This document shows positions 1 to 64,000 of a stretch of DNA of 64,000 bases, piece by piece. This DNA is from Terriglobia bacterium. Its GTDB lineage: Bacteria; Acidobacteriota; Polarisedimenticolia; Polarisedimenticolales; CAVOVZ01. The stretch lies in NCBI GenBank assembly GCA_963699985.1, contig CAVOVZ010000013.1:119799-183798 (forward strand). The letters run 5' to 3'. The notes below the pieces were generated by a model, which worked only from the letters and a program-made list of their open reading frames with translations, did not search any database and had not been told where the DNA came from. The stretch's first letter is position 1. The number at the start of each line of letters is the position of its first letter. Position numbers and translations under genes: made by a program.

Positions 1-444
1 TTCCATTCTCCGTTGTTTGCGGTTCTTCTGTCGCTCGTGGTTTCGACGATCGTGTTCGCGATCGCGCGGCAGTTCACGGGACTCGCATGGCTCACGGTGT
101 CCCTCGCGCTGTCCGTTTCCGCGGCATCGCACGGCTTCCTCGACAGCATGTCGGATGCCGGTCTTGGCGTCATGCTCCTCTATCCCTGGTCCGAACAGAG
201 AGTATTCCTGAGCTGGCGGCCTTTCTACACACCTCCCATCGGACCGACGGGATTCACTTGGCCCGTACTGGTGCGGACGCTGCGGTCCGAATGGTGGCTC
301 ATGATGGGATGCGCCACGATCGGCGTTCTCTCGCGACTCGCCCTCGTCCATCTCCACTCGACGCGGCGATCTCCAGGTAGCCTTGGCGCTCCCAACTCCA
401 TCGCGTCGCCCGTGTCGCCCGAGGAAGATCGGAGAGACTCATGA
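1..444 (+). CDS. membrane-bound metal-dependent hydrolase, YdjM/DUF457-like (5' end runs off the window)
   Basis: The frame is open from nt 1. The product has several hydrophobic helices, and the motif SHGFLDSMSDAGLGVMLLYPWS resembles the YdjM-family SHxLxDxxTxxGVxLLWP segment. Confidence 0.5.
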   Translation, partial: FHSPLFAVLLSLVVSTIVFAIARQFTGLAWLTVSLALSVSAASHGFLDSMSDAGLGVMLLYPWSEQRVFLSWRPFYTPPIGPTGFTWPVLVRTLRSEWWLMMGCATIGVLSRLALVHLHSTRRSPGSLGAPNSIASPVSPEEDRRDS

Positions 445-561
445 GATCTGCAGAGACGCCATGCGCCCGCCGAGCACCCAGGGAGGCGGATCGCGGATCG
501 AAGGACTTGGGAACCGGGATGTACCGCGCCCACCGTGCTCGGCGTCGTCGATCGGTGCGGG

Positions 562-1086
562 TCACGCCGACGGCGAAGAGGGGGCGATGCACCGCTCCGT
601 CCAATCCACCCATCGGTGAAGCCGGCCCAACCAGCGATAGCCCTCTGCGGGAGCGTGGATCAGGATCTCGCCGCCGGGCGGAACACCTCCCGCGGCGGCA
701 CGCTCGGCGTCCTCCGCATTCGGGTAGGAGACGCGAAGCGCCCGTCCGAACTTCCGGCTCACGATCTGCGACACCGAATGGCGGCCCTCGGGCGTCCGCT
801 CGTCCCCCTGCTGCTCCTTCCGTCCCACCGGATTCGCTCCGAGGGCGATGCGGTACGACCGAAGCGTCTCGCCACCCCGCAACAACGTGAGGCGCCGAGC
901 CGCCTTCTCGACCAGGATGCGGTCTGCCGGCCCGATGTTTTCGCCGCTGCCGCCCGTCGCGCTCGCGAGGATCCAGGCCGCCGCGAGGACTCCGGGAAGG
1001 AAACAGGATAAGGACGAGCACGACTCGTTTTCGGTCCATCGCTCGAATCTCCCCACGCCGCCTCCAGGGCCCTGCGCGAACACCAC
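562..1086 (-). CDS. L,D-transpeptidase family protein (YkuD-type catalytic domain)
   Basis: It has a hydrophobic N-terminus (LPGVLAAAWILASA). RILVEKAARRLTLLRGGETLRSYRIALGANPVGRKEQQGDERTPEG and YPNAEDAERAAAGGVPPGGEILIH match small YafK/YkuD-like enzymes, and WTERCIA sits at the catalytic Cys position. The C-terminus looks about 25 aa short after the Cys. The start is GTG. Confidence 0.6.
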   Translation of the reverse strand: MVFAQGPGGGVGRFERWTENESCSSLSCFLPGVLAAAWILASATGGSGENIGPADRILVEKAARRLTLLRGGETLRSYRIALGANPVGRKEQQGDERTPEGRHSVSQIVSRKFGRALRVSYPNAEDAERAAAGGVPPGGEILIHAPAEGYRWLGRLHRWVDWTERCIAPSSPSA

Positions 1087-1087
1087 C

Positions 1088-1320
1088 CTACCGGAAATGC
1101 ACGTGGAAGTGGTCGTCGTGCCGGGCAGCCTCGCAGCCCTGAAACCTCACCTTCGGGCTCCGGATCCCGAGCCGCTCCTCGAGGTGCGGCTCGAGCAGGA
1201 TCTTCTCGACCTCCGGGCAATCGGCGAAGGCAAGGATCAGGTCGCGCGTCGCGGCCTCGTCGAGTTCGTGACGATCTCCGAGCCACTGGAGCCAGGGGAA
1301 GTCCCACCGCAGCCACCCTT
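1088..1320 (-). pseudogene. 3' remnant of a MepA-like (peptidase M74) murein endopeptidase
   Basis: The tail of the minus-frame ORF reads ATRDLILAFADCPEVEKILLEPHLEERL...KVRFQGCEAARHDDHFHVHFR. This parallels the E. coli MepA C-terminal half ([27 protein letters not shown]...KVRPWFQHRAHMHVRL). No start codon or N-terminal half is present, because upstream is antisense of the oxidoreductase gene. Confidence 0.4.
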
Positions 1321-2617
1321 CCCGGCCGTCGCACGGAACACCGCCTTCTGGGCACGCCGCGCTCCCCGCAGAGCCCCGCGGCTGACTCGAGACCTGGAAG
1401 CAGACATCGTCGTCATCGGCGGGGGCATCACGGGCCTTTCCTCGGCGCTCGCGCTGCGACGCAACGCACCCGAGAAGCGGGTCGTCGTGCTCGAGGCGTG
1501 GGGTATCGGCAATGGCGGCTCGGGGCGCAGCGGCGGCTTCCTGCTCTCCTGGCCCTCCAACGAATCCATGTGTGTCGCGAGCACGCCCCAGCTTCACAGG
1601 CGCCTGTACGAGCTCACGGTGAACGCGATGCGCGAGGAGGTGGCGCTCGCGCATGCCGCCGGCTTCGAGACGGAAGCGGAGCTGAAGGGCGTGCTCATGA
1701 CACTGCGCCCCGGCGACGTCGACGCGGCGCGGGCCTATGTCGACGAGGCGAAAGCAGCCGGTGTCCCGATCGAGTTCTGGAGCGCGGAGAAGACGCGCGC
1801 GACGCTCGGAGTGACCAACTGCGCCGGTGCGCTGTTCGACCCCAACAGCAGTCACGTCGACCCGATGCAGCTGACCCTGGGGCTCGGCGCTGCCGCGGCG
1901 GGTAGCGGGGTACTCATCTTCGAAGACACTCCGGTGGCGGAGGTCAAAGAGGGTGAACTGCTGCGCCTGCACCTGGCGGGTGGTCAGACCGTGAAGGCGC
2001 CGGCCGTCGTGCTGGCAACGAACACCTGGACGACGCAGCTCGGCTTCTTCCGCAACGCGATCTTTCCGGCCCACAATTACATGGGGATCACGCCGCCGCT
2101 GACCGCCGGAGAGCTGGCGCGCGCGGGGCTGCAAAGCCACCTGCCATTCACGGATTCGCGCACCAACCTGATCTACATGGGGCTCACGCGCGAGAACCGC
2201 TTCCGCATCGGCGGCGGCCACTCGGACTACAGCTTCAACAACGGAACGGAAACGAACGGGAACGCCGCACTGGTCACGCCGGGACTGCGGCGCGAGCTCG
2301 GGGCGCTCTACCCGAGCCTCTCGGAGGTCCCCTTCGAAGCGGTGTGGGGAGGCGTCGTCGACTGCACCCTCGACAACGCCCCTTCGGTGGGGGTCACCGG
2401 CGATCACAGGAACATCTACTACGGCCTCGGTTACTGCGGCCACGGGATGGTGATGGCGTTTCTGGCAGGCCGGATCATCGGTGACCTCGCGACCGGCAGA
2501 GCAGCGGCATGGACGGACGTGCCGTTCATCAACCGGAAGATGCCTTACATACCCAACGAGCCGTTTCGCTGGCTGGGCGCGAAGGGGTTCATCGCCGCGC
2601 TCGACCTCGTCGAGTAG
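1268..2617 (+). CDS. FAD-dependent oxidoreductase (DAO family, gamma-glutamylputrescine/sarcosine oxidase-like)
   Basis: DIVVIGGGITGLSSALAL is a Rossmann GxGxxG motif at nt 1403. The product shows full-length DAO-like similarity and ends ...GLGYCGHGMVMAF.... The start is uncertain: GTG 1268 is the last canonical start before the FAD motif, and ATG 1097 is less likely. The stop is TAG 2615-2617. Confidence 0.8.
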   Translation: MTISEPLEPGEVPPQPPFPAVARNTAFWARRAPRRAPRLTRDLEADIVVIGGGITGLSSALALRRNAPEKRVVVLEAWGIGNGGSGRSGGFLLSWPSNESMCVASTPQLHRRLYELTVNAMREEVALAHAAGFETEAELKGVLMTLRPGDVDAARAYVDEAKAAGVPIEFWSAEKTRATLGVTNCAGALFDPNSSHVDPMQLTLGLGAAAAGSGVLIFEDTPVAEVKEGELLRLHLAGGQTVKAPAVVLATNTWTTQLGFFRNAIFPAHNYMGITPPLTAGELARAGLQSHLPFTDSRTNLIYMGLTRENRFRIGGGHSDYSFNNGTETNGNAALVTPGLRRELGALYPSLSEVPFEAVWGGVVDCTLDNAPSVGVTGDHRNIYYGLGYCGHGMVMAFLAGRIIGDLATGRAAAWTDVPFINRKMPYIPNEPFRWLGAKGFIAALDLVE

Positions 2618-2632
2618 TGGAAGCGACAAAAG

Positions 2633-2810
2633 GTGAAACGGACGACGGCCTTGGTCGCCGCATCCCTCGTGTTCCTCATCGGTGCAGGGTGTCCCGAAGA
2701 GCGCTCATCGCTCGCCGCCGAACCCCGGGCCGGGGCGGTACCGCCTGCGTATGCGGGTGTCTGGTTCACGCCGGACGAAGAAGCCAAGGTACTCATCACC
2801 GAGCAGGGAG
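2633..2810 (+). pseudogene. 5' stub of a lipoprotein gene cut off by the IS remnant
   Basis: MKRTTALVAASLVFLIGAGC is a signal peptide plus lipobox-like Cys. Coherent sequence stops near 2810, where transposase homology begins in another frame. Confidence 0.35.
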
Positions 2811-4026
2811 GCTGGTCCTCTACGACCTCAGCTCCAGCTACTTCGAGGGCACCACATGTCCGTTGGCTGCGCTGGGCTACAACCGCGATGGCAAGAGGGG
2901 GAAGCTGCCGGTCAACTATGGCCTGGTCACCGACCGGCGTGGCTGCCCTGTTGCGGTCTCCGTGCATCCAGGCAACACGAACGACCCCAAGACACTCCTA
3001 CCCCAGGTCAAGACGATCCGCGAGAGCTTCGGCATCGAGGACCTGGTCCTGGTTGGAGACCGCGGAATGATCGGGCAGAAGCAGGTCGACGAGTTCATGA
3101 AGGTCGAGGGCATCGCCTGGATCACGGCACTGAAGACCGGAGCGATCCGTCAGTTGTTGGAGGGAGGCCACTTGCAGATGCGGCTCTTCGATGAGCGCAA
3201 CCTGTTCGAGCTCGCGCACCCGGACTTTCCCGCCGAGCGGTTGGTCGTCTGTCGCAACCCGGCTCTGGCTCGCCTGCGCGCAGCCAAGCGAAGATCGCTC
3301 TTGGAAGCAACGGCCAAGGAGATCGAGAAGGTCCGCGCTTTGGTGGCTCGTGGCAAGAGCAAGAACCTCAAGACGAAGGGCGAGACCGGCGTGCGTGTGG
3401 GGAAGGTGGTCGACAAGTACAAGGTCGCCAAGCATTCTTAGCTAGAGATCGACGAGGGGCGCTTCGCGTTCCGCATCGACGAGGAGAAGGTCGCTGCAGA
3501 AGCAGCCCTGGACGGGATCTATGTGATCCGGACGAGCCTCTCGAAGGATCGAGTGAGCGCCGAGGACACTGTGCGCAGCTACAAGCTCCTCAGCAGCGTC
3601 GAACGAGCCTTCCGCTCCATCAAGACCCTCGACCTGAAGGTCCGGCCCATCCACCACCGCCTTGCGGACCGCGTCCGGGCTCTCATCTTCTTGGCGATGC
3701 TCGCCTACTACGTGCAGTGGCATCTACTCGAGGCCTGGCGCGAGCTGCTTTTCAGCGACGAGGACGTGGAAGCCAAGCAGACTCGCGACCCCGTCGCCCC
3801 CGCGCGCAGATCCGACAAGGCCATGGGAAAGGTGTTCGCCCGAGTCCTCGACGATGGTACCCAGGCTCACGGCTTCCAAACACTCCTCGTCGAGCTGACC
3901 ACCATCGTCCGCAACACTCGCCGACGTAAGGGCGGCACCCAGGACGAGCCGACGTTCTCCGTGACCACGACGCCAAATCCCAAGCAGCAGCGAGCGCTCG
4001 ACCTCGCTTCTGCGATCCGCGTGTAG
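2800..4026 (+). mobile_element. IS1634-family (IS4-superfamily DDE) transposase remnant, 5'-truncated, with an in-frame TAG
   Basis: Homology starts at LVLYDLSSSYFEG (nt 2812), so about 190 N-terminal codons are missing. It continues through ...GDRGMIGQKQ..., KYKVAKHS-TAG(3439-3441)-LEIDEGRFAFRIDEEKVAAEAALDGIYVIRTS and SVERAFRSIKT...RPIHH. ORFs 2509..3441 and 3523..4026 are in one frame separated only by that TAG. Confidence 0.75.
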
Positions 4027-4148
4027 CCAGTATCCTGCACGCCGTCCGGCGGTCATCTCGTTGATTGCAAGACAGTTTGCGCTTCCACTCTTCAGGAACT
4101 TCGGTTTAACTCGAACGAGAATCCGTCGGCCCGACCGACGGGAGGCTC

Positions 4149-4181
4149 AACGGCGGGCGTCCTCAGCGGACGCCCGCCGTT
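4149..4181 (-). terminator. perfect 14-bp stem hairpin downstream of the giant gene
   Basis: AACGGCGGGCGTCC-tcagc-GGACGCCCGCCGTT lies 44 nt after the stop of the 4225..10254 gene. There is no U-tract, which is common in GC-rich genomes. Confidence 0.45.
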
Positions 4182-4224
4182 CGAGAGCGGAAAGGTGTCT
4201 ACACCTTGCGCCGGCCGGGCCGGC

Positions 4225-7200
4225 TCATTCGCAGATCACCTCCATGGAGCCGCTGCAGTCCGTGCTGATCTGTCCGGTCACGAGCTGTGATTCGTTGCCG
4301 AGATCGTCCAGCACCTTGAGTCCGAAGAAGTAGCCGGTGCAGCTCGGAAGCGACGTGAAGCCGAAGCACTCCGTCGAACCCGGAAAACCGGGAGGTCCCG
4401 TGGGGACGATCGTCGCCTGGGAGAAGTTGGAGGCGTTGATGGGAGTCTGCGACTTGCGGAAGTCGTACGCCGAGGCGGTCCCGCTCGTCCCGTCGTCTCC
4501 TGGAGCCGCCCAGGACACGACGAGCGTGGTCCGCCCGGCGTCGAGGATCAGCGCTGGCGCCGCGGGTGCGGTGACGTCCTGCTGCGAGATCGCGTAGCGT
4601 AGGTTGCCGCTGGGCGTGTCGAAGTATGCGATGCGATCGTTGTCCGCCGCGTCCACCGCGATCGCGGTCGCGGCCGGGGTGTCGCCCGAGACGTCCACCA
4701 CGTCGAGCTGCCACGCGCTCCCGTTCCACTCCGCGACCTTGACCAGGCCGTTCGCGAGATAGCTGATGCGCGGGCGAGCCGCGGAGTCGAGTGCAATGGA
4801 GCTCCAGTTCCCGACGTCCCCGACCGAAGCATCGACGACCTCGACGCTCCACGTCGATCCGATCTTCTTCGCCATGCGCAGGCTCTTGCTGGTCGCCGCG
4901 TAGAAGCTGATGCGCGGGTTCCCCGAGGAATCGATGACGATGGAGCTCCAGTTCGCGCCGTCCGTGCCCGCTACGGCGTCGTTGCTCCAGGTAAAGGACG
5001 GGAACGTTCCGGAGGCGTACAGATAGCGGAGCTGGGTCGGGTTCGTGGTGCTGAAGTAGGAGATCCGGGGCAGATTGCCGTACATCGCGAGGCTCGGGCT
5101 CGCCGCCCCGTTCAGCGAGTAAATCTGGGACCAAGTGCCCGACTTCGCGAAGAGGCGCACGCGCGTCGAGGAGCAGTCCTGGATCGCGATGAAGGGGCGG
5201 TCCACGGTGTCGAACGCCAGCGAGACGGGAAGCGTGCAGCTCGTGTCCGCGACGTCCTCCTTGACCCACGCGCCAGCCGACTTGTAGGCGTATCGAAGAT
5301 AGGTCCTCGTCCCGTCCATGTACGCGATGCGCGGGCTGCCGTCGGCTCCGAAGGCGAGCGAGGCGTACCAGCCGGTTGTATTGACGGCATCGACGGTCTC
5401 GATGGTCCAGCTCGTGCCGGAGCGCAGGGCGAACTTCAGGTCGCCGTTCGTCCGATCGAAGTAGGCGATCCCGGTCCGCCCCCAGGGATCGAGCGCGATC
5501 TGGGCGAACTCGCCTACGATCTCAGGCGCGCCGTCCACCGTCATCGTGAGCCAGGCGTGCTGCTGGGGCGGGTGGATGCGCAGGTATGCCCCCGTCTGCG
5601 CAAAGGACGCGGGTGTGCCGACCCGCTCGATTCGGACGCGTCCGCGCCCGGTCGACCAGTTCGCGGGCACGCTGATCGGCACGTCCTGCTGGGACGTGGA
5701 GCTCACGAGCGTCGTGTAGTTCGCCCCGCCGTCGTGAGAAATCTTCACGCTGATCGGTCCGGCGCCGGTCCAGCTCACGGTCTGCGACGAGCCCGGCACC
5801 CAGGCCTCGCCTCCGACCGGGTACACGAGCCCGAGCGGCGCGGGCTGCGTCTCGTCCGTGATGACGATCGGCGTGGTCTGGGGCCAGGTCCCCGGTCCGA
5901 TCTGCCCGAAGAGGTTCTTTCCCCAACCGTACACGATGCCGGCGCTGTTGCGCGCGAGGGAGTGGTCCTCTCCCGCCGCGACCTCGACGATCCCCGAGAG
6001 GGCCGCGATCCGCGCCGGGGTGCTGCGGTCCGTCGTGGTGCCGTCACCGAGCTGGCCGGCGACGTTCTGCCCCCAGCTCCAGACCGTTCCATCTCCGCGA
6101 AGGGCCAGGCTGAAGCCGGAGCCTGCGGCGATCCGGGCGACGCTGGCCATCCCGGAAACGCTGACGGGGCTCGTGCGCTCGGTGGTGGTGCCGTCGCCGA
6201 GTTCGCCGTAGTAGTTGTGTCCCCATGCTTTCATCGTGCCGTCCGCCATGATCACGATCGTGAAATAGGCCCCGCAGGACGCCCTCTTCACCCCGCCAAG
6301 CCCCGGAACCGGTCCCGGTGTCAAACGATCCGTGTGCGTCCCATCGCCGAGTTCTCCTTCGGCGTTACGCCCCCAGACGAGGACGGTTCCGTCGCTCTTC
6401 AGCGCGAGGCTGTGGTAGGCCCCGGCTGCGAGCGACGCGACGCCAGACACCCCGGGGAGCTGGAAAGGAGACAGTCGATCGACCGTGGTTCCGTCACCGA
6501 CCTGTCCTCCCCAGTTGTCCCCCCAGGCCCAGACCGTCCCGTCGCTCTTGAGCGCGAGCGTGTGGCTGAATCCGGACGCGATCGCAACGACTCCCGTCAG
6601 TCCCGGCACCTGGCCGGGGAAGGTCCGCGCGGTCGTGGTGCCGTTTCCGAGCTGTCCCTGCGAATTGTCTCCCCAGGCCCAGACGGTCCCGTCGCTCTTC
6701 AATGCAATCGTGTGGAAGACGCCGGCCCCCACCTCGACGACGCTGGCCACGGTGCCGGAGCGCACCGGACCGTTCCGATTCGTGAGGGTAGAGTCGCCGA
6801 GCTGACCGGTCGTGTTCATGCCCCAGGCCCATACGGTCCCGTCGTTGTGGGCCGAGACGCTGTGGGCGTACCCAGCATCCAGGCTGATCGGCGCCAGGGA
6901 CGGCGGGTTACAGCGTCCCGTGAGGACGGTGCAGCGGTCTCCGGCGACGCAGTCCGCGTCCGATCGGCAGAGGAACTCGTACTCGAAGTCGAACGGGTTG
7001 GCCGTGCAGCCCTGAACCGAGACGCCCCGGAAGTCATATCGGTCGGTCGGCGTCAACGTGTAGGCTTCATTGTCGACGAGGCACCAGTCGGCCCAGAACA
7101 TCGTCGGGTCGTTGATGTACACCTCGACTGCCTGCCAATCGCACCCGGTAATCGACATGGCCGAGCACCCGGGGGTGTGCCCCCCTCCGTGCATCACGAT

Positions 7201-10200
7201 GTTCGTGGGAGCCGCGCGCGGGAGCAGTTCCTCGTTGCGGAGGATCTGGCAGGTGTAGCCGTCGACCATGCATCCCCCGGCGCGACCGCTGGCCAGGTGG
7301 GAATTCGCGACGGTCCTCGGATAGTACGGCGCGGCGGCGCACACGTGCATCGCGCAGCCCGCGGCCCCCGCGTTCCCGTCGTCGACGGGCTCCTCGATGG
7401 CAGTATCGGTGGGACTCGGCAGGACGACCGACTCCGTCGTCGTCGTTTCCAGACCGCGGCGGCCTGGCTCTTCCGGCGCCAGAGTGTCTTCCACGTTCGG
7501 GGTGCCCGCGACGACCTCGAGCGCTCCCGTCGGACGCCCCACCGTCTGCGTGAAGTTGCCGGTCCAGCTCCCCTCGTTCGCGTTCACCGTGAGCGTGTAG
7601 GAAACCACGCTCCCGCAGGTGAGGGTTTCCGGGAACCTGACGGTGAAGTGCGGCGTCAGCGAGAGGCCCAGGGCGCCCGCGTTGATCGTGGAATAGCTCG
7701 CAGTCGCATCCAGCATCACCACACCCGACACGGTGGGCGTCACGGTCGCGGTCACGCCGGTGAGCGAGGTGGTCCCGTCGTTCCTCAGGGTGACGCTGAA
7801 CTGGACGGTCTCGCCGGCATCGAGGGTACCGTCGCCGTCTCCGGCGCCTCCGCTCGGGCAACGGTCCGCCACGCGGGCGTTGTTCGAGTAGACCGCGTGC
7901 GGACCGCCCGCCTGCGCGGTCCTGCAGGTGCTCAGCGTCCCCGTGCATGCCGTGTTCGCCCCGATGGGCTGGATCGCATAGTAGAGGGGAAGGCCGTTGG
8001 GCAGGTTCGTGTCGGTGTAGGCGGTTCCCGCAACATTGCCGATGACGTTGAAGCCCCACCCGCACCCCTGGTCGTTGCGGAGCACGTTGTACGACGAGGC
8101 ACCTGCCACCGCCGTCCACGAGAGTGCGATCTGTCCCGGCGTCGAGGTCGTCGTCAAGGTGGGCGCCGCAAGCGCGGGGCACGAAGTTCGGTTCTGGTTC
8201 GTGGCGTCCCCCGCCAGGCCGCACGGGATGTTGTGGCGGTTGAAGGCCGCGAAGATCGCGGCGGCGTGCGGCGTCCCGTTGGCCAGGTTCCCGTCGTCGT
8301 CGTCGACGACGCGCATCTTCGAGTACCACGAGTTCGCCGCGCAGCTCCGGCTCGTGACGGGGGTGCCGCACGTGTAGGAGTTGCCTCCCGACCCGGTGCG
8401 CGACCTAAACCAGAGCCGATCCACGAGCTGCCAGGCGGTTTGCGCGTCGAGTCCCGCCGCGGGCAGGTCACGCACGGCGAGGTCCCACAGCGCCTCGGCA
8501 CCCGGGTACGACTCGCAGTGCGGCTGCTTGCCGCAAGGCCCAGGAATATCGTACGGTCCGGGCGCCGGGCAGTTCGCCAGAACCCACTCGGGAGTGGTCG
8601 GCGCGTGATTCGCCTTCTGGTTCCAGTCCTGGTCGCGGACGCCCGTGCAGGCGAGGCACGTGTTCCCGTTCCCGCTGCAGTTCGTGGACCGGAATCCGCG
8701 GCCGATGCACGATTTGTGGGTCAGCAGAAAGGAGGTGATGTCGGCGTACCCCTCGATCGGATTGTCCCAGCCTCCGCCGTCGTTATAGTCCAGGCCATGT
8801 CCCCATTCGTGGAGGAACACGCCGGCGATCTCGCCGGTATTCCGGCAGCCGCCGCCCGAGCGGTAGAAGTTGACCGAGCCATCGTAAGGGCTGAAGTTCG
8901 CGTTACACGTGAGGTTGATGTTCACGTTGTCCGTGAGCTGCCGGGTGAGCCAAGCGTTCGATGGAAGCCAGGCCCGCCCGTGCTCCGCGATCCTGTTGAG
9001 ATGATAGAAGGAGCTGCGCGCCGCATGCGTGTCCCCCGAGCTCGTTCCCGCGGGGACGGCGCAGTCGGTTCCGGCGCTCGACTCGAGGTCGAGGTCCGTG
9101 TCGCAGAGCGTCGAGATGGCGATCGCACCGCAGGCGTCCACGACCCGCACGTACGGGCCCGCGAGCGTGGTCGTGGCGCTGGAGCCGCCCGGCGTGCAGG
9201 CAAAGAACCCGAGGCTACCGGCGGTTGCGTTCGTGGCGCCGATCGTGATGTTCGCGTACGGCATCGGGAAGTTGGGCTGCTCGCACCCGTCGGGGCACGC
9301 ACCGTCGTTGCTGAGCGGGAAGACCCCTCCCTTCGCCTGCGCGTACTGATCGAGGTCGTAGAACGCGAGGATCTTCCCGTCGTGGGCGTCGACCAACCCG
9401 ACCCACGACCCGAACTCGCCCTCGACGCGGAGCATGATCTGCCAGATGAGGCTCGTCTCGTACCCGGTTCCGATGGCGCCTTCGAAGTGGTCCGGTGCGG
9501 ACCCCGAGGCGGACGAAGGGAGAAACGTCAGCGTGACGGGACCGTGAAGTTTCACCTCGTCCTTGTTCGTCACCCCCATGTGGGACAGCAGGAGGGCCAG
9601 GGCGTCCTCGGCGACGACCGAAGGAGCCGCATCCGTGGTGATGCGGCTCCAGCGGGTCGCGCCGAAGGCGATCAGGTTCCCGTGCCCGACGTGGAACAAG
9701 TAGCGGTCCCCGGCGACCTGGATTCCCGCCACCTGCCGGTCGAACGTCACCTGCCAGAGATCGGGGGTGATCTGTCCCGAGGCGTCGCGATTGAGCACGA
9801 GCTGATCGGTCCTGGCCCCGAGCGTCGCCACGTTCTTGTCCATGAAGCGGCGCAGGGAGGCGGCGAGCGCTTCGAGCGTCACCGGATCCGCGGATTCGAG
9901 CGTGTTGCCGCTCCCCGGAATCAACGGGATGCCTCGCCCTTGCACGAGCAGAGGCACGCCGGAGCGGGCGTCGATGTGCACGTCCCAAGCCTCGCCGTTC
10001 GCGACCTTGAAGGATTCCCAACCGGCACGTAGCGACTCAGGCACCAAGGCCAGCTCGGGGGACACGGGCGCCGGCGATACCAGGACGCTCGGATCCGGGA
10101 CTCCGACCGCATCGAAGCGGCCCGGGTCCTGGCGTTCGTCGAGCGCCCACGCCGTGGGAAGGGCCGCGAGGAGAGCGACGGTGATGAGTATGGGGGCGAC

Positions 10201-10254
10201 GGCCTGGCCCCTCGAGAAACGATGGCGAATCCTGACTGAGTTTCTGCGATCCAT
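4225..10254 (-). CDS. giant secreted multidomain protein A: thermolysin-like zinc metalloprotease head, FN3, RCC1 propeller, second beta-propeller-like repeat domain, FN3
   Basis: - Start: ATG 10254 follows a GGGAGGGG RBS, and the signal peptide is APILITVALLAALPTAWA.
- Protease head: HEWGH lies at nt 8797-8811 with EGYADI downstream (a Glu-zincin pattern).
- FN3: an FN3-like segment reads SWTAVAGASSYNV.
- RCC1: seven RCC1-type repeats (DGTVWAWGxNxxGQLGDGT) span about nt 5850-6890.
- Second repeat domain: about nine repeats of type LAxDxxGxPxIAYxD....LxYA....W..E.VD span about nt 4560-5560.
- C-terminus: an FN3-like end reads ...CSGSMEVICE. Confidence 0.85.
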   Translation of the reverse strand: MDRRNSVRIRHRFSRGQAVAPILITVALLAALPTAWALDERQDPGRFDAVGVPDPSVLVSPAPVSPELALVPESLRAGWESFKVANGEAWDVHIDARSGVPLLVQGRGIPLIPGSGNTLESADPVTLEALAASLRRFMDKNVATLGARTDQLVLNRDASGQITPDLWQVTFDRQVAGIQVAGDRYLFHVGHGNLIAFGATRWSRITTDAAPSVVAEDALALLLSHMGVTNKDEVKLHGPVTLTFLPSSASGSAPDHFEGAIGTGYETSLIWQIMLRVEGEFGSWVGLVDAHDGKILAFYDLDQYAQAKGGVFPLSNDGACPDGCEQPNFPMPYANITIGATNATAGSLGFFACTPGGSSATTTLAGPYVRVVDACGAIAISTLCDTDLDLESSAGTDCAVPAGTSSGDTHAARSSFYHLNRIAEHGRAWLPSNAWLTRQLTDNVNINLTCNANFSPYDGSVNFYRSGGGCRNTGEIAGVFLHEWGHGLDYNDGGGWDNPIEGYADITSFLLTHKSCIGRGFRSTNCSGNGNTCLACTGVRDQDWNQKANHAPTTPEWVLANCPAPGPYDIPGPCGKQPHCESYPGAEALWDLAVRDLPAAGLDAQTAWQLVDRLWFRSRTGSGGNSYTCGTPVTSRSCAANSWYSKMRVVDDDDGNLANGTPHAAAIFAAFNRHNIPCGLAGDATNQNRTSCPALAAPTLTTTSTPGQIALSWTAVAGASSYNVLRNDQGCGWGFNVIGNVAGTAYTDTNLPNGLPLYYAIQPIGANTACTGTLSTCRTAQAGGPHAVYSNNARVADRCPSGGAGDGDGTLDAGETVQFSVTLRNDGTTSLTGVTATVTPTVSGVVMLDATASYSTINAGALGLSLTPHFTVRFPETLTCGSVVSYTLTVNANEGSWTGNFTQTVGRPTGALEVVAGTPNVEDTLAPEEPGRRGLETTTTESVVLPSPTDTAIEEPVDDGNAGAAGCAMHVCAAAPYYPRTVANSHLASGRAGGCMVDGYTCQILRNEELLPRAAPTNIVMHGGGHTPGCSAMSITGCDWQAVEVYINDPTMFWADWCLVDNEAYTLTPTDRYDFRGVSVQGCTANPFDFEYEFLCRSDADCVAGDRCTVLTGRCNPPSLAPISLDAGYAHSVSAHNDGTVWAWGMNTTGQLGDSTLTNRNGPVRSGTVASVVEVGAGVFHTIALKSDGTVWAWGDNSQGQLGNGTTTARTFPGQVPGLTGVVAIASGFSHTLALKSDGTVWAWGDNWGGQVGDGTTVDRLSPFQLPGVSGVASLAAGAYHSLALKSDGTVLVWGRNAEGELGDGTHTDRLTPGPVPGLGGVKRASCGAYFTIVIMADGTMKAWGHNYYGELGDGTTTERTSPVSVSGMASVARIAAGSGFSLALRGDGTVWSWGQNVAGQLGDGTTTDRSTPARIAALSGIVEVAAGEDHSLARNSAGIVYGWGKNLFGQIGPGTWPQTTPIVITDETQPAPLGLVYPVGGEAWVPGSSQTVSWTGAGPISVKISHDGGANYTTLVSSTSQQDVPISVPANWSTGRGRVRIERVGTPASFAQTGAYLRIHPPQQHAWLTMTVDGAPEIVGEFAQIALDPWGRTGIAYFDRTNGDLKFALRSGTSWTIETVDAVNTTGWYASLAFGADGSPRIAYMDGTRTYLRYAYKSAGAWVKEDVADTSCTLPVSLAFDTVDRPFIAIQDCSSTRVRLFAKSGTWSQIYSLNGAASPSLAMYGNLPRISYFSTTNPTQLRYLYASGTFPSFTWSNDAVAGTDGANWSSIVIDSSGNPRISFYAATSKSLRMAKKIGSTWSVEVVDASVGDVGNWSSIALDSAARPRISYLANGLVKVAEWNGSAWQLDVVDVSGDTPAATAIAVDAADNDRIAYFDTPSGNLRYAISQQDVTAPAAPALILDAGRTTLVVSWAAPGDDGTSGTASAYDFRKSQTPINASNFSQATIVPTGPPGFPGSTECFGFTSLPSCTGYFFGLKVLDDLGNESQLVTGQISTDCSGSMEVICE

Positions 10255-10358
10255 GGTCCCCTCCCGGTTTTTCCCATTCGTACGGGCGGCCACATGGCCG
10301 CGCATGGTCTTGGTCTATGGGGTTGAACGGACAGGAATGCGCGGGCCGAAAAAGAAAA

Positions 10359-10720
10359 TGGCTCCTCTGGAAATCCCGCGATGGCGCGGGGTTCTGAAAG
10401 AGGATTCGCGTTTTCCCGAGGTAGTTCGAGCCTCCGGCTATCCGGAAAGGGACCGAGCCCAGTGAGGGAACGACCAGATTCCGACCTAATCAGCAAGGTC
10501 TTTTCTGGAAAATCGATGCCAGCCGACGGTTCCCGCGCATCCGTTTCCAACCTTCAGTGTGGATTGGGTTTAGTCCCTCCAGCGTTCCGGCCCTACCGCT
10601 CGAAAAACCCGGCCGTCACGGGAAATCGAGAGGAGCCAGAAAAAGAAGGTCAGGGATGGGCCATGAGCATCAGTCTGTCACCGCCAAACCTCCGCCGTCA
10701 CGGAATTTCGAGAGGAGCCC
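10359..10720. repeat. three copies of a 28-nt motif; the outer two are inverted (MITE-like, about 362 bp)
   Basis: - Copy A, 10359-10386: TGGCTCCTCTGGAAATCCCGCGATGGCG (reverse orientation).
- Copy B, 10611-10638: GGCCGTCACGGGAAATCGAGAGGAGCCA.
- Copy C, 10693-10720: CGCCGTCACGGAATTTCGAGAGGAGCCC.
- Hand-aligned pairs match at 23/28 (A vs C, B vs C).
- Copy C begins exactly where transposase homology ends. Confidence 0.4.
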
Positions 10721-12035
10721 AATTTGTGATGAGCGGGAACATCCCATCGGTGCGTTCATCTTGCTCGAGAACTTCCGGGCGCGTCTTCAAGCTGACGGAG
10801 AACCGTAGGCGCTCCTTTCGCAGATAGCGCTTCTCTGCCCCGGGTCGTCCACGACGCTCCTGTCGGAACACCGGCTCGCGTTCCTCGACGACGCAGCTCA
10901 CCCACCGCCTGGCTCAAGTTCCTCGACGATCTGCTGACCCACTTCTTCGACACGGTCCGGCGAACGACAGCGCAACGCTTCCCCTGCAACTTGGTCTGAA
11001 GCCGCTCGATCCCCGCCCAGGCTTTCTCGATCCGCGCTTGGCGTGCCTCGGCATCCTGGGCAGCCATGAGGGAGTTCCACACCCAGACGATGCGGTACCC
11101 CTCTCGGGAGGGGAGTTCCGCCTCGACCACCTTCCAGACGTCCTCCGGGCCGCTGCGACGTCGCGGGTTGGGGCGGCGAATCGCCTCTTCCCAGGGAGGG
11201 TCGTTGACTTGGACGAACTGTCGAAACCAACGGTCTTCTCGCCGGTTACGGGGCAGGACGGTGATGAACCGGCCGCCATGCTTTGCGATGTGCGCCAGAC
11301 TGGCCCGTGAGCAGAGCTTGCCATCCGCCACGTACAGAAAATCGCTCGCGCCGGCGATGCGACACAGCGTCTCCCAGGTGTCGATGTGGGTGGTCGAGTC
11401 GGCGGTGTTGCCGTCCACAGCCTCGTAGTGGATGGGGACCGCCCCGTCCGCCGACACGCTCAAGACGAACAGCAATTGCTTGCGATGGGCCGATGATCCT
11501 TGTTATGGCCGTAGGTCACGTCGAGGGTCGGCTGGCCACGGACCAGGTGCCCGTCCGCCCCCGCGTACTGACCGGAGAAGGTGATGGTGGTCGAGTCGTT
11601 GTGCAGTTGGTCCAGATCGATGTGAAACTCCCGGATCGTCCGCAGGACCAACTCGGTCATCAGACTGGCGCGATCGGCCTGGAACAGCAGGTAGAGAGCG
11701 CGACCCACGCGATCGTCGATGAAGACGACGGGTTGCACATTGGCTCGAAGTCCGAGCAAGGCCGGCTCCACCCGGGCGGCCCATTCTGCCTGGGTATACA
11801 GCGGCCGGCGCTCGTTGAGGATGAGATTCCGGAGCAACAAACCCAGGACCTCGCCGGGGGCGAGCTTGGACCGAACATCGGCGACCGGGAGCGTCTTCTC
11901 CAGGAGAGTACCCGCGTGCAGGCGCTGAAGCAGGGCGTTGACGATCGGGAGGCCACCGAGCCAGCGGGACTCGGGGCGGAAAGAAGATCGGCCTTGACGT
12001 TTCATGTGTCTAGCAGCATCATGGCTGCTAGGCAT
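10698..12035 (-). mobile_element. second IS1634-family transposase, frameshifted twice and 3'-truncated
   Basis: - Frame a (11460..12035): ...LHNDSTTITFSGQY...TYGHNKDHRP.
- Frame b (10756..11475): LFVLSVSADGAVPIHYEAVDGNTADSTTH...FLYVADGKLCSR...GGRFITVLPRNRRE.
- Frame c (10698..10901): RQERRGRPGAEKRY...DGMFPLITN, followed by unrelated WAPLEIP and a stop.
- The shifts fall near 11470 and 10900. Confidence 0.75.
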
Positions 12036-12380
12036 ATGTCAAGAGCAAATGTGAAAGCGGAAGCCCGGTACGAGACCCTCAAGGCTGAGCTGGTCCGTCT
12101 CGGCCTGGTCCGGCCCGGGAGCCTGGTCGAGCGGTACATGCCCTGCGGCAAGCCAGGCTGCCGATGCATGGGGGATTCCCCGGTCTTACACGGGCCCTAC
12201 TACCAATGGACCCACAAGATCCGGGGCAAGACGGTTACGGTGCGGCTGACAAGGGCTCAGGCCCAACGGTGCGCGGAGTGGATTCGCAACCACCGTCAGA
12301 TGAAGAAGGTGGTCCGCAGAATGGAGACGCTATCCCTCAAAGAGACCGATCGGATCCTGCGCACGATATCCGATTCCTGA
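12036..12380 (+). CDS. small zinc-ribbon-like protein (resembles DUF6788-type proteins; unverified)
   Basis: MSRANVKAEARYETLKAELVRLGLVRPGSLVERYMPCGKPGCRCMGDSPVLHGPYYQWTHKIRGKTVTVRL carries a CGKPxCxC...HGPYxxW motif. This is the coherent C-terminal part of ORF 11283..12380; the upstream part of that ORF is antisense of the transposase. Confidence 0.55.
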   Translation: MSRANVKAEARYETLKAELVRLGLVRPGSLVERYMPCGKPGCRCMGDSPVLHGPYYQWTHKIRGKTVTVRLTRAQAQRCAEWIRNHRQMKKVVRRMETLSLKETDRILRTISDS

Positions 12381-12758
12381 CCTGCGGAAAGTAGGTGATG
12401 AGGGCACGGCGTAGCCTTCGGGGAAGAAGACGTGACGGACATGCAGGGCCGCCGACACGACGAGGTTGCCGCGGGGAGTGACTCGATCGAGATGGCTGCG
12501 AGGAACTGTGGCGCTGAGCTGGTCCCCTGAAGCTTGCGGATGAGCCGAGACAGTCGTGCGCATCGTCGTCGGGCGGCGGGCCCGCAGGAGGATGCGGCGT
12601 GGAGCCGTGCGGCGAGATCGCGGTTGCGGAATCCGTGGATCAGATGCTCCCCAGCGAGTTCAGAAGCGCACGATCCCCATCGCACTCCCCCTCTGTCGAA
12701 CGCCGACGAGCCGGTCGCCGACGGATGAGTTCTTGGGCCATGCGCTTTTCAGGGCCCA

Positions 12759-12791
12759 TTGCCGAACCACATTTCTCGACGTAAAATGTGG
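12759..12791 (+). promoter_or_regulatory. sigma-70-type promoter with overlapping inverted repeat (candidate VapB operator)
   Basis: TTGCCG (12759-12764), a 17-nt spacer, then TAAAAT (12782-12787). The inverted repeat CCACATTT (12767-12774) / AAATGTGG (12784-12791) spans the -10 element, about 20 nt upstream of vapB. Confidence 0.5.
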
Positions 12792-12808
12792 CTGTAACGG
12801 AGGGCGCG

Positions 12809-13021
12809 ATGGGAATGAAGAAGACGAATGTCTTGCTGGACGAAGAACTCGTGGAGTCCGCCAAGGATCTCACGGGTGCTCGATTCACGAAAGACGTGTT
12901 GGATCTGGCTCTGCGCCGACTGGTCCGCAACCTCCGCCGCCGGCGCATCCTGGCGCTCGCTGGAAAGGTGAACTGGGAGGGTGACCTCTCGGTGATGCGG
13001 CGTGGTCGGCGGCTTGCGTGA
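12809..13021 (+). CDS. vapB: type II antitoxin VapB (DUF2191/Arc-MetJ-like)
   Basis: MGMKKTNVLLDEELVESAKDLTGARFTKDVLDLALRRLV...GKVNWEGDLSVMR is the typical VapB pattern. A GGAGGG RBS precedes ATG 12809. The stop overlaps the vapC start (GTGA). Confidence 0.8.
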   Translation: MGMKKTNVLLDEELVESAKDLTGARFTKDVLDLALRRLVRNLRRRRILALAGKVNWEGDLSVMRRGRRLA

Positions 13022-13419
13022 TTGTCATCGACACGAGCGTGTGGATCCCGCTGCTGAACGGAGTCGCTAGTCCGAAAGCGGAGCGAGCGCGGGCGATCAT
13101 CGAAGGGCCGGAAGACATCGGTGTTCCAGGGATCGTTCTCGAGGAGATCTTGCGCGGCCTGAGGAGCGTCTCGCAGTTTCGCAGAGTTCGCGATCTCCTG
13201 TTGAGTGACTTCACGTACCTCGAAATGAGGCAGCCGCTCTTTCTTCGATCGGCCGAGATCTATCGAACGCTGAGAAAGAAGGGCAAGACGATCCGTAGTC
13301 CAGCCGATTGCTTGATTGCTGCCTGTGCGATCGAAGAGACCGCCGCGCTTCTGGAGGACGACGCCGACTTTCGGACGATCGCGGAGGTGTTTCCACTGAC
13401 CCTGCTCGGGACGGCGTGA
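13018..13419 (+). CDS. vapC: type II toxin VapC (PIN-domain ribonuclease)
   Basis: MIVIDTSVWI...VLEEIL...ADCLIAACAIEETAALLEDDADF carries the PIN acidic residues (D5, E, D, D) in canonical spacing. Confidence 0.9.
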   Translation: MIVIDTSVWIPLLNGVASPKAERARAIIEGPEDIGVPGIVLEEILRGLRSVSQFRRVRDLLLSDFTYLEMRQPLFLRSAEIYRTLRKKGKTIRSPADCLIAACAIEETAALLEDDADFRTIAEVFPLTLLGTA

Positions 13420-13802
13420 GCGGTTCCACCACGAGACATCAGCCACCCTCCGCTCGGATGCGCGTTGGCGCCCTCGAGCACGATCGTCCCCGATCCGCTT
13501 CGCGGGGACCTTTCGAACTACACCCTGCACCCTCCGGTCGGACCTCGCGGACCGCCCCTGCGCTTCCTCAAGTCACCGGGCAGGCGGCCGATGAAACGTA
13601 CGCGCGGCAGCGGTGGAAGCCGTGGGGCGTGCCGTGCCCGCGCGAATTCGAGATGGAAGCGGGGTTTTGCAGGCCGGAAAGGCGCTTTTCCGCGGGTTCC
13701 GTGATCGGTCGGCGCTCGGTCGAAAGCCCGGCGAACTCGGGATCGGGTCGCGTCTTTCGACCCTGAGGGCGTGAACCGCGACGACTCGACGCTGGAGGAA
13801 AC

Positions 13803-14807
13803 ATGGGGCAGCCGACGAGAAGGGATCTCGGAGGCCGCAAGCCGTGGCAGGCGGACTACGGGCTCGGCGAGCACACCATCGACTGCGACCAGCTGGGACT
13901 GATGGACGAGGAGGCGCTGACCGAGCGCTTCGTCCGGACGTTCGAGGCTCCCGGCTACCGTCCGCCGCGGCTTCCCGAGGTCGCGACCGAGCTTCTGGCG
14001 CTCTCGCAGGACCCCGATGCGGACTTCGGCAGGATCGAGTCCCTGCTCCAGCGGGACGCCATGCTGGCCGGGGAGGTCCTCTCCGCGGCACGGTCGGCCT
14101 TCTACGCTCGATCCGAGCCGGTGGTTCACCTTCGCGCCGCTCTGGCTCGCGTCGGATTGCAGAAGCTGCGAGGGGTCGTCGTGCAGGCGGCCATGACCCT
14201 GCGCGTCTTCCGTTCCGCGGCCTACCGGGGCTGGATGGAGCGTGTGCAGGCCCACTCCCTCGCGACGGCGCACGTGGCGCGGCTGGTCGCGCGGCGTACC
14301 TCCCTCGCCGAGGAGCAGGCCTTCCTGTGCGGGCTCCTGCACGACATCGGTGCCGCGGGGATCCTGCTCGTCCTCGGCGACGTGGCCCGCGGGAAGCAGC
14401 CGCCGGACCTCGACGTGCTGTGGCCGGCCATTCACGGCGCCCACGCCAAGTCCGGGGCTCGCATGATCCAGCTGTGGGGACTGCCTTCGGAAATCGGGCT
14501 GGCGGTAGAGGCTCACCACCAGGTTCTCGTCGGAAGAGTTGCCCAGCCGCTCGCGGCCGCCGTATGCGTCGCGGAGGCGCTCACGGCGGAGCTGAACATG
14601 GCTCTCGTCCCTGCGGCCCCGGAGCGAGCGCGGAAGCCGGAATTGGCCGATACCGCGTTCCTGCTCCAGGGCCGGATCGACCAGAGCGACGCCGTGACTC
14701 TCGAGCGAGCCCGGAGCGCCCTGCAGCTCACCGACGCGACGATCGGTCTCGTCCGCTCCGACGCGCGAGAATGGGCCGGCCTGGAGGAGATCCCGGCGCG
14801 CGGCTAG
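13803..14807 (+). CDS. HDOD domain-containing signalling protein
   Basis: LPEVATELLALSQDPDADFGRIESLLQRDAMLAGEVLSAARSAFY...VGLQKLRGVVV...HSLATAHVARLVA...AFLCGLLHDIG. A GGAGGA RBS is present, and the stop is TAG 14805-14807. Confidence 0.85.
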   Translation: MGQPTRRDLGGRKPWQADYGLGEHTIDCDQLGLMDEEALTERFVRTFEAPGYRPPRLPEVATELLALSQDPDADFGRIESLLQRDAMLAGEVLSAARSAFYARSEPVVHLRAALARVGLQKLRGVVVQAAMTLRVFRSAAYRGWMERVQAHSLATAHVARLVARRTSLAEEQAFLCGLLHDIGAAGILLVLGDVARGKQPPDLDVLWPAIHGAHAKSGARMIQLWGLPSEIGLAVEAHHQVLVGRVAQPLAAAVCVAEALTAELNMALVPAAPERARKPELADTAFLLQGRIDQSDAVTLERARSALQLTDATIGLVRSDAREWAGLEEIPARG

Positions 14808-14950
14808 CCCGCTTGATTCACGAAGGTCCGTCGCGAGACCGACTTCGGCGAGCTCAGTCGAGCCGTGGAGACGGCCGTGATGACGGGCATCCGGAGAGGC
14901 GAGGACCCGAGACGTACTTGAACAGTACGTCGCAGGGTCCGAGCCTCGAG

Positions 14951-15125
14951 GACGCCCGTCCGCATGGCCGGATCCGCGGGCGCAGCAGGAGCTTCGTGAA
15001 TCATGCGGGCCAGACGGAACCTGCCGGCGAGATCCACCGGTCGCAGCGCTACGCTCGCGACTGCGGGATCCTGATGCTGGACATCGACCACTTCAAGAGA
15101 ATCCACGACCGCGACGACCAGCCCC
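14951..15125 (+). pseudogene. stub of a GGDEF (diguanylate cyclase) domain
   Basis: RSFVNHAGQTEPAGEIHRSQRYARDCGILMLDIDHFKRIHDRD matches the GGDEF N-terminal third (NRRxF...R...lxmlDiDhFKxiND). There is no GG(D/E)EF motif and no start codon, and homology ends near 15125. Confidence 0.4.
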
Positions 15126-15176
15126 CCGTCGGGCTGGGCAAAGCCACGCCGTCGATTCGAGGGGCCGCCTCGGCTC

Positions 15177-15893
15177 CTACTGCTGCATCGCGGCGTAGAG
15201 TGCCCGGTCGTACGGTTGACGCTCCAGCCATTCCGCGACCTCGGCCATCAAGGACTCCTCGTCGCGCGCCAGCTCGGATAGGTCCGCAGCCGCCCGCTCC
15301 CGCTGCGGGCGAGTTCCTTCGTTCTTGATGACGACCAGTGGGAAGAGAATCCAGCGCGTCGACGACGCCCGTCTGCACGCGCTCCATCGCCCAAGGCACT
15401 TGCATGGCAACGTGACGCGGACCCGCGCTCGGGCCGGAGAATGCGCGCCGAGGAGGGCACGGGGACGGTGGTTGACGGATTGCCGTATCCCGGACGTTGG
15501 CCCCATCTCCTCCATGAACACGCGCTCCTGGCCGAGGTTCCTCGCTCCCCACGCTGGTGCGGACCCGTTTCGGTTACCCGGTGATGAGCGCGGCGCTGTC
15601 CATCCGACACGAGGAACTCCTGCTCGGCCATGCCGATCCCGCCTGACCGGCCACGATCTTCTCTGCAGAACGCGGAGAAGCGACGGAGAAAGGAACGAGC
15701 CGGCCTGCTCCCGCTCCCGGATCATCTCGTCGTAGGAGGCGTACCGCCGGACTCCGCCCACGCGCCGCACGGGCCGCAGGCGATCGGCGAGGTTCATCAA
15801 ACCGACCGCGAGACGCAGGTTCTGCGGATCGAGGGGCCGGCGCTCGGGCGGCCCGGGCATCTGCTCGACCGAGCGGTACTTCGTGACGCCCAT
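15177..15893 (-). CDS. hypothetical protein, translationally coupled to the upstream nucleotidyltransferase
   Basis: Its ATG overlaps the upstream TGA (GTGATG). The N-terminal roughly 65 aa (GVTKYRSVEQM...GVRRYASYDEMIRERE) and the C-terminal roughly 50 aa look protein-like. The middle is low-complexity, so the true length is uncertain. Confidence 0.3.
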   Translation of the reverse strand: MGVTKYRSVEQMPGPPERRPLDPQNLRLAVGLMNLADRLRPVRRVGGVRRYASYDEMIREREQAGSFLSPSLLRVLQRRSWPVRRDRHGRAGVPRVGWTAPRSSPGNRNGSAPAWGARNLGQERVFMEEMGPTSGIRQSVNHRPRALLGAHSPARARVRVTLPCKCLGRWSACRRASSTRWILFPLVVIKNEGTRPQRERAAADLSELARDEESLMAEVAEWLERQPYDRALYAAMQQ

Positions 15894-16369
15894 CACGGCT
15901 CCTCGTCGAGGCCGAATCGCTGGCGGATCGATTCCGCGTCCGGCCGATCCTGCGGTCGGATCGTGTCCTTCTTCATTCGATAGAGGGTGCGCGGGGTCGT
16001 GACCCGGATTCTCACCCCCTCGACCACCAGATCCTCGGCCTGCAGGTCCTCGAAGCGGAAGGCCTCCCCGAGGCGCGCGAGGAAGTCCAGCGTCTAAGCG
16101 GCTTGCGGCGGGATGTACTGGATGGCCGGGTAGCTTCCGGCCAGATCCTCGGCGGTGATCAGATCGACGTTCGGATCGCCGTCGAAGAGCGCCTTCAGCG
16201 CCTCCCGCAGGCGCTCGACGTTGGCCGGATCGGGGGACACGAAGAAATCCATGTCGCGCGTGGCGCGGACGAGGCCCTGGGCGGCCATGGCCATCGATCC
16301 CACGAGGATGTACTTCACGCCGTAGCGCTCCAACGCGCGCAGGATTCGCAGGGCCTCCTCGAAATCCAC
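15893..16369 (-). pseudogene. nucleotidyltransferase-fold protein (MNT/DUF6036-like) interrupted by an in-frame TAG
   Basis: GTG 16369 follows a GGAGGA RBS. The sequence runs MDFEEALRILRALERYGVKYILVGSMAMAAQG...RDMDFFV...YIPPQAA-TAG(16094-16096)-TLDFLARLGEAFRFEDL...RIRVTTPRTLYRMKKDTIRPQDRPDAESI, all in one frame, and ends at TGA 15893-15895. Confidence 0.65.
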
Positions 16370-16435
16370 GAGTGTCCTCCGCTTTCCGGCGGTCGATTAT
16401 ACGCTCCGCCGGTGGCGCGAGTACCCGGCAGGTTG

Positions 16436-16645
16436 CGCGTCACGACGGTTCGGCCATCGTCCGACCGCGGCGAGAAGGTCCAGGAGAGCGGCCTGCCGAA
16501 CGTCTTCGTGCCGCGGCTCGACCATTCCGTCGGAGTGGAAGCGCTGCCGATTCTCGGCAGCGGCAAGCTGGACCTGCGCGAGAGGAGGAGAATCGCCGCC
16601 GCAGCCCTCTCCTCGCAAGGCACGGCCGTCCCGGACCGGGGCTGA
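16436..16645 (+). pseudogene. 3' stub of an AMP-dependent ligase (acyl-ACP synthetase/Aas-like)
   Basis: RVTTVRPSSDRGEKV...GLPNVFVPRLDHSVGVEALPILGSGKLDLRE matches the C-terminal subdomain motif (vPD.kxGE ... iP.lGSGKxDlr). Nothing upstream is homologous. Confidence 0.45.
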
Positions 16646-16757
16646 GCCACCCGGCTCGAAGGCCGAGGAGCGGACGCCCCCGCGCCGACCTCGCTGCGAC
16701 TTCGAGGTTTCGCTTCGATGTATCCTCGGAGCCGCATCCTCGGAAGGAGACGCTGCC

Positions 16758-18314
16758 GTGATCGATTGGCGGGCCGCCACGCGGGCGCACGAGCGCCTCG
16801 CGCCGAGAAACGACAGGCTCCTGCTGTCGTTCGCGCTGGCGAAGCTCGCGGTGCAACTTTCGGTCATCCGGGGGTACGGCTACTTCCGCGACGAGCTGTA
16901 CTACCTCGCCTGCTCCGACCGGCTCGCGTGGGGATACGTCGACCACCCGCCGCTCTCCATCGTCCTCCTGCGCGGGGTCCGGGTCCTCCTGGGGGACTCG
17001 CTGCCGGCGCTGCGCCTGCTTCCCGCGCTCGCCGGAGCCGCGACGGTGTGGCTCGCCGGGTGGATCTGCTGGCGGATGCGGGGCGGACCGATCGGCCAGG
17101 CCCTGGCCATGACCGCGGCGATCGGGGCTCCCGTCCTTCTCGGCGCGAACCACGTCTACAGCATGAATGCCTTCGACGTCCTGTTCTGGACTCTCGCCGC
17201 CGCGATTCTCGTCCGCGTCTTCGACGACGGCGACGCGAAACTCTGGCTCCTGCTCGGTGTCGTTCTCGGCCTGGGCCTGATGAACAAGATCAGCGTCCTC
17301 TGGCTCGGGTTCGGCCTGGTCATCGGACTGCGATTCACGCAGCAGCGCGGCTGGCTGACCACCAAGTGGCCGTGGCTTGCCGGAACGATCGCGTTCGCGA
17401 TCTTCGCGCCTCACGTTGCCTGGCAGGTCCAGCGCGGCTGGCCGACGCTCGAGTTCATGCGGAACGCGGTCCAGATCAAGATGCAGCCGATCACGCCGCC
17501 GCAGTTCCTGCTCGAGCTGCTCCTCGAGCTCAACCCTGCCGCGCTTCCGGTTTGGCTCGGTGGACTCGCCTTTCTCCTGCTCGCTCCCGCCGCGCGGAAA
17601 CACCGCCCGCTCGCACTGATGTTCCTGGTGATCCTCGCGCTGCTGATGGCCTTTCGGAGCGTTCGTCCCTCCTACCTCGCCGCCGCGGCGCCGATGCTGT
17701 TCGCCGCCGGAGGGGCTGCGATCGGACGGATCTCCGCGCAGCTGCGCGGACGCTGGCTGGCTCCCGGCCTGCTGTCGATCGCGGCGCTGGGGGGTGTGGC
17801 GCTGGCTCCCATGGCTCTCCCGATCCTGCCGGTCGCGAGCTACGTGCGATACGCGACCGCCCTGCGCGTCTCGCCCGGAACGAACGAAAGGCTCGCGGTC
17901 GGCCCTCTCCCGCAGCATTTCGCCGACATGTTCGGCTGGGAGGCTCTCGCCGATGCCGTGGCCCGGGCGTACGAGGGCCTTCCGCCCGAGGATCGACGCG
18001 ATGCCGCGCTCTTCGTCCAGAACTACGGCGAGGCAGGCGCGGTGGAATTCTTCGGAAGGTCCCGCGGCCTCCCAACGGTCCTGTGCCCGCACAACACCTA
18101 CTGGTACTGGGGATCCCGATCGCTCTCCGCGAAGGTACTTGTCGTCCTCGGAGGAGACGAGCAGGACAATCGGGAGAACTGCCGGGAGCTCGAGAAGCTC
18201 GGCTCCGTGGAGTGCGGATCCTGCATGCCGTACGAGAACGGCCGCGCCATCTACCTCTGCCGCCTGCGCGCGCCGCTCTCGACGCTCTGGCCCCGCCTCA
18301 AGCGGTTCATCTGA
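16758..18314 (+). CDS. glycosyltransferase family 39 (ArnT/PMT-like membrane mannosyl/arabinosyltransferase)
   Basis: The product is polytopic. YFRDELYYLACSDRLAWGYVDHPPLS is the family 39 N-terminal loop motif, and there are multiple TM helices followed by a soluble C-terminal domain. An RBS (GGAAGGAGA) precedes the GTG start. Confidence 0.85.
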   Translation: MIDWRAATRAHERLAPRNDRLLLSFALAKLAVQLSVIRGYGYFRDELYYLACSDRLAWGYVDHPPLSIVLLRGVRVLLGDSLPALRLLPALAGAATVWLAGWICWRMRGGPIGQALAMTAAIGAPVLLGANHVYSMNAFDVLFWTLAAAILVRVFDDGDAKLWLLLGVVLGLGLMNKISVLWLGFGLVIGLRFTQQRGWLTTKWPWLAGTIAFAIFAPHVAWQVQRGWPTLEFMRNAVQIKMQPITPPQFLLELLLELNPAALPVWLGGLAFLLLAPAARKHRPLALMFLVILALLMAFRSVRPSYLAAAAPMLFAAGGAAIGRISAQLRGRWLAPGLLSIAALGGVALAPMALPILPVASYVRYATALRVSPGTNERLAVGPLPQHFADMFGWEALADAVARAYEGLPPEDRRDAALFVQNYGEAGAVEFFGRSRGLPTVLCPHNTYWYWGSRSLSAKVLVVLGGDEQDNRENCRELEKLGSVECGSCMPYENGRAIYLCRLRAPLSTLWPRLKRFI

Positions 18315-18341
18315 GAGACCGCTGCCATGCGCGGCGGCCGT

Positions 18342-19142
18342 TCAGCTGCTGGCGGACGTGTACTTGCTCAGAGAGGTCAGCCACACGACCCGGGCGACGG
18401 CGGCGAAGACCACCGAGCCGGCGACCGCGCCGAAGAGAGCCGGCGCCGACAGCTTCCCCAGGAGCGCGAGCGCCGGGTAGGTGGTCATCAGCGCGAGCGG
18501 AATCACGAACGTGAAGAAGAGGCTGAGGGCCCCTCGAAAGATCGAAGACGGCCAGCGCGCCGCGTCGAAGATCGAGCCGAACAGGAACGTGAGGTTGTCG
18601 ATGCGGACCACGTGGAACGCCGCGCTCACGGTGAGGATCCAGAGCGAGTAGAGCAGCAGGCTGGAGCTCGCCAGCAGCACGATCGCTCCCGCGACGTCCA
18701 GGAGCGAAGGCCAGCGGTGGAGCTGGCGGAACGCGTACGCGAAGATCGCCGCCGCAGTCAAGATGTTCGTGGCCCGCCAGGGCTGGAAGCGAGCCGTGGA
18801 CACCAGAAACTGCGCGTCCGCGGGCTTGAGGAGCACGAAATCCAGGGTTCCCTTCCGGATGTGCTCCACGACGCTCGTCAGGCTGGGGTTGATCGCCCCC
18901 TCCAGTACCCCCTGGAGCAACGTGAACCAACCCACGACCAGGAGCGCCTCGCCGTACGACCAGCCCGCGACCGTCTCGCGTCCGCGGAACGCCAGGACCA
19001 GCGGCACCAGCGCCGTGAGCGCCCACACGGCCTGGAGAATGCCCTCGACGAAAAAATCGAACCGGTACTGGAGGACCGCCAGCGTCGAGGCGCGCAGCTG
19101 GACGCCGAAGAGTCGCAGGTACCGCAGCGGCCGCACGCTCAT
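18342..19142 (-). CDS. ABC-2 family transporter permease (DUF990-like)
   Basis: The sequence MSVRPLRYLRLFGVQLRASTLAVLQYRFDFFVEG... indicates a six-TM permease. Its start overlaps the upstream stop (ATGA). The upstream 189 codons of ORF 18342..19709 are not coding. Confidence 0.8.
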   Translation of the reverse strand: MSVRPLRYLRLFGVQLRASTLAVLQYRFDFFVEGILQAVWALTALVPLVLAFRGRETVAGWSYGEALLVVGWFTLLQGVLEGAINPSLTSVVEHIRKGTLDFVLLKPADAQFLVSTARFQPWRATNILTAAAIFAYAFRQLHRWPSLLDVAGAIVLLASSSLLLYSLWILTVSAAFHVVRIDNLTFLFGSIFDAARWPSSIFRGALSLFFTFVIPLALMTTYPALALLGKLSAPALFGAVAGSVVFAAVARVVWLTSLSKYTSASS

Positions 19143-19945
19143 CCCCCGAACGCCGCGAATCGGCGGAGCCCTCCCCGCCAGAGGGCGAGGGATGCGAGCA
19201 GAAGCGCCACCACCCAGGTCCATTGCCCCGCGAGGAGCCGGAGGGCCGCGGGGAGCTGGTGTGCTGACGTGATCACCTCCACCGGAAACCCGACCTGGTA
19301 GCGGAACGGCAGGACCTGAACGAACGCGCGCGCCCCGGGGGGGAAGAGCTCCACCGGCACGAGGTACCCGCTGAACACGAAGAACAGCGCGAGCCACACG
19401 TCCATCGCCTTGATGCTGCTCTCGAGATAGAACGCGAGGCTTCCGATGGCAAACCCGGCGAGATACGAGATCAGCCATGCGCCCAGCATGGACGCGCACC
19501 AGACTCCCCACATCCGGGGATCGCGCGGCAGTACGTGGGACCCCACCACGGCGAGGCCCGCCGCCGCCATGGGCACCGCGACGATGAGGCGCAGCGGCTG
19601 CGCGGCCAGGTTCCCCGCGGCGAACGTCACCATCGGGTGGATCGGACGCAGCAGCCGCATCGCGAGCGTTCCTTGACGAATCTCGTAGTTCATCTCCCAC
19701 GCCACCCACGAGCCGGTGAGCTGCCGGACGACGAAGGTCGCGAGGAAGTACGCGGTGAACTCCCGCTGCCCGAACCGCCCCACCGGCCCATCCCGCGCCA
19801 CCGCGATCCAGAGCGCGAGCATGATGAGCGGCATCGTGGTGGAGAGCATCCAGATCAGGAACTCGGCGCGATACGCCACCGCCTGGGCGAGCCCGATTTT
19901 CAGGAGCGTCGGGGAGGCCCGCAAGGTCGCCGCCACGCGGCTCAT
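19139..19945 (-). CDS. ABC-2 family transporter permease
   Basis: MSRVAATLRASPTLLKIGLAQAVAYRAEFLIWML... The start lies 1 nt after the ATPase stop. Confidence 0.8.
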   Translation of the reverse strand: MSRVAATLRASPTLLKIGLAQAVAYRAEFLIWMLSTTMPLIMLALWIAVARDGPVGRFGQREFTAYFLATFVVRQLTGSWVAWEMNYEIRQGTLAMRLLRPIHPMVTFAAGNLAAQPLRLIVAVPMAAAGLAVVGSHVLPRDPRMWGVWCASMLGAWLISYLAGFAIGSLAFYLESSIKAMDVWLALFFVFSGYLVPVELFPPGARAFVQVLPFRYQVGFPVEVITSAHQLPAALRLLAGQWTWVVALLLASLALWRGGLRRFAAFGG

Positions 19946-19946
19946 C

Positions 19947-20951
19947 TCAGAGCACCTCGGGAGCGCTCGTCGCACGTGCCGCGCGGCTGCGGGAGAACAG
20001 CTCGCTCATGACCTCCTCCAGCGGTGCGTTCTCGACCGTCAGGTCCCGCACGGGCAGGGACTGGAGGGCCCGGGTCACCGTGGAGCTCACGGCGTCCTGA
20101 TGCACCTGGAGAACCGCCTCCGCCGAGCCGTGCGAGACCACCACCCCGAGGGCGTCCAGATCCGCCCGGTCCACGGGTCCCTTCAGGTGCAGCACCACGC
20201 GCTTCTCGGGACGCACGCGCCGCACCAGTTCCTCGAGACCTCCGTCGTAGGAGAGCGTCCCCTTGTCGATGACGATCACCCGAGGGCATAGCGCGGCCAC
20301 GTCGTCCATGTAGTGGCTGGTGAGGAGAATCGTCGCCCCCCGGCGCTCGTTGTAGCTCTTGATGAACGCGCGGATCGTCGCCTGCATCGACACGTCGAGG
20401 CCGATGGTCGGCTCGTCCAGGAAGAGGACCTTCGGCCGGTGGATGAGCGCGGCGGCCAGCTCGCACTTCATGCGCTCGCCGAGCGAGAGCTGGCGCGTGG
20501 GCTTCGAGACCAGCTCGTGGAGCTCGAGCAGCTCGGTGAGCTCGGCGAGCGTCTCGCGGAACTCGACGCGCGGGACGTCGTAGACCGCCCGGTTCAGCTC
20601 GAACGTCTCGCTCGGGGGCAGGTCCCAGAGGAGCTGCTGCTTCTGTCCCATGACGAGCGTGATCTCGCGGAGAAACGCGTCGTCGCGATGCCGGGGGACG
20701 TGGCCGTCCACCGCGATCTCTCCCGAAGTGGGGTGCAGCAGTCCGGACAGCACCTTGAGCGTCGTCGTCTTGCCCGCCCCGTTGGGTCCCAGGAACCCGA
20801 CCCGTTCTCCGGGACCGACGTCGAACGTCACGCCGTCCACGGCTCGAACGGTGGTGTACTGGCGCCGGACGAGCGACCGCAGCGCCGCGCGGATCCCGGG
20901 CGGTCTCTGGTGAACCCGGTAGTGCTTTCGAAGCTCGCGAACGGCGATCAT
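19947..20951 (-). CDS. ABC transporter ATP-binding protein
   Basis: Walker A GPNGAGKTT, signature LSLGERMK, Walker B VLFLDEPTIGLD, and H-loop TSHYM are all present. Confidence 0.9.
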   Translation of the reverse strand: MIAVRELRKHYRVHQRPPGIRAALRSLVRRQYTTVRAVDGVTFDVGPGERVGFLGPNGAGKTTTLKVLSGLLHPTSGEIAVDGHVPRHRDDAFLREITLVMGQKQQLLWDLPPSETFELNRAVYDVPRVEFRETLAELTELLELHELVSKPTRQLSLGERMKCELAAALIHRPKVLFLDEPTIGLDVSMQATIRAFIKSYNERRGATILLTSHYMDDVAALCPRVIVIDKGTLSYDGGLEELVRRVRPEKRVVLHLKGPVDRADLDALGVVVSHGSAEAVLQVHQDAVSSTVTRALQSLPVRDLTVENAPLEEVMSELFSRSRAARATSAPEVL

Positions 20952-21049
20952 GAGTGGTCGAGTATATCCGTCCGTCGGCGGGCGATCCCGAAGTCGTCGG
21001 GAGCCGACAGGGATTCAGACGGGGCGGAGGAGAATCGGCGAGGGGAAGA

Positions 21050-21652
21050 TCAGGGAGAACCGGAATCCGGCTTGGACGAGAACCAGCGAGAGGGGGCACG
21101 CCAGGAGTCCTTCGGCCACCAGGTCGGATCGGTCGGCGTCTTGTACCAGCGCACGGGGTTGAAGCCCGTCACGTCCTGGGAGGCGCGAAACGCCGACGTC
21201 GGGGCCCAGACGAATGGCGTCGGCGCCTGGAACCACTTCGCCGGGTGGAAATCGGAGACGTCGGCGCCCAGGCCGCTCGCGGGGATCCAGTCGCCCCGCA
21301 CGGCACCTTCGCGAAACTTCGCCGGATCGCGGCCGAACGCCGCGAGCTGCTCGCGGGCCTTCGGGGGCCGGATCGGCTCGGGCCGCCCCGCGAGCGCCAG
21401 CGGAGCGGTTGGGCGCAATCCCGTAGGCGCGGCGTCCTCCCCGCCGAGGAGCGCCACGCTCTTGGTGATCTCGACCGGGATCGTGACGACGTCCCCGTCC
21501 TCGTTGGTCAACAGGTAGAACCCGTCGGCCGTGCGCTCGAGCGTCTCTCCGGTGAGCACGCGGCCGTCCTCGAGCGTCAGCTGCGCCCCGGCCCACGCGG
21601 CCGGAATGGCGAGAAACGCGGCGAGAGCGATGACCACGGAGGATCGTTTCAC
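21050..21652 (-). CDS. secreted hypothetical protein
   Basis: GTG 21652 follows a GAGGG RBS. The signal peptide is KRSSVVIALAAFLAIPAAWA, and the C-terminal half is Trp/Pro-rich. Confidence 0.55.
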   Translation of the reverse strand: MKRSSVVIALAAFLAIPAAWAGAQLTLEDGRVLTGETLERTADGFYLLTNEDGDVVTIPVEITKSVALLGGEDAAPTGLRPTAPLALAGRPEPIRPPKAREQLAAFGRDPAKFREGAVRGDWIPASGLGADVSDFHPAKWFQAPTPFVWAPTSAFRASQDVTGFNPVRWYKTPTDPTWWPKDSWRAPSRWFSSKPDSGSP

Positions 21653-21729
21653 GCGAACCCTCGATTCGCAGTCAGGATAACGCCCCCTCGCCGCGATTGC
21701 ACGCCGGGTCCCCCGCACGCGCGCTGCGG

Positions 21730-22227
21730 TCACACGAGGAGCTGGACGTCGGCGGAGCCGGCGAAGTCCAGGAACGCGGCGGCGCCGGCGATCCTGGATC
21801 CCTCGATCAGGTCCTCCTCGCGGATCCCCATGAGCCCCATCGTGGTGGAGCAGGCGAAGAACCGTACGTTCAGGCCCCGGGCCATCTCGAGGAACGCCGG
21901 CAGGTCGGGCATCCTGGCTCGGGCCATCTTCCTCTTCATCATCCAGGTCGCCACGGCGGTCATGCCGGGGAGCGCGCCGACCAGGCTGGGAACCGGCCCG
22001 GCCATCGCCGGGTTGCCAAGAAGCGACACGCGGAGTTTCCCGATCTTCTTCCTGTGGAGGATGTCGAGGCCGTAGAACGTGAAGAAGATGCCGGCCTCCC
22101 AGCCCATGCTCGCCGCCGTGGTGGCCAGGATCAGAGGCGGATACGCCATGTCCAGCGTTCCCTTCGAGGCGACCACGGCGATCCTCTTCCTGCGTCCGGG
22201 GGCGGCTCTCTCTTTGTCGCCGCTCAT
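21730..22227 (-). CDS. DsrE/DsrF-like sulfur-relay family protein
   Basis: IAVVASKGTLDMAYPPLILATTAASMGWEAGIFFTFYGL...FFACSTTMGLMG is the DsrE-fold pattern. The gene overlaps the upstream tusA-like stop. Confidence 0.8.
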   Translation of the reverse strand: MSGDKERAAPGRRKRIAVVASKGTLDMAYPPLILATTAASMGWEAGIFFTFYGLDILHRKKIGKLRVSLLGNPAMAGPVPSLVGALPGMTAVATWMMKRKMARARMPDLPAFLEMARGLNVRFFACSTTMGLMGIREEDLIEGSRIAGAAAFLDFAGSADVQLLV

Positions 22228-22496
22228 CGGTCCGCTCCTCTGCGCAGCAGGAACGTGTGCACTCCGTCGCTCGCTTTCGCCCGGAGCAGCTCGTGAGTAC
22301 CCTGCGCGGCGAATGCGGGGAAGTCGGCTACCGATCCGGGATCGGTGCAGACCACCCGGAGCAGGTCGCCCGGCCGGAGGCGGGCCAGCGCCTTCGACGT
22401 GAGGTACACCGGAAGCGGACAGAGGAGTCCGGAGCAGTCGAGCACCTCCGCGGCTTCTTCCGCTGCGGTTTCGTGCGGGCCCTCTCGGGGCGTCAT
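22224..22496 (-). CDS. tusA: TusA/SirA-like sulfurtransferase
   Basis: VLDCSGLLCPLPVYLTSKAL contains the CPxP active-site motif, and the product is about 90 aa. Confidence 0.85.
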   Translation of the reverse strand: MTPREGPHETAAEEAAEVLDCSGLLCPLPVYLTSKALARLRPGDLLRVVCTDPGSVADFPAFAAQGTHELLRAKASDGVHTFLLRRGADR

Positions 22497-22587
22497 CGTG
22501 CCACCTCCTTCTCGTCGTGCGGCGAGTCAGCGCACCGGCGACGCGGAATCAGGATGCCTCGAATGGCGAAACCGGTCGACCGGCGAC

Positions 22588-22632
22588 TTGACCCCTTTCG
22601 GCGCTTCCTGCTAAACTCGGAATCGTTCCGAA
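22588..22632 (+). promoter_or_regulatory. candidate promoter plus palindromic operator for the Fur-family gene
   Basis: TTGACC (22588-22593), an 18-nt spacer, then TAAACT (22612-22617), immediately followed by the palindrome TCGGAA-TCG-TTCCGA. Confidence 0.4.
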
Positions 22633-22663
22633 CAAGTCCCCTGCTCGAGGCGACCACGAGCGC

Positions 22664-23182
22664 ATGGACGAGACGAATCGAAGGGCGAAGCGACTGCGCG
22701 ATGCGGGGCTGCGCGTGACCGCCCCGCGACTGGCCATCCTCTCCGAGCTCGAGCGCAACCGGACGCACCCCAGCGCCGAAGAGGTTCATCTTCGCGTGAG
22801 CGGCCGGCACCCGTCCCTTTCGGTCTCGACGGTCTACCTGACGCTGGAAGCGTTCGTCCGCGCCGGGCTGGCGAGACGGCTGCCTGGCCAGGACGGCCGG
22901 CTGCGAGTCGACGGGACCGATCCCGATCACGACCACGCGGTCTGCCTGGGCTGCGGGGAGATTCTCGACGTCCCGCGCGCGCGAGCCCGGAGGCCGCAGG
23001 TCCGCTCTCGTCTGCCTCACGGGGTCAAGATCCTGGACGCGAGGGTAGAGTACGAGGTGCTCTGCGCGCGCTGTCAGCCGGAGAGCCGGGTCCGCGCACG
23101 GAGTTCCCAGGGGCTTCACCGCTACTCTCGAGACCACTGCAACCAACCAACGTCCAAAAGGAGACAGCCATGGCCCAACTGA
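22664..23182 (+). CDS. Fur-family transcriptional regulator (possibly PerR-like)
   Basis: GLRVTAPRLAILSELERNRTHPSAEEVH...STVYLTLEAFVRAGL is a winged helix; HDHAVCLGCGEI and CARC provide the metal sites. A long basic tail overlaps the rubrerythrin start. Confidence 0.85.
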   Translation: MDETNRRAKRLRDAGLRVTAPRLAILSELERNRTHPSAEEVHLRVSGRHPSLSVSTVYLTLEAFVRAGLARRLPGQDGRLRVDGTDPDHDHAVCLGCGEILDVPRARARRPQVRSRLPHGVKILDARVEYEVLCARCQPESRVRARSSQGLHRYSRDHCNQPTSKRRQPWPN

Positions 23183-23586
23183 GAGGATCGAAGACGCAGG
23201 AGAACCTGAAGTACGCGTTCGCCGGGGAGTCCCAGGCGAACCGGCGCTACCTCTACTTCGCGAAGGCCGCGGACATCGAGGGATACCCGGAGGTCGCGGG
23301 GCTCTTCCGTGACACGGCCGAGGGGGAGACCGGGCACGCCCATGGCCATCTGGAGTACCTGAAGAAGGTCGCCGACCCGGCCACCGACATGCCCATTCGC
23401 GACGTGCCGGACATGCTCAAGTCGGCCGTCGCCGGGGAGACCCACGAGTACACCGACATGTACCCGGGCATGTCGAAGACCGCACGAGAAGAAGGCTTCG
23501 CCGAGATCGCCGACTGGTTCGAGACGCTGGCGAAGGCCGAGCGCTCGCACGCGGGCAAGTTCCAGAAGGCGCTGGAGACCTTCTGA
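23170..23586 (+). CDS. rbr: rubrerythrin-family diiron protein (no rubredoxin domain)
   Basis: TQENLKYAFAGESQANRRYLYFA...EGETGHAHGHLEYL...AVAGETHEYTDMYP...AKAERSHAGKF contains two ExxH diiron motifs. Confidence 0.9.
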   Translation: MAQLRGSKTQENLKYAFAGESQANRRYLYFAKAADIEGYPEVAGLFRDTAEGETGHAHGHLEYLKKVADPATDMPIRDVPDMLKSAVAGETHEYTDMYPGMSKTAREEGFAEIADWFETLAKAERSHAGKFQKALETF

Positions 23587-23606
23587 TCCTCGGTCCCGAA
23601 CCGGTA

Positions 23607-23637
23607 GGCCGGGGCGGCGCATCGCGTCGCCCCGGCC
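23607..23637 (+). terminator. GC-rich hairpin after rubrerythrin (attenuator or terminator candidate)
   Basis: GGCCGGGGCGGCG-cat-CGCGTCGCCCCGGCC, with no U-tract. The next gene starts 44 nt later. Confidence 0.3.
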
Positions 23638-23680
23638 CGACTCCCCTCCCCCACGCGAAGCACGAGCCCCGGAGGCGACC

Positions 23681-25078
23681 ATGTCCGAACACGAGCCCAC
23701 GAAGCCAGACGGAGAGACGATCCGGTACGCGCCCACCGACGGCCTGACGTACAACCCGAACGACCCGAAGTACTGGGACGCGCAGGCGCTCGACAAGGAG
23801 ATCGTCCGGACGTTCGACCTGTGCCACGGCTGCCGGTTGTGCTTCAAGTTCTGCCAGTCGTTTCCCACGCTCTTCGACGCCGTGGACCGGCACGGGGACG
23901 TGCGCCGGATTCCCGAGTCGACCCGGCTCCGGGTGATCGACGAGTGCTTCCAGTGCAAGCTCTGTTACACGCAGTGCCCGTACACCGAGTCCGAGGGGCA
24001 CGAGTTCAAGCTGGACTTTCCCCGCCTGATCCAGCGCGCGAACGCGGTACGGCGCAAAGAAACGGGAATCCCGCTGCGCGAGCGGATGCTCGGCAATCCG
24101 GACCGGCTGGCCCGCCTCGCCCGCCCGACCGCCGCGCTGGCGAACTTCGCGAACACGTTCCGCCCCCACCGAATCCTGATGGAGAAGCTCATGGGCATCC
24201 ATCGGGACAAGCTCCTGCCCCGGTTCGCCTCGACCTCGTTCGGGAGCTGGGTTCGGCGCGAGGAGGCTCGCGCTCCGGTCCGCGAGAGCGACGGCGACCG
24301 TGTGGTTCTCTTCGCCACCTGCTTCGTCGAGCACAACCGCCCCGAGGTGGGACAGGCCGCGTACCGGGTGCTTCGACACAACGGCTGTCGCGTGGCGTGT
24401 CCGCCTCTGAACTGCTGCGGGATGCCCGCGCTCGATGGCGGCGACGTTGCGTTTGCCATCCGCCAGGCGCGGGACAACGTCCGCCTCCTCCTCCCGTACG
24501 TCGAGCAGGGGTACGCGGTGGCGGTGCTCAACCCGACGTGCAGCCTGATGCTGCGGAAGGAGTACCCGGAGATTCTCGACGACCCGAAAGACCGGGGTCT
24601 GGCCGAGGCGGCGCGCAAGGTGGCGGCGGCGACCCGGGACGGCTGCGAGTTCCTGTTCGAGCTTCGCAAGAACGGCCGATTTCTGGAGGACTTCAAGAGC
24701 ACCCCCGCGGGGAACGTGGCCTACCACGCTCCCTGCCACCTGCGGATGCAGAACGTGGGCTTCCGGGGGCGCGACCTGATGCGACGGATCCCGGAGGTCA
24801 AGCCCGTCGTCACCGCCGAGTGCTGCGGGCACGACGGCACGTGGGCGATGAAGACGGAGTACTTCGAGCTGGCGATGAAGAACGGAGAGAAGGCGTTCGA
24901 GGGGATGCGCTCGGCCGAGGCCGAGGTCTGGACGACCGACTGCCCGCTGGCCGCCGTCCAGTTCGAGCAGGCGTGCGGTAAGAAAGCGCTGCACCCCATC
25001 GAGGTTCTCGATCGGGCCTACCGGGAGGACGGCTTCGCGACGCGGGTACGCCCCTCCCCCGATCAAACCGGCGCGTGA
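23681..25078 (+). CDS. (Fe-S)-binding protein, heterodisulfide-reductase-related (HdrD/GlcF-like, two CCG domains)
   Basis: CHGCRLCFKFCQSFP and CFQCKLCYTQCPY are two 4Fe-4S motifs. LNCCGMP and ECCGHDG are CCG-domain motifs. Confidence 0.85.
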   Translation: MSEHEPTKPDGETIRYAPTDGLTYNPNDPKYWDAQALDKEIVRTFDLCHGCRLCFKFCQSFPTLFDAVDRHGDVRRIPESTRLRVIDECFQCKLCYTQCPYTESEGHEFKLDFPRLIQRANAVRRKETGIPLRERMLGNPDRLARLARPTAALANFANTFRPHRILMEKLMGIHRDKLLPRFASTSFGSWVRREEARAPVRESDGDRVVLFATCFVEHNRPEVGQAAYRVLRHNGCRVACPPLNCCGMPALDGGDVAFAIRQARDNVRLLLPYVEQGYAVAVLNPTCSLMLRKEYPEILDDPKDRGLAEAARKVAAATRDGCEFLFELRKNGRFLEDFKSTPAGNVAYHAPCHLRMQNVGFRGRDLMRRIPEVKPVVTAECCGHDGTWAMKTEYFELAMKNGEKAFEGMRSAEAEVWTTDCPLAAVQFEQACGKKALHPIEVLDRAYREDGFATRVRPSPDQTGA

Positions 25079-25095
25079 CGCACCAGGAGACAGCC

Positions 25096-25677
25096 ATGGA
25101 TTCCTTGACCGAGCGGGACGTTCCCAGCGGGGAAGAGTACGAGTCCATGCGTCCCGATTTCCGGCGACGCATCATGGTGAAGAAGGGCAAGCGCCGCGTG
25201 CTGGTGGGCGATCACTGCTCGGTGCATTTCGAGTGCCGCGACACCATGCACTACCAGGTGCTGGAGATGCTCCGGGCCGAGGACAGCTGGCGCCGTCCCG
25301 GCGCGGTGGCGGGCGAGCTCGAGGCGTACAACCCGCTGATCCCGCGGCGAGGCGAGCTGTCCGCCACCGTGATGCTCGAGTACGCCACTCCCGAGGAGCG
25401 TGCAGAGCACCTGCCCAAGTTCGTGGGGATCGACCGACACGTCTGGCTGGCGATCGGCGATCTCACTCCGGTGCTCGCCGTTTTCGATCGGGGACAGATC
25501 GACGATCGAGGAGTGTCGTCGGTCCAGTACGTGAAGTGGAGCCTCGACGCCGATCGCGTGGCGCTCCTGGGGCGCGACGGAACCGTCGTCCGCCTCGTCT
25601 TCGACCACCCGGCCTACGCGGCCCAGGCGGTCCTTTCGGAAGAGACGCGCAGGGAGATCATGCGCGACCCGCTCTGA
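25096..25677 (+). CDS. DUF3501 family protein
   Basis: YESMRPDFRRRIMVKKGKRRVLVGDHCSVHFECRDTMHYQVLEMLRAE...ELEAYNPLIP. ATG 25096 is preceded by AGGAGACAGCC, and the same 15-mer AGGAGACAGCCATGG precedes the rubrerythrin start. An alternative GTG at 25075 overlaps the upstream stop. Confidence 0.8.
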   Translation: MDSLTERDVPSGEEYESMRPDFRRRIMVKKGKRRVLVGDHCSVHFECRDTMHYQVLEMLRAEDSWRRPGAVAGELEAYNPLIPRRGELSATVMLEYATPEERAEHLPKFVGIDRHVWLAIGDLTPVLAVFDRGQIDDRGVSSVQYVKWSLDADRVALLGRDGTVVRLVFDHPAYAAQAVLSEETRREIMRDPL

Positions 25678-25701
25678 CGCGGGCTTCCACGATCGCCGGT
25701 C

Positions 25702-26457
25702 ATGCAGCCCGTTCTCGCCTACGTCGAGCACAGTCTGCCCGGGGAGACTCCCGAGGCTCGAATCGAGACCGCCCGCCGGATCGGTCTCGCGCTCGAGGTG
25801 GCGAACCGGAACGGGATCGACCGCGCCGCTCTGGGTCGCTGCGGGATCACGATCGTCACCGTCCAGGCGTACGGGATGCACGACTCGCATCCCCTCCACC
25901 CCGATCCGGCACGCCACGAATCGGCCGTGCACCACGTCCTCGAGACGATCGACCTCGCCGTGGCGCTTCGCGCTCCCCGCGTGCTCACCGCGTGCGGGTT
26001 CGGGAGCGCAGTCCACACGGATCCGTTCGGAAGCTGCGTTCGGTTCTTCCGCTCGGTCGCAACGCGCGCGCGGGAGCGCGGGGTGCGGATCCTGATCGAG
26101 CCGCTCAGCCCGCTGCGCGCTTCCGCCATGACCGATCCCGACGAGATCGCGGCGCTCCTCGACGAGCTCGGCCAGCCGGAGATCTTCGGCACCGCCATCG
26201 ATACCGGACACCTGATCGACGGTGGAGGAGATCCATCGGACATCCTCGCCCGCTGGCCGCATCGGATCGACGAGATCCAGCTGCGCGGCGCCGGATCTCG
26301 GCCGCCGGCACCGGACCTCCCGATCGACGACTGGTTGAAGCTCCCGACGCCACCGCCCGCCACCGTCGTAGTGGAGCACGGCCTCCCGATCGATCCGGGG
26401 GACCTTGGCATCCTGGTCGGCCGCCTGCGCCGGGCTCTCGGCAGTCGGAGCGCATGA
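25702..26457 (+). CDS. sugar phosphate isomerase/epimerase (xylose isomerase-like TIM barrel)
   Basis: RVLTACGFG...ARERGVRILIEPLSP...GTAIDTGHL carries the typical E/D/H metal-site spacing. Confidence 0.75.
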   Translation: MQPVLAYVEHSLPGETPEARIETARRIGLALEVANRNGIDRAALGRCGITIVTVQAYGMHDSHPLHPDPARHESAVHHVLETIDLAVALRAPRVLTACGFGSAVHTDPFGSCVRFFRSVATRARERGVRILIEPLSPLRASAMTDPDEIAALLDELGQPEIFGTAIDTGHLIDGGGDPSDILARWPHRIDEIQLRGAGSRPPAPDLPIDDWLKLPTPPPATVVVEHGLPIDPGDLGILVGRLRRALGSRSA

Positions 26458-26500
26458 CCCGAACTCCCCGGCCGCGAGAACTCGTTGTTTCAGAGGAAAC

Positions 26501-26513
26501 GGGGACTGTCCCC
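26501..26513. repeat. palindromic motif GGGGACTGTCCCC (copy 1 of 3)
   Basis: GAAACGGGGACTGTCCCCATTTG lies 90 nt upstream of GTG 26603. The same core occurs at 60012 and 60073. Confidence 0.6.
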
Positions 26514-26602
26514 ATTTGTTTCTCGACCTTTTCCACGCATTGGGGTATACGGGAGGAGTTTCTCCGTGGGATCCTGTTCGCCGCGTGCGAAGGAGGAACC
26601 TC

Positions 26603-28372
26603 GTGAAGCACCTGGCGCCCATCGTCCTCGGCTCGCTCCTTCTGTGCATGCTCTCGATCCCCGCCGAGGCCGCGGGCTGGTCGGACGATCCGACGAAGAA
26701 CCTCGCGATCGCGGACCTGGGCGGGGATCAGGTGATCCCCCTGGTCGCCAGCACGTCGGACGGAGGGATCTACGTCGCCTGGTTCGACGACGCGTCCGGC
26801 AACTACGACGTCTATCTGCAGCGGCTCGACGCCTCCGGCAACGAGCAGTGGGCTCACGACGGGATCCGGATCAGTGACCACCCCCAGGACACGGCTCTGT
26901 TCGGGTGGGACATGATCGCGGACTCCCACGACAACGCGGTGCTCGTGTTCTCCGACGTTCGAGACGGAGGCGACCTGGACATCCACGCGTACAAGATCGA
27001 CCCCGCGGGGCAGTCCCTGTGGGGACCGGACGGAGTCACCCTGTCGGACAACCCGGACTTCGAGCCGCGGCCGCAGGTCGCGGAGGCCTCGGACGGCGAC
27101 TTCGTCTTCGTCTGGCAGCGCGATCCGGACTCCGGAGACGGCGACATCCGGATGCAGCGGCTCTCCCCGGCGGGAGTTCCCCGTCTCGCGAGCGGCGGCG
27201 CTTCGGTTGTGAGCGAAGCCGGAAAGGATCCGGCGTTCGTCGCCATCGCGCCTTCCGACGACGGCAGCGTGACCCTTTGCTGGCTGCGGGACATCCGGAG
27301 CTTCCTCAGCCGCCGGTACCTGCGCGCACAGAAATTCTCGGCGACGGGCTCGCCGCTCTGGCCCGCGCCAGTGGAGGTGTACGACCTGTTCTCGCTCCCC
27401 CTGGGCTACGGCCCGGACATCCAGGCCGACGGCGCGGGCGGCGCGCTGCTGCTGTGGCACCGAAGCGACGGCTCCTTCTACAACTCGTTCGTGCAGCACC
27501 TGGACTCGAGCGGCGTCGAGCTCTTCCCTCACGAGGGAGCCTCGGTGTCCACGACCGCCGGAATGCATCACCTCGACCCAACCCTGTCGTATCTGCCGGC
27601 GACGGGAGAGTCCTTCGTCTTCTGGAACGAGCGGAACAGCTTGCAGTCCCAGTGGGGGATCTACGGCCAGAAGCTCTCGCCCTCGGGCGCGCGAATGTGG
27701 GCACCGGGCGGCGTCGTACTCCTCCCGGTGAGCACGCAGTACAAGTCGTTCCCGCGCAGCGTCCCCGCTGCGGACGGCGCGATGGTCTTCCTGACCGACC
27801 AGCCGGGAGGCGTCGATCGTCTCATCGGAATGCGGGTCAGCTCGACCGGAGCGCAGGTGTGGCCCGGATCGGTCGTCGTGGTCTCCTCCGCGCCGGGAGG
27901 GAAGGCCCGCTATCCGGTGACGATGGGCCCGGATGGTGTCGCCAAGCTGGTGTGGGAGGACGAGCGGAACCCGACGACCGACGTGTACGGGCAGAACGTC
28001 CGGCTCGACGGTACGCTGGGGATTCCCGCCGGCGCCGGAGCCGTCGAGACCCTGCGCGTCGACCGATCGGTCGTCCCCGGCGACCTGAGGCTCACGTGGA
28101 CTCCGAGCTGCTCGCCCGCGGCAACCAACTATGCGATCTACGAGGGTCTCCTCGGCAGCTTCTACAGCCACGTCATGAGGTCGTGCGACGACCTGGGCTC
28201 GGATCGGGCGGAGGACGTCCATCCGGCCGCGACTGACGCGTACTACCTCGTGGTCCCGACTCGAGCTTCCACCGAAGGGTCGTACGGCACCGATGGCGAC
28301 GGAGTCGAGCGACCCGCCGCCGCGCCGGGCCAGCAGTGCGCGCCCGCGCAGGTCCTGACCCCATGTCCTTGA
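26603..28372 (+). CDS. secreted repeat (beta-propeller-like) protein with a conserved C-terminal domain
   Basis: GTG 26603 follows an AAGGAGGA RBS. The signal peptide is LGSLLLCMLSIPAEA. Repeats follow the pattern DGG.YV.W.D...G..D.Y.QRL...G...W. The C-terminal LRLTWTPS...YAIYEG...YYLVVP...EGSYGTDGDGVERP resembles the C-terminus of the 29060..33994 protein. Confidence 0.75.
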   Translation: MKHLAPIVLGSLLLCMLSIPAEAAGWSDDPTKNLAIADLGGDQVIPLVASTSDGGIYVAWFDDASGNYDVYLQRLDASGNEQWAHDGIRISDHPQDTALFGWDMIADSHDNAVLVFSDVRDGGDLDIHAYKIDPAGQSLWGPDGVTLSDNPDFEPRPQVAEASDGDFVFVWQRDPDSGDGDIRMQRLSPAGVPRLASGGASVVSEAGKDPAFVAIAPSDDGSVTLCWLRDIRSFLSRRYLRAQKFSATGSPLWPAPVEVYDLFSLPLGYGPDIQADGAGGALLLWHRSDGSFYNSFVQHLDSSGVELFPHEGASVSTTAGMHHLDPTLSYLPATGESFVFWNERNSLQSQWGIYGQKLSPSGARMWAPGGVVLLPVSTQYKSFPRSVPAADGAMVFLTDQPGGVDRLIGMRVSSTGAQVWPGSVVVVSSAPGGKARYPVTMGPDGVAKLVWEDERNPTTDVYGQNVRLDGTLGIPAGAGAVETLRVDRSVVPGDLRLTWTPSCSPAATNYAIYEGLLGSFYSHVMRSCDDLGSDRAEDVHPAATDAYYLVVPTRASTEGSYGTDGDGVERPAAAPGQQCAPAQVLTPCP

Positions 28373-28419
28373 TCGGGTGATCGGCGGGCACGCATCGCCG
28401 GCGATCGCAGGATGGGACC

Positions 28420-28902
28420 GTGACGAGGCCGCCCACGACCCTCGCGACCCGATTCCTCAACGAGCACGGGGTCGCGTACACGGCTCACCTCTACCGGTAC
28501 GAGGATCGCGGCGGCACGCGCGTCTCGGCGCGGGAGCTCGGCGTCCCGGAGCACCAGGTGATCAAGACGATCGTGATGGAGGACGGGGACGGGAATCCCC
28601 TGCTCGTCCTCATGCACGGCAATCGCGAGGTGAGCACGAAGGCCCTCGCGAGGGTTCTCGGATGCAAGTCGATCGCACCGTGCCGCCCCGAGATTGCCTC
28701 GCGCCACACGGGCTACCTCGTCGGGGGAACCTCCCCGTTCGGGACCCGGAAGCGCCTCCCGGTCTACCTGGAGCGGACGATCCTCGATCTCCCGAGGATC
28801 TACGTGAACGGCGGAGCGCGGGGATTCCTCGTGGGGCTGGCGCCGGCCGAGATCTCTCGCCTGCTCGATCCCGTCCTCGTCGAGGTCGGGATCGAGAAGT
28901 GA
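28420..28902 (+). CDS. ybaK: Cys-tRNA(Pro)/Cys-tRNA(Cys) deacylase, YbaK/EbsC family
   Basis: TLATRFLNEHGVAYTAHLY...QVIKTIVM...PLLVLMHGNREVSTKALAR...TGYLVGGTSPFG. Confidence 0.85.
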   Translation: MTRPPTTLATRFLNEHGVAYTAHLYRYEDRGGTRVSARELGVPEHQVIKTIVMEDGDGNPLLVLMHGNREVSTKALARVLGCKSIAPCRPEIASRHTGYLVGGTSPFGTRKRLPVYLERTILDLPRIYVNGGARGFLVGLAPAEISRLLDPVLVEVGIEK

Positions 28903-29059
28903 GGGAGCATGCCGAGGTCGGTCGGCTCCCCGTGGCCGGCCCGAGTCGGCTCGAAGTCCCTGGTTTCGGAGGTTTTCGGTAGGAGTTCGGGGATTGCAAC
29001 TCACTCGGAATCGGCGTATTCAACCTCTGAGAATGCTGCTCTTTCCTGGAGGTGGTGTC

Positions 29060-32000
29060 ATGAGCCCTCGCCTCGTCATCGCTGCGGTCGTCTCGGTGCT
29101 GCTCGCCCTCGCTCCCACCGGGAGGGCGTCCGCCCAGTCCTGCACTCCGGATCCGTTCGAACAGGACGACGCCTGCTCCGCCGCAACCGTCGGCCTCGGC
29201 GGCGGCTCGATCCAGAGTCGCGATTTCTGCGACGACGCCGAGGACTGGCTGGTCTTCCACGCCTGCGCCGGGCGGAGCTACACCATCCGGACTTCCGGGC
29301 TCGGCCCCCTCGCGGACACCGTCCTTGAAATCCACGACCCGTCCTGCCTCGGCCCCCTCGCGCTCGACGACAACGGCGGCGGCGGGCTGGCATCGCGGAT
29401 CGATTGGAGCCCGACGTCCGATGGTGTCTATCGGGTGCGGGTGCGTCAGGCCGACGCGAGTTTCGGCGCGGACCGCGGATACGACGTCTCGCTGACCGGC
29501 GACACCGCTCCCTGCTCCACCTGGGCGCGCAACTACGGGACGAGTCAGCGCGAGGAGGCCGATTTCGCGGAGCCGACTGCCGATGGAGGCTTCGTCGTCC
29601 TCGGGTCGGTGGACGGAGACCTAGTGGTCCTGAAGCTCGACTCGACGGGGGCGGTCCAATGGCAGAAGCGGCTCGGCGGCTCGGGCTACGAACTCCGAAG
29701 GCGATCCGGGAGGTCGCGGGAGGAGGCTACGTCCTGCTGGCCACAACCCAGTCGTTCGGGGCGGGCTGGATCGATGTCTGGATCGTGAAGCTCGACGCCG
29801 CGGGTGGAGTCGTCTGGCAGAAGGCGTACGGAGCGGCCGGTGCCGACTATGCCGCCGGGATCGAGCCGGCGGCCGGAGGCGGCTTCTGGCTCGGCATGAC
29901 CTCCGGGGACAACGGCGTGGTACTGAGGCTCGACGACTCGGGCGGCGTGGTGTGGCAAAAGCGGTACGAGATCGCGAGCCAGCCGTGGACGCTCCAGTCG
30001 CTGGTCCCGACCTCGGACGGAGGACTTCTGCTCGCGGGCGAGCGACGCGTCTCGGACATCGTCACCTGGTGGCTCGATCCGCTCATCCTGAAGCTCGACG
30101 GCTCCGGTGCGATCGTCTGGGGGAAGCGATTCAGCAGCGGGAGTCACCACGGAAACCAGCTCCGTGTGGTCGAGGGTCCGGCAGGAGGCGCCGTCGCTCT
30201 GGTGTCCATCTCCTACGGTACGAGCTCGGCGACGGATCTGGTCGGGCTGGACGCAGCCGGAACGGCGATCTGGAAGCGTCGTCTGGCGACGCCGAGCTGG
30301 GCACAGTCCCTGTGGCGCACGCCGGACGCCGGCTACGTCGTCGCGGTATCCACGCAGACCTCGTACGGCTCCGTGGTCGTCAAGCTGGACGCTTCCGCGA
30401 ACGAGGAGTGGTCGCGGGCCTACGACCGCGGCGGGGTGGCACAGTTCCGCCCCGTGCCCGGCGGAGGGTACGTGCTGGGCGGAACGACTTCGTCGCTCGT
30501 CCCCGCGGGGCACGACGCGGATCTGTGGATCGCCCGCACGGACGACTCGGGCCTGACCGAGTCGCCGTGCCGGATCAGCCAGAGCGTGACCGGGCTTGCA
30601 TCCCCACCCCCCGTGGTCCAGGGAGCCACGGACACGGCGCTGGCGCAGCCAGGCGCCGTTCTGGTGATGCCGACGACGGCAGCCGTGCAGGCGTACGCTG
30701 CGACCTCCGGCGAGTGCGTGAACGCCGATGACGACTCGGACGGGGTCCCGAACGTTTCCGACAACTGCCCGGACGTCCCGAATCCGCTCCAGGACGATCT
30801 GGACCAAGATGGGCTCGGTGACCTCTGCGACGCCGACGACGATGGGGACGGCGTTCCGGACACACAGGACAACTGCCCGCTGGTGTCGAACTCGAGCCAG
30901 GCGGACGCCGACGCGGACGGGGCCGGCGACGCCTGCGATCCCTGCCCGCTCGATGCCGGGAACGACGCGGACGGCGACACGGTGTGCGGCAACCTCGACA
31001 ACTGCCCGCTGGTCTACAACCCCACGCAGGCGGACGCCGACGCCGACGGCATCGGCGATGCCTGCGACACGTGCCCGAGCGACCCGGGAGGAGGCGGACT
31101 CGGCTGCTCCACCTGGGCGCGCAACTACGGGACGAGTCAGCGCGAGGAGGCCGGTTTCGCGGAGCCGACTGCCGATGGAGGCTTCGTCGTCCTCGGGTCG
31201 GTGGGCGGAGACCTAGTGGTCCTGAAGCTCGACTCGACGGGCGCGGTCCAATGGCAGAAGCGGCTCGGCGGCTCGGGCTACGAATCTCCGAAGGCGATCC
31301 GGCAGGTCGCGGGAGGAGGCTACGTCCTGCTGGCCACGACCCAGTCGTTCGGGGCGGGCTGGATCGATGTCTGGATCGTGAAGCTCGACGCCGCGGGTGG
31401 AGTCGTCTGGCAGAAGGCCTACGGAGCGGCCGGTTCCGACTATGCCGCCGGGATCGAGCCGGCGGCCGGAGGCGGCTTCTGGCTCGGCATGACCTCCGGG
31501 GACAACGGCGTGGTGCTGAGGCTCGACGACTCGGGCGGCGTGGTGTGGCAAAAGCGGTACGAGATCGCGAGCCAGCCGTGGACGCTCCAGTCGCTGGTCC
31601 CGACCTCGGACGGAGGACTTCTGCTCGCGGGCGAGCGACGCGTCTCGGACATCGTCACCTGGTGGCTCGATCCGCTCATCCTGAAGCTCGACGGCTCCGG
31701 TGCGATCGTCTGGGGGAAGCGATTCAGCAGCGGGAGTCACCACGGAAACCAGCTCCGTGTGGTCGAGGGTCCGGCAGGAGGCGCCGTCGCTCTGGTGTCC
31801 ATCTCCTACGGTACGAGCTCGGCGACGGATCTGGTCGGGCTGGACGCAGCCGGAACGGCGATCTGGAAGCGTCGTCTGGCGACGCCGAGCTGGGCACAGT
31901 CCCTGTGGCGCACGCCGGACGCCGGCTACGTCGTCGCGGTATCCACGCAGACCTCGTACGGCTCCGTGGTCGTCAAGCTGGACGCTTCCGCGAACGAGGA

Positions 32001-33994
32001 GTGGTCGCGGGCCTACGACCGCGGCGGGGTGGCACAGTTCCGCCCCGTGCCCGGCGGAGGGTACGTGCTGGGCGGAACGACTTCGTCGCTCGTCCCCGCG
32101 GGGCACGACGCGGATCTGTGGATCGCCCGCACGGACGACTCGGGCCTGACCGAGTCGCCGTGCAGGATCAGCCAGAGCGTGACCGGGCTTGCATCCCCAC
32201 CCCCCGTGGTCCAGGGAGCGACGGACACGGCGCTGGCGCAGCCAGGCGCCGTTCTGGTGATGCCGACGACGGCAGCCGTGCAGGCGTACGCTGCGACCTC
32301 CGGCGAGTGCGTGAACGCCGATGACGACTCGGACGGGGTCCCGAACGTTTCCGACAACTGCCCGGACGTCCCGAATCCGCTCCAGGACGATCTGGACCAA
32401 GATGGGCTCGGTGACCTCTGCGACGCCGACGACGATGGGGACGGCGTTCCGGACACACAGGACAACTGCCCGCGCGCGTCGAATCCGAGCCAGACGGACT
32501 CGGACGGCGACGGGATCGGTGACGTCTGCGATCCCTGCCCGCTCGATGCCGGAAACGACGCCGATGGCGACACCGTCTGCGGCAACATCGACAACTGCCC
32601 GCTCGTCTACAACCCCACGCAGGCGGACGCCGACGCCGACGGCATCGGCGATGCCTGCGACACGTGCCCGTTCGACGCGGCCAACGACGCCGACCGGGAC
32701 GGGCGTTGCGCGAACATTGACAACTGCCCGACGGTCGCGAACCCTGGCCAGCAGGACGGCGACGGCGATGGCCGGGGCGATGCGTGCGACAACTGCCCGA
32801 CCGTCCCCAACGCCGACCAGGCAGATCCCGACGGGGACGGCCTGGGCAGCGCGTGCGATCCCTGTCCTCTTTCTCCGGACAACGACGTGGACCACGACGG
32901 GCTCTGCGGCAACGTGGACAACTGCCCGCTCGTGGCGAACCCCGGCCAGCTCGACGCCGACGCCGACGGGATCGGCGATGCCTGCGACGGCTGTCCGCTG
33001 GACCCGCAGAACGATCGGGACGGCGACCGCGCGTGCGGCAACGCGGACAACTGCCCGACTGTCTTCAACCACGCCCAGCGAGACCAGGACGGGGACGGAA
33101 TCGGCGACCTCTGCGACGTCTGCCCCTCCATCTCGAATCCATCGCAGCAGGACGCCGACGGTGACGGCGCGGGCGACGCGTGCGACTGCCAGCCGCAGGA
33201 CCCGGGCGACCGGCGTCCGGGCGACGTGACGGGAGTCCTCGCGCAGAAGGGCGCAGGTGGAACGCTCACGCTTGACCTGGATGCAGTCGGGTGTCGAGGA
33301 CGACGCGTATTCCATCACCAGGGGAACCATCGCCTCGCTCGCCCCGTCGTCGTACGGGGACTGCGTGGCGACGGGTGTCCTCGTGCGCTCGCACGCGGAT
33401 GCGGAGAATCCACCGGCCGGGCAGGGGTTCTTCTACCTGATTCAGGCCCAGAACTTCGACTGCGGCTCCGGCCCGCTCGGGTACACTTCGGCGGAGGCGG
33501 AGAGGGTCAACGGGAGACCGGGAGCCTGCATCGGAGCATCTCACACCGACGTGCACGCCAGCTCGGACACGAAGGTCTACGGCACCGTGAACGGATCCTA
33601 TTCGAGGACGCTCACCTCGGACGATCAGGTCCAATCGATCCGGGAGGTGCTCTCCTCCGGCGGCGGCTCCTCGCGGTACAGCCGGCTGGAGCACAAGTGG
33701 ACCTTCGCGGTGCCGGCCGGTCGCCGCGTCGAGCTGCACGCGGAGGGATTCCGGACCGCGAGCAGCGACGGCGACGACTTCGCCTTCGAGTGGTCGACGA
33801 ACGGGACCACGTTCAACCGGCTGTCGATGACGAGCCTGCCGCTCGCGGACGGCGACGCGGACCTTGCGGGGATGTTCTCGACCGCCGTGTCCGGAACGGT
33901 CACCGTCCGTGTCGTCGATACCGATCGAACTCCGGGCAACCAGCTCCTCGACACGGTGTCGGTAGACGAGCTGTTCCTGCGCGTCGTGCACTGA
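29060..33994 (+). CDS. very large secreted protein: PPC-like domain, two copies of a 531-aa propeller+TSP3 module, extra thrombospondin type-3 repeats, conserved C-terminal domain. The reading frame is broken twice (pseudogene or assembly error).
   Basis: - Start: ATG 29060 follows a GGAGGTGG RBS, and the signal peptide is VIAAVVSVLLALAPTGRASA.
- PPC-like domain: DPFEQDD...DWLVFHACAGRSYTI is a pre-peptidase C-terminal-like pattern.
- Blades: the motif is DGGFVVLGS..GDLVVLKLDSTGAVQWQK.
- TSP3 repeats: many follow DxDxDGxGDxCDxCP.
- Frames: the frame changes 2>1 near 29692 and 1>2 near 33272.
- ORFs: segments 28994..29788, 29404..34167 and 33257..33994 together cover the gene. Confidence 0.75.
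29512..32670 (+). repeat. tandem duplication, 2 x about 1593 bp, inside the TSP3-repeat gene
   Basis: - Unit 1 spans 29512-31103 and unit 2 spans 31104 to about 32670.
- The offset is 1592 nt before, and 1593 nt after, a 1-nt indel at 29692/29693.
- Shadow ORFs 29847..30086 vs 31440..31679 and 30107..30556 vs 31700..32149 are identical.
- About 9 substitutions fall in the first 450 nt, and about 1 kb is near-identical.
- The units diverge in one TSP3 repeat (about 30870-30950). Confidence 0.9.
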
Positions 33995-34025
33995 TCCCGG
34001 CCCGTTTCGGGGCCGATCGGATCGA

Positions 34026-34094
34026 GCGCCGGCGCGCAGGTGCCGGCGCCCGATCTCGATCCCGAGACGGAGGGAGCCGCGTCGAGGCTCCCTC
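34026..34094. terminator. two GC hairpins between convergent giant genes
   Basis: GCGCCGGC-gcgcaggt-GCCGGCGC (34026-34049) and GAGGGAGCC-gcgtcga-GGCTCCCTC (34070-34094). Confidence 0.4.
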
Positions 34095-34153
34095 GCCATC
34101 GCCGTGGGCCGCCCCCGGAGAAGACAGGCGCCGGCCATGGTCTCGCTCTGCGA

Positions 34154-37100
34154 CTACGGACAGGTGAACTCCAGCGATCCGCTGCACCGGGTCACGACCA
34201 TTGAGGTTGCCAGAGGAGCGTCGTTCCCGACATCGTCCACGACCCGAATCGCGAAGTAGTAGGGGGAGCACGGGTTCAGGCTTGCGGCGCTCGCGCAGCC
34301 ATCCGGAGACTCCGGGGAGACGTTCGACTGAATCACGGTAGCGTACGGAAAGCTCAACTCGTCGATCGGCTGGCCCGAGATTCGAACCTCGGCGTTCCAG
34401 GGGATTCCCGACGCGCCGTCGTCGCCGGTACCCGACCACGTCAACACGGCCGTCGTCTTTCCTGCCGCCCCAATCAGCGTCGGGGTCGCGGGAGCGGCGA
34501 CGTCCGGCTGGGAGATCGCGTACTTCGGGTTTCCGTTGGCAGCATCGAAGTAGGCGATCCGGAGGTTGCCCGCATCGTCCGCCGCGAGCGACGTCGTGCT
34601 CGTCGCCTCGACGGCGCCGTCCGCCACGTCGAAGCGCCAGGCGCTGCCGTCCCACTCTGCGACCTTCGGCAGACCGTTGGCGAGGTAGCTGATGCGCGGA
34701 CGTCCCAGACTGTCCAGAGCGATCGAGTTGCCCGCTCCGTTGTCTCCCGTCGACGCGTCGACGGTCTCGACGCTCCAGACGCCGCCCGTCTTCTTCGCCA
34801 TCCGCAGGCTCCTCGTGGTCGTCGAGTAGAAGCTGATCCGCGGAGTGCCCGCGGAATCGATGGCGAGAGAGCTGACATCGGCGCCCGCCGTGTTCGGGAT
34901 GGCTTCGTTGGTCCACGTCCAGTACCCGTACGGCCCCGATGAGCGAAGGTAGTGCAGCTCGGTGGGATTCGTGTTGTGAAGGAAGAACGAGATCGAGGGG
35001 TGGTCGTCGTGGATTCTCAGAGAGGGGCTCGCACCATCGACTGCCTGCACCTCCACCCAGGACGGGGCCTTCGCGAGCAGGCGGACGCGAGTGGAATTGC
35101 AGTCGGCGAGCGCAATGAAGGGCTGACCCTGGCTATCGAGCGCGAGCGACGTCTTGAGCGTGCAGCCCACGCCGGTCACGTCCTCGGTCTGCCAACCGTG
35201 GCCAACCCTGCGGGCGTACCGGACCTCGAGACGCGTCCCATCCACGTAGCTGATGTGTGCGTTCCCGTCGGACCCGAAGACCAGCGAAGGGAACCAGCCG
35301 CTCGTGACGGCTCCGTCCACGGTCTCGGTCCACCACTCCATGGTTCCGTCGGGCGAGGTGTGGCGACGTGCGAACTTCAGGACGCCATGGGTCCGATCGA
35401 AGTAGGCGATCGAGGCGCGGCCCCATGGATCGAGGGCCATCGAGGCGAGCTCGCCGGCAACCCCGGGAGAGCCGTCCACGGTCGTCGCGAGCCACGGGTG
35501 CTGTTGCGCCGCGAAGATCCGCAGATAGGACCCGGTCTGCGCCGTCGACGGAGGCGACCCGACGCGGACGATCCGCACGTGACCCCGGGCCGTCGTCCAG
35601 CCCGAAGGCACCTGAATCGGGACGTCCTGAAGGCTCGTCGAGCTCGCGACGGTCGACCAGGTCGTTCCGCCGTCATGGGACATCTGCACGTTGATCGGAC
35701 CGGCACCGGTCCACCTCACGAGCTGCGGCGTTCCGGGCTGCCACTGCTCGCCCCCCGTCGGGTACATCAGACCCAGGGGCGGCGTCGTCGACTGGTCGCT
35801 GACGAAAACCGGCGTTCGCTGCGGTGAGGGTCCCGATCCGACCTGGCCGTAGGCGTTGCTGCCCCAGCCGAAGATCTGCCCGTTCGACTTCCTTGCCAGC
35901 GAATGGTCCTCGCCTGCCGCGACCGACGTCACACCGGAAAGACCGGCGACTTGCGCCGGGGTGCTTCGGTTCGTCGTCGTCCCGTCGCCCAGCTGTCCGG
36001 CCACGTTCTGCCCCCAGCTCCAGACCGTTCCATCGGATCGGACCGCGAGGCTGAAGGCGGCCCCCGCCGCAACGGAGGTCACCCCGGAGAGTTGAGCGAC
36101 GGGGACCGGGGTCGTCCGCGTCGTGTCCGTCCCGTCGCCGAGCTGTCCATGGTAGTTGTGGCCCCACGCCCGGACCGTTCCGTCCTGGAGTAGCGCCAGA
36201 GTGAAGTACCCGCCGCCGGAAACCCTGACCGCCCCAGCGAGCCCCGGAACCACCCCCGCGACGGACCGATTCGTTTGCCCGCCGTTCCCGAGCTGACCCA
36301 TCACGTTCGATCCCCAGGTCCAGACGCTGCCGTCGCTCTTGATCGCGGCGGCGTGCAAGTAACCCGCACCGATGGAGGCCACCTCGGACAGCCCTGTCAC
36401 CCGAACCGCCGTGGGCCGGTCCACCGTCGTTCCGTCGCCGAGCTGGCCGACCGAGTTGTCCCCCCACGACCAGACGGTTCCGTCGTTCTCGAGCGCGAGC
36501 GTGAAGTTTGCGCCCGAGGCGAGCGCAACGATCCCCGTGAGACCCGAAACCGCGGCCGGCACGCTCCGGGGAGTCGTGGTCCCGTCGCCGAGCTGGCCGT
36601 CGGTGTTGCCGCCCCACGTCCAGACCGTCCCGTCCTGTCGGAGCGCGGCCGTGTGGAAGATGCCGGCCGCCACGGCGACGACATTCGTCAAAGAGCCGGC
36701 CCGGACAGGAGCGTTCCGGTTCGTCGTCGTCCCGTCGGCGAGCTGGCCCATCGTGTTCATTCCCCAGGCCCACACCGTCCCATCCGCGTGCACGGAGACG
36801 CTGTGTCCGTAGCCCGCCTCGAGATCGACGGGAACCGTGGGAACCAGGGTGTGGAAGGATCGCGTGACGCTCCAGTTTCCCAGCACCCCCTGGGCAGTGA
36901 CCGCGCGCACGTGCCAGTAGTACTGAGCCCCGAGGGCGATCGGAGCCCAGCCGAACGTCTGCGTGCTCGGGTATCCGTCGGCCGCGTAGACGATCGTTCC
37001 CGGCGCGAACGACGGCGATGTCGCGACCTCCAGCGAGTAGGTCTGGGCGAGACAGACGCCATCCCAGTCCAGTGCGACGACGGGGGGCGTGACGCGCGCG

Positions 37101-38974
37101 CCGTCGGCAGGAGAGACCAGGGGCGGCCCGAACGGGATATTGTCCGGCGGTGTGGCCGAGATCCATCCCACCGCGCTCGCGGACGCGCCGGAGGCCTGGC
37201 CGTTGCAGTTGAGGGCCTGCACCGTGTAGGTGAACTGGCCGCAGCCTGGGGAGAGGTCGTCGTACGATGCCGACACCGGGTTCGCAATCTGGACGCCGTT
37301 CCGGAGAAGTCGGTACGAGGAAGCCCCGGCGACTGCCGTCCAGGAGAGCCGGACCCTGTCGGCGAACGTGCCCTGCGAGGCGAGCAGACTGGTCGGTGTA
37401 TCGAGGGCGCAGAACTGGATCATGGGGATGATCGCCCCTTGCGCCGGATCGGTCCCGCGGTTGGCGTTCGTCCCGTACAGGCTCAGCTGCCCGTCCGCCG
37501 TCACGTAGGTTCCTCCCGCGGCGGCGAAGCTATAGAAGCTGTCCTGCGGCAGGTTGATCGTCCCGACCCGGGTCACGAGAAGCGAGCCCATCCAGTTTCC
37601 CGCGGCCCGCGGTTGGACGAGATAGAGGCGTGCCCGGTTCGTGCCCTCGGGGACCGTCTGCGTCACCCAGGTCACGATCATGTAGAGTCCCTCGCTGCCG
37701 CACTGCTGAACGAGGTTCACGTTCTGGATCTGACCGAAGCCGACCGGCGTGCTGCAGCTCGGGAAATCCTCCGGGTAGTTGTAGGTCGAGTACGCGTAGG
37801 TTTTCGTGAACGTCGGGTTCCCGACGATCGGCGTGCCGTCGGAGACGTAGAACTGGATCTCCGCCGGACAGTCGCTCTGCACCGCGACGACGTACCGGCC
37901 GTCCTGAAGCTTGGCGACACCTGCGGCCCCCGCCTTCGTGTACTCCGGGCGGAGGATCTGGGCCGACTGGAGCGCGGGCGCAGCCGGGTCGCTCAGGTCG
38001 AAGAACGCCACGCGAGAGCGCGGCCAGACGGTGCTGCTCGGGGCCTCGAGCGGGATGGCGGCGAAGTCCCCGAACACGCTGAGCGCTCCGGCATGCTTGT
38101 AATTGTGGAGCGGGTCGATGATGAAGTGACTCGGGAAGTTGACGATGCCGTTGTCGGGCGCCGGCGGGTAGTTGGGCGTCCAGCATCCGGTGTTGATCTG
38201 CATTTCCGGCAGCCGGGCAAGGAAGAGATGCGAGTCGCCCTGTCCCGTCCCGGTCATGGCCACGTACGGGTCGTTCTTCAGTCGCGCCACCCCTTCGATG
38301 TGGTTCGTGGTCGGGAAGTCGTTCCAGTACTCCCCGTTCGGCATGTTCGACGCACGAACGTAGAGGTGGTCCGAGCTCGGCCCCAGTCCGAAGAAGGAGC
38401 ATTCGACGTCGGGAACGCACGCGTTGTAGTCGGTCCGATCCACGTTGTGCACGGACACGACCTTGCGTTTGCCGTTGAAATGAGGATCGGCCGAGATCGC
38501 GTCCAGGATCACGCTGTAGGGCGCGTCGGAGCGAGACACGTGGTCGTCCTTCCCCTGGATCTCGAGGGTTAGCGACGTGACGTCTCCGGGGTAGAACCAG
38601 AGCGTCACGCTGTTCTTGAAGAAGTCGTCGTAGGGGCCGCGTACCCACCCTTTCGTCGTGTCGTCGACGGTGACCCGAACCTGCACCACCTGCGTGACGC
38701 AGGGGGCGTACGAGCACCCCAGACTCACCGTCGTCGTGGTCGTCAGGCCCATCTTGTCGGTGAACAGACCGCTCGACGGCTCGGCGCAGAGGTCGGTGCA
38801 CACGGCCTCGGGGTACTCCGGCTCCTCGAGGAGGATCGCCCCGTCGCCTGGGCTCTCCTCGACCGGGAATTGCCGCGGCATCGCACCGGCAGGCTCCAGC
38901 GCCGACAGCAAGCCGCAGAGCGTGATGCCCAGGACTCGGCCAGACCAGCTTCGGATTCCCGCGGAGTTCCTCAT
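34154..38974 (-). CDS. giant secreted multidomain protein B: unknown roughly 500-aa head, two FN3, RCC1 propeller, second propeller-like repeat domain, FN3 (paralogue of protein A)
   Basis: - Start: ATG 38974 follows an AAGGAG RBS, and the signal peptide is VLGITLCGLLSALEPAGA.
- Head: I could not assign the N-terminal domain.
- FN3: the motifs are SWTAVAGASSYRLL and LDWDGV...YYWHVRA.
- RCC1: seven repeats span about nt 35830-36830.
- C-terminal repeats: they follow IAYFDRTHGVLKFA...W.TETVD.
- End: the protein finishes ...CSGSLEFTCP. Confidence 0.85.
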   Translation of the reverse strand: MRNSAGIRSWSGRVLGITLCGLLSALEPAGAMPRQFPVEESPGDGAILLEEPEYPEAVCTDLCAEPSSGLFTDKMGLTTTTTVSLGCSYAPCVTQVVQVRVTVDDTTKGWVRGPYDDFFKNSVTLWFYPGDVTSLTLEIQGKDDHVSRSDAPYSVILDAISADPHFNGKRKVVSVHNVDRTDYNACVPDVECSFFGLGPSSDHLYVRASNMPNGEYWNDFPTTNHIEGVARLKNDPYVAMTGTGQGDSHLFLARLPEMQINTGCWTPNYPPAPDNGIVNFPSHFIIDPLHNYKHAGALSVFGDFAAIPLEAPSSTVWPRSRVAFFDLSDPAAPALQSAQILRPEYTKAGAAGVAKLQDGRYVVAVQSDCPAEIQFYVSDGTPIVGNPTFTKTYAYSTYNYPEDFPSCSTPVGFGQIQNVNLVQQCGSEGLYMIVTWVTQTVPEGTNRARLYLVQPRAAGNWMGSLLVTRVGTINLPQDSFYSFAAAGGTYVTADGQLSLYGTNANRGTDPAQGAIIPMIQFCALDTPTSLLASQGTFADRVRLSWTAVAGASSYRLLRNGVQIANPVSASYDDLSPGCGQFTYTVQALNCNGQASGASASAVGWISATPPDNIPFGPPLVSPADGARVTPPVVALDWDGVCLAQTYSLEVATSPSFAPGTIVYAADGYPSTQTFGWAPIALGAQYYWHVRAVTAQGVLGNWSVTRSFHTLVPTVPVDLEAGYGHSVSVHADGTVWAWGMNTMGQLADGTTTNRNAPVRAGSLTNVVAVAAGIFHTAALRQDGTVWTWGGNTDGQLGDGTTTPRSVPAAVSGLTGIVALASGANFTLALENDGTVWSWGDNSVGQLGDGTTVDRPTAVRVTGLSEVASIGAGYLHAAAIKSDGSVWTWGSNVMGQLGNGGQTNRSVAGVVPGLAGAVRVSGGGYFTLALLQDGTVRAWGHNYHGQLGDGTDTTRTTPVPVAQLSGVTSVAAGAAFSLAVRSDGTVWSWGQNVAGQLGDGTTTNRSTPAQVAGLSGVTSVAAGEDHSLARKSNGQIFGWGSNAYGQVGSGPSPQRTPVFVSDQSTTPPLGLMYPTGGEQWQPGTPQLVRWTGAGPINVQMSHDGGTTWSTVASSTSLQDVPIQVPSGWTTARGHVRIVRVGSPPSTAQTGSYLRIFAAQQHPWLATTVDGSPGVAGELASMALDPWGRASIAYFDRTHGVLKFARRHTSPDGTMEWWTETVDGAVTSGWFPSLVFGSDGNAHISYVDGTRLEVRYARRVGHGWQTEDVTGVGCTLKTSLALDSQGQPFIALADCNSTRVRLLAKAPSWVEVQAVDGASPSLRIHDDHPSISFFLHNTNPTELHYLRSSGPYGYWTWTNEAIPNTAGADVSSLAIDSAGTPRISFYSTTTRSLRMAKKTGGVWSVETVDASTGDNGAGNSIALDSLGRPRISYLANGLPKVAEWDGSAWRFDVADGAVEATSTTSLAADDAGNLRIAYFDAANGNPKYAISQPDVAAPATPTLIGAAGKTTAVLTWSGTGDDGASGIPWNAEVRISGQPIDELSFPYATVIQSNVSPESPDGCASAASLNPCSPYYFAIRVVDDVGNDAPLATSMVVTRCSGSLEFTCP

Positions 38975-39113
38975 CGCTGCTCCTTTCTTCTGCCGGCGGG
39001 ACTCGAGAACGAGGGCGCCCGAGCCCCCCGCCGACACCTGTCCCTCACGTAGATAGATGGAACGGACAGGAATCGAGGAGCCGCTGAAGAAACCGCTCCG
39101 GAAGGAAGGCAGG

Positions 39114-42100
39114 TCAGCGACCCGCCCCGTAGACGGTCAGTCCCGCCCAGTAGAATGGGTGGTCGAGAGCTCGGCCGTCCGCGCCGCGAACCTCTCCGCG
39201 CAGCATCGCGCGCTGGAGCCGTCCCAGCGCCGCCGCCGGCCGCAGGTCCGGAGAGAGCTTCCGGTAGAGCTCGGGAAGCACGTCCGCCGACGTGGCATCG
39301 TCCATCTCCCACAGGGATGCGACCACGGAGCTCGCACCCGCCTTCAGAAAGGCGCGGACGAGCCCCTCCCGCTCGTCGCCCGGGGCGTCCCCGCCGGTCA
39401 GGCCGACATCGGCCCCCGTGTCGCAGCCGCTGAGGACCACCAGCCTTGCCGCGATCGGGCGCGCAGCGATCTCCTCGGCGGTGAGTCCGCCATCCGTGCC
39501 GCCGTCGGAGGCCAGCTCGATCCGGGAACGTGATGGGGTCAAGCGATCGGTTCGCCCGTGAGCCGCCAGGTGGATCCACTCGCTCGAGGGTGCGCGCGCC
39601 CGGTAGGCAGTCTCCGTCGCCTCCGCGCCGGTGCGGGTCCACGCGGCGCCCGGCACGAGCGCGGCCACGCGGAGGACTTCGGCCGCGGCGCCGGGAAGCC
39701 GGGTGCCCCTGCCGCCGATGTCCGGGTCGCCGAGAGCCACCATCCCGCGCGCGGACGATCCCGCGCGGCGTCGAGAGAAGAGCGCCTCGGCCGCGGGCAG
39801 GAGGGAGACGTTCCGTCCCTCGATCATCGGCCGCCCGTCGAACCGGAGGGCCGGGAAGGGGACGGAGTGGAGCCACTCGTTGGCGACCACCAGCACCTCG
39901 TCGGCGTTCGCGAGATCCGTGGCCAGGGGATCCAGAAGAGCAGCACCGAGGCGAGTCATCGCCTGGCGCCACGCGGCGGTCACCGGAGCGTCGGCGGGGT
40001 CGGGCCGACCGGGGTACCGGGCCAGGTCGGCGATTTCCCGAACGACGGCAGGGGGGGCGGTCAATCGCCGTGCCTTCAATCCGTCGCGTCTGGCGACGAA
40101 CGCCACGACGCGGTCGTTCAGAACGAAGTAGTCGACCAGGACCTCTCGATCGCGAAGAACCGCGCGGAGCTGAGACGAGGGGACGACGGGGAGCGACCAC
40201 GGCGGGATGGGCTCCCCGCCCCGCGTGCCGGCGTCGTCTTCGAAGGAGGGGGGGACGAGCTTCTGCGCGAAGTCCCGTGCCTTGCCGAGCCTCGCGACGC
40301 GGTACGCGTTCTCGACCTCGCCGTTGTCCAGGTAGAGACGGACCAGTTCCCGATACGGCTCGATCCGGTCGTCCAGAATCGCGGCCCGCCAGGGCGGACG
40401 CCGCACGCCGCTGCGGGCCCGCTCGACCTCGGCCACGGCGCGCTCGCAACGTCGGATCGCACCTGCGCGGTCGCCCTCGAGAGCCGACAGACGCGCGCTC
40501 AGGAATTGGTACCGCCATTCGTTGCTCGCGCCCCGCTTCGTCGGACCCAGGGGAGCGAGCCGATCCAGCAGGCCCCTCGCCGCGGGCAGGTTGCCGGAGA
40601 GGAGATGGGCATGGGCCGCGAGGAGCTCGCACTCCGTCCACCCGGCGGGGTTCCTTTGCTCGTGGTAGAGCGTCGCGGCCACTTCGAGTCTCGACACGGC
40701 TGCCTCCGCCCCGGCGGCTCCCACTCGCAGGTCGAGATTCGCCAGGTCGATCAGGCTCGTGGCCCGGTCCACCGCCTGCCCGGTCTCGGTGGAGCACCGG
40801 AGCGCTTCCTCCAGCGCCTTCCGAGCTTCCTCGCGGTCTCCCGAGCGCTCTCGGACGAAACCCAGGCTGCGAAGCACCCGGCAACGTCCCAGCTCGCTCT
40901 TCGTCTTCCCGAGGAGCGACGAGGCGGACTCGAGCTCCGCGAGAGCCTCGGGGAAGTCTCCCAGAAGGGCGAGGTTCGCTCCCAGGTAGTAGCGCCGCCA
41001 CGCCAGCAGGGACAGATCGGATGACTGCGTCGCCGCCTCGACGGCCGCGCGCAGATCGACCATTGCGTCGTCGTAGCGGCCGAGATCGAACAGCGCGGAC
41101 GCGCGGCACTCGAGAATGATGCTGAGCAGACCGAGACCTCCGGAGGCCCGGACCGAAGAAACCTCCGCATCGAGGATTGGAATCGCCGCTTCCGCATTCC
41201 CCTCTTCCACGAGCGTCATGGTCCGGATGCATGCGACCGTTGCCTGGAGGTCGGCCGACTCCGCGCTCGCCGCGAGCTTCCGCGCGCGTTCCAGCCACCT
41301 GTGCCCTTCTTCCGTGCGGCCCAGCTCGCGCAGGACCAGCGACAAGGACGCGGACGCGTCTGCCTCCGTGGAAGCGACTCCGGCCCGCCGGGCGATCTCC
41401 GCCGCGCGGCGACACTCGGCGACGGCACCGGCCGGATTGCCGCGATCACGATGGAGCCGACACAGGTTGAGCCGCTCGAGCGCCTCGGTCTCCGCGTCGC
41501 CGCTTTCTCGTGCGATCGCCGTCGCCTGCTGGTGGAGGGACAACTCTGCGTCGGAATCCCCCTGGGCTCCCACGATCACCGCGAGGGTCCCGAGGGATCT
41601 CCCCTCCTCCGCCCGGTCTCCCAGCTCTCGGGTCAGCACCAGGGACCGCTCGATGGCGGATCTCGCGGAGTCGAGATCCCCGACCGCGCGATAGGCGACC
41701 CCCAGGTTGTTCTCGACCACCGAGAGGAGTCGAAGATCCCCGACGCGCTCCACGACGTCCCGGGCCTCTCGCAGCGCGCCGATCGCCTTCTCGCCACCGA
41801 AGATGTTGACCTTCACGCCGGCAATGGCGTTCGTGCACCAGGCCACCTCGCGCTCGTCACCGATCCTCTCGAACGTGGCGAGGGCCGATTCGAATTTCTC
41901 GAGGGCGCTCTCGGGGCGCGCGTCGCTGTAGTCCTCCTTCGCCGCCTTCTTCCGCTGGACGGCCTCGGCCCGCTCCGCGCGCTCCTCGGGGGTCCACGCC
42001 CGGAAGACCGCGATCCGGCCCGCGGGCCGCCGGTCGCCGAAGACGTCCGCGTACGCCGCTGCCAGGGACTCGGCAAGACGCAGCGAGGTCGCGTCGCCGA

Positions 42101-42350
42101 GCGCCCCCAGGCGGTGCATGGCCTCGTAGGCGGCGGCGCGATCGGCGCGCACCAGGGCGTGGATCGTCCGCGCGCCTTCCTTCGGCGGGGCGCGTCGGAG
42201 CCGCTCGATCAGGTCGTCCGCCTGCTTCTCTCCCGCAAGGCAGGGAAGGACCAGGAGCGCCGCCGACACCGAGGCTGCGAGCAAACCGGCGAACGATGCG
42301 AGACTCAGGCGCGTTGCCGTGGTGCCGACGCGTTCGAACGCTCCGTTCAT
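39114..42350 (-). CDS. exported TPR-repeat CHAT-domain (caspase-like) protease
   Basis: ATG 42350 overlaps the anti-sigma stop (ATGA). The N-terminal hydrophobic segment is LSLASFAGLLAASVSAALLVLPCLAG. About 600 aa of TPR-like helical repeats follow. The C-terminal CHAT domain has WIHLAAHG (His) and LVVLSGCDTG (Cys). The 477 upstream codons of ORF 39114..43781 are rejected. Confidence 0.9.
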   Translation of the reverse strand: MNGAFERVGTTATRLSLASFAGLLAASVSAALLVLPCLAGEKQADDLIERLRRAPPKEGARTIHALVRADRAAAYEAMHRLGALGDATSLRLAESLAAAYADVFGDRRPAGRIAVFRAWTPEERAERAEAVQRKKAAKEDYSDARPESALEKFESALATFERIGDEREVAWCTNAIAGVKVNIFGGEKAIGALREARDVVERVGDLRLLSVVENNLGVAYRAVGDLDSARSAIERSLVLTRELGDRAEEGRSLGTLAVIVGAQGDSDAELSLHQQATAIARESGDAETEALERLNLCRLHRDRGNPAGAVAECRRAAEIARRAGVASTEADASASLSLVLRELGRTEEGHRWLERARKLAASAESADLQATVACIRTMTLVEEGNAEAAIPILDAEVSSVRASGGLGLLSIILECRASALFDLGRYDDAMVDLRAAVEAATQSSDLSLLAWRRYYLGANLALLGDFPEALAELESASSLLGKTKSELGRCRVLRSLGFVRERSGDREEARKALEEALRCSTETGQAVDRATSLIDLANLDLRVGAAGAEAAVSRLEVAATLYHEQRNPAGWTECELLAAHAHLLSGNLPAARGLLDRLAPLGPTKRGASNEWRYQFLSARLSALEGDRAGAIRRCERAVAEVERARSGVRRPPWRAAILDDRIEPYRELVRLYLDNGEVENAYRVARLGKARDFAQKLVPPSFEDDAGTRGGEPIPPWSLPVVPSSQLRAVLRDREVLVDYFVLNDRVVAFVARRDGLKARRLTAPPAVVREIADLARYPGRPDPADAPVTAAWRQAMTRLGAALLDPLATDLANADEVLVVANEWLHSVPFPALRFDGRPMIEGRNVSLLPAAEALFSRRRAGSSARGMVALGDPDIGGRGTRLPGAAAEVLRVAALVPGAAWTRTGAEATETAYRARAPSSEWIHLAAHGRTDRLTPSRSRIELASDGGTDGGLTAEEIAARPIAARLVVLSGCDTGADVGLTGGDAPGDEREGLVRAFLKAGASSVVASLWEMDDATSADVLPELYRKLSPDLRPAAALGRLQRAMLRGEVRGADGRALDHPFYWAGLTVYGAGR

Positions 42351-42979
42351 CGGATCTCGAAGGCGATCAGGCGAGTCTCCGCGACGGATCGGTCTCCCCG
42401 CATCGCGCGCACCCTCCAGAGAAGAGCTGCCGGTCGTCGCGCTCCGGGCGGCACCGGCCAGACCGCCTCGGTGATGGGAGGACGCGCCTCGAGCGTCGCG
42501 AGCGTGGACCCATCCGGGCTGACCAACGTCACGAGATACCGATCGGCGTCGGGACGAGGAGTCCAGCGGAACGCGATCTCGTTCTCCCGAGCCACGGTCC
42601 CGGCCGCGGGTGCGAGGGACACCATGCCGTCTCCCGCGCCCGCACGGTATTGCGTCTCGGAAGCCGGGACTGCGCCCTGGCGTACTCCATGAAGGCCGGC
42701 GATCAGGGCGGCCACCAGGACGGCTGCCGCGGCCCCCCCCAGGACGACTCGCGTCGATGGAACCCTGCGCGATGCCGCTTGCGCCTTGCCCATGGCGAGC
42801 AGCTCCGGTGGAACCGGCTCGCCGGCGTCCGTCATGCGAAGCTCCGTCACTCCCGCCCGGCAGTCCGCGCATCGGGCCAGATGCCGCTCGAACTCTCCTG
42901 CGGCCTCGTCGCCCAGCGTGCCGTCGAGGTACGCCGCGGTGGTCAGCTCGTCGGGATGGCGTGCGGGGCCGGATCTCAC
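42347..42979 (-). CDS. anti-sigma factor (zf-HC2), single-pass membrane protein with an extracytoplasmic domain
   Basis: GTG 42979 overlaps the sigma-factor stop (GTGA). AAYLDGTLGDEAAGEFERHLARCADCRAGV contains Hx3Cx2C. The TM segment is VVLGGAAAAVLVAALIAGL, followed by a roughly 120-aa C-terminal beta-rich domain. Confidence 0.8.
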   Translation of the reverse strand: MRSGPARHPDELTTAAYLDGTLGDEAAGEFERHLARCADCRAGVTELRMTDAGEPVPPELLAMGKAQAASRRVPSTRVVLGGAAAAVLVAALIAGLHGVRQGAVPASETQYRAGAGDGMVSLAPAAGTVARENEIAFRWTPRPDADRYLVTLVSPDGSTLATLEARPPITEAVWPVPPGARRPAALLWRVRAMRGDRSVAETRLIAFEIR

Positions 42980-43908
42980 GTCTGCGCCTCCCAGGACGAC
43001 CAGCCCGCTCCGAACGCTCCCTCCAGGTCGTCTCGTGTGATCCGTGCCTCGCCGAGGGCGGAGCGGATCGCGGCCAGCGCGTCGCGCGTCGTGCGCTCGA
43101 TCTCCGCCCCGGACACCCCGATCGCCTTCGCCGCGGTCCCGACGTCGAGGCCGTCCCGAAACCGGACGGCCAGGACGAGCTGCTGCCGGGGGGCCAGCCC
43201 GGCGACGGCTCGTGCGAATGCCCGCTCGGCCTGTCGCTCCTCCAGGCTCCGCTCGGGGTCCCGCCCCGAGGCCGCGAGCGCGAACGTCCGGGAAGTCTGC
43301 TCGGCGACGACGCTGACGCAATCGATGGGGATCGTCGGCTGGCGCCACGTCCACCGCGACAGCAGCCGCCAGCGCTGGCTCGGAGACAGGGAGCGCTCGA
43401 CCCGCGCCACGCGCTCGGCGAGCTCCTGCGGCTCCAACCGCACACCGTGGCGCCTCTCCAGCCGCTCGCGGACCTCGTCGAGCGGTCTCCCGTCTCGAAA
43501 GCGGTAGGCGACGATCCGGCGATCGATCGCGTCCAGCCTCGCCATGCTCGAGAAGGCCCGGTAGCGGCCGCGTCGCGCGCGCTCGTGGTCGAGGACGAGA
43601 TTGCGGACGACCACGGCAAGGTACGTGGAGAACCTGCACGGGGCCTCCGGTCGATACCGGTAGCGCCGCACGCGGCGCATCCCGTCGCTGCGCAGGGCGG
43701 CGCAGACGAAGAGGAAAAGGTCCATCCGCTCGTCGTACGTCCGAGCGAACGGGCGGATGGCGGCGAGAATCGTCGCCGCATGCTCGTCGAGGAAGGCGTC
43801 CCACGTGAGGTCGCCGGCGGGACGGTGCGCCCCGGAGTCCACGACGGCGCCTTCGTCGATCGGACCCCCGCCCCTGAACTGGAGGATCGAGCCTCTGAAC
43901 GCGGACAT
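42976..43908 (-). CDS. sigma-70 family (ECF-like) RNA polymerase sigma factor with an extra region-4-like insert
   Basis: Region 2 reads DLFLFVCAALRSD...FSTYLAVVVRNLVLDHERAR. Region 4 reads LAPRQQLVLAVRFRDGLDVGTAAKAIGVSGAEIERTTRDALAAIRSAL. A second similar segment reads LDAIDRRIVAYRFRDGRPLDEVRERLERRHGVRLEPQELAERVARVERSL. The start is uncertain (ATG 43908 or TTG 43944). Confidence 0.8.
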   Translation of the reverse strand: MSAFRGSILQFRGGGPIDEGAVVDSGAHRPAGDLTWDAFLDEHAATILAAIRPFARTYDERMDLFLFVCAALRSDGMRRVRRYRYRPEAPCRFSTYLAVVVRNLVLDHERARRGRYRAFSSMARLDAIDRRIVAYRFRDGRPLDEVRERLERRHGVRLEPQELAERVARVERSLSPSQRWRLLSRWTWRQPTIPIDCVSVVAEQTSRTFALAASGRDPERSLEERQAERAFARAVAGLAPRQQLVLAVRFRDGLDVGTAAKAIGVSGAEIERTTRDALAAIRSALGEARITRDDLEGAFGAGWSSWEAQT

Positions 43909-44385
43909 CGGGCAACATATACCCCATGAGGGGACGAGCGACAACGCGCGGGGAGGCTTGCGCCGCTGTCCGGCGCTCCGCAGATGCGCTGCGAGTCGGC
44001 CGCCGCCCTGTTAGGAGGATCCTCCGGAGCCCGGAGGGGTCTGAATCGGCCCCGGGCCTTGAAGTCGCACGGGGCGCGAAATCGAGGCGACGCGCTGCGC
44101 AGCGAACGGGAACCGTTATCTCGCGCGCGGGCCGGACCGACCCCTGGCGCCCGGAGAAAAGAGGTTGACCGGAGCAGGTGTGTCCGTGCAAGATCGCGCC
44201 GATTCGCGGGAACGGGAGGTTCTCGTGGGCGGTTCTCGTCGACTTTGGCGTGGGCTTGGCGACCTACCGATCAGAGGCTGCGGCGACGACATCGCCGATC
44301 CACCGTCTCAGTGGCCATGGACGAATGCCCGGCGCGTCGCGCAGGGGAAACGCAGGACCATTCGATTCCGATCCAGGGAGGGGCT

Positions 44386-45540
44386 ATGACCGAACACGAA
44401 CGCTCGATCTGGAAGGTCATGCAGGCCAAGGGGTACTCGCGTCGGGACTTCCTCCAGTTCTGCTCGTACGCCGCCGCGGTCGCGGGGATCGAGGCGGCGC
44501 ATCTCGGCAGCGTCGTTGCCGCTTTCGAGCAGAAACCTCGCCCGCCGGTCGTGTGGCTCCACTTCCAGGAGTGCACGTGCTGCAGCGAGTCGTTCATCCG
44601 CTCGTCCCACCCCCTCGTCGCCGACGTGCTGCTGGACGTCCTCTCGCTGGACTACACCGAGACGCTGCAGGCGGCGGCCGGGTTCCAGGCGGAGAAGTGC
44701 CTGAAGGACACGATGCAGAAGTACGCGGGGCAGTACTTCCTCCTCGTCGAGGGCTCCGTCCCGGTCAACGACGGAGGCATCTACTGCACCATCGCCGGAC
44801 GAACGGCGCGGCAGATTCTGGAGGAAGCCGCGGCGGGGGCCGCCGCGATCATCGCCTGGGGGAGCTGCGCCTCGAACGGCTGCATTCAGGCCGCCAGCCC
44901 GAACCCGACCGGCGCGACCCCGATCCACGAGCTGGTCAAAAAGACCGTGATCAACGTGCCGGGATGCCCCCCTATCGCCGAGGTGATGCTCGGCGTGGTG
45001 ACGCACATCCTGGTGTTCCGGAATCCTCCCGAGCTGGACGGCCAGAACCGCCCGAAGGAGTTCTACGGCCGTCGCGTGCACGATACCTGCTATCGCAGGC
45101 CGTACTACGACGCCGGGCTGTTCGTGAACGCCTGGGACGACGAGCACGCCCGCAACGGGTACTGCCTCTACAAGATGGGCTGCCGCGGACCGGTCACCTA
45201 CAACGCGTGCTCGGTCACGAAGTGGAACGGCGGCGTCAGCTATCCGATCCAGTCCGGGCACGGCTGCATCGGCTGCAGCGAGCGGAACTTCTGGGACAAC
45301 GGGCCGTTCTACCGCCACCTCGCCGCGTTCCCCGGCTTCGGGATCGAGTCCACTGCGGACACCGTGGGAACGGTGGTGGGAGTGGTCGCCGCCGCGGGAG
45401 TCGCGGCCCATGCTGTGAGCACCAACATCCGCAAGCGCCGCCTGATCGCGGAGCACATGGACGAGTCGGAGAAACCGCAGCCGCCCGCGGGCGGTGGCAA
45501 GACCGGCGAGCGAGCGCCGGGAGGGGGTGAGCCACGATGA
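44386..45540 (+). CDS. hyaA: [NiFe] hydrogenase small subunit, group 1 membrane-bound uptake type, Tat-exported
   Basis: The Tat motif is SRRDFLQF. Also present are VVWLHFQECTCCSESFIRS, AWGSCASNGCIQAA, GCPP, distal-cluster motifs, and a C-terminal TM anchor (VVGVVAAAGVAAHAV). Confidence 0.95.
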   Translation: MTEHERSIWKVMQAKGYSRRDFLQFCSYAAAVAGIEAAHLGSVVAAFEQKPRPPVVWLHFQECTCCSESFIRSSHPLVADVLLDVLSLDYTETLQAAAGFQAEKCLKDTMQKYAGQYFLLVEGSVPVNDGGIYCTIAGRTARQILEEAAAGAAAIIAWGSCASNGCIQAASPNPTGATPIHELVKKTVINVPGCPPIAEVMLGVVTHILVFRNPPELDGQNRPKEFYGRRVHDTCYRRPYYDAGLFVNAWDDEHARNGYCLYKMGCRGPVTYNACSVTKWNGGVSYPIQSGHGCIGCSERNFWDNGPFYRHLAAFPGFGIESTADTVGTVVGVVAAAGVAAHAVSTNIRKRRLIAEHMDESEKPQPPAGGGKTGERAPGGGEPR

Positions 45541-47252
45541 AACGCGTCGTCGTCGATCCGATCACTCGCATCGAGGGACACCTGCGCATCGAGGCGGTCG
45601 TGGAGAACGGCCGGATCACCGATGCCTACAGCGCCGGCACCATGGTTCGCGGGTTCGAGCGGATCCTGAAGGGGCGCGATCCCCGCGACGCGTGGGCCTT
45701 CACCGAGCGCGCGTGCGGCGTCTGCACCACGGTCCATGCGCTCGCCAGCGTCCGCGCGGTCGAGGACGCCCTGGGGATCAGCGTCCCGCAGAACGCCGAG
45801 CTGATCCGGAACCTGATGTTCTGCACGCAGTACGTGCAGGACCACGTGGTGCATTTCTACCATCTCCACGCGCTGGACTGGGTGGACATCGTCAAGGCGC
45901 TCTCCGCCGATCCGGCGGAGACGTCGCGTATCGCCCAATCCATTTCGCCGTGGCCCAAGAGCTCCCCCGCCTACTTCGCTGCGATCCAGACGCGGTTGAA
46001 GACGTTCGCCGGGAGCGGCCAGCTGGGGATCTTCGCGAACGGCTACTGGGGGCACCCGGAGTACCGGCTCCCGGCCGAGGTGAACCTGCTGGGCGTCGCG
46101 CACTACCTGGAGGCACTCGAGTGGCAGAAGGAGATCGTCAAGATCCACACGATCTTCGGCGGCAAGAACCCCCATCCGAACTACCTGGTGGGGGGGGTTC
46201 CGTGCTCGCTCAACATCGACGAGGTCAACGCCGTCAACACCGAGCGGCTCAACCACGTGGCTCGCCTCATCCGCGATGCGATCGTGTTCGTGGAGCAGGT
46301 GTATCTGCCGGACCTCATCGCCGTGGCGGGGTTCTACAAGGACTGGGCGGCGATCGGAGGCGGCCTGAAGAACTACCTCGCCTACGGCGACCTCCCCACC
46401 GCCGGCTACGGCCAGCCGGAGTCGTTCAAGTTCCCCCGCGGGGCGATCCTCGACCGGGACCTGAGCCGGGTCCACGAGGTCAACGGCCGCGACGCCGAGG
46501 AGATCAAGGAGTACATCGCCCACTCCTGGTACTCCTACTCCAAAGGCGATTCCGCCGGGCTCCATCCGTGGCAGGGCGAGACCGAGTTCAACTACACCGG
46601 GCCCAAGCCGCCGTACGAGAACCTCGACGTCTCCGGCAAGTACTCCTGGCTCAAGACCCCGCGCTGGAAGGACCATCCGATGGAGGTCGGCCCGCTGGCG
46701 CGCTTGCTCGTGGCGTTCGCGCACGGCCACGCGGAAGTCAAGGAGGTCGTGACCGAGGCGCTGGCCAAGCTCGACGTCCCCGTCGCCGCCCTGTTCTCGA
46801 CCCTCGGCCGCACGGCCGCCCGGGGGCTCGAGACGAAGCTCGTGGCGCGCTGGATGCAGGGCTTCTACGACGACCTGATCGCCAACGTCCGGTCCGGCAA
46901 CGTGCGAACGTTCACACCCGAGAAGTGGGACCCATCGACCTGGCCCGCGACCGCGGAAGGGGTGGGACTCTCCGAAGCGCCGCGGGGTGCGCTGGCGCAC
47001 TGGATCCGCATCAAGGACGGGCAGATCGACAACTACCAGCTCGTCGTGCCCAGCACCTGGAACGCCTCGCCCCGGGACGCCAAGGGACAGCGGTCCTCGT
47101 ACGAGGAGGCCCTGATCGGAACGCCGGTGGCGAACGTCGAGCAGCCGCTCGAGATCCTGCGCACGATCCACTCCTTCGATCCGTGCATCGCCTGCGCCGT
47201 GCATCTGTACGACCCGGAAGGCAGGCACGTGCACGACCTGACGGTGGTCTGA
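45537..47252 (+). CDS. hyaB: [NiFe] hydrogenase large subunit
   Basis: N-terminal RIEGHLRIE and RACGVCTTVH, with C-terminal DPCIACAVH. The start overlaps the small-subunit stop (ATGA). Confidence 0.95.
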   Translation: MKRVVVDPITRIEGHLRIEAVVENGRITDAYSAGTMVRGFERILKGRDPRDAWAFTERACGVCTTVHALASVRAVEDALGISVPQNAELIRNLMFCTQYVQDHVVHFYHLHALDWVDIVKALSADPAETSRIAQSISPWPKSSPAYFAAIQTRLKTFAGSGQLGIFANGYWGHPEYRLPAEVNLLGVAHYLEALEWQKEIVKIHTIFGGKNPHPNYLVGGVPCSLNIDEVNAVNTERLNHVARLIRDAIVFVEQVYLPDLIAVAGFYKDWAAIGGGLKNYLAYGDLPTAGYGQPESFKFPRGAILDRDLSRVHEVNGRDAEEIKEYIAHSWYSYSKGDSAGLHPWQGETEFNYTGPKPPYENLDVSGKYSWLKTPRWKDHPMEVGPLARLLVAFAHGHAEVKEVVTEALAKLDVPVAALFSTLGRTAARGLETKLVARWMQGFYDDLIANVRSGNVRTFTPEKWDPSTWPATAEGVGLSEAPRGALAHWIRIKDGQIDNYQLVVPSTWNASPRDAKGQRSSYEEALIGTPVANVEQPLEILRTIHSFDPCIACAVHLYDPEGRHVHDLTVV

Positions 47253-47262
47253 GGAGGGCGCC

Positions 47263-47949
47263 ATGACCAAGCAGCACGTCGTTGCCTACCGGCGGATCTA
47301 CGTGTGGGAGCTGCCGGTGCGGCTCTACCACTGGGTGAACGCGATCTGTGTCGCGGTCCTCATCGTCACAGGCTTCCTCATCGGCAAGCCGCTGGCGATC
47401 ACCTACTCGCACGAGGCCTACCAGCAGTACTGGTTCGGCACCGTGCGGTTCCTGCACTTCGTCGCCGCGTTCGTCTACTTCTTCAATTTTCTCGTGCGCA
47501 TCTACTGGGGCTTCGTCGGCAACGCGCACGCGCGCTGGCAGAACTTCATCCCCTGGACGCGGACCCAGTGGCGCGAGATCGTGGACGTGCTGCGTGTGGA
47601 CATCGCCCAGACGAAGTTCGAGCGTCCGGTCGCAATCGGGCACAACGCACTGGCCGGTCTCATCTACTTCGCGTCGTTCCTCGTGTTTCTATTCCAGGCG
47701 GTAACCGGCTTCGCGCTGTACTCGGCGCTCAGCAAGTCGCTCCTGCCGCGGATGTTCGGCTGGGTCGTGCCGCTGATGGGCGGCGATTTCGCCGTGCGCC
47801 AGTGGCATCACGCGTTCCTCTGGTTCTTCGTCGTGTTCACGATCGTCCACGTTTACCTGGTCTTTTACCACGACTACGTGGAGGGGCGCGGCACGACCTC
47901 CTCGATGGTCGGAGGATGGAAGTTCGAGCGGGAGGATGCGATCAAGTAG
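47263..47949 (+). CDS. hyaC: Ni/Fe-hydrogenase b-type cytochrome subunit
   Basis: The product has four TM helices. YVWELPVRLYHWVNA...RFLHFVAAF...GHNALAG...WHHAFLW carries conserved haem-ligand His residues. Confidence 0.9.
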   Translation: MTKQHVVAYRRIYVWELPVRLYHWVNAICVAVLIVTGFLIGKPLAITYSHEAYQQYWFGTVRFLHFVAAFVYFFNFLVRIYWGFVGNAHARWQNFIPWTRTQWREIVDVLRVDIAQTKFERPVAIGHNALAGLIYFASFLVFLFQAVTGFALYSALSKSLLPRMFGWVVPLMGGDFAVRQWHHAFLWFFVVFTIVHVYLVFYHDYVEGRGTTSSMVGGWKFEREDAIK

Positions 47950-48418
47950 CGGCGACCATCCGACGCTGATCCTGGGGATCGGCAATCTCCTGATGGGCGA
48001 CGAGGGCGTCGGCGTCGAGGCCGTTCGCCGCGTGGCGGAGGCCGGCGTTCCGGACGGGGTGGAATGCCTCGACGGAGGCACCGGGTCCTTCGCGCTGCTC
48101 GAGCCGATGTGCAGGGCCGGGAGGATCGTCCTGATCGATGCCGCTTCCGACGGGGCCCGGCCCGGCACCGTCCGTAGGCTCACGCCGCGCTTCTCGACGG
48201 ACTACCCGCGCTCGCTCACCGCTCACGACATCGGTCTGAAGGATCTCATCGACGCGTTCCACCTGTTGGGGGATCCGCCGGAGGTCGTACTGTTCGCGAT
48301 ATCCGTCGTCTCGCCGTTGGCGCCCGGGCTGGGCCTCTCGAAGGACGTCGACGCCGCGCTCCCGGACGTGGTCCGAATGGTGCTCGCGGAGGCCGCAGGC
48401 TCCGCCAGCGCCGGGTGA
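47936..48418 (+). CDS. hyaD: hydrogenase maturation endopeptidase (HyaD/HupD/HybD family)
   Basis: TLILGIGNLLMGDEGVGVEAV...LIDA...HDIGL matches the family. Confidence 0.9.
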   Translation: MRSSSGDHPTLILGIGNLLMGDEGVGVEAVRRVAEAGVPDGVECLDGGTGSFALLEPMCRAGRIVLIDAASDGARPGTVRRLTPRFSTDYPRSLTAHDIGLKDLIDAFHLLGDPPEVVLFAISVVSPLAPGLGLSKDVDAALPDVVRMVLAEAAGSASAG

Positions 48419-48422
48419 AACG

Positions 48423-50111
48423 ATGCAGCTGCGAACCTCGGAAGCCCACGCCCTTCTGCGCTTCCTCCTTGCGGCGATCGCGATGGGGTGTGTCGGAGCC
48501 GCGCCGCGGGAACTGGCTCTGCGCCCACTCTCGCTCGACCTTCCGGGAGTGCCCAGCGCCGTCGTCCCCGCCGACCTCGACGGCGACGGCAACCTGGACC
48601 TCCTCGTCGTCGTCGCCCACACGCACTGGGAGCAGATCACGGAGGACCGGGTCGAGGACATGGTGCAGATGATCGAGGTGGTTCCGGCGCTCTTCGATCG
48701 TCGCGAGGCGCGCGTGTGGTTGGGCGACGGAAAGGGAGGCTACCGGCCACTCGCCGAGCCGATGCCGCTTCCCATGTCGGTCCTCTCGGTCGAGGCGGGA
48801 GGGCCAGGGCTTCCCGCCCTCGCCCTCACCGACGAGGGGATCGCCGCGTTTCGCGTGAAGAGGGGCGACGGCGCGGAGGCTCTCACGCTCGAGCCCCTGA
48901 TCCGCGAGACGCCGGTTCTCGCGCGCTCCGGCGTGCTCCTCTCGAACCTGGGCTTCGTGCACGACCTCGACGGTGACGGGCGATCCGACGTCCTGGTTCC
49001 CGCGAAGGACGGGGTCGCTCTCTATCTGTGGAACGGCTCCAGATTCGGCTCCGAGCCGGTGCAGCGCCTGAAGCTCCCCGGAGACGTGTCGCGCTCGGGC
49101 GCCCAGCCCTCGCGGTCCTATCCCCTCCCCGAGGTTTCCGATCTGGACGGGGATTCTCTCCCCGACCTGCTGGTTCACCCGGCCGAGGGCGGATCGGGCG
49201 GCGAGGCGCTGCTTCGCGGCTCGGGCGGAGGTCGCTTCGAGGAGGCGCGCACGCTTTCGCCGCGTTGCTTCGGCTTGCCGCCCTCGCGCCCTCCGGAGAA
49301 GCCGAACGACGGAGCGCAACGGGAAAAAAAGAAGAAGAGCAAGGAGAAGAAGGAGCCGCGGATCGACGGGGAAATCCTTTTCGTCGGCGATCTCGACGGC
49401 GACCGCTCCGCCGAGGTCGTCGTCCGGAAGGAGACAGAGACCGGCGACGAGGGGCTCAAGGAGGCCAAGGAGCCACGCTCGGTGCTCGAGCTCCACCACG
49501 TCCGCGCGGGGCTCGTCGTGGACCGCGAGCCGTACCACCGCTTCGACATCAAGGGGTATCCCATCGGGGGGAGCTGGCCGGACTTCACCGAAGGCGGCTT
49601 CAAGGACCTGGACGGCGACGGGCGGCTCGATCTGGTGACGGTCACTCTCGACTTCTCCGTGCTCCAGGTGGTGCGCGTCCTGGTGACCAAGACGGTGAGC
49701 ATCGGCGTCGAGTTCCACGTCTTCGCGCAGGGGGCGGACGGCCGGTTCCGCGGGGTCGAGGGACTCGACCTCACCGAGAAGCTGAAGTTCGATCTCAACA
49801 ACCTCGAGATGGGGCGCTTCGCCCAGTTCGAAGGGGACTTCGACGGCGACGGCCGCACGGACTTCATCCACCTGGGGCGCGGGAAGCAGGTCACGATCCA
49901 CCGTGGCCAGCCGGGTTGCCGGTACGCGGCGAAGCCCGACCTCGCCATCGAGATCGCGGAGGAGCCCCGGAACATCGGCCTCGTCCGGGTGATGGACTAC
50001 GACGGCGACGGCCGGTCGGATCTGTCGGTGATCCGCCCCCTGCCCTCGCCGGAAGAGGGGGTCACGTCTCCGATCCGCCTCGATCTGTACCTGAGCGGAG
50101 CCGCTCCATGA
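48423..50111 (+). CDS. secreted FG-GAP/VCBS-like seven-repeat protein
   Basis: The start is 4 nt after the hyaD stop, and the signal peptide is ALLRFLLAAIAMGC. There are seven DxDGDGxxD(L/V) loops (ADLDGDGNLDLLVV, HDLDGDGRSDVLVP, GDLDGDRSAEVVV, KDLDGDGRLDLVTV, GDFDGDGRTDFIHL, MDYDGDGRSDLSVI and others). It also has a Lys-rich insert, REKKKKSKEKKEP. Confidence 0.75.
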   Translation: MQLRTSEAHALLRFLLAAIAMGCVGAAPRELALRPLSLDLPGVPSAVVPADLDGDGNLDLLVVVAHTHWEQITEDRVEDMVQMIEVVPALFDRREARVWLGDGKGGYRPLAEPMPLPMSVLSVEAGGPGLPALALTDEGIAAFRVKRGDGAEALTLEPLIRETPVLARSGVLLSNLGFVHDLDGDGRSDVLVPAKDGVALYLWNGSRFGSEPVQRLKLPGDVSRSGAQPSRSYPLPEVSDLDGDSLPDLLVHPAEGGSGGEALLRGSGGGRFEEARTLSPRCFGLPPSRPPEKPNDGAQREKKKKSKEKKEPRIDGEILFVGDLDGDRSAEVVVRKETETGDEGLKEAKEPRSVLELHHVRAGLVVDREPYHRFDIKGYPIGGSWPDFTEGGFKDLDGDGRLDLVTVTLDFSVLQVVRVLVTKTVSIGVEFHVFAQGADGRFRGVEGLDLTEKLKFDLNNLEMGRFAQFEGDFDGDGRTDFIHLGRGKQVTIHRGQPGCRYAAKPDLAIEIAEEPRNIGLVRVMDYDGDGRSDLSVIRPLPSPEEGVTSPIRLDLYLSGAAP

Positions 50112-51691
50112 TCCGGCGGGGTCGTAGCCTGCTCGCGCCGGCCCTTGCGTGCCTCCTCGCGTCGGGAGCGCGCGCCGAGGAAGCGAAGCCCGAACGCCCC
50201 CCCGAGGATTCGGTGCAGGTGCGTCGTCACGAAGGAGCGAGCTCCGTCGAGGCTACCCTCGCTGGCGGGATCGTCGCCGCTGCCGCCCCGCGCCGGTCCG
50301 GAGGCGGTCGAGAGATCCTCCTGCTCGTCGCACCCCCGCGGAAGCCCTCGCAGGATCCCCCGAAAGCGGAAGCCGCGGAGGAGGAGATCTGCGCCGAGAA
50401 GTCTCGCACCGTGAAGGAGGCGCCGAAGCAGCCGATGCGCCTCGTCCGGCTGGACACGACAGGCGTGGGGGCCCTCGTGACCCTGCGCGACGATCTTCCC
50501 GGAGACGCGAGTCAGATCGCGACCGCCGACCTCGACGGCGTCGGAGCCGACGAGATCCTGATCGCGACCCCGAAAGGCATCGGGATCCTGCGCGCCGACG
50601 ACGGAGGTTGGACGACGCAACGAGCCGCAACGGAAGATCCGACCGGCCAAGCTCCGCGTTCCCTGCAACCCGGCAAGGTGCGCATGGGTGCCGGAACGCC
50701 CGATGCAGTCTTGGATATGACGCTCGGCGCGCTCCGTGCCCATGCTGCGTCCCAGGACGGCGCGTGGCGAACCCTCTTCGAGACCGATCTGCCGCTCACC
50801 GCGAAACGGACCTCGTGGGGGCTCGCTCTCTCGGGCCTGGCCGCGGAGCGGCTCGCCGCCCCCGATGGCCTGGACATGGTGGTGACCGCCCCTCAGACGC
50901 AGGGGCCGGACCGGCTGCGCAGCATCGTGGTGCGCCCCGGCGCAGCCGAACCCGACCGCCGAGTCGAGTGCTTCGCGAAGCTCCCCGGTCCCGAGAAGGT
51001 GCTGGAGAGCAGCCACGTGCTGCTCGACGGCCGCCCCGCGCTCGCGGTGACGACCATGCCTGCCGGGAAGCTCAGCATCTTCGGCGAGAAGCTGCTGCGG
51101 GTCTTCTTCCTCGAGAGCGATCGCACGCGCCTCGGCAAGCCGCCCGTGCTGGCGGTCGAGTCCGGCGCGAACCTCTGGCAGGAGACCCGCCTCACGGCCG
51201 CCGACGTGGACGGCGACGGCCGACAGGACATCGTGCTCGCTTACTGGAAAGGGCTCAAGGACGATACGGTCGTGCTCGACGCCTATCTTCGCCGAGCCGA
51301 CGGCACGTTCGAGCGAAGCGCTCGCTCCACCTCGTTCGATGTCGAGGAGGCGGACCGCGATGTCCTCGGATACGGGCTCGACCTCGACGGGACGGGGCTC
51401 CCCGACCTCCTGGTGATCGCGGGCGGAAAGCTCGAGCTTCACGCCGGAGCCGCCGCGGCGCGCGGAGGACGCAATCTCGTCGAGGCGAAGCCGCGTTGGG
51501 TCGTGCCGATCCCGTTCGAAGGAGGCGGGCAAGCCGTCGTGACCGTGTCCATCGGCACGGAGGGCGGCGGAATCGAGCGGCATGGATCCTCCTCGTCCGC
51601 GCCACGTCCGATCGACCTCGACGGCGACGGTCGCATGGAGCTGCTCCTGGTCGGCGCGTCGCAGGCGGTCGTCGTCTTGCCGTCGAGATAG
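50108..51691 (+). CDS. secreted FG-GAP-like repeat protein
   Basis: The ATG overlaps the upstream stop (ATGA), and the signal peptide is LLAPALACLLASGARA. The loops are ADLDGVGADEILIA, ADVDGDGRQDIVLA, LDLDGTGLPDLLVI and IDLDGDGRMELLLV. Confidence 0.7.
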   Translation: MIRRGRSLLAPALACLLASGARAEEAKPERPPEDSVQVRRHEGASSVEATLAGGIVAAAAPRRSGGGREILLLVAPPRKPSQDPPKAEAAEEEICAEKSRTVKEAPKQPMRLVRLDTTGVGALVTLRDDLPGDASQIATADLDGVGADEILIATPKGIGILRADDGGWTTQRAATEDPTGQAPRSLQPGKVRMGAGTPDAVLDMTLGALRAHAASQDGAWRTLFETDLPLTAKRTSWGLALSGLAAERLAAPDGLDMVVTAPQTQGPDRLRSIVVRPGAAEPDRRVECFAKLPGPEKVLESSHVLLDGRPALAVTTMPAGKLSIFGEKLLRVFFLESDRTRLGKPPVLAVESGANLWQETRLTAADVDGDGRQDIVLAYWKGLKDDTVVLDAYLRRADGTFERSARSTSFDVEEADRDVLGYGLDLDGTGLPDLLVIAGGKLELHAGAAAARGGRNLVEAKPRWVVPIPFEGGGQAVVTVSIGTEGGGIERHGSSSSAPRPIDLDGDGRMELLLVGASQAVVVLPSR

Positions 51692-51824
51692 CGGCTCCAC
51701 GGCCGCTGGCCTACCCCGCAACAGTGCCGGGAAGGAAAGAACCAGCGCCGGGGTCCGTCGTACAATCGCCCCGCAGCGGGCAGCGGGTCATCCCGCCGCG
51801 GAAGCGGCGCAGGAGGAGGGTCGC

Positions 51825-52607
51825 ATGACGGCGCAGACGCGTTGGGCACGCGGGGAGTTCAGTTGGTACGAGCTCGGCACGACCGACATCGACGGCTCGA
51901 AGAAGTTCTACGGAGCGCTCTTCGGGTGGACGACCCTGGACGTCCCGATGGGACAGATGGGGGTCTACACCATGTTCCGGCACGACGGCGAAGACCTCGG
52001 CGGGATGTACGAGCTCGAGGGGCCGCAGCTCGCGGGGATTCCTCCCCACTGGATGGCGTACGTCGCCGTGGACGACGTCGATGCCGACACCGCGCGGGCG
52101 AAATCGCTGGGCGGGAGGGCGATCGTGGAGCCCACGAACGTCCCGGACGTCGGGCGGATCTCGGTGATCCAGGACCCGCAGGGCGCAATGATCTCGATGT
52201 TCCAGGCAGGACAGCATCCCGGCTCCGGTCGCTGGAACGGCGCAGCGAGCACCTTTTGCTGGAGCGAATTGATGACCCGGGACACCGCCGCTGCGGCGAG
52301 GTTCTACACCGACCTCCTCGGTTGGAGCGCCAAGGCGAGTCCCTTGGGCCCCGGCATGTCCTACACGGAATGGCAGGTCGGCGGGAAAGCCGTCGGCGGC
52401 ATGATTGCGATCGACCCCAGCTGGGGACCGATGCCGCCCCACTGGATGAACTACATCGCGGTGACGGATTGCGATGGAACGGTGAGCACGGCGCGGGGGC
52501 TGGGCGGGAAGACCATCGTCCCGCCCACCGACATCCCGAACGTCGGGCGCTTCTCGATCGTGAGCGATCCGAGCGGCGCGGCGTTCGCCGTGATCAAGCT
52601 CGGGTAG
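51825..52607 (+). CDS. VOC-family (glyoxalase/bleomycin-resistance fold) protein, two tandem domains
   Basis: FSWYELGTTDIDGSKKFYGALFGW...GRISVIQDPQGAMISMF is repeated as FCWSELMTRDTAAAARFYTDLLGW...GRFSIVSDPSGAAFAVI. An AGGAGGAGGG RBS is present. Confidence 0.85.
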   Translation: MTAQTRWARGEFSWYELGTTDIDGSKKFYGALFGWTTLDVPMGQMGVYTMFRHDGEDLGGMYELEGPQLAGIPPHWMAYVAVDDVDADTARAKSLGGRAIVEPTNVPDVGRISVIQDPQGAMISMFQAGQHPGSGRWNGAASTFCWSELMTRDTAAAARFYTDLLGWSAKASPLGPGMSYTEWQVGGKAVGGMIAIDPSWGPMPPHWMNYIAVTDCDGTVSTARGLGGKTIVPPTDIPNVGRFSIVSDPSGAAFAVIKLG

Positions 52608-52625
52608 CGATTGCCAGCCGTGGTG

Positions 52626-52660
52626 CGGGGGAGGGCGACTGCCTCCCCCGCGTTTCTTGC
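52626..52660 (+). terminator. rho-independent terminator
   Basis: GCGGGGGAGG-gcgactg-CCTCCCCCGC followed by GTTTCTTG, starting 19 nt after the VOC-gene stop. Confidence 0.55.
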
Positions 52661-52676
52661 CGCGCCGGTCGCGCCC

Positions 52677-53141
52677 TCACTTCTTCGGGGTTTCGACCAT
52701 CGTGGCGTCGAATCTTCCCTCTCGGTGCACGAAGAACAGGCAATCGGCGCCCGCCTTGCAGCTCGTTACGTGCTTCACCCCGCCTCCGAACGAGAAGAAC
52801 GAACCGGGTCCCAGATCCACGGCCGCTTTTCCTTCGGTGGTAAAGCTGACGGTTCCCGAGACGACGACTCCGTGATCGCCGTGCGTGTGCCAGTGCAGGG
52901 GAGCGCCGGAGCCGGCCGGCCACCGATAGAGCACCCCGTGCTCGGTCCCGTTCGGATCGCCCCAGAGGCGCGCCTGCGAAGCCCCCGGAATCGGCGTGAA
53001 GGGCTCCCACTTCATCTGAGACGCGGGCCACAGAATGGCCTGGCCCGCCGGGATCTTGTTCCTTGCATCCCCGGACGCCGCAACCGGGACGATGGCGAGA
53101 GAGAGAAGGACCACACCCAGACACAGTTTGGATCCGTACAT
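52677..53141 (-). CDS. secreted cupin-domain protein
   Basis: An AAGGAGGA RBS and the signal peptide LCLGVVLLSLAIVPVAASG are present. PLHWHTHGDHGVVVSGT is the cupin motif 1 (HxH...), and GGGVKH is also present. Confidence 0.75.
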   Translation of the reverse strand: MYGSKLCLGVVLLSLAIVPVAASGDARNKIPAGQAILWPASQMKWEPFTPIPGASQARLWGDPNGTEHGVLYRWPAGSGAPLHWHTHGDHGVVVSGTVSFTTEGKAAVDLGPGSFFSFGGGVKHVTSCKAGADCLFFVHREGRFDATMVETPKK

Positions 53142-53381
53142 GTTCTTCCTCCTTGCGAAAATCCACGCGTATGGGCCGAGTCTACAGCGTGAGCGGGAGG
53201 AATGAAAGAGGCTCCGGTTCCGCTTCCGCGCTCACCGCCCCGCGCCTGAGTTCCCCAGGGGAGAACGAACGGAATGCGGTGCACCACGTCGACGTTGCGG
53301 TGGGCCTGCACCAGGAGGTGGCAAGCCACCAACAGGTCGCGCGTGGTCGTCCGCCCGGAGCGTCAACAGTCCGCGGCGGCG

Positions 53382-53663
53382 TCACTTCCCGGCGGGCATC
53401 GGCCGGGTCGGCGCGGTCTCGAGGTACATCGGTCGCCACGCTCCTTTGTGGCGCACCATCAGTCTCCCTCGGACCCCGCCCGTTTTCTCGACCCCGGGGT
53501 GCGAGTCGACGACGATCCCAGCCTCCGCGGAGATGGCGATCCATTGGCCCGCGGCCACGCCGTCCGGGACCGGATCGCCCTCAGCCCTGCCCACCGCAAC
53601 GCCGGCCACGATGGCGGCCGCGGCGGACAGGATCGGAATGACGATTCGAAGACGCGCGCTCAT
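53382..53663 (-). CDS. small secreted hypothetical protein
   Basis: ATG 53663 follows a GGGAGG RBS, the signal peptide is RLRIVIPILSAAAAIVAGVAVG, and the product is 93 aa. Confidence 0.5.
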   Translation of the reverse strand: MSARLRIVIPILSAAAAIVAGVAVGRAEGDPVPDGVAAGQWIAISAEAGIVVDSHPGVEKTGGVRGRLMVRHKGAWRPMYLETAPTRPMPAGK

Positions 53664-53784
53664 GGTTGCCTCCCTGTCCGAGGTCGACGCACGTTTCATG
53701 ATCCGTCCGAAATCAGCCACGTCGATCAGCCCGGGGCCCGGCGGTGCGGGCGACCGGAATCGCGAGACTCGAGGCGAGCCTCCG

Positions 53785-54444
53785 TCAATACCCTTCGGCG
53801 TCCGAGTGCCCCTGCACGATCAGGACGAGCGGCGTCGAGCCGGCCATCGTGGTCAGGGCGATCTTCCCGTCGGCGACGCGAATCGCCGCGGAGTGTGCAT
53901 CCTTGCCGGGCGGCAACAGGCTCATCACGGCGGGATGGTTCGTTCCGGTCGCCTTCCGGCTCAGGTCGTAGAGCTTCGCCCGTTCGGGGAACGAAGCCGG
54001 GTCGGAGTCCTGGGCGACCGGAGTGAGCAGGACGAAGTCGCGGTGCTCCGCGACGCCCATGTGGTTGCCGTCCTGAGGAAGCACGGAGTAGCGCATCGTG
54101 TAGTCGCCGGGAGGGACCGGCTTCGCCTTGTAGTCGGTCCAGCGCGCGGCCAATCGCACGATCCCGACGAACGTGCCCTCGCGGAGCTCGGGGTAGGCGA
54201 CACCCAGCTTCGCCTTCTCGGTCTTCTCCGTGGGAACGCTCTTGGCCAGCCAGAGATCGGCAACAGGCTTCCCATCGACCACGACGCGCACTCCCTCGGG
54301 CCCGAGCGCCGCCGCGAGGCTCGCGGGGAACGTCCCCTCGGCAGGCGCGCCGAGCTTCTCGACCTTCGCCTCCTGCGCGAGAGCCGCCCCCGCGGCGAGC
54401 ACCAGCCCGCAGGCGATCACAGCGCAACGAACGGTGACGTACAT
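53785..54444 (-). CDS. secreted hypothetical protein
   Basis: ATG 54444 follows a GAAGGAAAA RBS, and the signal peptide is VRCAVIACGLVLAAGAALA. The coherent 219-aa product was not assigned to a family. Confidence 0.6.
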   Translation of the reverse strand: MYVTVRCAVIACGLVLAAGAALAQEAKVEKLGAPAEGTFPASLAAALGPEGVRVVVDGKPVADLWLAKSVPTEKTEKAKLGVAYPELREGTFVGIVRLAARWTDYKAKPVPPGDYTMRYSVLPQDGNHMGVAEHRDFVLLTPVAQDSDPASFPERAKLYDLSRKATGTNHPAVMSLLPPGKDAHSAAIRVADGKIALTTMAGSTPLVLIVQGHSDAEGY

Positions 54445-54467
54445 GGATTTTCCTTCGTCGCGGTCCC

Positions 54468-54677
54468 TCACCGCGACTCGTGGCAGTCGCGGCCCGGGCC
54501 GCACTGATCGCGACCGGCGACCTGTCCATCCGGTCCCAGGCAGTTCATCGTGTGGGTGCACCAGAACATCCCGTCGCTCGTGTTCGGTACGGAGGGGTCG
54601 GGCTCCGCCTCGACGAACATCCCCTTGAAGCGGAGCCTGCGGCACAGATCGAACCCGTGGGCCGAGCGCGTCTCCAT
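54468..54677 (-). CDS. small Cys-rich protein coupled to the molybdoenzyme operon
   Basis: The ATG lies 2 nt after the FAD-subunit stop, with a GAGGAGG RBS inside the upstream gene. The 69-aa sequence is METRSAHGFDLCRRLRFKGMFV...GMFWCTHTMNCLGPDGQVAGRDQCGPGRDC, with 5 Cys. Confidence 0.5.
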   Translation of the reverse strand: METRSAHGFDLCRRLRFKGMFVEAEPDPSVPNTSDGMFWCTHTMNCLGPDGQVAGRDQCGPGRDCHESR

Positions 54678-54679
54678 CG

Positions 54680-55663
54680 TCACACCTCCTCGCCCAGCGC
54701 GCGCAGGATCGCCCGCTTCACCGCGGTGCGCGCCAGCCGGATCTTGTACGCGTTCTTCCCGAGGGACTTCGCTCCGCGCACCGCGGCCTCCCCGGCCTTC
54801 TCGGCGGCCGCCGCTCCGGGAGCGACTCCTTCCAGGGACTTCGCGGCGTCGGAGGCAACCCACGGGATCGGGGCGACGTGCCCGAGAACGACCCGCGCCG
54901 ACCGGATCGCGCCACCCTGGATCCGCAGCGCCACCGCGGCTGCGGCCAGCGGCCAGTCGAGCGACTGCTTCTCGCGGATCTCGTAGCTGGCATTCTTCGT
55001 ACCGGCCGCGGGCGGGACGATCACCTCGGTCAGGATCTCGTCGGATGCGAGGGTGTGCTCCTTCTCGGAGGCGAGCCGCGGAATCCGGTACAGCGTCTCC
55101 AGCGGGATCTCACGCGGGCCCTTCGATCCGACGACGCGCACCTTGGCGCCCAGCGCGATGAGCGCAGGAGCCAGGCTCGAAGCGTGAACGAAATATGCAG
55201 GGCCCGCGTTTCCGAGAATCGCGTGGTAGCGATTGTCTCCCTCGATCACCATGGACGATCCTTCCCGCTGTGCCAGGAGACCGAACCCGCTCCGGTAGTA
55301 CCAGCAGCGAGGCCGCTGGCAGAGGTCTCCGCCCACGGTGCCCATCGAGCGGATCTGCGGGCTCGCCACCCCTTCCGCCGCCTGCTTCAGCGAAGGATAC
55401 GCCGACGCCACGTGCGCGCTCTCCACGAGGTCTTCGAGCGTGGCGGAAGCTCCGATGCGGAGCCCCTGGGCGCCCGCGCGGATCCCGTGCAGCTCGGCGA
55501 TCCCCCGCAGGCTCACCAGACGACCCGGCTTCTCGATGCCGTCCTTGAGCAGGCTCAGGAGGTCGGTCCCTCCCGCGAGCACCGCGGCGCTTCCCGGCTT
55601 CTGAGCGAGCAATCCCACCGCCTCTTGCGTCGTCGCGGGACTCGCGTACTCGAACGGATCCAT
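54680..55663 (-). CDS. xanthine dehydrogenase family FAD-binding subunit (CoxM/PaoB-like)
   Basis: FEYASPATTQEAVGLLAQKPGSAAVLAGGTDLLSLLK...GTVGGDL matches the family. Confidence 0.9.
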   Translation of the reverse strand: MDPFEYASPATTQEAVGLLAQKPGSAAVLAGGTDLLSLLKDGIEKPGRLVSLRGIAELHGIRAGAQGLRIGASATLEDLVESAHVASAYPSLKQAAEGVASPQIRSMGTVGGDLCQRPRCWYYRSGFGLLAQREGSSMVIEGDNRYHAILGNAGPAYFVHASSLAPALIALGAKVRVVGSKGPREIPLETLYRIPRLASEKEHTLASDEILTEVIVPPAAGTKNASYEIREKQSLDWPLAAAAVALRIQGGAIRSARVVLGHVAPIPWVASDAAKSLEGVAPGAAAAEKAGEAAVRGAKSLGKNAYKIRLARTAVKRAILRALGEEV

Positions 55664-57795
55664 CAGGCGGTCCCTCCTTTCGATTCGAGCGCGGTTAGAA
55701 CCCGATCGGGCGTGAGCGGAAGATACGGAACCCTCGTCCCGATGGCGTTCGCCACCGCGTTCGAGATGGCGGCGCCGGGGGAGATCACCGGAGGCTCGCC
55801 CAGCCCGATCACCCCGCGCTCATCGTGACCCGGACCGGTCATCATGTGGACCACCAGCTCGCCCACGTCGCCCATTCCGGGCAGCTTGTAGAAATCCATG
55901 TTCGCGTTCAGCATCCTGCCGGTGACCGGATCGTGGATCTTCTGCTCGCAGAGGGCGTTCGCGATTCCCATGATCATCCCGCCGTACACCTGGCTCTCCG
56001 CGGTCTTCAGATCGATGATCAGGCCGCAGTCCTGGACCGCGACCATCTTGAGGACCCGCACCACTCCGGTCTCGAGATCCACCGCGACCTCGGCCATCTG
56101 GACCCCGCCCACGCCCGAATCGATCAACTTCCCCTCGCCCGGATTCTCCCCGGAAACGCTCAGCGGGGTCACGCCGATCGAGGCCGCGGCCTGCTTCCAG
56201 GTGACGGACCTCGCGGGATCGCCCTGCACCTGCACTTTTCCGTCGAGCGCTTCCAGCTCATCCGGCCGTGCCCCCAGTCGTGGCGCGACCTTCTCGAAGA
56301 TCTCCGCGAGTGCATTCACCGCGGCGCGGCGCGTGGATGCGCTCACGCCTCCGACGGTCGTGCTCCCGCCCGAGCCGCCCGAGGCGGGAAAGCGGCTGTC
56401 ACCGATGGACACCTTGACCGCTTGCAGGGGGAGACCGAGCGTCTCCGCCAGGACGATCCCGATGACGGTACGCGTCCCGGTGCCGAGGTCCTGCGAGGAG
56501 ATCCTCGCTTCGACCGTCCCGTCCGGATTGACGACCACCTGGCAGCTGCTCTTGTGGCCGCGCCCTCCCCACGTGTGGAGCGACAGGCCGAGGCCTTGCC
56601 TCACGGGGCCCTTTCCCCCCTCCCCCCGCGGATGCCATTTCTTTTTCCATTCCATCCGATCCGCCCCGATCCGAAGCTGCTCCGCGTACAGCTTCGAACG
56701 ATCGCCGGTGATTCCCAGGTTCTTCGTGAAGAACTCCAGCGGGTCGATGCGAAGCGCCGCCGCGAGATCCTCCAGAGCGGCCATCGTGATCAGGCAGGCC
56801 TGCGGGTGATTCGGCGCGCGCCACGCCCGGGCGCTCGCCTTGTTCGTGGGCACCGAGGTGTGACGGTGCTTCCGGTGAGGCACCTGGAAGATGTAAGGAA
56901 GTGGTGGGCTTCCCGAGCCGCCGGGTCCCCCCGATCCCCACGACTCGCTGGCCCACGCGGTGATCGTCCCGTCCCGCTTCGCGCCGAGCCGGACGCGCGC
57001 GTACGCCGACGGACGATCTCCCGCCACGGTCATCTCCGCCGCGCGATCGAGCATGAGCTTGACCGGAGCCTTCAGCTCCCGGGCGAGCTTGGCGCACTCG
57101 ATCCCCCAGCGATCGGGGCTGAACTTACTTCCGAAGCCGCCGCCCATGTGGGGCGTGAGCACGCGAACGCTGGTGGCGGGAACCTCGAGAGCGTCCGCGA
57201 GCTCGGCGGCCACGCCCGAGACCGCCTGGGTCGAGCACCAGGCGGTCAGATTCCCTTCCGAGTCCCACTCGCAGACCTGACCGTGGGCCTCGAGGCAACA
57301 GTGGGCCACGGAGGCGAGGCCGTAGGCTCCGTCGGTTTTCACCTCGGCCGCAGCGAGCTCGCGGTCCGGCTCCCCGGTGACGTCCTCGTCCGCCGGATTC
57401 GTCTTCGGAGACTCGTCCCTGTTCTCCTCGTTGACGAAATGCGGGAGGATCTCGTAGCGCGCGGAGATGGCGTCCAGGGCCTGCCGGGCGATCTCCTCGC
57501 TGGTGGCCACGACGATCGCGATCTCGTCGAGCGCCCACTGGATCTCGGCTCCCGTCTCCCTCAGGACCTTGACCTTCTTCACGCCTCGCATCCCGGCGGC
57601 CGCGGAGACGTCGATCGCGACCAGACGCGCGTGCGCGTGGGGGCAGTGAAGGATCTTGGCGTGGAGCATGCCCGGCCGGTTGACGTCGTAGGTGTACTTC
57701 GCGGTCCCGGTCACCTTCGCGGGACCGTCGATCCGCGCGAGCCTCTTGCCGATCAGGGAGCGACGGCCCGCTGGGGGCCACCCGTACTGCGCCAT
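55663..57795 (-). CDS. xanthine dehydrogenase family molybdopterin-binding large subunit
   Basis: IGKRLARIDGPAKVTGTAKYTYDV...MLHAKILHCPHAHARLVAID is the a/b hammerhead, and GGGFGSK is present. The product is 710 aa. Confidence 0.9.
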   Translation of the reverse strand: MAQYGWPPAGRRSLIGKRLARIDGPAKVTGTAKYTYDVNRPGMLHAKILHCPHAHARLVAIDVSAAAGMRGVKKVKVLRETGAEIQWALDEIAIVVATSEEIARQALDAISARYEILPHFVNEENRDESPKTNPADEDVTGEPDRELAAAEVKTDGAYGLASVAHCCLEAHGQVCEWDSEGNLTAWCSTQAVSGVAAELADALEVPATSVRVLTPHMGGGFGSKFSPDRWGIECAKLARELKAPVKLMLDRAAEMTVAGDRPSAYARVRLGAKRDGTITAWASESWGSGGPGGSGSPPLPYIFQVPHRKHRHTSVPTNKASARAWRAPNHPQACLITMAALEDLAAALRIDPLEFFTKNLGITGDRSKLYAEQLRIGADRMEWKKKWHPRGEGGKGPVRQGLGLSLHTWGGRGHKSSCQVVVNPDGTVEARISSQDLGTGTRTVIGIVLAETLGLPLQAVKVSIGDSRFPASGGSGGSTTVGGVSASTRRAAVNALAEIFEKVAPRLGARPDELEALDGKVQVQGDPARSVTWKQAAASIGVTPLSVSGENPGEGKLIDSGVGGVQMAEVAVDLETGVVRVLKMVAVQDCGLIIDLKTAESQVYGGMIMGIANALCEQKIHDPVTGRMLNANMDFYKLPGMGDVGELVVHMMTGPGHDERGVIGLGEPPVISPGAAISNAVANAIGTRVPYLPLTPDRVLTALESKGGTA

Positions 57796-57796
57796 C

Positions 57797-58432
57797 TCAC
57801 GCTCCCTTCCGCGTCTTGCGCGCCGCGTCCAGAACCGCCTCGCGGATGCCCGGGTACGCTCCGCACCGGCAGAGGTTGCCTCCCAGCCCGCGATCGACGT
57901 CCGCCGCGCCGGGCGAGGGGTGCTTCCGCAGGAACGCCGTCGAAGCCATCACGAACCCGGGAGTGCAGAAGCCGCACTGCTGCCCGTCGTGCTCGACGAA
58001 CGCGGCCTGGATGGGGTGGAGCGCCTCGGGAGTGCCGAGGCCCTCCACGGTCTCGATCTTCCTGCCGCTGGCATCCACCGCGAGAATGCTGCACGCGTAG
58101 ACCGGCTTCCCGTCGAGGAGCACGGTGCACGCTCCGCACGTGCCGCGGTCGCACACCTTCTTCGCACCGGTCAGGTCCAGATGGTTCCGCATGGCGTCGA
58201 GAAGCGTGACACGCGGCTCGAGCTCGACCCGGTACGCCTTCCCGTTGATGTCCAGGGTGAATGGAACCGGCCCCGGCCCGAGGACGGCGGCGGCCGGCCC
58301 GGCCGCCTCGGCGGTGCTCAGGAGTCCCGTCGGCAAGAGCCCCGCGGTCGCCGCGCCCAGCGCGCTTCCGCGCAGGAAGTCGCGCCGGGAGAGCCCGTCG
58401 GACGACTCCCCGTTCTTCGTTCGTTTCGGCAT
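57797..58432 (-). CDS. (2Fe-2S)-binding small subunit with Tat signal (PaoA-like, periplasmic)
   Basis: The Tat motif is LSRRDFLRGSALGAATAGL. The two 2Fe-2S sites are CDRGTCGACTV and CGFCTPG...CRCG. The upstream part of ORF 57797..58843 is rejected. Confidence 0.9.
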   Translation of the reverse strand: MPKRTKNGESSDGLSRRDFLRGSALGAATAGLLPTGLLSTAEAAGPAAAVLGPGPVPFTLDINGKAYRVELEPRVTLLDAMRNHLDLTGAKKVCDRGTCGACTVLLDGKPVYACSILAVDASGRKIETVEGLGTPEALHPIQAAFVEHDGQQCGFCTPGFVMASTAFLRKHPSPGAADVDRGLGGNLCRCGAYPGIREAVLDAARKTRKGA

Positions 58433-58473
58433 GGATCCTCCGTCGCGAGCATCAGCCGTGGCGGAAGTTTTTA

Positions 58474-59163
58474 TCACACAACCACGGCGGTCGCCGTTTG
58501 CACGTCGGCATCTTCGGGAGCGAGGTGGCGCCGCATGGCGGCAGCCGCCCACGCGGCGTGCTCGGCGAGCATCGGCTCCGGGAACGAGACCGGCGCGAAC
58601 ACGACCATGAAGAGATGGCGCGTCGCCTCGGTGATGGAGGTGCGGAGCGAATCCGACGTGGGATTGCCGAATGCTCCGTCGTCGTCCGCCAGGGCCGGGC
58701 GGCCTCCCACGTGAACCGCCTCCTTGCGGATCCCGGCGTAGGACTCCCCCGGCCTGCCCGCGCGAAGCGTGACGCGGCCTCGGATCCTGGCCACATCGTA
58801 CAGACCGATCGGGAGGAGGAACTGCAGCGCACAGAGGTTGCACACGTCGACGGCACTCAGGATCCTCGGAAGCGGCTTCCCCTGAAGCGCGCGGCGCAGG
58901 AGCGATTCGGAGGAGGGACGGATGCGGGTCGGGTCCACGCCGTACGCGTGGTAGAGCTCCCGCGCCGGCCGGAGTCCGAGAATCTCCGCCGGGCTCTTTC
59001 CCGCATGACGCGACGCCAGCGTCCGCGCCAGCTCGTCGATCTCGGCGTCGAGCTTCAGGGAAGCGGGCGCGACCCGAACCGGCGCCGCCTCGATGAGGCC
59101 GAGCCGCTGCTTTCCCCGCACCTCGTCGGAGACCACGGGCACGATGGCGTTCTCGATCAGCAT
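58474..59163 (-). CDS. B3/B4 tRNA-binding domain-containing protein (PheT-related)
   Basis: YGVDPTRIRPSSESLLRRALQGKPLPRILSAVDVCNLCALQFLLPIGLYD...GESYAGI matches the family. Confidence 0.8.
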   Translation of the reverse strand: MLIENAIVPVVSDEVRGKQRLGLIEAAPVRVAPASLKLDAEIDELARTLASRHAGKSPAEILGLRPARELYHAYGVDPTRIRPSSESLLRRALQGKPLPRILSAVDVCNLCALQFLLPIGLYDVARIRGRVTLRAGRPGESYAGIRKEAVHVGGRPALADDDGAFGNPTSDSLRTSITEATRHLFMVVFAPVSFPEPMLAEHAAWAAAAMRRHLAPEDADVQTATAVVV

Positions 59164-59212
59164 CGCATCCTCCGAAATGGGGACAGATCTATTTTCTATT
59201 CTCCCCCGCTTC

Positions 59213-59908
59213 CTATCCGATCGCCCTCGCGATGGCGAAGGCAGCGCCCGCGGCGAGCCCGCCGATGAGCACGGTCTGGAGCGCGGAACGCACCGGCGTC
59301 GTCCCCGTGAATCGTCCCTTCACGTAGCCGAAGACCAGCAGGGCGAGCGCGGTGAGGGCCGCCGAGACGAGCAGGCCGTTCTTCGCGCTCGCGACGAAGA
59401 AGTACGGCGACAGCGGAATCAACCCTCCGGCCACGTACGCGATGGCGATGGTCAAGGCGCTGGTAAGCGCGCGCTTCGGGTTCGGCTGTTCGAGGCCGAG
59501 CTCGAAGCGCATCATGAAATCGACCCACGCCTTCGGGCGGGCCTGAAGCGCCGCAACGAGAGGGACGGTTTGCTCGGCGTCGAGTCCGAACGACCGGAAG
59601 ATCTCGGTCACCTCCTCGATCTCGCGATCGATCTTCTCCCTGACCTCCATCTCCTCTCGGGCCCGCTCGCTGTTGTAGTGCTCGACGTCGCTGCGGGCGG
59701 CCAGGTACCCGCCGAGTCCCATGGCGATGGAGCCTGCGGCGATCTCCGCCATCCCCGCCGTGACGATCACCGAGCTGGTGTCGATGGCGCCCGTCAGGCC
59801 CGCGGCCAGCGCGAACGGCACCGTCAGCCCATCCGACATCCCGATGACCGCGTCTCGCACGCTCTCGGAGGCGGTAAAGTGCTTCTCGATATGAGGTGTG
59901 GTCGGCAT
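59213..59908 (-). CDS. VIT1/CCC1-family iron/manganese transporter
   Basis: ATG 59908 follows an AAGGAGAGGA RBS. RDAVIGMSDGLTVPFALAAGL and EIAAGSIAMGLGGYLA are present, along with a cytoplasmic Glu-rich helix and C-terminal TM helices. Confidence 0.85.
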   Translation of the reverse strand: MPTTPHIEKHFTASESVRDAVIGMSDGLTVPFALAAGLTGAIDTSSVIVTAGMAEIAAGSIAMGLGGYLAARSDVEHYNSERAREEMEVREKIDREIEEVTEIFRSFGLDAEQTVPLVAALQARPKAWVDFMMRFELGLEQPNPKRALTSALTIAIAYVAGGLIPLSPYFFVASAKNGLLVSAALTALALLVFGYVKGRFTGTTPVRSALQTVLIGGLAAGAAFAIARAIG

Positions 59909-60007
59909 TGCATCCTCTCCTTCTTGGCGGGCGGTGAGAATACACCGGCCGAGCAGTTGCCACGGAAACTCGTGAATCGGGCGGGGCGAGCGGAGTCCGG
60001 AAATGGG

Positions 60008-60090
60008 AAATGGGGACTGTCCCCTTTTTCCCGCGGGTCTCTGCCGTTTCTGAGTTACCCCCGGAGCAAAATGGGGACTGTCCCCTTTTT
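60008..60090. repeat. two further copies of the palindromic motif (24-nt identical AAATGGGGACTGTCCCCTTTTTCC), 61 bp apart
   Basis: The cores lie at 60012-60024 and 60073-60085, in the divergent leader between VIT1 (minus) and the 60134 gene (plus). Confidence 0.6.
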
Positions 60091-60100
60091 CCTGTAGGAT

Positions 60101-60116
60101 CGCTGCGATCGCAGCG
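60101..60116. promoter_or_regulatory. perfect 16-bp palindrome CGCTGCGATCGCAGCG
   Basis: It ends 18 nt upstream of ATG 60134, next to the GAGGAGAG RBS. Confidence 0.4.
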
Positions 60117-60133
60117 CTTCCGAGGAGAGTCCA

Positions 60134-61945
60134 ATGCCCCCGCACCCTCCGAAACCGGACGGCGAGAGCCGACCGCCTCGAATCGAGCCGATCGCTCCGC
60201 GCGAGGACAGTCCCGACGAGATCGACGCCCTCGTTCGCGAGTTCGGCCGGCTCGCCAGGGACGCGCCGAAGGATCTCGCCGCACGCCTCGAGTCGCTTCC
60301 CCTTCGTCGACAGGCCGATCTCCTGCTTCGGCTGCCCGCCGCCGAGCGGCTCGAGGTTCTTCTTCACGCGCCCCAGCCGATGCGACTGGTTCGCGCCCTT
60401 CCGGACGCCGAGCTGTACCTCACGGTCCGCGAGGTCGGCCTGCACGACGCGCTTCCGCTGCTCTCCCTGGCCTCGGGCGAGCAGATCCAGCACGTCCTCG
60501 ATCTCGAGGGGTGGCGCAAGGACCGCTTCGATGGCGACCGGTCCGGCGCGTGGATCGCCGTGCTTCTCGAGGCGGGCGAGCCGACGATTCGGAGATTTCT
60601 GCGCCAGGCCGACGACGAGCTGCTCTCGCTCCTGTTCGCCCGCTGGGCCCGCGTGAAGCAGATCGCCTCGGAGGACTCGCCGGAGCGGGACCACCGCGGC
60701 GAGAACGAGGCCGGCGCGGACGCGGGCTTCGTCTCGCCCGACGGCATGCACATCTTCTCACCAACGATCGTCGAGCACGCGCTGGCAGTCCGGCGGATCG
60801 CGGAGGTTCTCTTCGAAGAGCAGCAGGCGAGGTACTTCAACGTCCTCCACTCGGCGATCTGGGAGCTTCCGGACGACCTGGAGGAACAGGAGCTCCACTG
60901 GCGGCAGAGTCGACTCGAGGAGCACGGTTTCCCCGACTGGGAGACCGCTCTGTCCGTCTATGCTCCCCCCTCCGGCGTGCGGGGCCGATCGGAGCCTCCG
61001 ACGCCCTCGAAGGACGACGCACTCGCGGCACCCCGGGCTGTGCTTCGGGCCGCGCCCGAGACCAGCCTCGTGCTCCAGGCGATGGACGACCTGGGAGACG
61101 CGGCCCGGGAGGCAGCGCTGTTCGAGCTGACGGCCGTCGCCAATCGCGTCCTGGTGGCCGACGGCGCCGACACAGGCGACACCGCCGCGCACCGCGGCGC
61201 GCTGGAGACGGCGGCGGGGTACGCGAGCATCGCGCTGTCGCGCCGCGGCGCCCGCGATGGGGCGGCAGCATCCCCCATCGTCCGAGAGATCCCGATCCTC
61301 GAGCTCTTCCGAGAGGGATACGCGGCGGCCGTCGAGCTGCGCGTCGCGGCGACGCGACTGCGCGGGGAAGGATGGCTCGCCTGCCACCCGCGCGCCGACG
61401 AGATGCTCGACCCTCCCATTCGCCAGCGGCTCCTGGGCCTGCTCGAGGCGCGGCCGAAGTACTTCGACCCGTTCGCGTCCGGCCCGGAGACGTCGTTCCG
61501 GCCGTTCCGCGGAATCGACGAGGTCGAGGAGTCTCGTTTGAGCCTCGAGCTCGCCTCTCTCCTCGGTCGTGTCCTCACCGACGCGCTGGGCTGGAATGTG
61601 CTCGCCGCCGCCTCGAGGACCCCGAGGCCGCAACGGGCCGGCGATCTCTTCCTGACGTCTCTGGTCTGGCACGCGACGTCGGGCAATCTCCGCGGCGAGC
61701 CGCTGCAGGAGCAGGCGGCACGGGCGTTCCTCGACGCGGGGCCCTCCGGGCAAGCGCTCGAGCTCTTCCTCGCCCGCCTCCGCGAGAAGCTCGCGCTCGG
61801 TCCACGGGATGCCGCGGAGCTTCGCGCCTTCGCCCGGGCCTCGCACGTTCGTCTCGAGGAGGAGACCCGGGCCATCCGCGAGTCGGGGAAGATCGAGCCG
61901 CGGAAGCTGACCTGCGTGCTGCTCGCGGCGCGTTCCGCACGCTGA
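60134..61945 (+). CDS. conserved hypothetical protein (resembles DUF6178-type proteins; unverified)
   Basis: The coherent 603-aa helical protein contains LPLRRQADLLLRLPAAERLEVLLHAPQPMRLVRALPDAELYLTVREVGLHDALPLLSLASGEQIQHVLDLEGW. I recognised no catalytic motif. Confidence 0.65.
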   Translation: MPPHPPKPDGESRPPRIEPIAPREDSPDEIDALVREFGRLARDAPKDLAARLESLPLRRQADLLLRLPAAERLEVLLHAPQPMRLVRALPDAELYLTVREVGLHDALPLLSLASGEQIQHVLDLEGWRKDRFDGDRSGAWIAVLLEAGEPTIRRFLRQADDELLSLLFARWARVKQIASEDSPERDHRGENEAGADAGFVSPDGMHIFSPTIVEHALAVRRIAEVLFEEQQARYFNVLHSAIWELPDDLEEQELHWRQSRLEEHGFPDWETALSVYAPPSGVRGRSEPPTPSKDDALAAPRAVLRAAPETSLVLQAMDDLGDAAREAALFELTAVANRVLVADGADTGDTAAHRGALETAAGYASIALSRRGARDGAAASPIVREIPILELFREGYAAAVELRVAATRLRGEGWLACHPRADEMLDPPIRQRLLGLLEARPKYFDPFASGPETSFRPFRGIDEVEESRLSLELASLLGRVLTDALGWNVLAAASRTPRPQRAGDLFLTSLVWHATSGNLRGEPLQEQAARAFLDAGPSGQALELFLARLREKLALGPRDAAELRAFARASHVRLEEETRAIRESGKIEPRKLTCVLLAARSAR

Positions 61946-62024
61946 ACCCCTCGCGAGCCGCCGCGGGGCGGTATAATGGCCCCTCACACCACACCCCGGC
62001 GCGGCCGGGAGCACGAGCACGAGG

Positions 62025-62357
62025 ATGCACATGAGCGCCGACGAACCTCTCAAGTCCGCCTACGAGCTGGCCATGGACCGTCTCCGCGCCCAGGACAAGG
62101 ACGACGGAATCGAGGAGGCGAAGCCGCTCACGGAAGAACAGAAAGCCGAGATCACTCGCCTGCGCAGCGAAGCCACCGCGAAGCTCGCCGAGATGGAGAT
62201 CCTCCAGCGAAAGGACCTGGCCTCGGTGGGAGGCGATCCCGCCAAGCTGCTCGACCTCCGGGAGAAGCACCGCGTGGACCGCGAGCGTGTCGCGGCGCGC
62301 CTCGAGTCCGCCATCGCCCGCGTGCGCGCGGGGAAGCCGGCGCGCCGCGACGAGTGA
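62025..62357 (+). CDS. small helical hypothetical protein
   Basis: The 110-aa product is charged and coiled-coil-like (SAYELAMDRLRAQDKDDG...LTEEQKAEITRLRSEATAKLAEMEI). Confidence 0.5.
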   Translation: MHMSADEPLKSAYELAMDRLRAQDKDDGIEEAKPLTEEQKAEITRLRSEATAKLAEMEILQRKDLASVGGDPAKLLDLREKHRVDRERVAARLESAIARVRAGKPARRDE

Positions 62358-62378
62358 TCGCGTCGTCCGGAGCGCCCG

Positions 62379-63632
62379 CTACGAGCGCTCTTCCCAGACC
62401 TGAGCGAGGTGAACGACCACCTCCACCGCCTTGTGCATGTCCTGCACGGAGATCCACTCGAGCCGAGAGTGGAAGTTGTGCTCGCCCGCGAAGAGGTTGG
62501 GCGTCGGCAACCCCATGAAGCAGAGCTTCGACCCGTCGGTCCCCCCGCGGATCGGGTGCATGCGGACCTCGAGCCCGGCCCGACGGATCGCCTCCTTGGC
62601 GTTCTCCACGACATGGGGATAGCCGTCGAGCACCTCTTTCATGTTCCGGTAGGACTCCTCGACCTTGCATTCGACCGACGCGGTGGGATACGCCGCGACC
62701 GTTTCCCGGGCGAGCCTCTCGAGGAACTCCTCTTTCTCCGCGAGTCCGGGGGTCTTGAAATCGCGGATCAGGAGCTTCACGGAGGTTTTTTCCACGGACG
62801 CCTGCACCACGTAGGGGTGCACGTAGCCGTCGTACCCGTCCGTGGTCTCCGGGGAAAGCCGGTCCTTCGGGAGGCGTTGAATGAAATCCGAAGCGATCTT
62901 GATTGCGTTGACCATCTTTCCCTTGGCGTAGCCCGGGTGGGTATTGAACCCCTGGAAAGTGATCGTCATGGAGTCGGCCGAGAACGTCTCCATCTCGATC
63001 TCCCCCCGCGTCTCGCCGTCCAGGGTGTACGCGTACTTCGCCCCGAACTTCCCCACGTCGAAATGCTTGGTCCCGGCGCCGACCTCCTCGTCCGGGGTGA
63101 ACGCGATCCGGATGGTCCCATGAGGGATCTCCGGGTGCTTCACGAGCCACTCCGCGGCGCCGACGATCTCGGCCACTCCGGCCTTGTTGTCGGCTCCCAG
63201 CAGCGTCGTCCCCGACGCCGTGATGATGTCGTTTCCGATCTGCTCTTTCAGCGCCGGGTTGTCGGCGAACCGGAGAACGGCCGAGGGATCGTCGGGAAGC
63301 ACCAGATCCTCGCCACGGTAGCTCTTGTGAATGATCGGCTTGACGCCGGCGCCCGACATCTCGGGCGAAGTGTCCACGTGGGCGATGAGGCCGATCACGG
63401 GGACGTCCTTCTTCTTCGTCGTGGCGGGTATCGTCGCCGTGACGTAGCCGTGCTCGTCCATGGCCGCATCCGCCAGGCCGAGGTTCTTCAGCTCGTCCAC
63501 CAGGTGACGGAGCAGGTCGAGCTGCTTCGCCGTGCTCGGATAGGTCTCTGAGTTCTCGTCCGACTGCGTATCGAAGGCCACGTAGCGCAGGAAACGCTCG
63601 ACGCAGCTCGTCCGGATTTCGGATCCCGCCAT
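62379..63632 (-). CDS. pepT: peptidase T (tripeptide aminopeptidase, M20B)
   Basis: The product is collinear with E. coli PepT: ERFLRYVAFDTQS, IGLIAHVDTSP, LLGADNKAGVAEI, IRIAFTPDEEVG, EGYEG-type DGYDGYVHP, IRGGTDGS. Confidence 0.9.
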   Translation of the reverse strand: MAGSEIRTSCVERFLRYVAFDTQSDENSETYPSTAKQLDLLRHLVDELKNLGLADAAMDEHGYVTATIPATTKKKDVPVIGLIAHVDTSPEMSGAGVKPIIHKSYRGEDLVLPDDPSAVLRFADNPALKEQIGNDIITASGTTLLGADNKAGVAEIVGAAEWLVKHPEIPHGTIRIAFTPDEEVGAGTKHFDVGKFGAKYAYTLDGETRGEIEMETFSADSMTITFQGFNTHPGYAKGKMVNAIKIASDFIQRLPKDRLSPETTDGYDGYVHPYVVQASVEKTSVKLLIRDFKTPGLAEKEEFLERLARETVAAYPTASVECKVEESYRNMKEVLDGYPHVVENAKEAIRRAGLEVRMHPIRGGTDGSKLCFMGLPTPNLFAGEHNFHSRLEWISVQDMHKAVEVVVHLAQVWEERS

Positions 63633-63796
63633 GGTCGCTCTCCTCCCGGCGCACGCCGGCTCGATGAAGACAGGACACTACCGCCTGCGGCAGCCGATGT
63701 GCAAGCGCGGGGGACGGAGAGCGGCGACAGTCGTCCATGCGATTGGGACATCGCGGACGTTTGGCTCGAGTACGCGGGGGCGCCCCCGCACCCGCA

Positions 63797-63830
63797 GGAA
63801 AAGCACGCCGGCGGGCCGGCATGCTTTTCC
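63797..63830 (-). terminator. 15-bp stem hairpin downstream of a gene entering from the right edge
   Basis: GGAAAAGCACGCCGG-cggg-CCGGCATGCTTTTCC has one mismatch and lies 12 nt after TGA 63842-63844 on the minus strand. Confidence 0.4.
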
Positions 63831-63841
63831 GCGGGACGTTC

Positions 63842-64000
63842 TCAATCCTTCAGGGCGACGCCTCGAGCGTGGTGGACGACTGCCCCGTCGTGGTTTTGCT
63901 GTTTCCCCTCGCGATTCCCTTTCGCTCTTGTCTCCGCTTCCCCTCCGCGGTACCATTCCGCGGCGCCGTCGGAATCTTCCGGCGTGACGCCTCGGCAAAG
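63842..64000 (-). CDS. 3' end of an unidentified gene (52 codons, runs off the window)
   Basis: The minus frame is open from the window edge to TGA 63842-63844 (...VTPEDSDGAAEWYRGGEAETRAKGNREGKQQNHDGAVVHHARGVALKD) and is followed by the hairpin. I found no homology. Confidence 0.25.
   Translation of the reverse strand, partial: LCRGVTPEDSDGAAEWYRGGEAETRAKGNREGKQQNHDGAVVHHARGVALKD

What the first reader, a model, noticed from the sequence alone, without database searches (positions are those of the whole stretch)
29512..32670. Near-identical 1.59 kb in-gene tandem duplication of a propeller plus TSP3 module
- Two consecutive 531-codon units begin at CSTWARNYGTSQREEA (nt 29513 and 31105).
- The first roughly 450 nt carry about 9 substitutions.
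- The next roughly 1 kb is almost identical; I saw only two synonymous differences, and shadow ORFs on other frames are letter-identical.
- The units diverge again in one TSP3 repeat.

This mosaic of identity suggests a very recent duplication or ongoing gene conversion that is expanding a calcium-binding surface protein. Alternatively it could be a collapsed or expanded assembly of a repeat.
Basis: seen in the sequence. Interest (0 to 1): 0.6.

Follow-up and report, generated by a model that had tools for sequence, protein, structure and literature searches.

The report
Tandem module duplication in a frameshifted gene
A 1.6 kb stretch encoding a seven-repeat propeller-like module plus calcium-binding repeats really is present twice in a row inside one secreted-protein gene. 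As assembled, that gene is broken by two frameshifts, so this is an ordinary recent domain duplication in a probably decaying or locally mis-called gene.

Summary
The repeat is real. Window 29512-31077 matches 31104-32670 (period 1593 nt, 531 codons) with 31 substitutions and one 1-nt gap.

Identity is a significant mosaic:
- First 411 nt: 8 substitutions, dS 0.04.
- Next 958 nt: 2 synonymous changes, including a 648-nt perfect run.
- One 131-nt TSP3 patch: 21 substitutions, dS about 0.5.
- Final 66 nt: identical.

A unique in-frame junction of about 26 nt (SDPGGGGLG) means at least two copies must exist, so an assembler did not invent the duplication.

Copy 1 lacks one base after 29692, so the two units are in different frames. 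A second frameshift lies near 33271, before a conserved C-terminal domain. The restored 1644-aa protein is signal peptide, PPC-like domain, two (seven-repeat module + TSP3) units, more TSP3 repeats, and a conserved C-terminal domain.

No close orthologue exists in the collections searched. Distant relatives that start with a PPC domain carry one propeller, so the second module looks derived.

Best reading: a genuine intragenic duplication shaped by gene conversion, in a gene that is either a young pseudogene or has local consensus errors. Only reads can decide between those. It is a known kind of event and of low interest.

The parts
29060..33994 (+). Whole gene as reconstructed (1644 aa after restoring one base after 29692 and removing one base at about 33271). 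As assembled it is split over frames 2, 1 and 2.
   Evidence: Three-frame translation and GC3 phase. The reconstruction has no internal stop. The start is an ATG preceded by GGAGGTGG.
29060..29137 (+). Predicted Sec signal peptide MSPRLVIAAVVSVLLALAPTGRASAQ (inferred from sequence features only)
   Evidence: a basic N-terminal region, a hydrophobic core, and ASA before Q.
29138..29511 (+). PPC-like (pre-peptidase C-terminal) domain
   Evidence: Pfam PPC E = 6e-4, 21.1 bits, below the 25.9-bit cut-off. It is 49-59% identical to the N-termini of homologues such as P0016, P0019 and P0031; several of these carry PF04151 in the precomputed annotation.
29512..31103 (+). Copy 1 of the unit: seven-repeat propeller-like module (29513-30574), linker, TSP3 repeats (30724-31077), junction linker
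29692..29693 (+). Frameshift 1: one base (T) missing relative to copy 2 (GAA-CTCC against GAATCTCC). The upstream frame then stops at 29788.
   Evidence: The resulting 242-aa fragment 29060-29788 is a called protein in the source assembly (P0287).
29923..30570 (+). 648-nt stretch perfectly identical to 31516-32163 (core of the putative conversion tract)
30881..31011 (+). Divergent TSP3 patch of copy 1 (21 substitutions against 32474-32604; dS 0.49, dN 0.11)
   Evidence: No better donor exists anywhere in the window.
31078..31103 (+). Unique in-frame junction encoding SDPGGGGLG between TSP3 of copy 1 and the propeller of copy 2
   Evidence: It occurs once in the window even allowing 3 mismatches.
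31104..32696 (+). Copy 2 of the unit, intact frame (propeller-like module 31105-32166, TSP3 from 32317). Homology to copy 1 ends at 32670-32680.
32671..33180 (+). Rest of the TSP3 array, not duplicated (period 129/198 nt, 65-76% identical repeats)
33268..33272 (+). Frameshift 2: one extra base in ACGCTTGACCTGG. The protein reads ...GGTLTL then TWMQSGVEDDAYSITRG in the next frame.
   Evidence: Homologues run straight across this point (P0041; 46 family members; L031 and L032 in a single frame).
33181..33994 (+). Conserved C-terminal region of about 270 aa with no Pfam or NCBIfam match
   Evidence: 46 relatives, the better ones 44-58% identical

Best explanation
**What the gene is.** It encodes a secreted multidomain protein: signal peptide, PPC-like domain, seven-repeat propeller-like module, a TSP3 array carrying DxDxDG motifs (the calcium-binding motif of thrombospondin type 3 repeats), and a conserved C-terminal domain.

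**What happened to it.**
- The segment from the first codon of the propeller to the end of the fifth DxDxDG motif was duplicated in tandem.
- The duplication is 1593 nt, in frame, and joined by a short glycine-rich filler.
- The two copies then exchanged sequence by intragenic gene conversion or unequal recombination. This left a near-perfect core of about 1 kb, an older 5' flank of 0.4 kb at 2% divergence, and one 131-nt TSP3 patch. That patch either escaped homogenisation or was overwritten from another TSP3 repeat outside the window.

**State of the deposited sequence.** The gene carries a -1 frameshift in copy 1 and a +1 frameshift in front of the C-terminal domain. It is either a young pseudogene or has two local consensus errors.

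**Shown:** the repeat, the mosaic, the junction, both frameshifts and the domain content.
**Inferred:** conversion as the mechanism, secretion, calcium binding, and that one module is ancestral.
For: - **Repeat geometry and differences:**
- **Heterogeneity of divergence**: dS is 0.038 in the 5' flank, 0.008 in the core, 0.49 in the patch and 0 in the tail. The permutation test gives p < 1e-5.
- **Unique junction:**
- **Frameshift 1:** both flanking frames match copy 2 and the repeat consensus.
- **Frameshift 2:** P0041 is 55% identical over the whole C-terminal region and crosses the site. The best family members align over 97-100% of the query. L031 and L032 are in a single frame at this point.
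- **Domain content:** TSP_3 E = 1.1e-52. Module homologues have E-values down to 6e-127, and 28 of 71 hit DUF5122.
- **One module is likely ancestral:** P0011, P0013, P0016, P0019, P0021, P0026, P0029, P0030 and P0057 are 640-730 aa with an N-terminal PPC domain and one propeller. P0041 is propeller-TSP3-C-terminal domain with one propeller.
- **No comparable repeat in relatives:** none of the 120 best relatives has a module-level internal repeat above 68% identity.
- **The frameshifts are not general noise:**
  - All other sizeable genes of the window give full-length ORFs or Pfam matches, including ORFs of 2026, 1627 and 1555 aa.
  - If two random indels fell in roughly 55 kb of coding sequence, both would land in this 4.9 kb gene with probability about 0.008 (my own estimate).
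Against: - No reads are available. No independent assembly or close orthologue was found, so copy number, the fine pattern of identity and both indels rest on one consensus sequence.
- Consensus building or polishing over near-identical repeats can erase true differences or introduce indels.
- The propeller fold is not confirmed by a model: pLDDT was 44 and 41.
- The module itself hits no Pfam or NCBIfam family above threshold.
- The order of events cannot be resolved. It could be an old duplication later homogenised, or a recent duplication later patched.
Confidence: 0.7

Rival explanations
1. Assembly or consensus artefact. The two copies exist, but the near-perfect core and both frameshifts come from collapsing or polishing a repeat. 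The true gene would be intact, the copies may differ evenly, and copy number may exceed two.
For: - Frameshift 1 lies inside the repeat.
- The other frame breaks seen in the window lie in repeat-prone insertion-sequence remnants.
- Related genes on other metagenomic contigs also carry indels: one in L030, several in L033.
- The source is a single 525,642-nt contig from NCBI/ENA with no replicate.
Against: - Neither indel is in a homopolymer.
- Frameshift 2 lies outside any repeat present in the window.
- Diagnostic substitutions sit 42 nt and 18 nt either side of frameshift 1, so reads there should map uniquely.
- The rest of the window shows no frameshifts in long ORFs.
- The junction and both flanks of each copy are unique sequence.
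Confidence: 0.3
2. Ancient two-module architecture under concerted evolution. The gene always had two propeller-TSP3 modules, as many family members have two propellers. Repeated conversion keeps them alike, and the diverged TSP3 patch (dS about 0.5) shows the true age.
For: - Two-propeller relatives are common (P0003-P0010, P0024, P0048, P0056).
- The patch dS of 0.49 contrasts with the core dS of 0.008.
- A dedicated glycine-rich linker joins the modules in frame.
Against: - In two-propeller relatives that carry a PPC domain, it lies between the propellers. Their copies are at most 68% identical.
- Most relatives that start with a PPC domain, and the closest C-terminal relative P0041, have one propeller.
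- Homology ends abruptly inside the TSP3 array rather than at a domain boundary.
- The divergent patch is short and flanked on both sides by identity, which also fits a single ectopic conversion.
Confidence: 0.15
3. The frameshifts are functional: either programmed ribosomal frameshifting or a phase-variable on/off switch.
For: - The gene needs a -1 and a +1 shift at defined places.
- A homologue on a good-quality contig (L030) also changes frame in the same linker before the C-terminal domain.
Against: - There is no slippery heptamer, homopolymer or short tandem repeat at either site: CTACGAACTCCGA and ACGCTTGACCTGG.
- The L030 shift is about 25 codons away, at a missing G in a G run.
- L031, L032 and P0041 are in one frame at this point.
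- L033, from an evidently error-rich assembly, shifts at many places.
Confidence: 0.03

Closest known systems
Highly identical tandem domain repeats in bacterial surface proteins ('Periscope Proteins', Whelan et al. 2021, PMC8201768; examples include Rib, Esp, CdrA and SasG-like proteins)
   Same: - Long repeats within a secreted or surface protein gene are nearly identical at the DNA level.
- Such identity is thought to permit intragenic recombination that gains, loses and homogenises repeats.
   Different: - There are only two copies here.
- The unit is very large (531 aa) and holds a globular seven-repeat module plus calcium-binding repeats, not a single rod-forming domain.
- No length variation between strains could be examined.
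- No cell-wall or membrane anchor was recognised.
- The gene is frameshifted as assembled.
DUF5122 (PF17164) beta-propeller proteins; some relatives are labelled 'delta-60 repeat protein' by JGI
   Same: - The module's homologues (E-values down to 6e-127) are labelled delta-60 repeat proteins by JGI, and 28 of 71 hit PF17164.
- They share the repeat motif DGG-hydrophobic-x-G ... W-hydrophobic-x-K-L-D-x-x-G-x-x-x-W-x-K with a period of about 50 aa.
   Different: - The window's own module scores below all Pfam and NCBIfam thresholds.
- It has seven repeats, whereas the alignment consensus of relatives shows eight.
- The fold is not confirmed.
Thrombospondin type 3 repeats (PF02412)
   Same: The gene has 14 DxDxDG-type motifs with the flanking cysteines typical of TSP3. 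The Pfam match is very strong.
   Different: This is a bacterial array fused to a propeller-like module and to an uncharacterised C-terminal domain. Calcium binding is inferred, not tested.
Concerted evolution of tandem paralogous segments by gene conversion
   Same: Blocks of near-identity sit next to blocks of higher divergence with sharp boundaries, and the heterogeneity is significant.
   Different: This is within one gene. No donor for the divergent patch was found in the window.

Membership tests
TSP type 3 repeat (PF02412) | Match to the Pfam model above its gathering score | tested here: met
   E = 1.1e-52, 175.8 bits against a cut-off of 25, 8 stretches. There are 14 DxDxDG-type motifs in the reconstructed protein.
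DUF5122 beta-propeller (PF17164) | Match of the module itself to the family model | tested here: not met
   PF17164 is not listed for the module at E <= 0.1 or E <= 0.001. The only NCBIfam hit is a weak SBBP lipoprotein match, 25.7 bits against a cut-off of 400.
DUF5122 beta-propeller (PF17164) | Homology to recognised members and a repeated blade motif | tested here: met
   Relatives have E-values from 1e-40 to 6e-127 and some are labelled delta-60 repeat proteins by JGI. 28 of 71 hit PF17164. The module has seven 46-55 aa repeats with a shared motif.
DUF5122 beta-propeller (PF17164) | Beta-propeller fold | tested here: inconclusive
   Two AlphaFold2 runs gave pLDDT 44.5 and 41.2. No PDB relative was found by sequence.
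PPC domain (PF04151) | Match above the gathering score | tested here: inconclusive
   21.1 bits against a cut-off of 25.9, E = 6e-4, covering 2-69 of 70 profile positions. The domain is 49-59% identical to the N-termini of homologues, several of which carry PF04151 in the precomputed annotation.
Periscope-type variable-length surface protein | Long tandem repeats that are highly identical at the DNA level | tested here: met
   Two 1593-nt units are 98% identical overall and share a 648-nt perfect run.
Periscope-type variable-length surface protein | Repeat number varies between strains | not testable with these tools
   No close relative or second assembly exists in the genome, metagenome or protein collections.
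Periscope-type variable-length surface protein | Repeats are single folded domains forming an elongated stalk, in a protein held at the cell surface | tested here: not met
   The unit is a multidomain block of 531 aa. No anchor or sorting domain was found by Pfam or NCBIfam.
Pseudogene | Reading frame broken relative to intact homologues or paralogous copy | tested here: met
   A -1 shift after 29692 relative to copy 2. A +1 shift near 33271 relative to P0041, L031, L032 and members of the C-terminal domain family.
Pseudogene | The lesions are present in the organism's DNA and are not consensus errors | not testable with these tools
   No reads are available. The source contig is known only as a 525,642-nt NCBI/ENA record.
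Programmed frameshift or phase-variable gene | Slippery sequence or simple-sequence tract at the shift site | tested here: not met
   The sites read CTACGAACTCCGAAGG and ACGCTCACGCTTGACCTGG. Neither has a homopolymer, heptamer or short tandem repeat.

The most novel reading that the evidence does not exclude
The two near-identical modules could act as a recombination substrate that changes both valency and expression state.
- Unequal recombination between the copies would add or remove whole ligand-binding propeller-plus-calcium-stalk modules. This would be a module-level analogue of Periscope length variation.
- A crossover within the first 181 nt of the unit would delete copy 1 together with its frameshift. 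That would restore an open frame across that site, giving an on/off switch by repeat recombination.
- Even then, the second frameshift near 33271 would still have to be an error or be corrected separately.
Probability: 0.05. Interest if true: 0.5.

Novelty: new member of a known kind. Interest (0 to 1): 0.2.

Why it matters
If confirmed in reads, this is a clean, datable example of how large multidomain blocks are added to bacterial extracellular proteins and then homogenised by conversion. It sits in an unstudied protein family that combines propeller modules, TSP3 arrays and an uncharacterised C-terminal domain.

It does not open a new question. Intragenic repeat expansion and concerted evolution in surface proteins are well documented, and this copy appears non-functional as assembled.

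The practical lesson is for annotation. The long ORF 29404-34167 is not the gene. The real gene is 29060-33994, read across two frame changes.

Tried and rejected
- **Source genome or a close relative.**
  - Protein search with the N-terminal 682 aa gave at best 39-50% identity.
  - Scans of genome contigs and metagenome contigs gave only 24-38% identity.
  - Exact look-ups of the hydrogenase large subunit and its 100% match P0167 were not on record.
  - The nearest relative by that subunit (92%, L034) has a different upstream neighbourhood.
- **Structure of the module.** Two AlphaFold2 runs, one with full-length homologues and one with trimmed homologues, gave pLDDT 44.5 and 41.2. They were unusable, so no fold search was run. 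A PDB sequence search found nothing.
- **Donor for the divergent TSP3 patch.** No sequence in the window matches either version better than the two match each other.
- **Recurrent frameshift before the C-terminal domain.** L030 also shifts frame in that linker. However, L031, L032 and P0041 do not, and L033 shifts at many places. I treat this as coincidence or assembly noise.
- **Programmed frameshifting or phase variation.** Rejected on sequence context.
- **Promoter and terminator scan of 28800-34300.** Nothing was found.
- **First self-BLAST for internal repeats in homologues.** It returned nothing because contained alignments were culled. I redid it with sliding segments.
Full report
**1. 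The observation**

The repeat finder reports families of direct repeats with a spacing of 1592-1593 nt across 29512-32678. A position-by-position comparison shows 40-50 matches per 50 nt at offset 1592 from 29500 to about 29692. From about 29700 to 31100 the match is at offset 1593.

The MAFFT alignment of the two units has one gap. Copy 1 reads GAA-CTCC where copy 2 reads GAATCTCC. A whole-window self-BLAST gives 29512-31087 against 31104-32680, 97.8% identity, one gap. This is the only repeat above 80% identity in the 64 kb window.

The 1-nt gap was missed.

**2. Distribution of differences**

There are 31 substitutions up to 31077:

| Segment (copy 1) | Length | Substitutions | dS / dN (Nei-Gojobori) |
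|---|---|---|---|
| 29512-29922 | 411 nt | 8 (4 synonymous), plus the gap | 0.038 / 0.013 |
| 29923-30880 | 958 nt | 2, both synonymous | 0.008 / 0 |
| 30881-31011 | 131 nt | 21 | 0.49 / 0.11 |
| 31012-31077 | 66 nt | 0 | 0 / 0 |

A perfect run of 648 nt (29923-30570) never occurred in 100,000 random placements of the 31 differences. With only the first 1368 nt and 10 differences, p = 0.017. A single duplication followed by uniform divergence is therefore rejected. At least two exchange events are needed, or an artefact of consensus building.

Neither version of the divergent patch has a better match elsewhere in the window.

**3. The junction**

Homology starts exactly at the first codon of the propeller. 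It is preceded by ...TGDTAP in copy 1 and by ...GGGGLG in copy 2. It ends inside the TSP3 array after CDTCP.

Between the copies lie about 26 nt, AGCGACCCGGGAGGAGGCGGACTCGG(C), encoding SDPGGGGLG. This sequence occurs once in the window even allowing three mismatches.

This sequence links the end of a TSP3 repeat to a propeller start. Each copy also has one unique flank. A single-copy gene could therefore not have been expanded into this arrangement by an assembler. More than two copies, with interior ones collapsed, remains possible.

**4. The gene is broken as assembled**

Three-frame translation and GC3 phase show coding in three stretches:
- Frame 2 from ATG 29060 (after GGAGGTGG) to about 29692.
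- Frame 1 from 29693 to about 33270.
- Frame 2 again to the stop at 33994.

The listed ORF 29404-34167 has out-of-frame, arginine-rich translation at both ends. Adding the missing T and removing one base at 33271 gives a 1644-aa product with no internal stop.

*Frameshift 1.* Both flanking frames match copy 2 and the repeat motif. The upstream frame stops at 29788. That 242-aa fragment is a called protein of the source assembly (P0287, on a 525,642-nt NCBI/ENA contig).

*Frameshift 2.* It interrupts a conserved C-terminal region.
- P0041 aligns at 55% identity over residues 1-269, across the site.
- 46 relatives were found, the better ones 44-58% identical and the best covering 97-100% of the query.
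- The homologous genes in L031 and L032 are in one frame there.

Neither site has a homopolymer, slippery heptamer or short tandem repeat. Programmed frameshifting and slipped-strand phase variation are therefore unlikely.

**5. Is the window generally error-prone?**

A codon-usage gene map gives about 40 genes with normal spacing. Pfam matches are essentially full-length for most of them, and ORFs of 2026, 1627 and 1555 aa are uninterrupted.

The other frame breaks I saw are in transposase remnants:
- An IS1634-like gene is split at about 11475.
- A DDE_Tnp_1 gene is split at 3441-3523.

Two random indels would both land in this 4.9 kb gene with probability of roughly 0.008, by my own estimate. 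The lesions are therefore gene-specific. Either the gene is decaying, or the consensus is locally poor around repeats. Frameshift 1 is inside the repeat. Frameshift 2 is not in any repeat visible in the window. I cannot decide between these without reads.

**6. What the protein is**

- **Signal peptide:** a plausible Sec signal peptide, inferred from sequence features only.
- **PPC-like domain:** Pfam 21.1 bits, just under the cut-off. It is 49-59% identical to the N-termini of relatives, several of which are annotated with PF04151.
- **404-aa module:** seven repeats of 46-55 aa sharing a ...DGG..V.G......W..KLD..G...W.K motif.
  - Homologues reach E = 6e-127 and some are labelled 'delta-60 repeat protein' by JGI. 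28 of 71 hit PF17164, the DUF5122 beta-propeller model.
  - The module itself hits no model.
  - Two structure predictions failed.
- **TSP3 array:** Pfam E = 1.1e-52. There are 14 DxDxDG-type motifs in the whole protein, five in each duplicated unit.
- **C-terminal domain:** about 270 aa with no family assignment. It recurs behind TSP3 arrays with different N-terminal propellers: DUF5122-like in P0041 and L031, faint BNR matches in L030, and Kelch-type in L032 and L033.

An extracellular, calcium-dependent binding role is inferred from the domain content only.

**7. One or two modules ancestral?**

No orthologue closer than about 50% identity was found in 5.8 billion protein clusters, GTDB representative genomes or JGI metagenomes.

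Among distant relatives:
- Short proteins (640-730 aa) that start with a PPC domain carry one propeller: P0011, P0013, P0016, P0019, P0021, P0026, P0029, P0030, P0057.
- The best C-terminal relative, P0041, has one propeller.
- Two-propeller relatives have the PPC domain between the propellers, when they have one at all.
- No relative has module-level internal identity above 68%.

The organism's nearest relative by hydrogenase large subunit (92% identity, L034) lacks this neighbourhood. The second module is therefore most simply a recent, lineage-specific gain.

**8. Context**

- Upstream on the + strand: an operon-like run (rubrerythrin, CCG/4Fe-4S protein, DUF3501, a sugar-phosphate-isomerase-like TIM barrel, an unknown gene), then a YbaK-type editing-domain gene ending at 28902.
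- Downstream, convergent: a 1627-aa RCC1-repeat protein, then a CHAT-TPR protein and a sigma-factor-like gene.
- Further downstream on the + strand: a [NiFe] hydrogenase operon from 43984.
- No promoter-like or terminator-like sites were found around the gene.
- Named proteins close to the hydrogenase large subunit (about 82% identity) come from Acidobacteriota, Blastocatellia and candidate division KSB1 assemblies. The phylum is not settled.

**9. Verdict**

The gene-conversion reading is reasonable. The idea of a surface protein being expanded is undercut by two frameshifts.

The event belongs to a well-known class: intragenic tandem duplication and concerted evolution in repetitive extracellular proteins, compare PMC8201768. 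It is unusual only in the size and composition of the unit. Interest is low.

Noticed in passing
window 10756-12035 (- strand): An IS1634-like transposase is split into a DUF4277 N-terminal ORF (11460-12035) and a second ORF (10756-11475, DDE region by eye) in another frame. It looks like a frameshifted or decayed insertion sequence.
   Followed up: partly
window 2863-4026 (+ strand): A DDE_Tnp_1 transposase fragment (profile positions 28-111 of 200) is followed by a second short ORF. This is probably another degraded insertion sequence.
   Followed up: no
window 4225-10305 and 34154-39037 (both - strand): Two giant paralogous secreted proteins (2026 and 1627 aa) carry RCC1-repeat propellers and share 68.5% nucleotide identity over 2.4 kb. 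The larger one carries an HEWGH motif that suggests a zinc metalloprotease.
   Followed up: partly
window 33181-33994; also L030 8001-8813, L031 8001-8933, L032 6001-6852, L033 6001-6687: An uncharacterised C-terminal region of about 270 aa has no Pfam or NCBIfam match, with 46 relatives found. It recurs after TSP3 arrays behind different N-terminal propeller types (DUF5122-like, faint BNR, Kelch-type).
   Followed up: partly
L030 about 8020-8060: A homologous gene on an otherwise well-behaved 108 kb ENA contig also changes frame in the linker between the TSP3 array and the C-terminal domain. The cause is a missing G in a G run, about 25 codons upstream of the window's second frameshift.
   Followed up: yes
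window 39114-43908 (- strand): A sigma-factor-like gene (Sigma70_r4; 42976-43908), a likely anti-sigma factor with an HC2-type zinc-finger motif (about 42347-42980) and a large TPR-CHAT protein (39114 onward) lie in a row.
   Followed up: no
window 43984-48418 (+ strand): A [NiFe] hydrogenase operon: small subunit, large subunit (45537-47252), b-type cytochrome (47263-47949), and an ORF (47936-48418) in the position of the HycI maturation protease of L034. The large subunit is 92% identical to one on a JGI contig with a different upstream neighbourhood.
   Followed up: partly
window 12788-13419 (+ strand): A pair of small ORFs looks like a VapB/VapC (PIN-domain) toxin-antitoxin pair. They lie in a stretch (about 12000-13800) with weak coding signal next to the insertion-sequence remnant.
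   Followed up: no
The 242-aa N-terminal fragment of the target gene (P0287) is in the protein collection. It did not appear among the hits when the search used a query containing its first 211 residues. Absence from that search is therefore not proof of absence.
   Followed up: no

Follow-up and report, generated by a model that had tools for sequence, protein, structure and literature searches.

A sigma factor, a membrane anti-sigma factor and a putatively exported TPR-CHAT protein in a Terriglobia bacterium: a possible split form of the DdvA system

In the accepted view of the RseA/DegS/RseP pathway, a single-pass anti-sigma factor with a periplasmic domain first loses part of that domain, after which an intramembrane cut frees the sigma factor. 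The site-1 enzymes known to perform such trimming are either signal peptidase or serine proteases such as those of the DegS and Prc types. In craspase, which contains a TPR-CHAT protease, the cleaved partner Csx30 restrains the sigma factor. Craspase comprises type III-E Cas7-11 with Csx29, Csx30 and an ECF sigma factor (PDB 8EEY), and protein cleavage by Csx29 is RNA-activated (PMC10028731). The closest described system is DdvA-DdvS of Myxococcus xanthus, in which a zinc-finger anti-sigma factor is fused to a periplasmic TPR-CHAT part (PMC11506125). Self-cleavage of DdvA as a site-1 protease has only been proposed; the role of the bulky TPR-CHAT part shown by experiment is to block RseP, to which DdvA is exposed once that part is removed (PMC11506125). 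DdvA-DdvS controls a CBASS/CRISPR island (PMC11506125, PMC6061681), and DdvA-like proteins have been reported only in Myxococcota and one Comamonas (PMC11506125).

The window analysed here is a stretch of 64,000 nucleotides from a Terriglobia bacterium (contig CAVOVZ010000013.1), where a hydrogenase and secreted repeat proteins are encoded in the neighbourhood of the following genes, the first three of which we call the trio:

42976-43908, minus strand: sigma factor gene, 310 aa
42347-42979, minus strand: anti-sigma factor gene, 210 aa
39114-42350, minus strand: TPR-CHAT gene, 1078 aa
34154..38974, minus strand: giant B gene, start ATG at 38974, 1606 aa

The sigma stop and the anti-sigma start overlap in GTGA at 42979-42976, and the anti-sigma stop and the CHAT start in ATGA at 42350-42347; 139 nt then separate the CHAT stop from the ATG of giant B, which is preceded by AAGGAG. 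All four boundaries were reproduced by an independent gene call on the public copy of the contig, and third-position GC backs all four frames, with a weaker signal for the anti-sigma gene. The original prediction was right about the positions of the genes, both overlaps and the 139-nt gap, as well as about the domains and where the catalytic motifs lie. The same prediction knew of no characterised system with such a composition, a statement that DdvA-DdvS (PMC11506125) and the craspase combination of TPR-CHAT with an ECF sigma factor (PMC10028731) overturn.

Related loci were collected from a genome collection, which gave 6 loci only, and from an added metagenome scan; they come mostly from MAGs labelled Acidobacteriota. 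The order of sigma factor, zinc-finger anti-sigma factor and TPR-CHAT protein with a signal peptide was kept in 20/20 independent loci, counted as those extending more than about 250 nt beyond the anti-sigma gene, so the linkage of such sigma/anti-sigma pairs to CHAT is recurrent, as the original idea requires. In nearly all 20, the anti-sigma stop and CHAT start overlap by 4 or 1 nt. The four-gene operon first suggested did not survive this comparison, with giant B absent beside the trio in the closest relative, on the opposite strand in another, and preceded in the 139-nt gap by a promoter-like motif of its own (ATTCCTGTCCGTTC). What is conserved is therefore a unit of three genes, the trio, rather than of four. 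Locus L040 has an RCC1 homologue close to the trio, though arranged differently, and a sister family has the trio followed by RCC1 proteins. Secreted proteins were always found near the trio in the loci examined, and they vary by clade (RCC1, MopE-motif, BNR, M11 peptidase) while the CHAT gene is constant; RCC1 giant B and the MopE-motif, BNR and 360-aa proteins have no mutual similarity. These patterns bear on the idea that the TPR-CHAT gene is a co-transcribed output, for example a protease that matures secreted proteins and does not contribute to sigma release. Downstream output genes are indeed frequent in ECF-type operons and secreted proteins are never far away, but the idea is made improbable by flanking proteins that change by clade when CHAT never does, by the almost universal CHAT/anti-sigma overlap, and by the occurrence of proteins that fuse zinc finger, TPR and CHAT and are paired with a homologous sigma factor.

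The anti-sigma factor (Pfam zf-HC2, 1.6e-7) has a cytoplasmic zinc-finger motif of the sigma-binding kind, H33-x3-C37-x2-C40, a single membrane helix at residues 78-99, a flexible linker carrying R112, which is near-invariant in an alignment of 25 orthologues, and a periplasmic Ig/FN3-like domain (residues ~118-210) with the C-terminal end FEIR. A profile search with this domain, covering 1.84 billion representatives, returned 2124 matches and identified it as a common Ig/FN3-like repeat, of a type that also forms tandem repeats in giant proteins matching Pfam Ig_Rha78A_N and fn3. A single copy of the domain fused to a long, CHAT-sized protein did not appear among the best 150 of the 2124 matches. 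The domain was also sought in giant B, where residues 620-697 gave non-significant values with both the profile (E 0.03-0.16) and Pfam Ig_Rha78A_N (0.0034).

The TPR-CHAT protein begins with a putative signal peptide (about residues 1-39), continues with ~30 TPR-type helices (TPR_12, 4e-28) and ends in a nearly complete CHAT domain (PF12770; residues 798-1075, profile positions 4-288 of 289; E 1.4e-45, 156.5 bits against a cut-off of 24), which places it in the CHAT family. The hydrophobic N-terminal export or anchor segment noted earlier recurs across the family, as all 18 orthologue N-termini recovered resemble Sec signal peptides, with a positive start, a hydrophobic core and a small-residue cleavage region, judged by eye and by hydrophobicity. 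An AlphaFold2 model of the protein (pLDDT 84.5) has the separase/craspase-type TPR-CHAT fold in Foldseek, where the best match is separase (5e-16), accompanied by DdvA (8RW5/8ROT, 5-7e-15, target TM-score 0.51-0.54) and Csx29 (2.5e-12); the NCBIfam Csx29 model also matches the sequence (3e-6). Separase shares with it the helical-repeat scaffold and caspase-like domain, but it is a far larger eukaryotic protein of the cytoplasm or nucleus and has no connection with sigma control.

A direct phmmer comparison (E up to 1) did not list DdvA, and Csx29 was the highest-ranked CHAT-domain match, at E about 0.3; the link to DdvA needed a fused relative and the fold search. In four homologues (P0276, P0285, P0293 and P0305), a single protein contains zf-HC2 and a membrane helix together with TPR and CHAT; P0293 matches DdvA by sequence (5.5e-10), and in both of the fused loci that were examined (P0305 and P0293) the preceding gene encodes a homologous sigma factor of 302-312 aa (hhalign 97.5-98%). 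Alignment through P0293 maps the catalytic residues of the window's protein onto DdvA with a spacing of 45 residues in both:

39558-39560, minus strand: catalytic His H931, mapped onto DdvA H862
39423-39425, minus strand: catalytic Cys C976, mapped onto DdvA C907

The caspase-type His and Cys are invariant in 10/10 full-length CHAT orthologues. The original prediction of an intact dyad stands, with one correction: of the two His residues in HLAAHG, the second (H931) is the catalytic one.

DdvA (PDB 8ROT/8RW5) and the trio thus have in common a zinc-finger domain, one membrane helix, a flexible linker, a TPR-CHAT part with the same overall fold and the same dyad spacing, and fused relatives bridge both by sequence. 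DdvA is one polypeptide, whereas here the parts are encoded by two genes, the TPR-CHAT protein has its own signal peptide, and an Ig-like periplasmic domain stands on the anti-sigma factor in place of DdvA's fused TPR-CHAT. Craspase resembles the trio in the genetic linkage of a TPR-CHAT protease of related fold to an ECF sigma factor; it is, however, cytoplasmic, RNA-guided and CRISPR-linked, whereas the locus described here lacks CRISPR genes and has a protease with a signal peptide and a membrane zinc-finger anti-sigma factor. On these grounds we lean towards reading the trio as a module for envelope signalling in which a TPR-CHAT anti-sigma factor of the DdvA type is split into two proteins, and we infer a protease step within it. 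The exported TPR-CHAT protein would dock on the periplasmic domain or the linker of the anti-sigma factor, so that the two proteins together would reproduce DdvA. An envelope signal would then activate the His931/Cys976 site, and the activated protein would cut the anti-sigma factor outside the membrane, with a candidate site after the near-invariant R112 of the flexible linker. An RseP-type intramembrane protease would complete the cleavage and release the sigma factor. Such a pathway would share with RseA/DegS/RseP the single-pass anti-sigma factor with a periplasmic domain, but its proposed site-1 enzyme would be an operon-encoded caspase-fold cysteine protease.

The dyad also bears on a different role for the TPR-CHAT protein, that of a sensor or guard which shields the anti-sigma factor from another protease, as RseB does for RseA, rather than acting at site 1; any proteolysis would then be aimed at other periplasmic or surface proteins, for example the regulon giants, as feedback on export or assembly. 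In the sister family, the gene order is the same and the catalytic His position holds Tyr or Phe, so the module may be able to work without a canonical dyad; blocking of RseP is, in addition, the only experimentally shown role of TPR-CHAT in DdvA (PMC11506125), the genes of the predicted regulon described below all encode large secreted proteins, and the Ig/FN3-like domain type of the anti-sigma factor forms tandem arrays in giant surface proteins. Against this, the CHAT family to which the window's protein belongs keeps the dyad unchanged over about 35-65% sequence identity, which speaks for catalysis having been preserved, and the trio has no second conserved neighbour that could serve as site-1 protease, with HtrA-like and PDZ proteins present in some loci only. 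We regard the guard role as rather unlikely, and the split DdvA-type module remains our preferred reading.

The sigma factor departs from the plain ECF type. It possesses the sigma2 and sigma4 regions of ECF (group 4) factors, with matches to Sigma70_r4 (Pfam, 1.2e-7, 31.6 bits against a cut-off of 24.1), Sigma70_r2 (7e-4, 19.8 bits, under the Pfam cut-off of 24) and the NCBIfam sigma70-ECF model TIGR02937 (51 bits against 42.9), and, as in that group, it is co-transcribed with an HxxxCxxC anti-sigma factor whose start codon overlaps its stop codon. Group 4 factors lack sigma3, have a short sigma2-sigma4 linker and span ~200 residues; the protein described here has 310 aa, about 100 residues more than a typical ECF sigma factor, and a middle domain of ~85 residues (roughly 120-205) between sigma2 and sigma4. 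The middle region is conserved in an alignment of 21 sequences and is predicted by AlphaFold2 as a folded helical domain (pLDDT 90-97, against 79.7 overall). Sigma residues 141-285 align to region 3-4 of the FliA/WhiG model, and the best-ranked 50 PDB matches listed for the sigma model are all three-domain sigma factors, with low TM-scores (0.2-0.3) that make the equivalence of the middle domain to sigma3 probable rather than certain. DdvS is described as an ECF factor with GTAA-N16-CGT promoters, in contrast to this sigma factor with its sigma3-like domain; CHAT is not mentioned in the main text of an ECF classification paper (PMC7826278).

The promoters of the trio and of the giants appear to differ, as read from the following features:

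43916..43944, minus strand: housekeeping-type promoter of the trio, inferred (TTGTCG, 17-nt spacer, TATATG)
39059..39073, minus strand: promoter-like motif ATTCCTGTCCGTTCC, 85 nt upstream of the giant B ATG, 23.5 bits
4225..10254, minus strand: giant A gene, about 2009 aa, a second RCC1 giant
10324..10338, minus strand: second motif copy, ATTCCTGTCCGTTCA, upstream of giant A, 24.7 bits

The TATATG of the trio promoter lies 7 nt from the sigma ATG, which suggests a leaderless trio mRNA in the window. A strict consensus promoter scan did not return this promoter; in related loci the corresponding position ahead of the sigma gene holds TTGnnn-N17/18-(TG)nTAnnnT, and the closest relatives have TATACC or TATACA 6-7 nt upstream of its start codon. 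The autoregulated promoter with conserved -35 and -10 elements that is expected of ECF factors was not found for the trio in the window, where the motif of the giants does not precede the sigma gene, as it does in loci L010 and L016. The trio's own promoter in the window looks housekeeping-type and not autoregulated.

Giant B (RCC1/WD40_RLD, 4e-113) is secreted and carries seven RCC1 repeats and, in its C-terminal part, a region of propeller-like repeats. Giant A is its paralogue, with 57% identity over the C-terminal ~890 residues; its start at 10254 was picked by ribosome-binding site and signal peptide, and an in-frame ATG also occurs at 10305. Between the trio and giant B, which had been placed in one operon, no terminator was found (38700-44300 scanned) and predicted folding of the 139-nt gap is not more stable than that of shuffled sequence (z -1.7), so read-through from the trio into giant B may occur; the promoter-like motif is nonetheless present in the gap. 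With a matrix built from other loci only, the window contains exactly two sites above 12 bits, upstream of giant B and giant A. In about 20 related loci the motif lies upstream of trio-flanking genes, with 23 copies of the core 8-mer observed against 4.5 expected and 14 of the 15-nt form against 0 expected. It stands 7-11 nt upstream of the start codon of the conserved 360-aa gene, a distance that fits a -10 element, and the GTCCGT core recurs in the sister family ahead of the propeller and RCC1 genes that lie downstream, as well as at intergenic positions of a fused-type locus (L044). Beyond positions -5 to +10 there are no conserved positions that could represent a -35 element, and the DdvS-type GTAA-N16-CGT pattern does not fit. 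The motif could, on account of the missing -35, be the binding site of another regulator instead of a promoter of the trio sigma factor; we propose that it is a -10-type element read by that sigma factor. Because it precedes whichever secreted protein flanks the trio in other loci, the motif-bearing flanking genes, including giants B and A, are probably the regulon of the trio sigma factor. Giant B as regulon output, as first suggested, fits this common motif, while the neighbouring giants at 26.6-34 kb, once counted with it, lie on the opposite strand and lack the motif. Once free, the sigma factor would read wTTyyTGTCCGTTnA promoters (TGTCCGTT promoters), whose putative extended -10 features and lack of a conserved -35 would fit the extra sigma3-like domain, and in the window it would switch on giants B and A.

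This predicted regulon of giant secreted proteins differs from the CBASS/CRISPR island of DdvA-DdvS, and the phage-defence-island regulon of DdvA-like systems is not seen at the locus. A DdvA-DdvS-like phage-defence regulator, which would sense a periplasmic phage protein and turn on defence genes, would agree with the fold match to DdvA and Csx29 and with the island controlled by the closest characterised system (PMC11506125, PMC6061681). It is highly improbable here, as PADLOC gave no defence-family match for the four proteins except generic TPR, neither CRISPR nor CBASS genes were among those called and annotated near the loci examined, and the genes that bear the motif code for peptidases and secreted repeat proteins.

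The split variant is new, and the principle of TPR-CHAT/anti-sigma control is already known from DdvA-DdvS. More tentatively, the trio may represent a previously undescribed sigma factor family, in which a sigma factor with a sigma3-like domain and a zinc-finger membrane anti-sigma factor would be freed in trans by a periplasmic caspase-fold site-1 protease and would read -35-independent TGTCCGTTnA promoters of giant surface proteins. Self-cleavage of DdvA has been hard to settle because the protease is fused to its substrate. Here the putative protease and its substrate are separate proteins, which lets binding, trans cleavage and the effect of dyad mutations be studied one at a time, in vitro or in a heterologous host, and the predicted motif gives a regulon readout in the giant secreted RCC1 and propeller proteins. 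DdvA-like proteins were reported from Myxococcota and one Comamonas, whereas the trio loci lie mostly in Acidobacteriota-labelled MAGs, which widens the range of TPR-CHAT-controlled sigma factors from a few Myxococcota to mostly Acidobacteriota metagenome genomes, in a family that joins a three-domain sigma architecture with an ECF-style anti-sigma factor. If true, the proposed mechanism would provide the first case in which a cysteine protease carries out the site-1 step of anti-sigma proteolysis in trans, and it would offer a genetically separable model for the DdvA hypothesis.

Third-position G+C marks four minus-strand genes at 34.1-43.9 kb of the window (G+C about 68%), and the boundaries of all four agree with those from an independent gene call on a public copy of the contig. 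The features that matter here are:

42976-43908, minus strand: sigma gene, 310 aa
42347-42979, minus strand: anti-sigma gene, 210 aa
39114-42350, minus strand: TPR-CHAT gene, 1078 aa
34154-38974, minus strand: giant B, 1606 aa, with seven RCC1 repeats
4225-10254, minus strand: giant A, the second RCC1 giant, ~2009 aa
43916-43944, minus strand: housekeeping-type trio promoter, TTGTCG-N17-TATATG, ending 7 nt before the sigma ATG
10324-10338, minus strand: motif copy before giant A, 29 kb from the trio
43984-47949, plus strand: divergent upstream NiFe hydrogenase operon (small subunit, large subunit, cytochrome b)

The observations of the original prediction are confirmed and its interpretation is partly supported. 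The GTGA (sigma/anti-sigma) and ATGA (anti-sigma/CHAT) overlaps, the 139-nt gap before giant B and its AAGGAG ribosome-binding site are exactly as claimed, and Pfam and NCBIfam searches recover the CHAT, TPR, sigma and zf-HC2 domains. The genes flanking the block are unrelated to it, and nothing points to a functional connection between the hydrogenase operon and the trio of sigma, anti-sigma and CHAT genes. From the downstream side, a plus-strand giant with thrombospondin-type-3 repeats (ORF 29404-34167, 1587 aa) converges on giant B. Its codon phase shifts at ~33.1-33.2 kb, beyond which the coding signature passes to plus-strand ORF 33230-33994; this suggests a frameshift or two genes, and a real end at 33994 without overlap with giant B. 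Two G+C-rich hairpins without T-runs at 34027-34095, between these convergent genes, may be a bidirectional terminator missed by the consensus scan.

The trio very probably works as one signalling unit, and this reading is well supported. A collection of 5.8 billion proteins holds 53 relatives of the sigma factor (54 matches including the query), ~280-350 aa throughout, the named ones being from Acidobacteriota-type metagenome genomes. Beyond the window, 47 loci were fetched, and linkage was counted among the independent loci reaching more than ~250 nt past the anti-sigma gene (n = 20). The predicted linkage recurs in every one of them (20/20), with a TPR-CHAT orthologue as the next gene after the anti-sigma gene. 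Almost all 20 also share a 4- or 1-nt overlap between the anti-sigma stop codon and the CHAT start codon, an arrangement that points to translational coupling and to production of both proteins in matched quantities. The promoter ends 7 nt before the sigma ATG, which suggests a leaderless mRNA; the sigma gene has no ribosome-binding site, and the two closest relatives share this layout, with TATACC or TATACA 6-7 nt before the start.

Giant B, predicted to be the fourth member of the operon, does not belong to the conserved unit, its gene being absent or rearranged beside the trio in close relatives. In the closest one (CHAT 64% identical) a small membrane protein follows the CHAT gene, and in another, locus L040, an RCC1 homologue lies 2.5 kb upstream on the other strand. 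No terminator-like site was found in the 139-nt gap between CHAT and giant B, so giant B may be served both by read-through and by its own promoter. The trio of L040 (11236-14983) itself looks broken, with a 145-aa anti-sigma factor and TPR-CHAT in pieces of 344 aa and 733 aa, which may reflect decay or an assembly error in the long-read contig.

The closest characterized system is that of Myxococcus xanthus, where DdvA combines a zinc-finger anti-sigma factor with a periplasmic TPR-CHAT part of ~900 residues (PMC11506125). Cryo-EM resolves it as a dimer whose active sites each point at the linker of the other subunit. Removal of TPR-CHAT makes DdvA accessible to RseP, and self-cleavage has been proposed, though not proven, to be the site-1 step (PMC11506125). 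DdvA-like proteins were found solely in Myxococcota and one Comamonas (PMC11506125). Its sigma factor, DdvS, recognizes promoters of the form GTAA-N16-CGT and governs a CRISPR/CBASS island (PMC6061681). Whereas DdvA joins zinc finger and TPR-CHAT in one protein, the window has them in two adjacent genes. Four homologues of the window's CHAT protein carry zf-HC2 as well, laid out as zinc finger, membrane helix and TPR-CHAT, and one of them matches DdvA by sequence. At both fused loci examined (P0305 and P0293) the preceding gene encodes a 302-312-aa sigma factor homologous to the window family. Given these fused relatives, the window's anti-sigma and CHAT genes are a split form of a DdvA-like protein, and the wider superfamily has the two parts either fused or adjacent. 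A sister family of split modules likewise has a homologous sigma factor (257 aa; hhalign 99.8%), followed by Big_5/PD40 and RCC1 proteins.

On the CHAT side, TPR_12 and CHAT (1.4e-45) are matched in Pfam/NCBIfam, and the AlphaFold2 model (pLDDT 84.5) shows a long helical-repeat solenoid and a caspase-like alpha/beta domain. Among solved structures the model is closest to separase (5e-16), to the periplasmic domain of DdvA (5e-15, with 16% identity and a target TM-score of 0.51-0.54) and to Csx29. The predicted export segment has its counterpart in 18/18 orthologues, whose N-termini, with a positive start, hydrophobic core and small-residue cleavage region, look like Sec signal peptides. The predicted His/Cys dyad also holds: aligned via a fused relative, DdvA H862/C907 correspond to H931/C976, the spacing is 45 residues in both, and both residues are invariant in 10/10 full-length orthologues.

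In the anti-sigma factor, zf-HC2 (H33-x3-C37-x2-C40) is followed by a membrane helix (residues 78-99, with positive charges on its N-terminal flank), a variable Pro/Ala/Gly-rich linker and a conserved periplasmic domain of ~95 residues. This domain is an Ig/FN3-like module, because its profile recurs 4-21 times in tandem within giant proteins that have Pfam Ig_Rha78A_N and fn3 matches. An Arg-directed clan CD protease could dock or cut at the near-invariant R112 of the linker/domain boundary (codon 42644-42646, minus strand) or at the C-terminal FE(V/I)R (42347-42359, minus strand); the overlapping CHAT ribosome-binding site and start codon may account for part of the FE(V/I)R conservation. 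Cleavage of the anti-sigma factor by the CHAT protein would be the site-1 step, a real though tentative possibility that draws on the fusions, the invariant dyad and the DdvA model. Its main rival makes the CHAT protein a guard or sensor, with any protease activity directed elsewhere, and is favoured by the sister family (P0213-P0241; L046, L047), where gene order is alike and the Cys is kept but Tyr or Phe replaces the catalytic His, as HLAT(Y/F)G; those proteins may be pseudo-proteases or rely on a different His.

The sigma architecture is unusual. Pfam/NCBIfam find Sigma70_r4 and a weak Sigma70_r2, the match to the sigma70-ECF superfamily model exceeds that model's cut-off, and the FliA/WhiG model takes the middle region as region 3. 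The ~85 residues between sigma2 and sigma4 are conserved in the family and modelled as a folded helical domain (AlphaFold2 pLDDT 90-97), probably equivalent to sigma3. Every one of the best 50 PDB matches listed is a three-domain sigma factor (sigma D/28, sigma 32, sigma A, sigma S, SigB), and none is of the ECF type; the loose arrangement of the domains keeps TM-scores low. Two family cysteines, C91 (in APCRF, invariant) and C69 (nearly so), are unusual for sigma2.

Giants A and B, 57% identical across their C-terminal ~890 residues, have a common upstream ATTCCTGTCCGTTC. In ~20 related loci its core is always intergenic and aimed at a gene flanking the trio:

a conserved ~1100-aa protein with MopE-type metal-binding motifs
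a conserved 360-aa secreted protein
a BNR-repeat protein
an M11 peptidase
the divergent gene cluster of L040

The 39 non-redundant sigma-family loci (286 kb) contain the 8-mer 23 times, where 4.5 occurrences are expected, and the 15-nt form 14 times, where 30 simulations gave none. With a weight matrix trained solely on loci other than the window, just two sites in the 64 kb exceed 12 bits, one before giant A (24.7 bits) and one before giant B (23.5 bits). The motif ends 7-11 nt from the start codon of the 360-aa gene, which its signal peptide fixes, and no conserved -35 element accompanies it; we therefore infer an element of the -10 or extended -10 class, made up of CGTTnA and an upstream TG. 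A GTCCGTC core recurs in related families, as GAGCAA-N13-GTCCGTC in the sister family, ahead of the propeller and RCC1 genes that lie downstream, and as GGAAAY-N11-12-GTCCGTC in fused-type L044, at two intergenic positions and once at the sigma gene 3' end, just before the fused gene. That motif-bearing flanking genes, here giants A and B, form the trio's regulon is likely and well supported. The idea of giants as regulon output is supported for giant B and not supported for the plus-strand giants at 26.6-34 kb, where the matrix finds no site.

In the more distant sigma-family clade, a conserved ~1060-1130-aa secreted MopE-motif protein lies directly upstream of the sigma gene (L002, L004, L006, L009, L011, L012, L014, L015, L017, L018, L020, L021, L029, L036, L041-L043), with a clear hairpin terminator after its gene in most loci whose intergenic sequence was read. 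The ~360-aa secreted protein has no Pfam match; its gene is convergent after CHAT in L004, L006, L041, L042 and L043, and upstream in L038.

A full-text literature search turned up no publication on an anti-sigma factor whose partner is a TPR-CHAT protein both separate and periplasmic, and CHAT is absent from the main text of the ECF classification paper. What is new is the split layout; the link between TPR-CHAT and a sigma factor has precedent in DdvA and in Craspase, a TPR-CHAT protease linked to an ECF sigma factor (PMC10028731). The DdvA proposal could be addressed more cleanly by experiment in the split trio.
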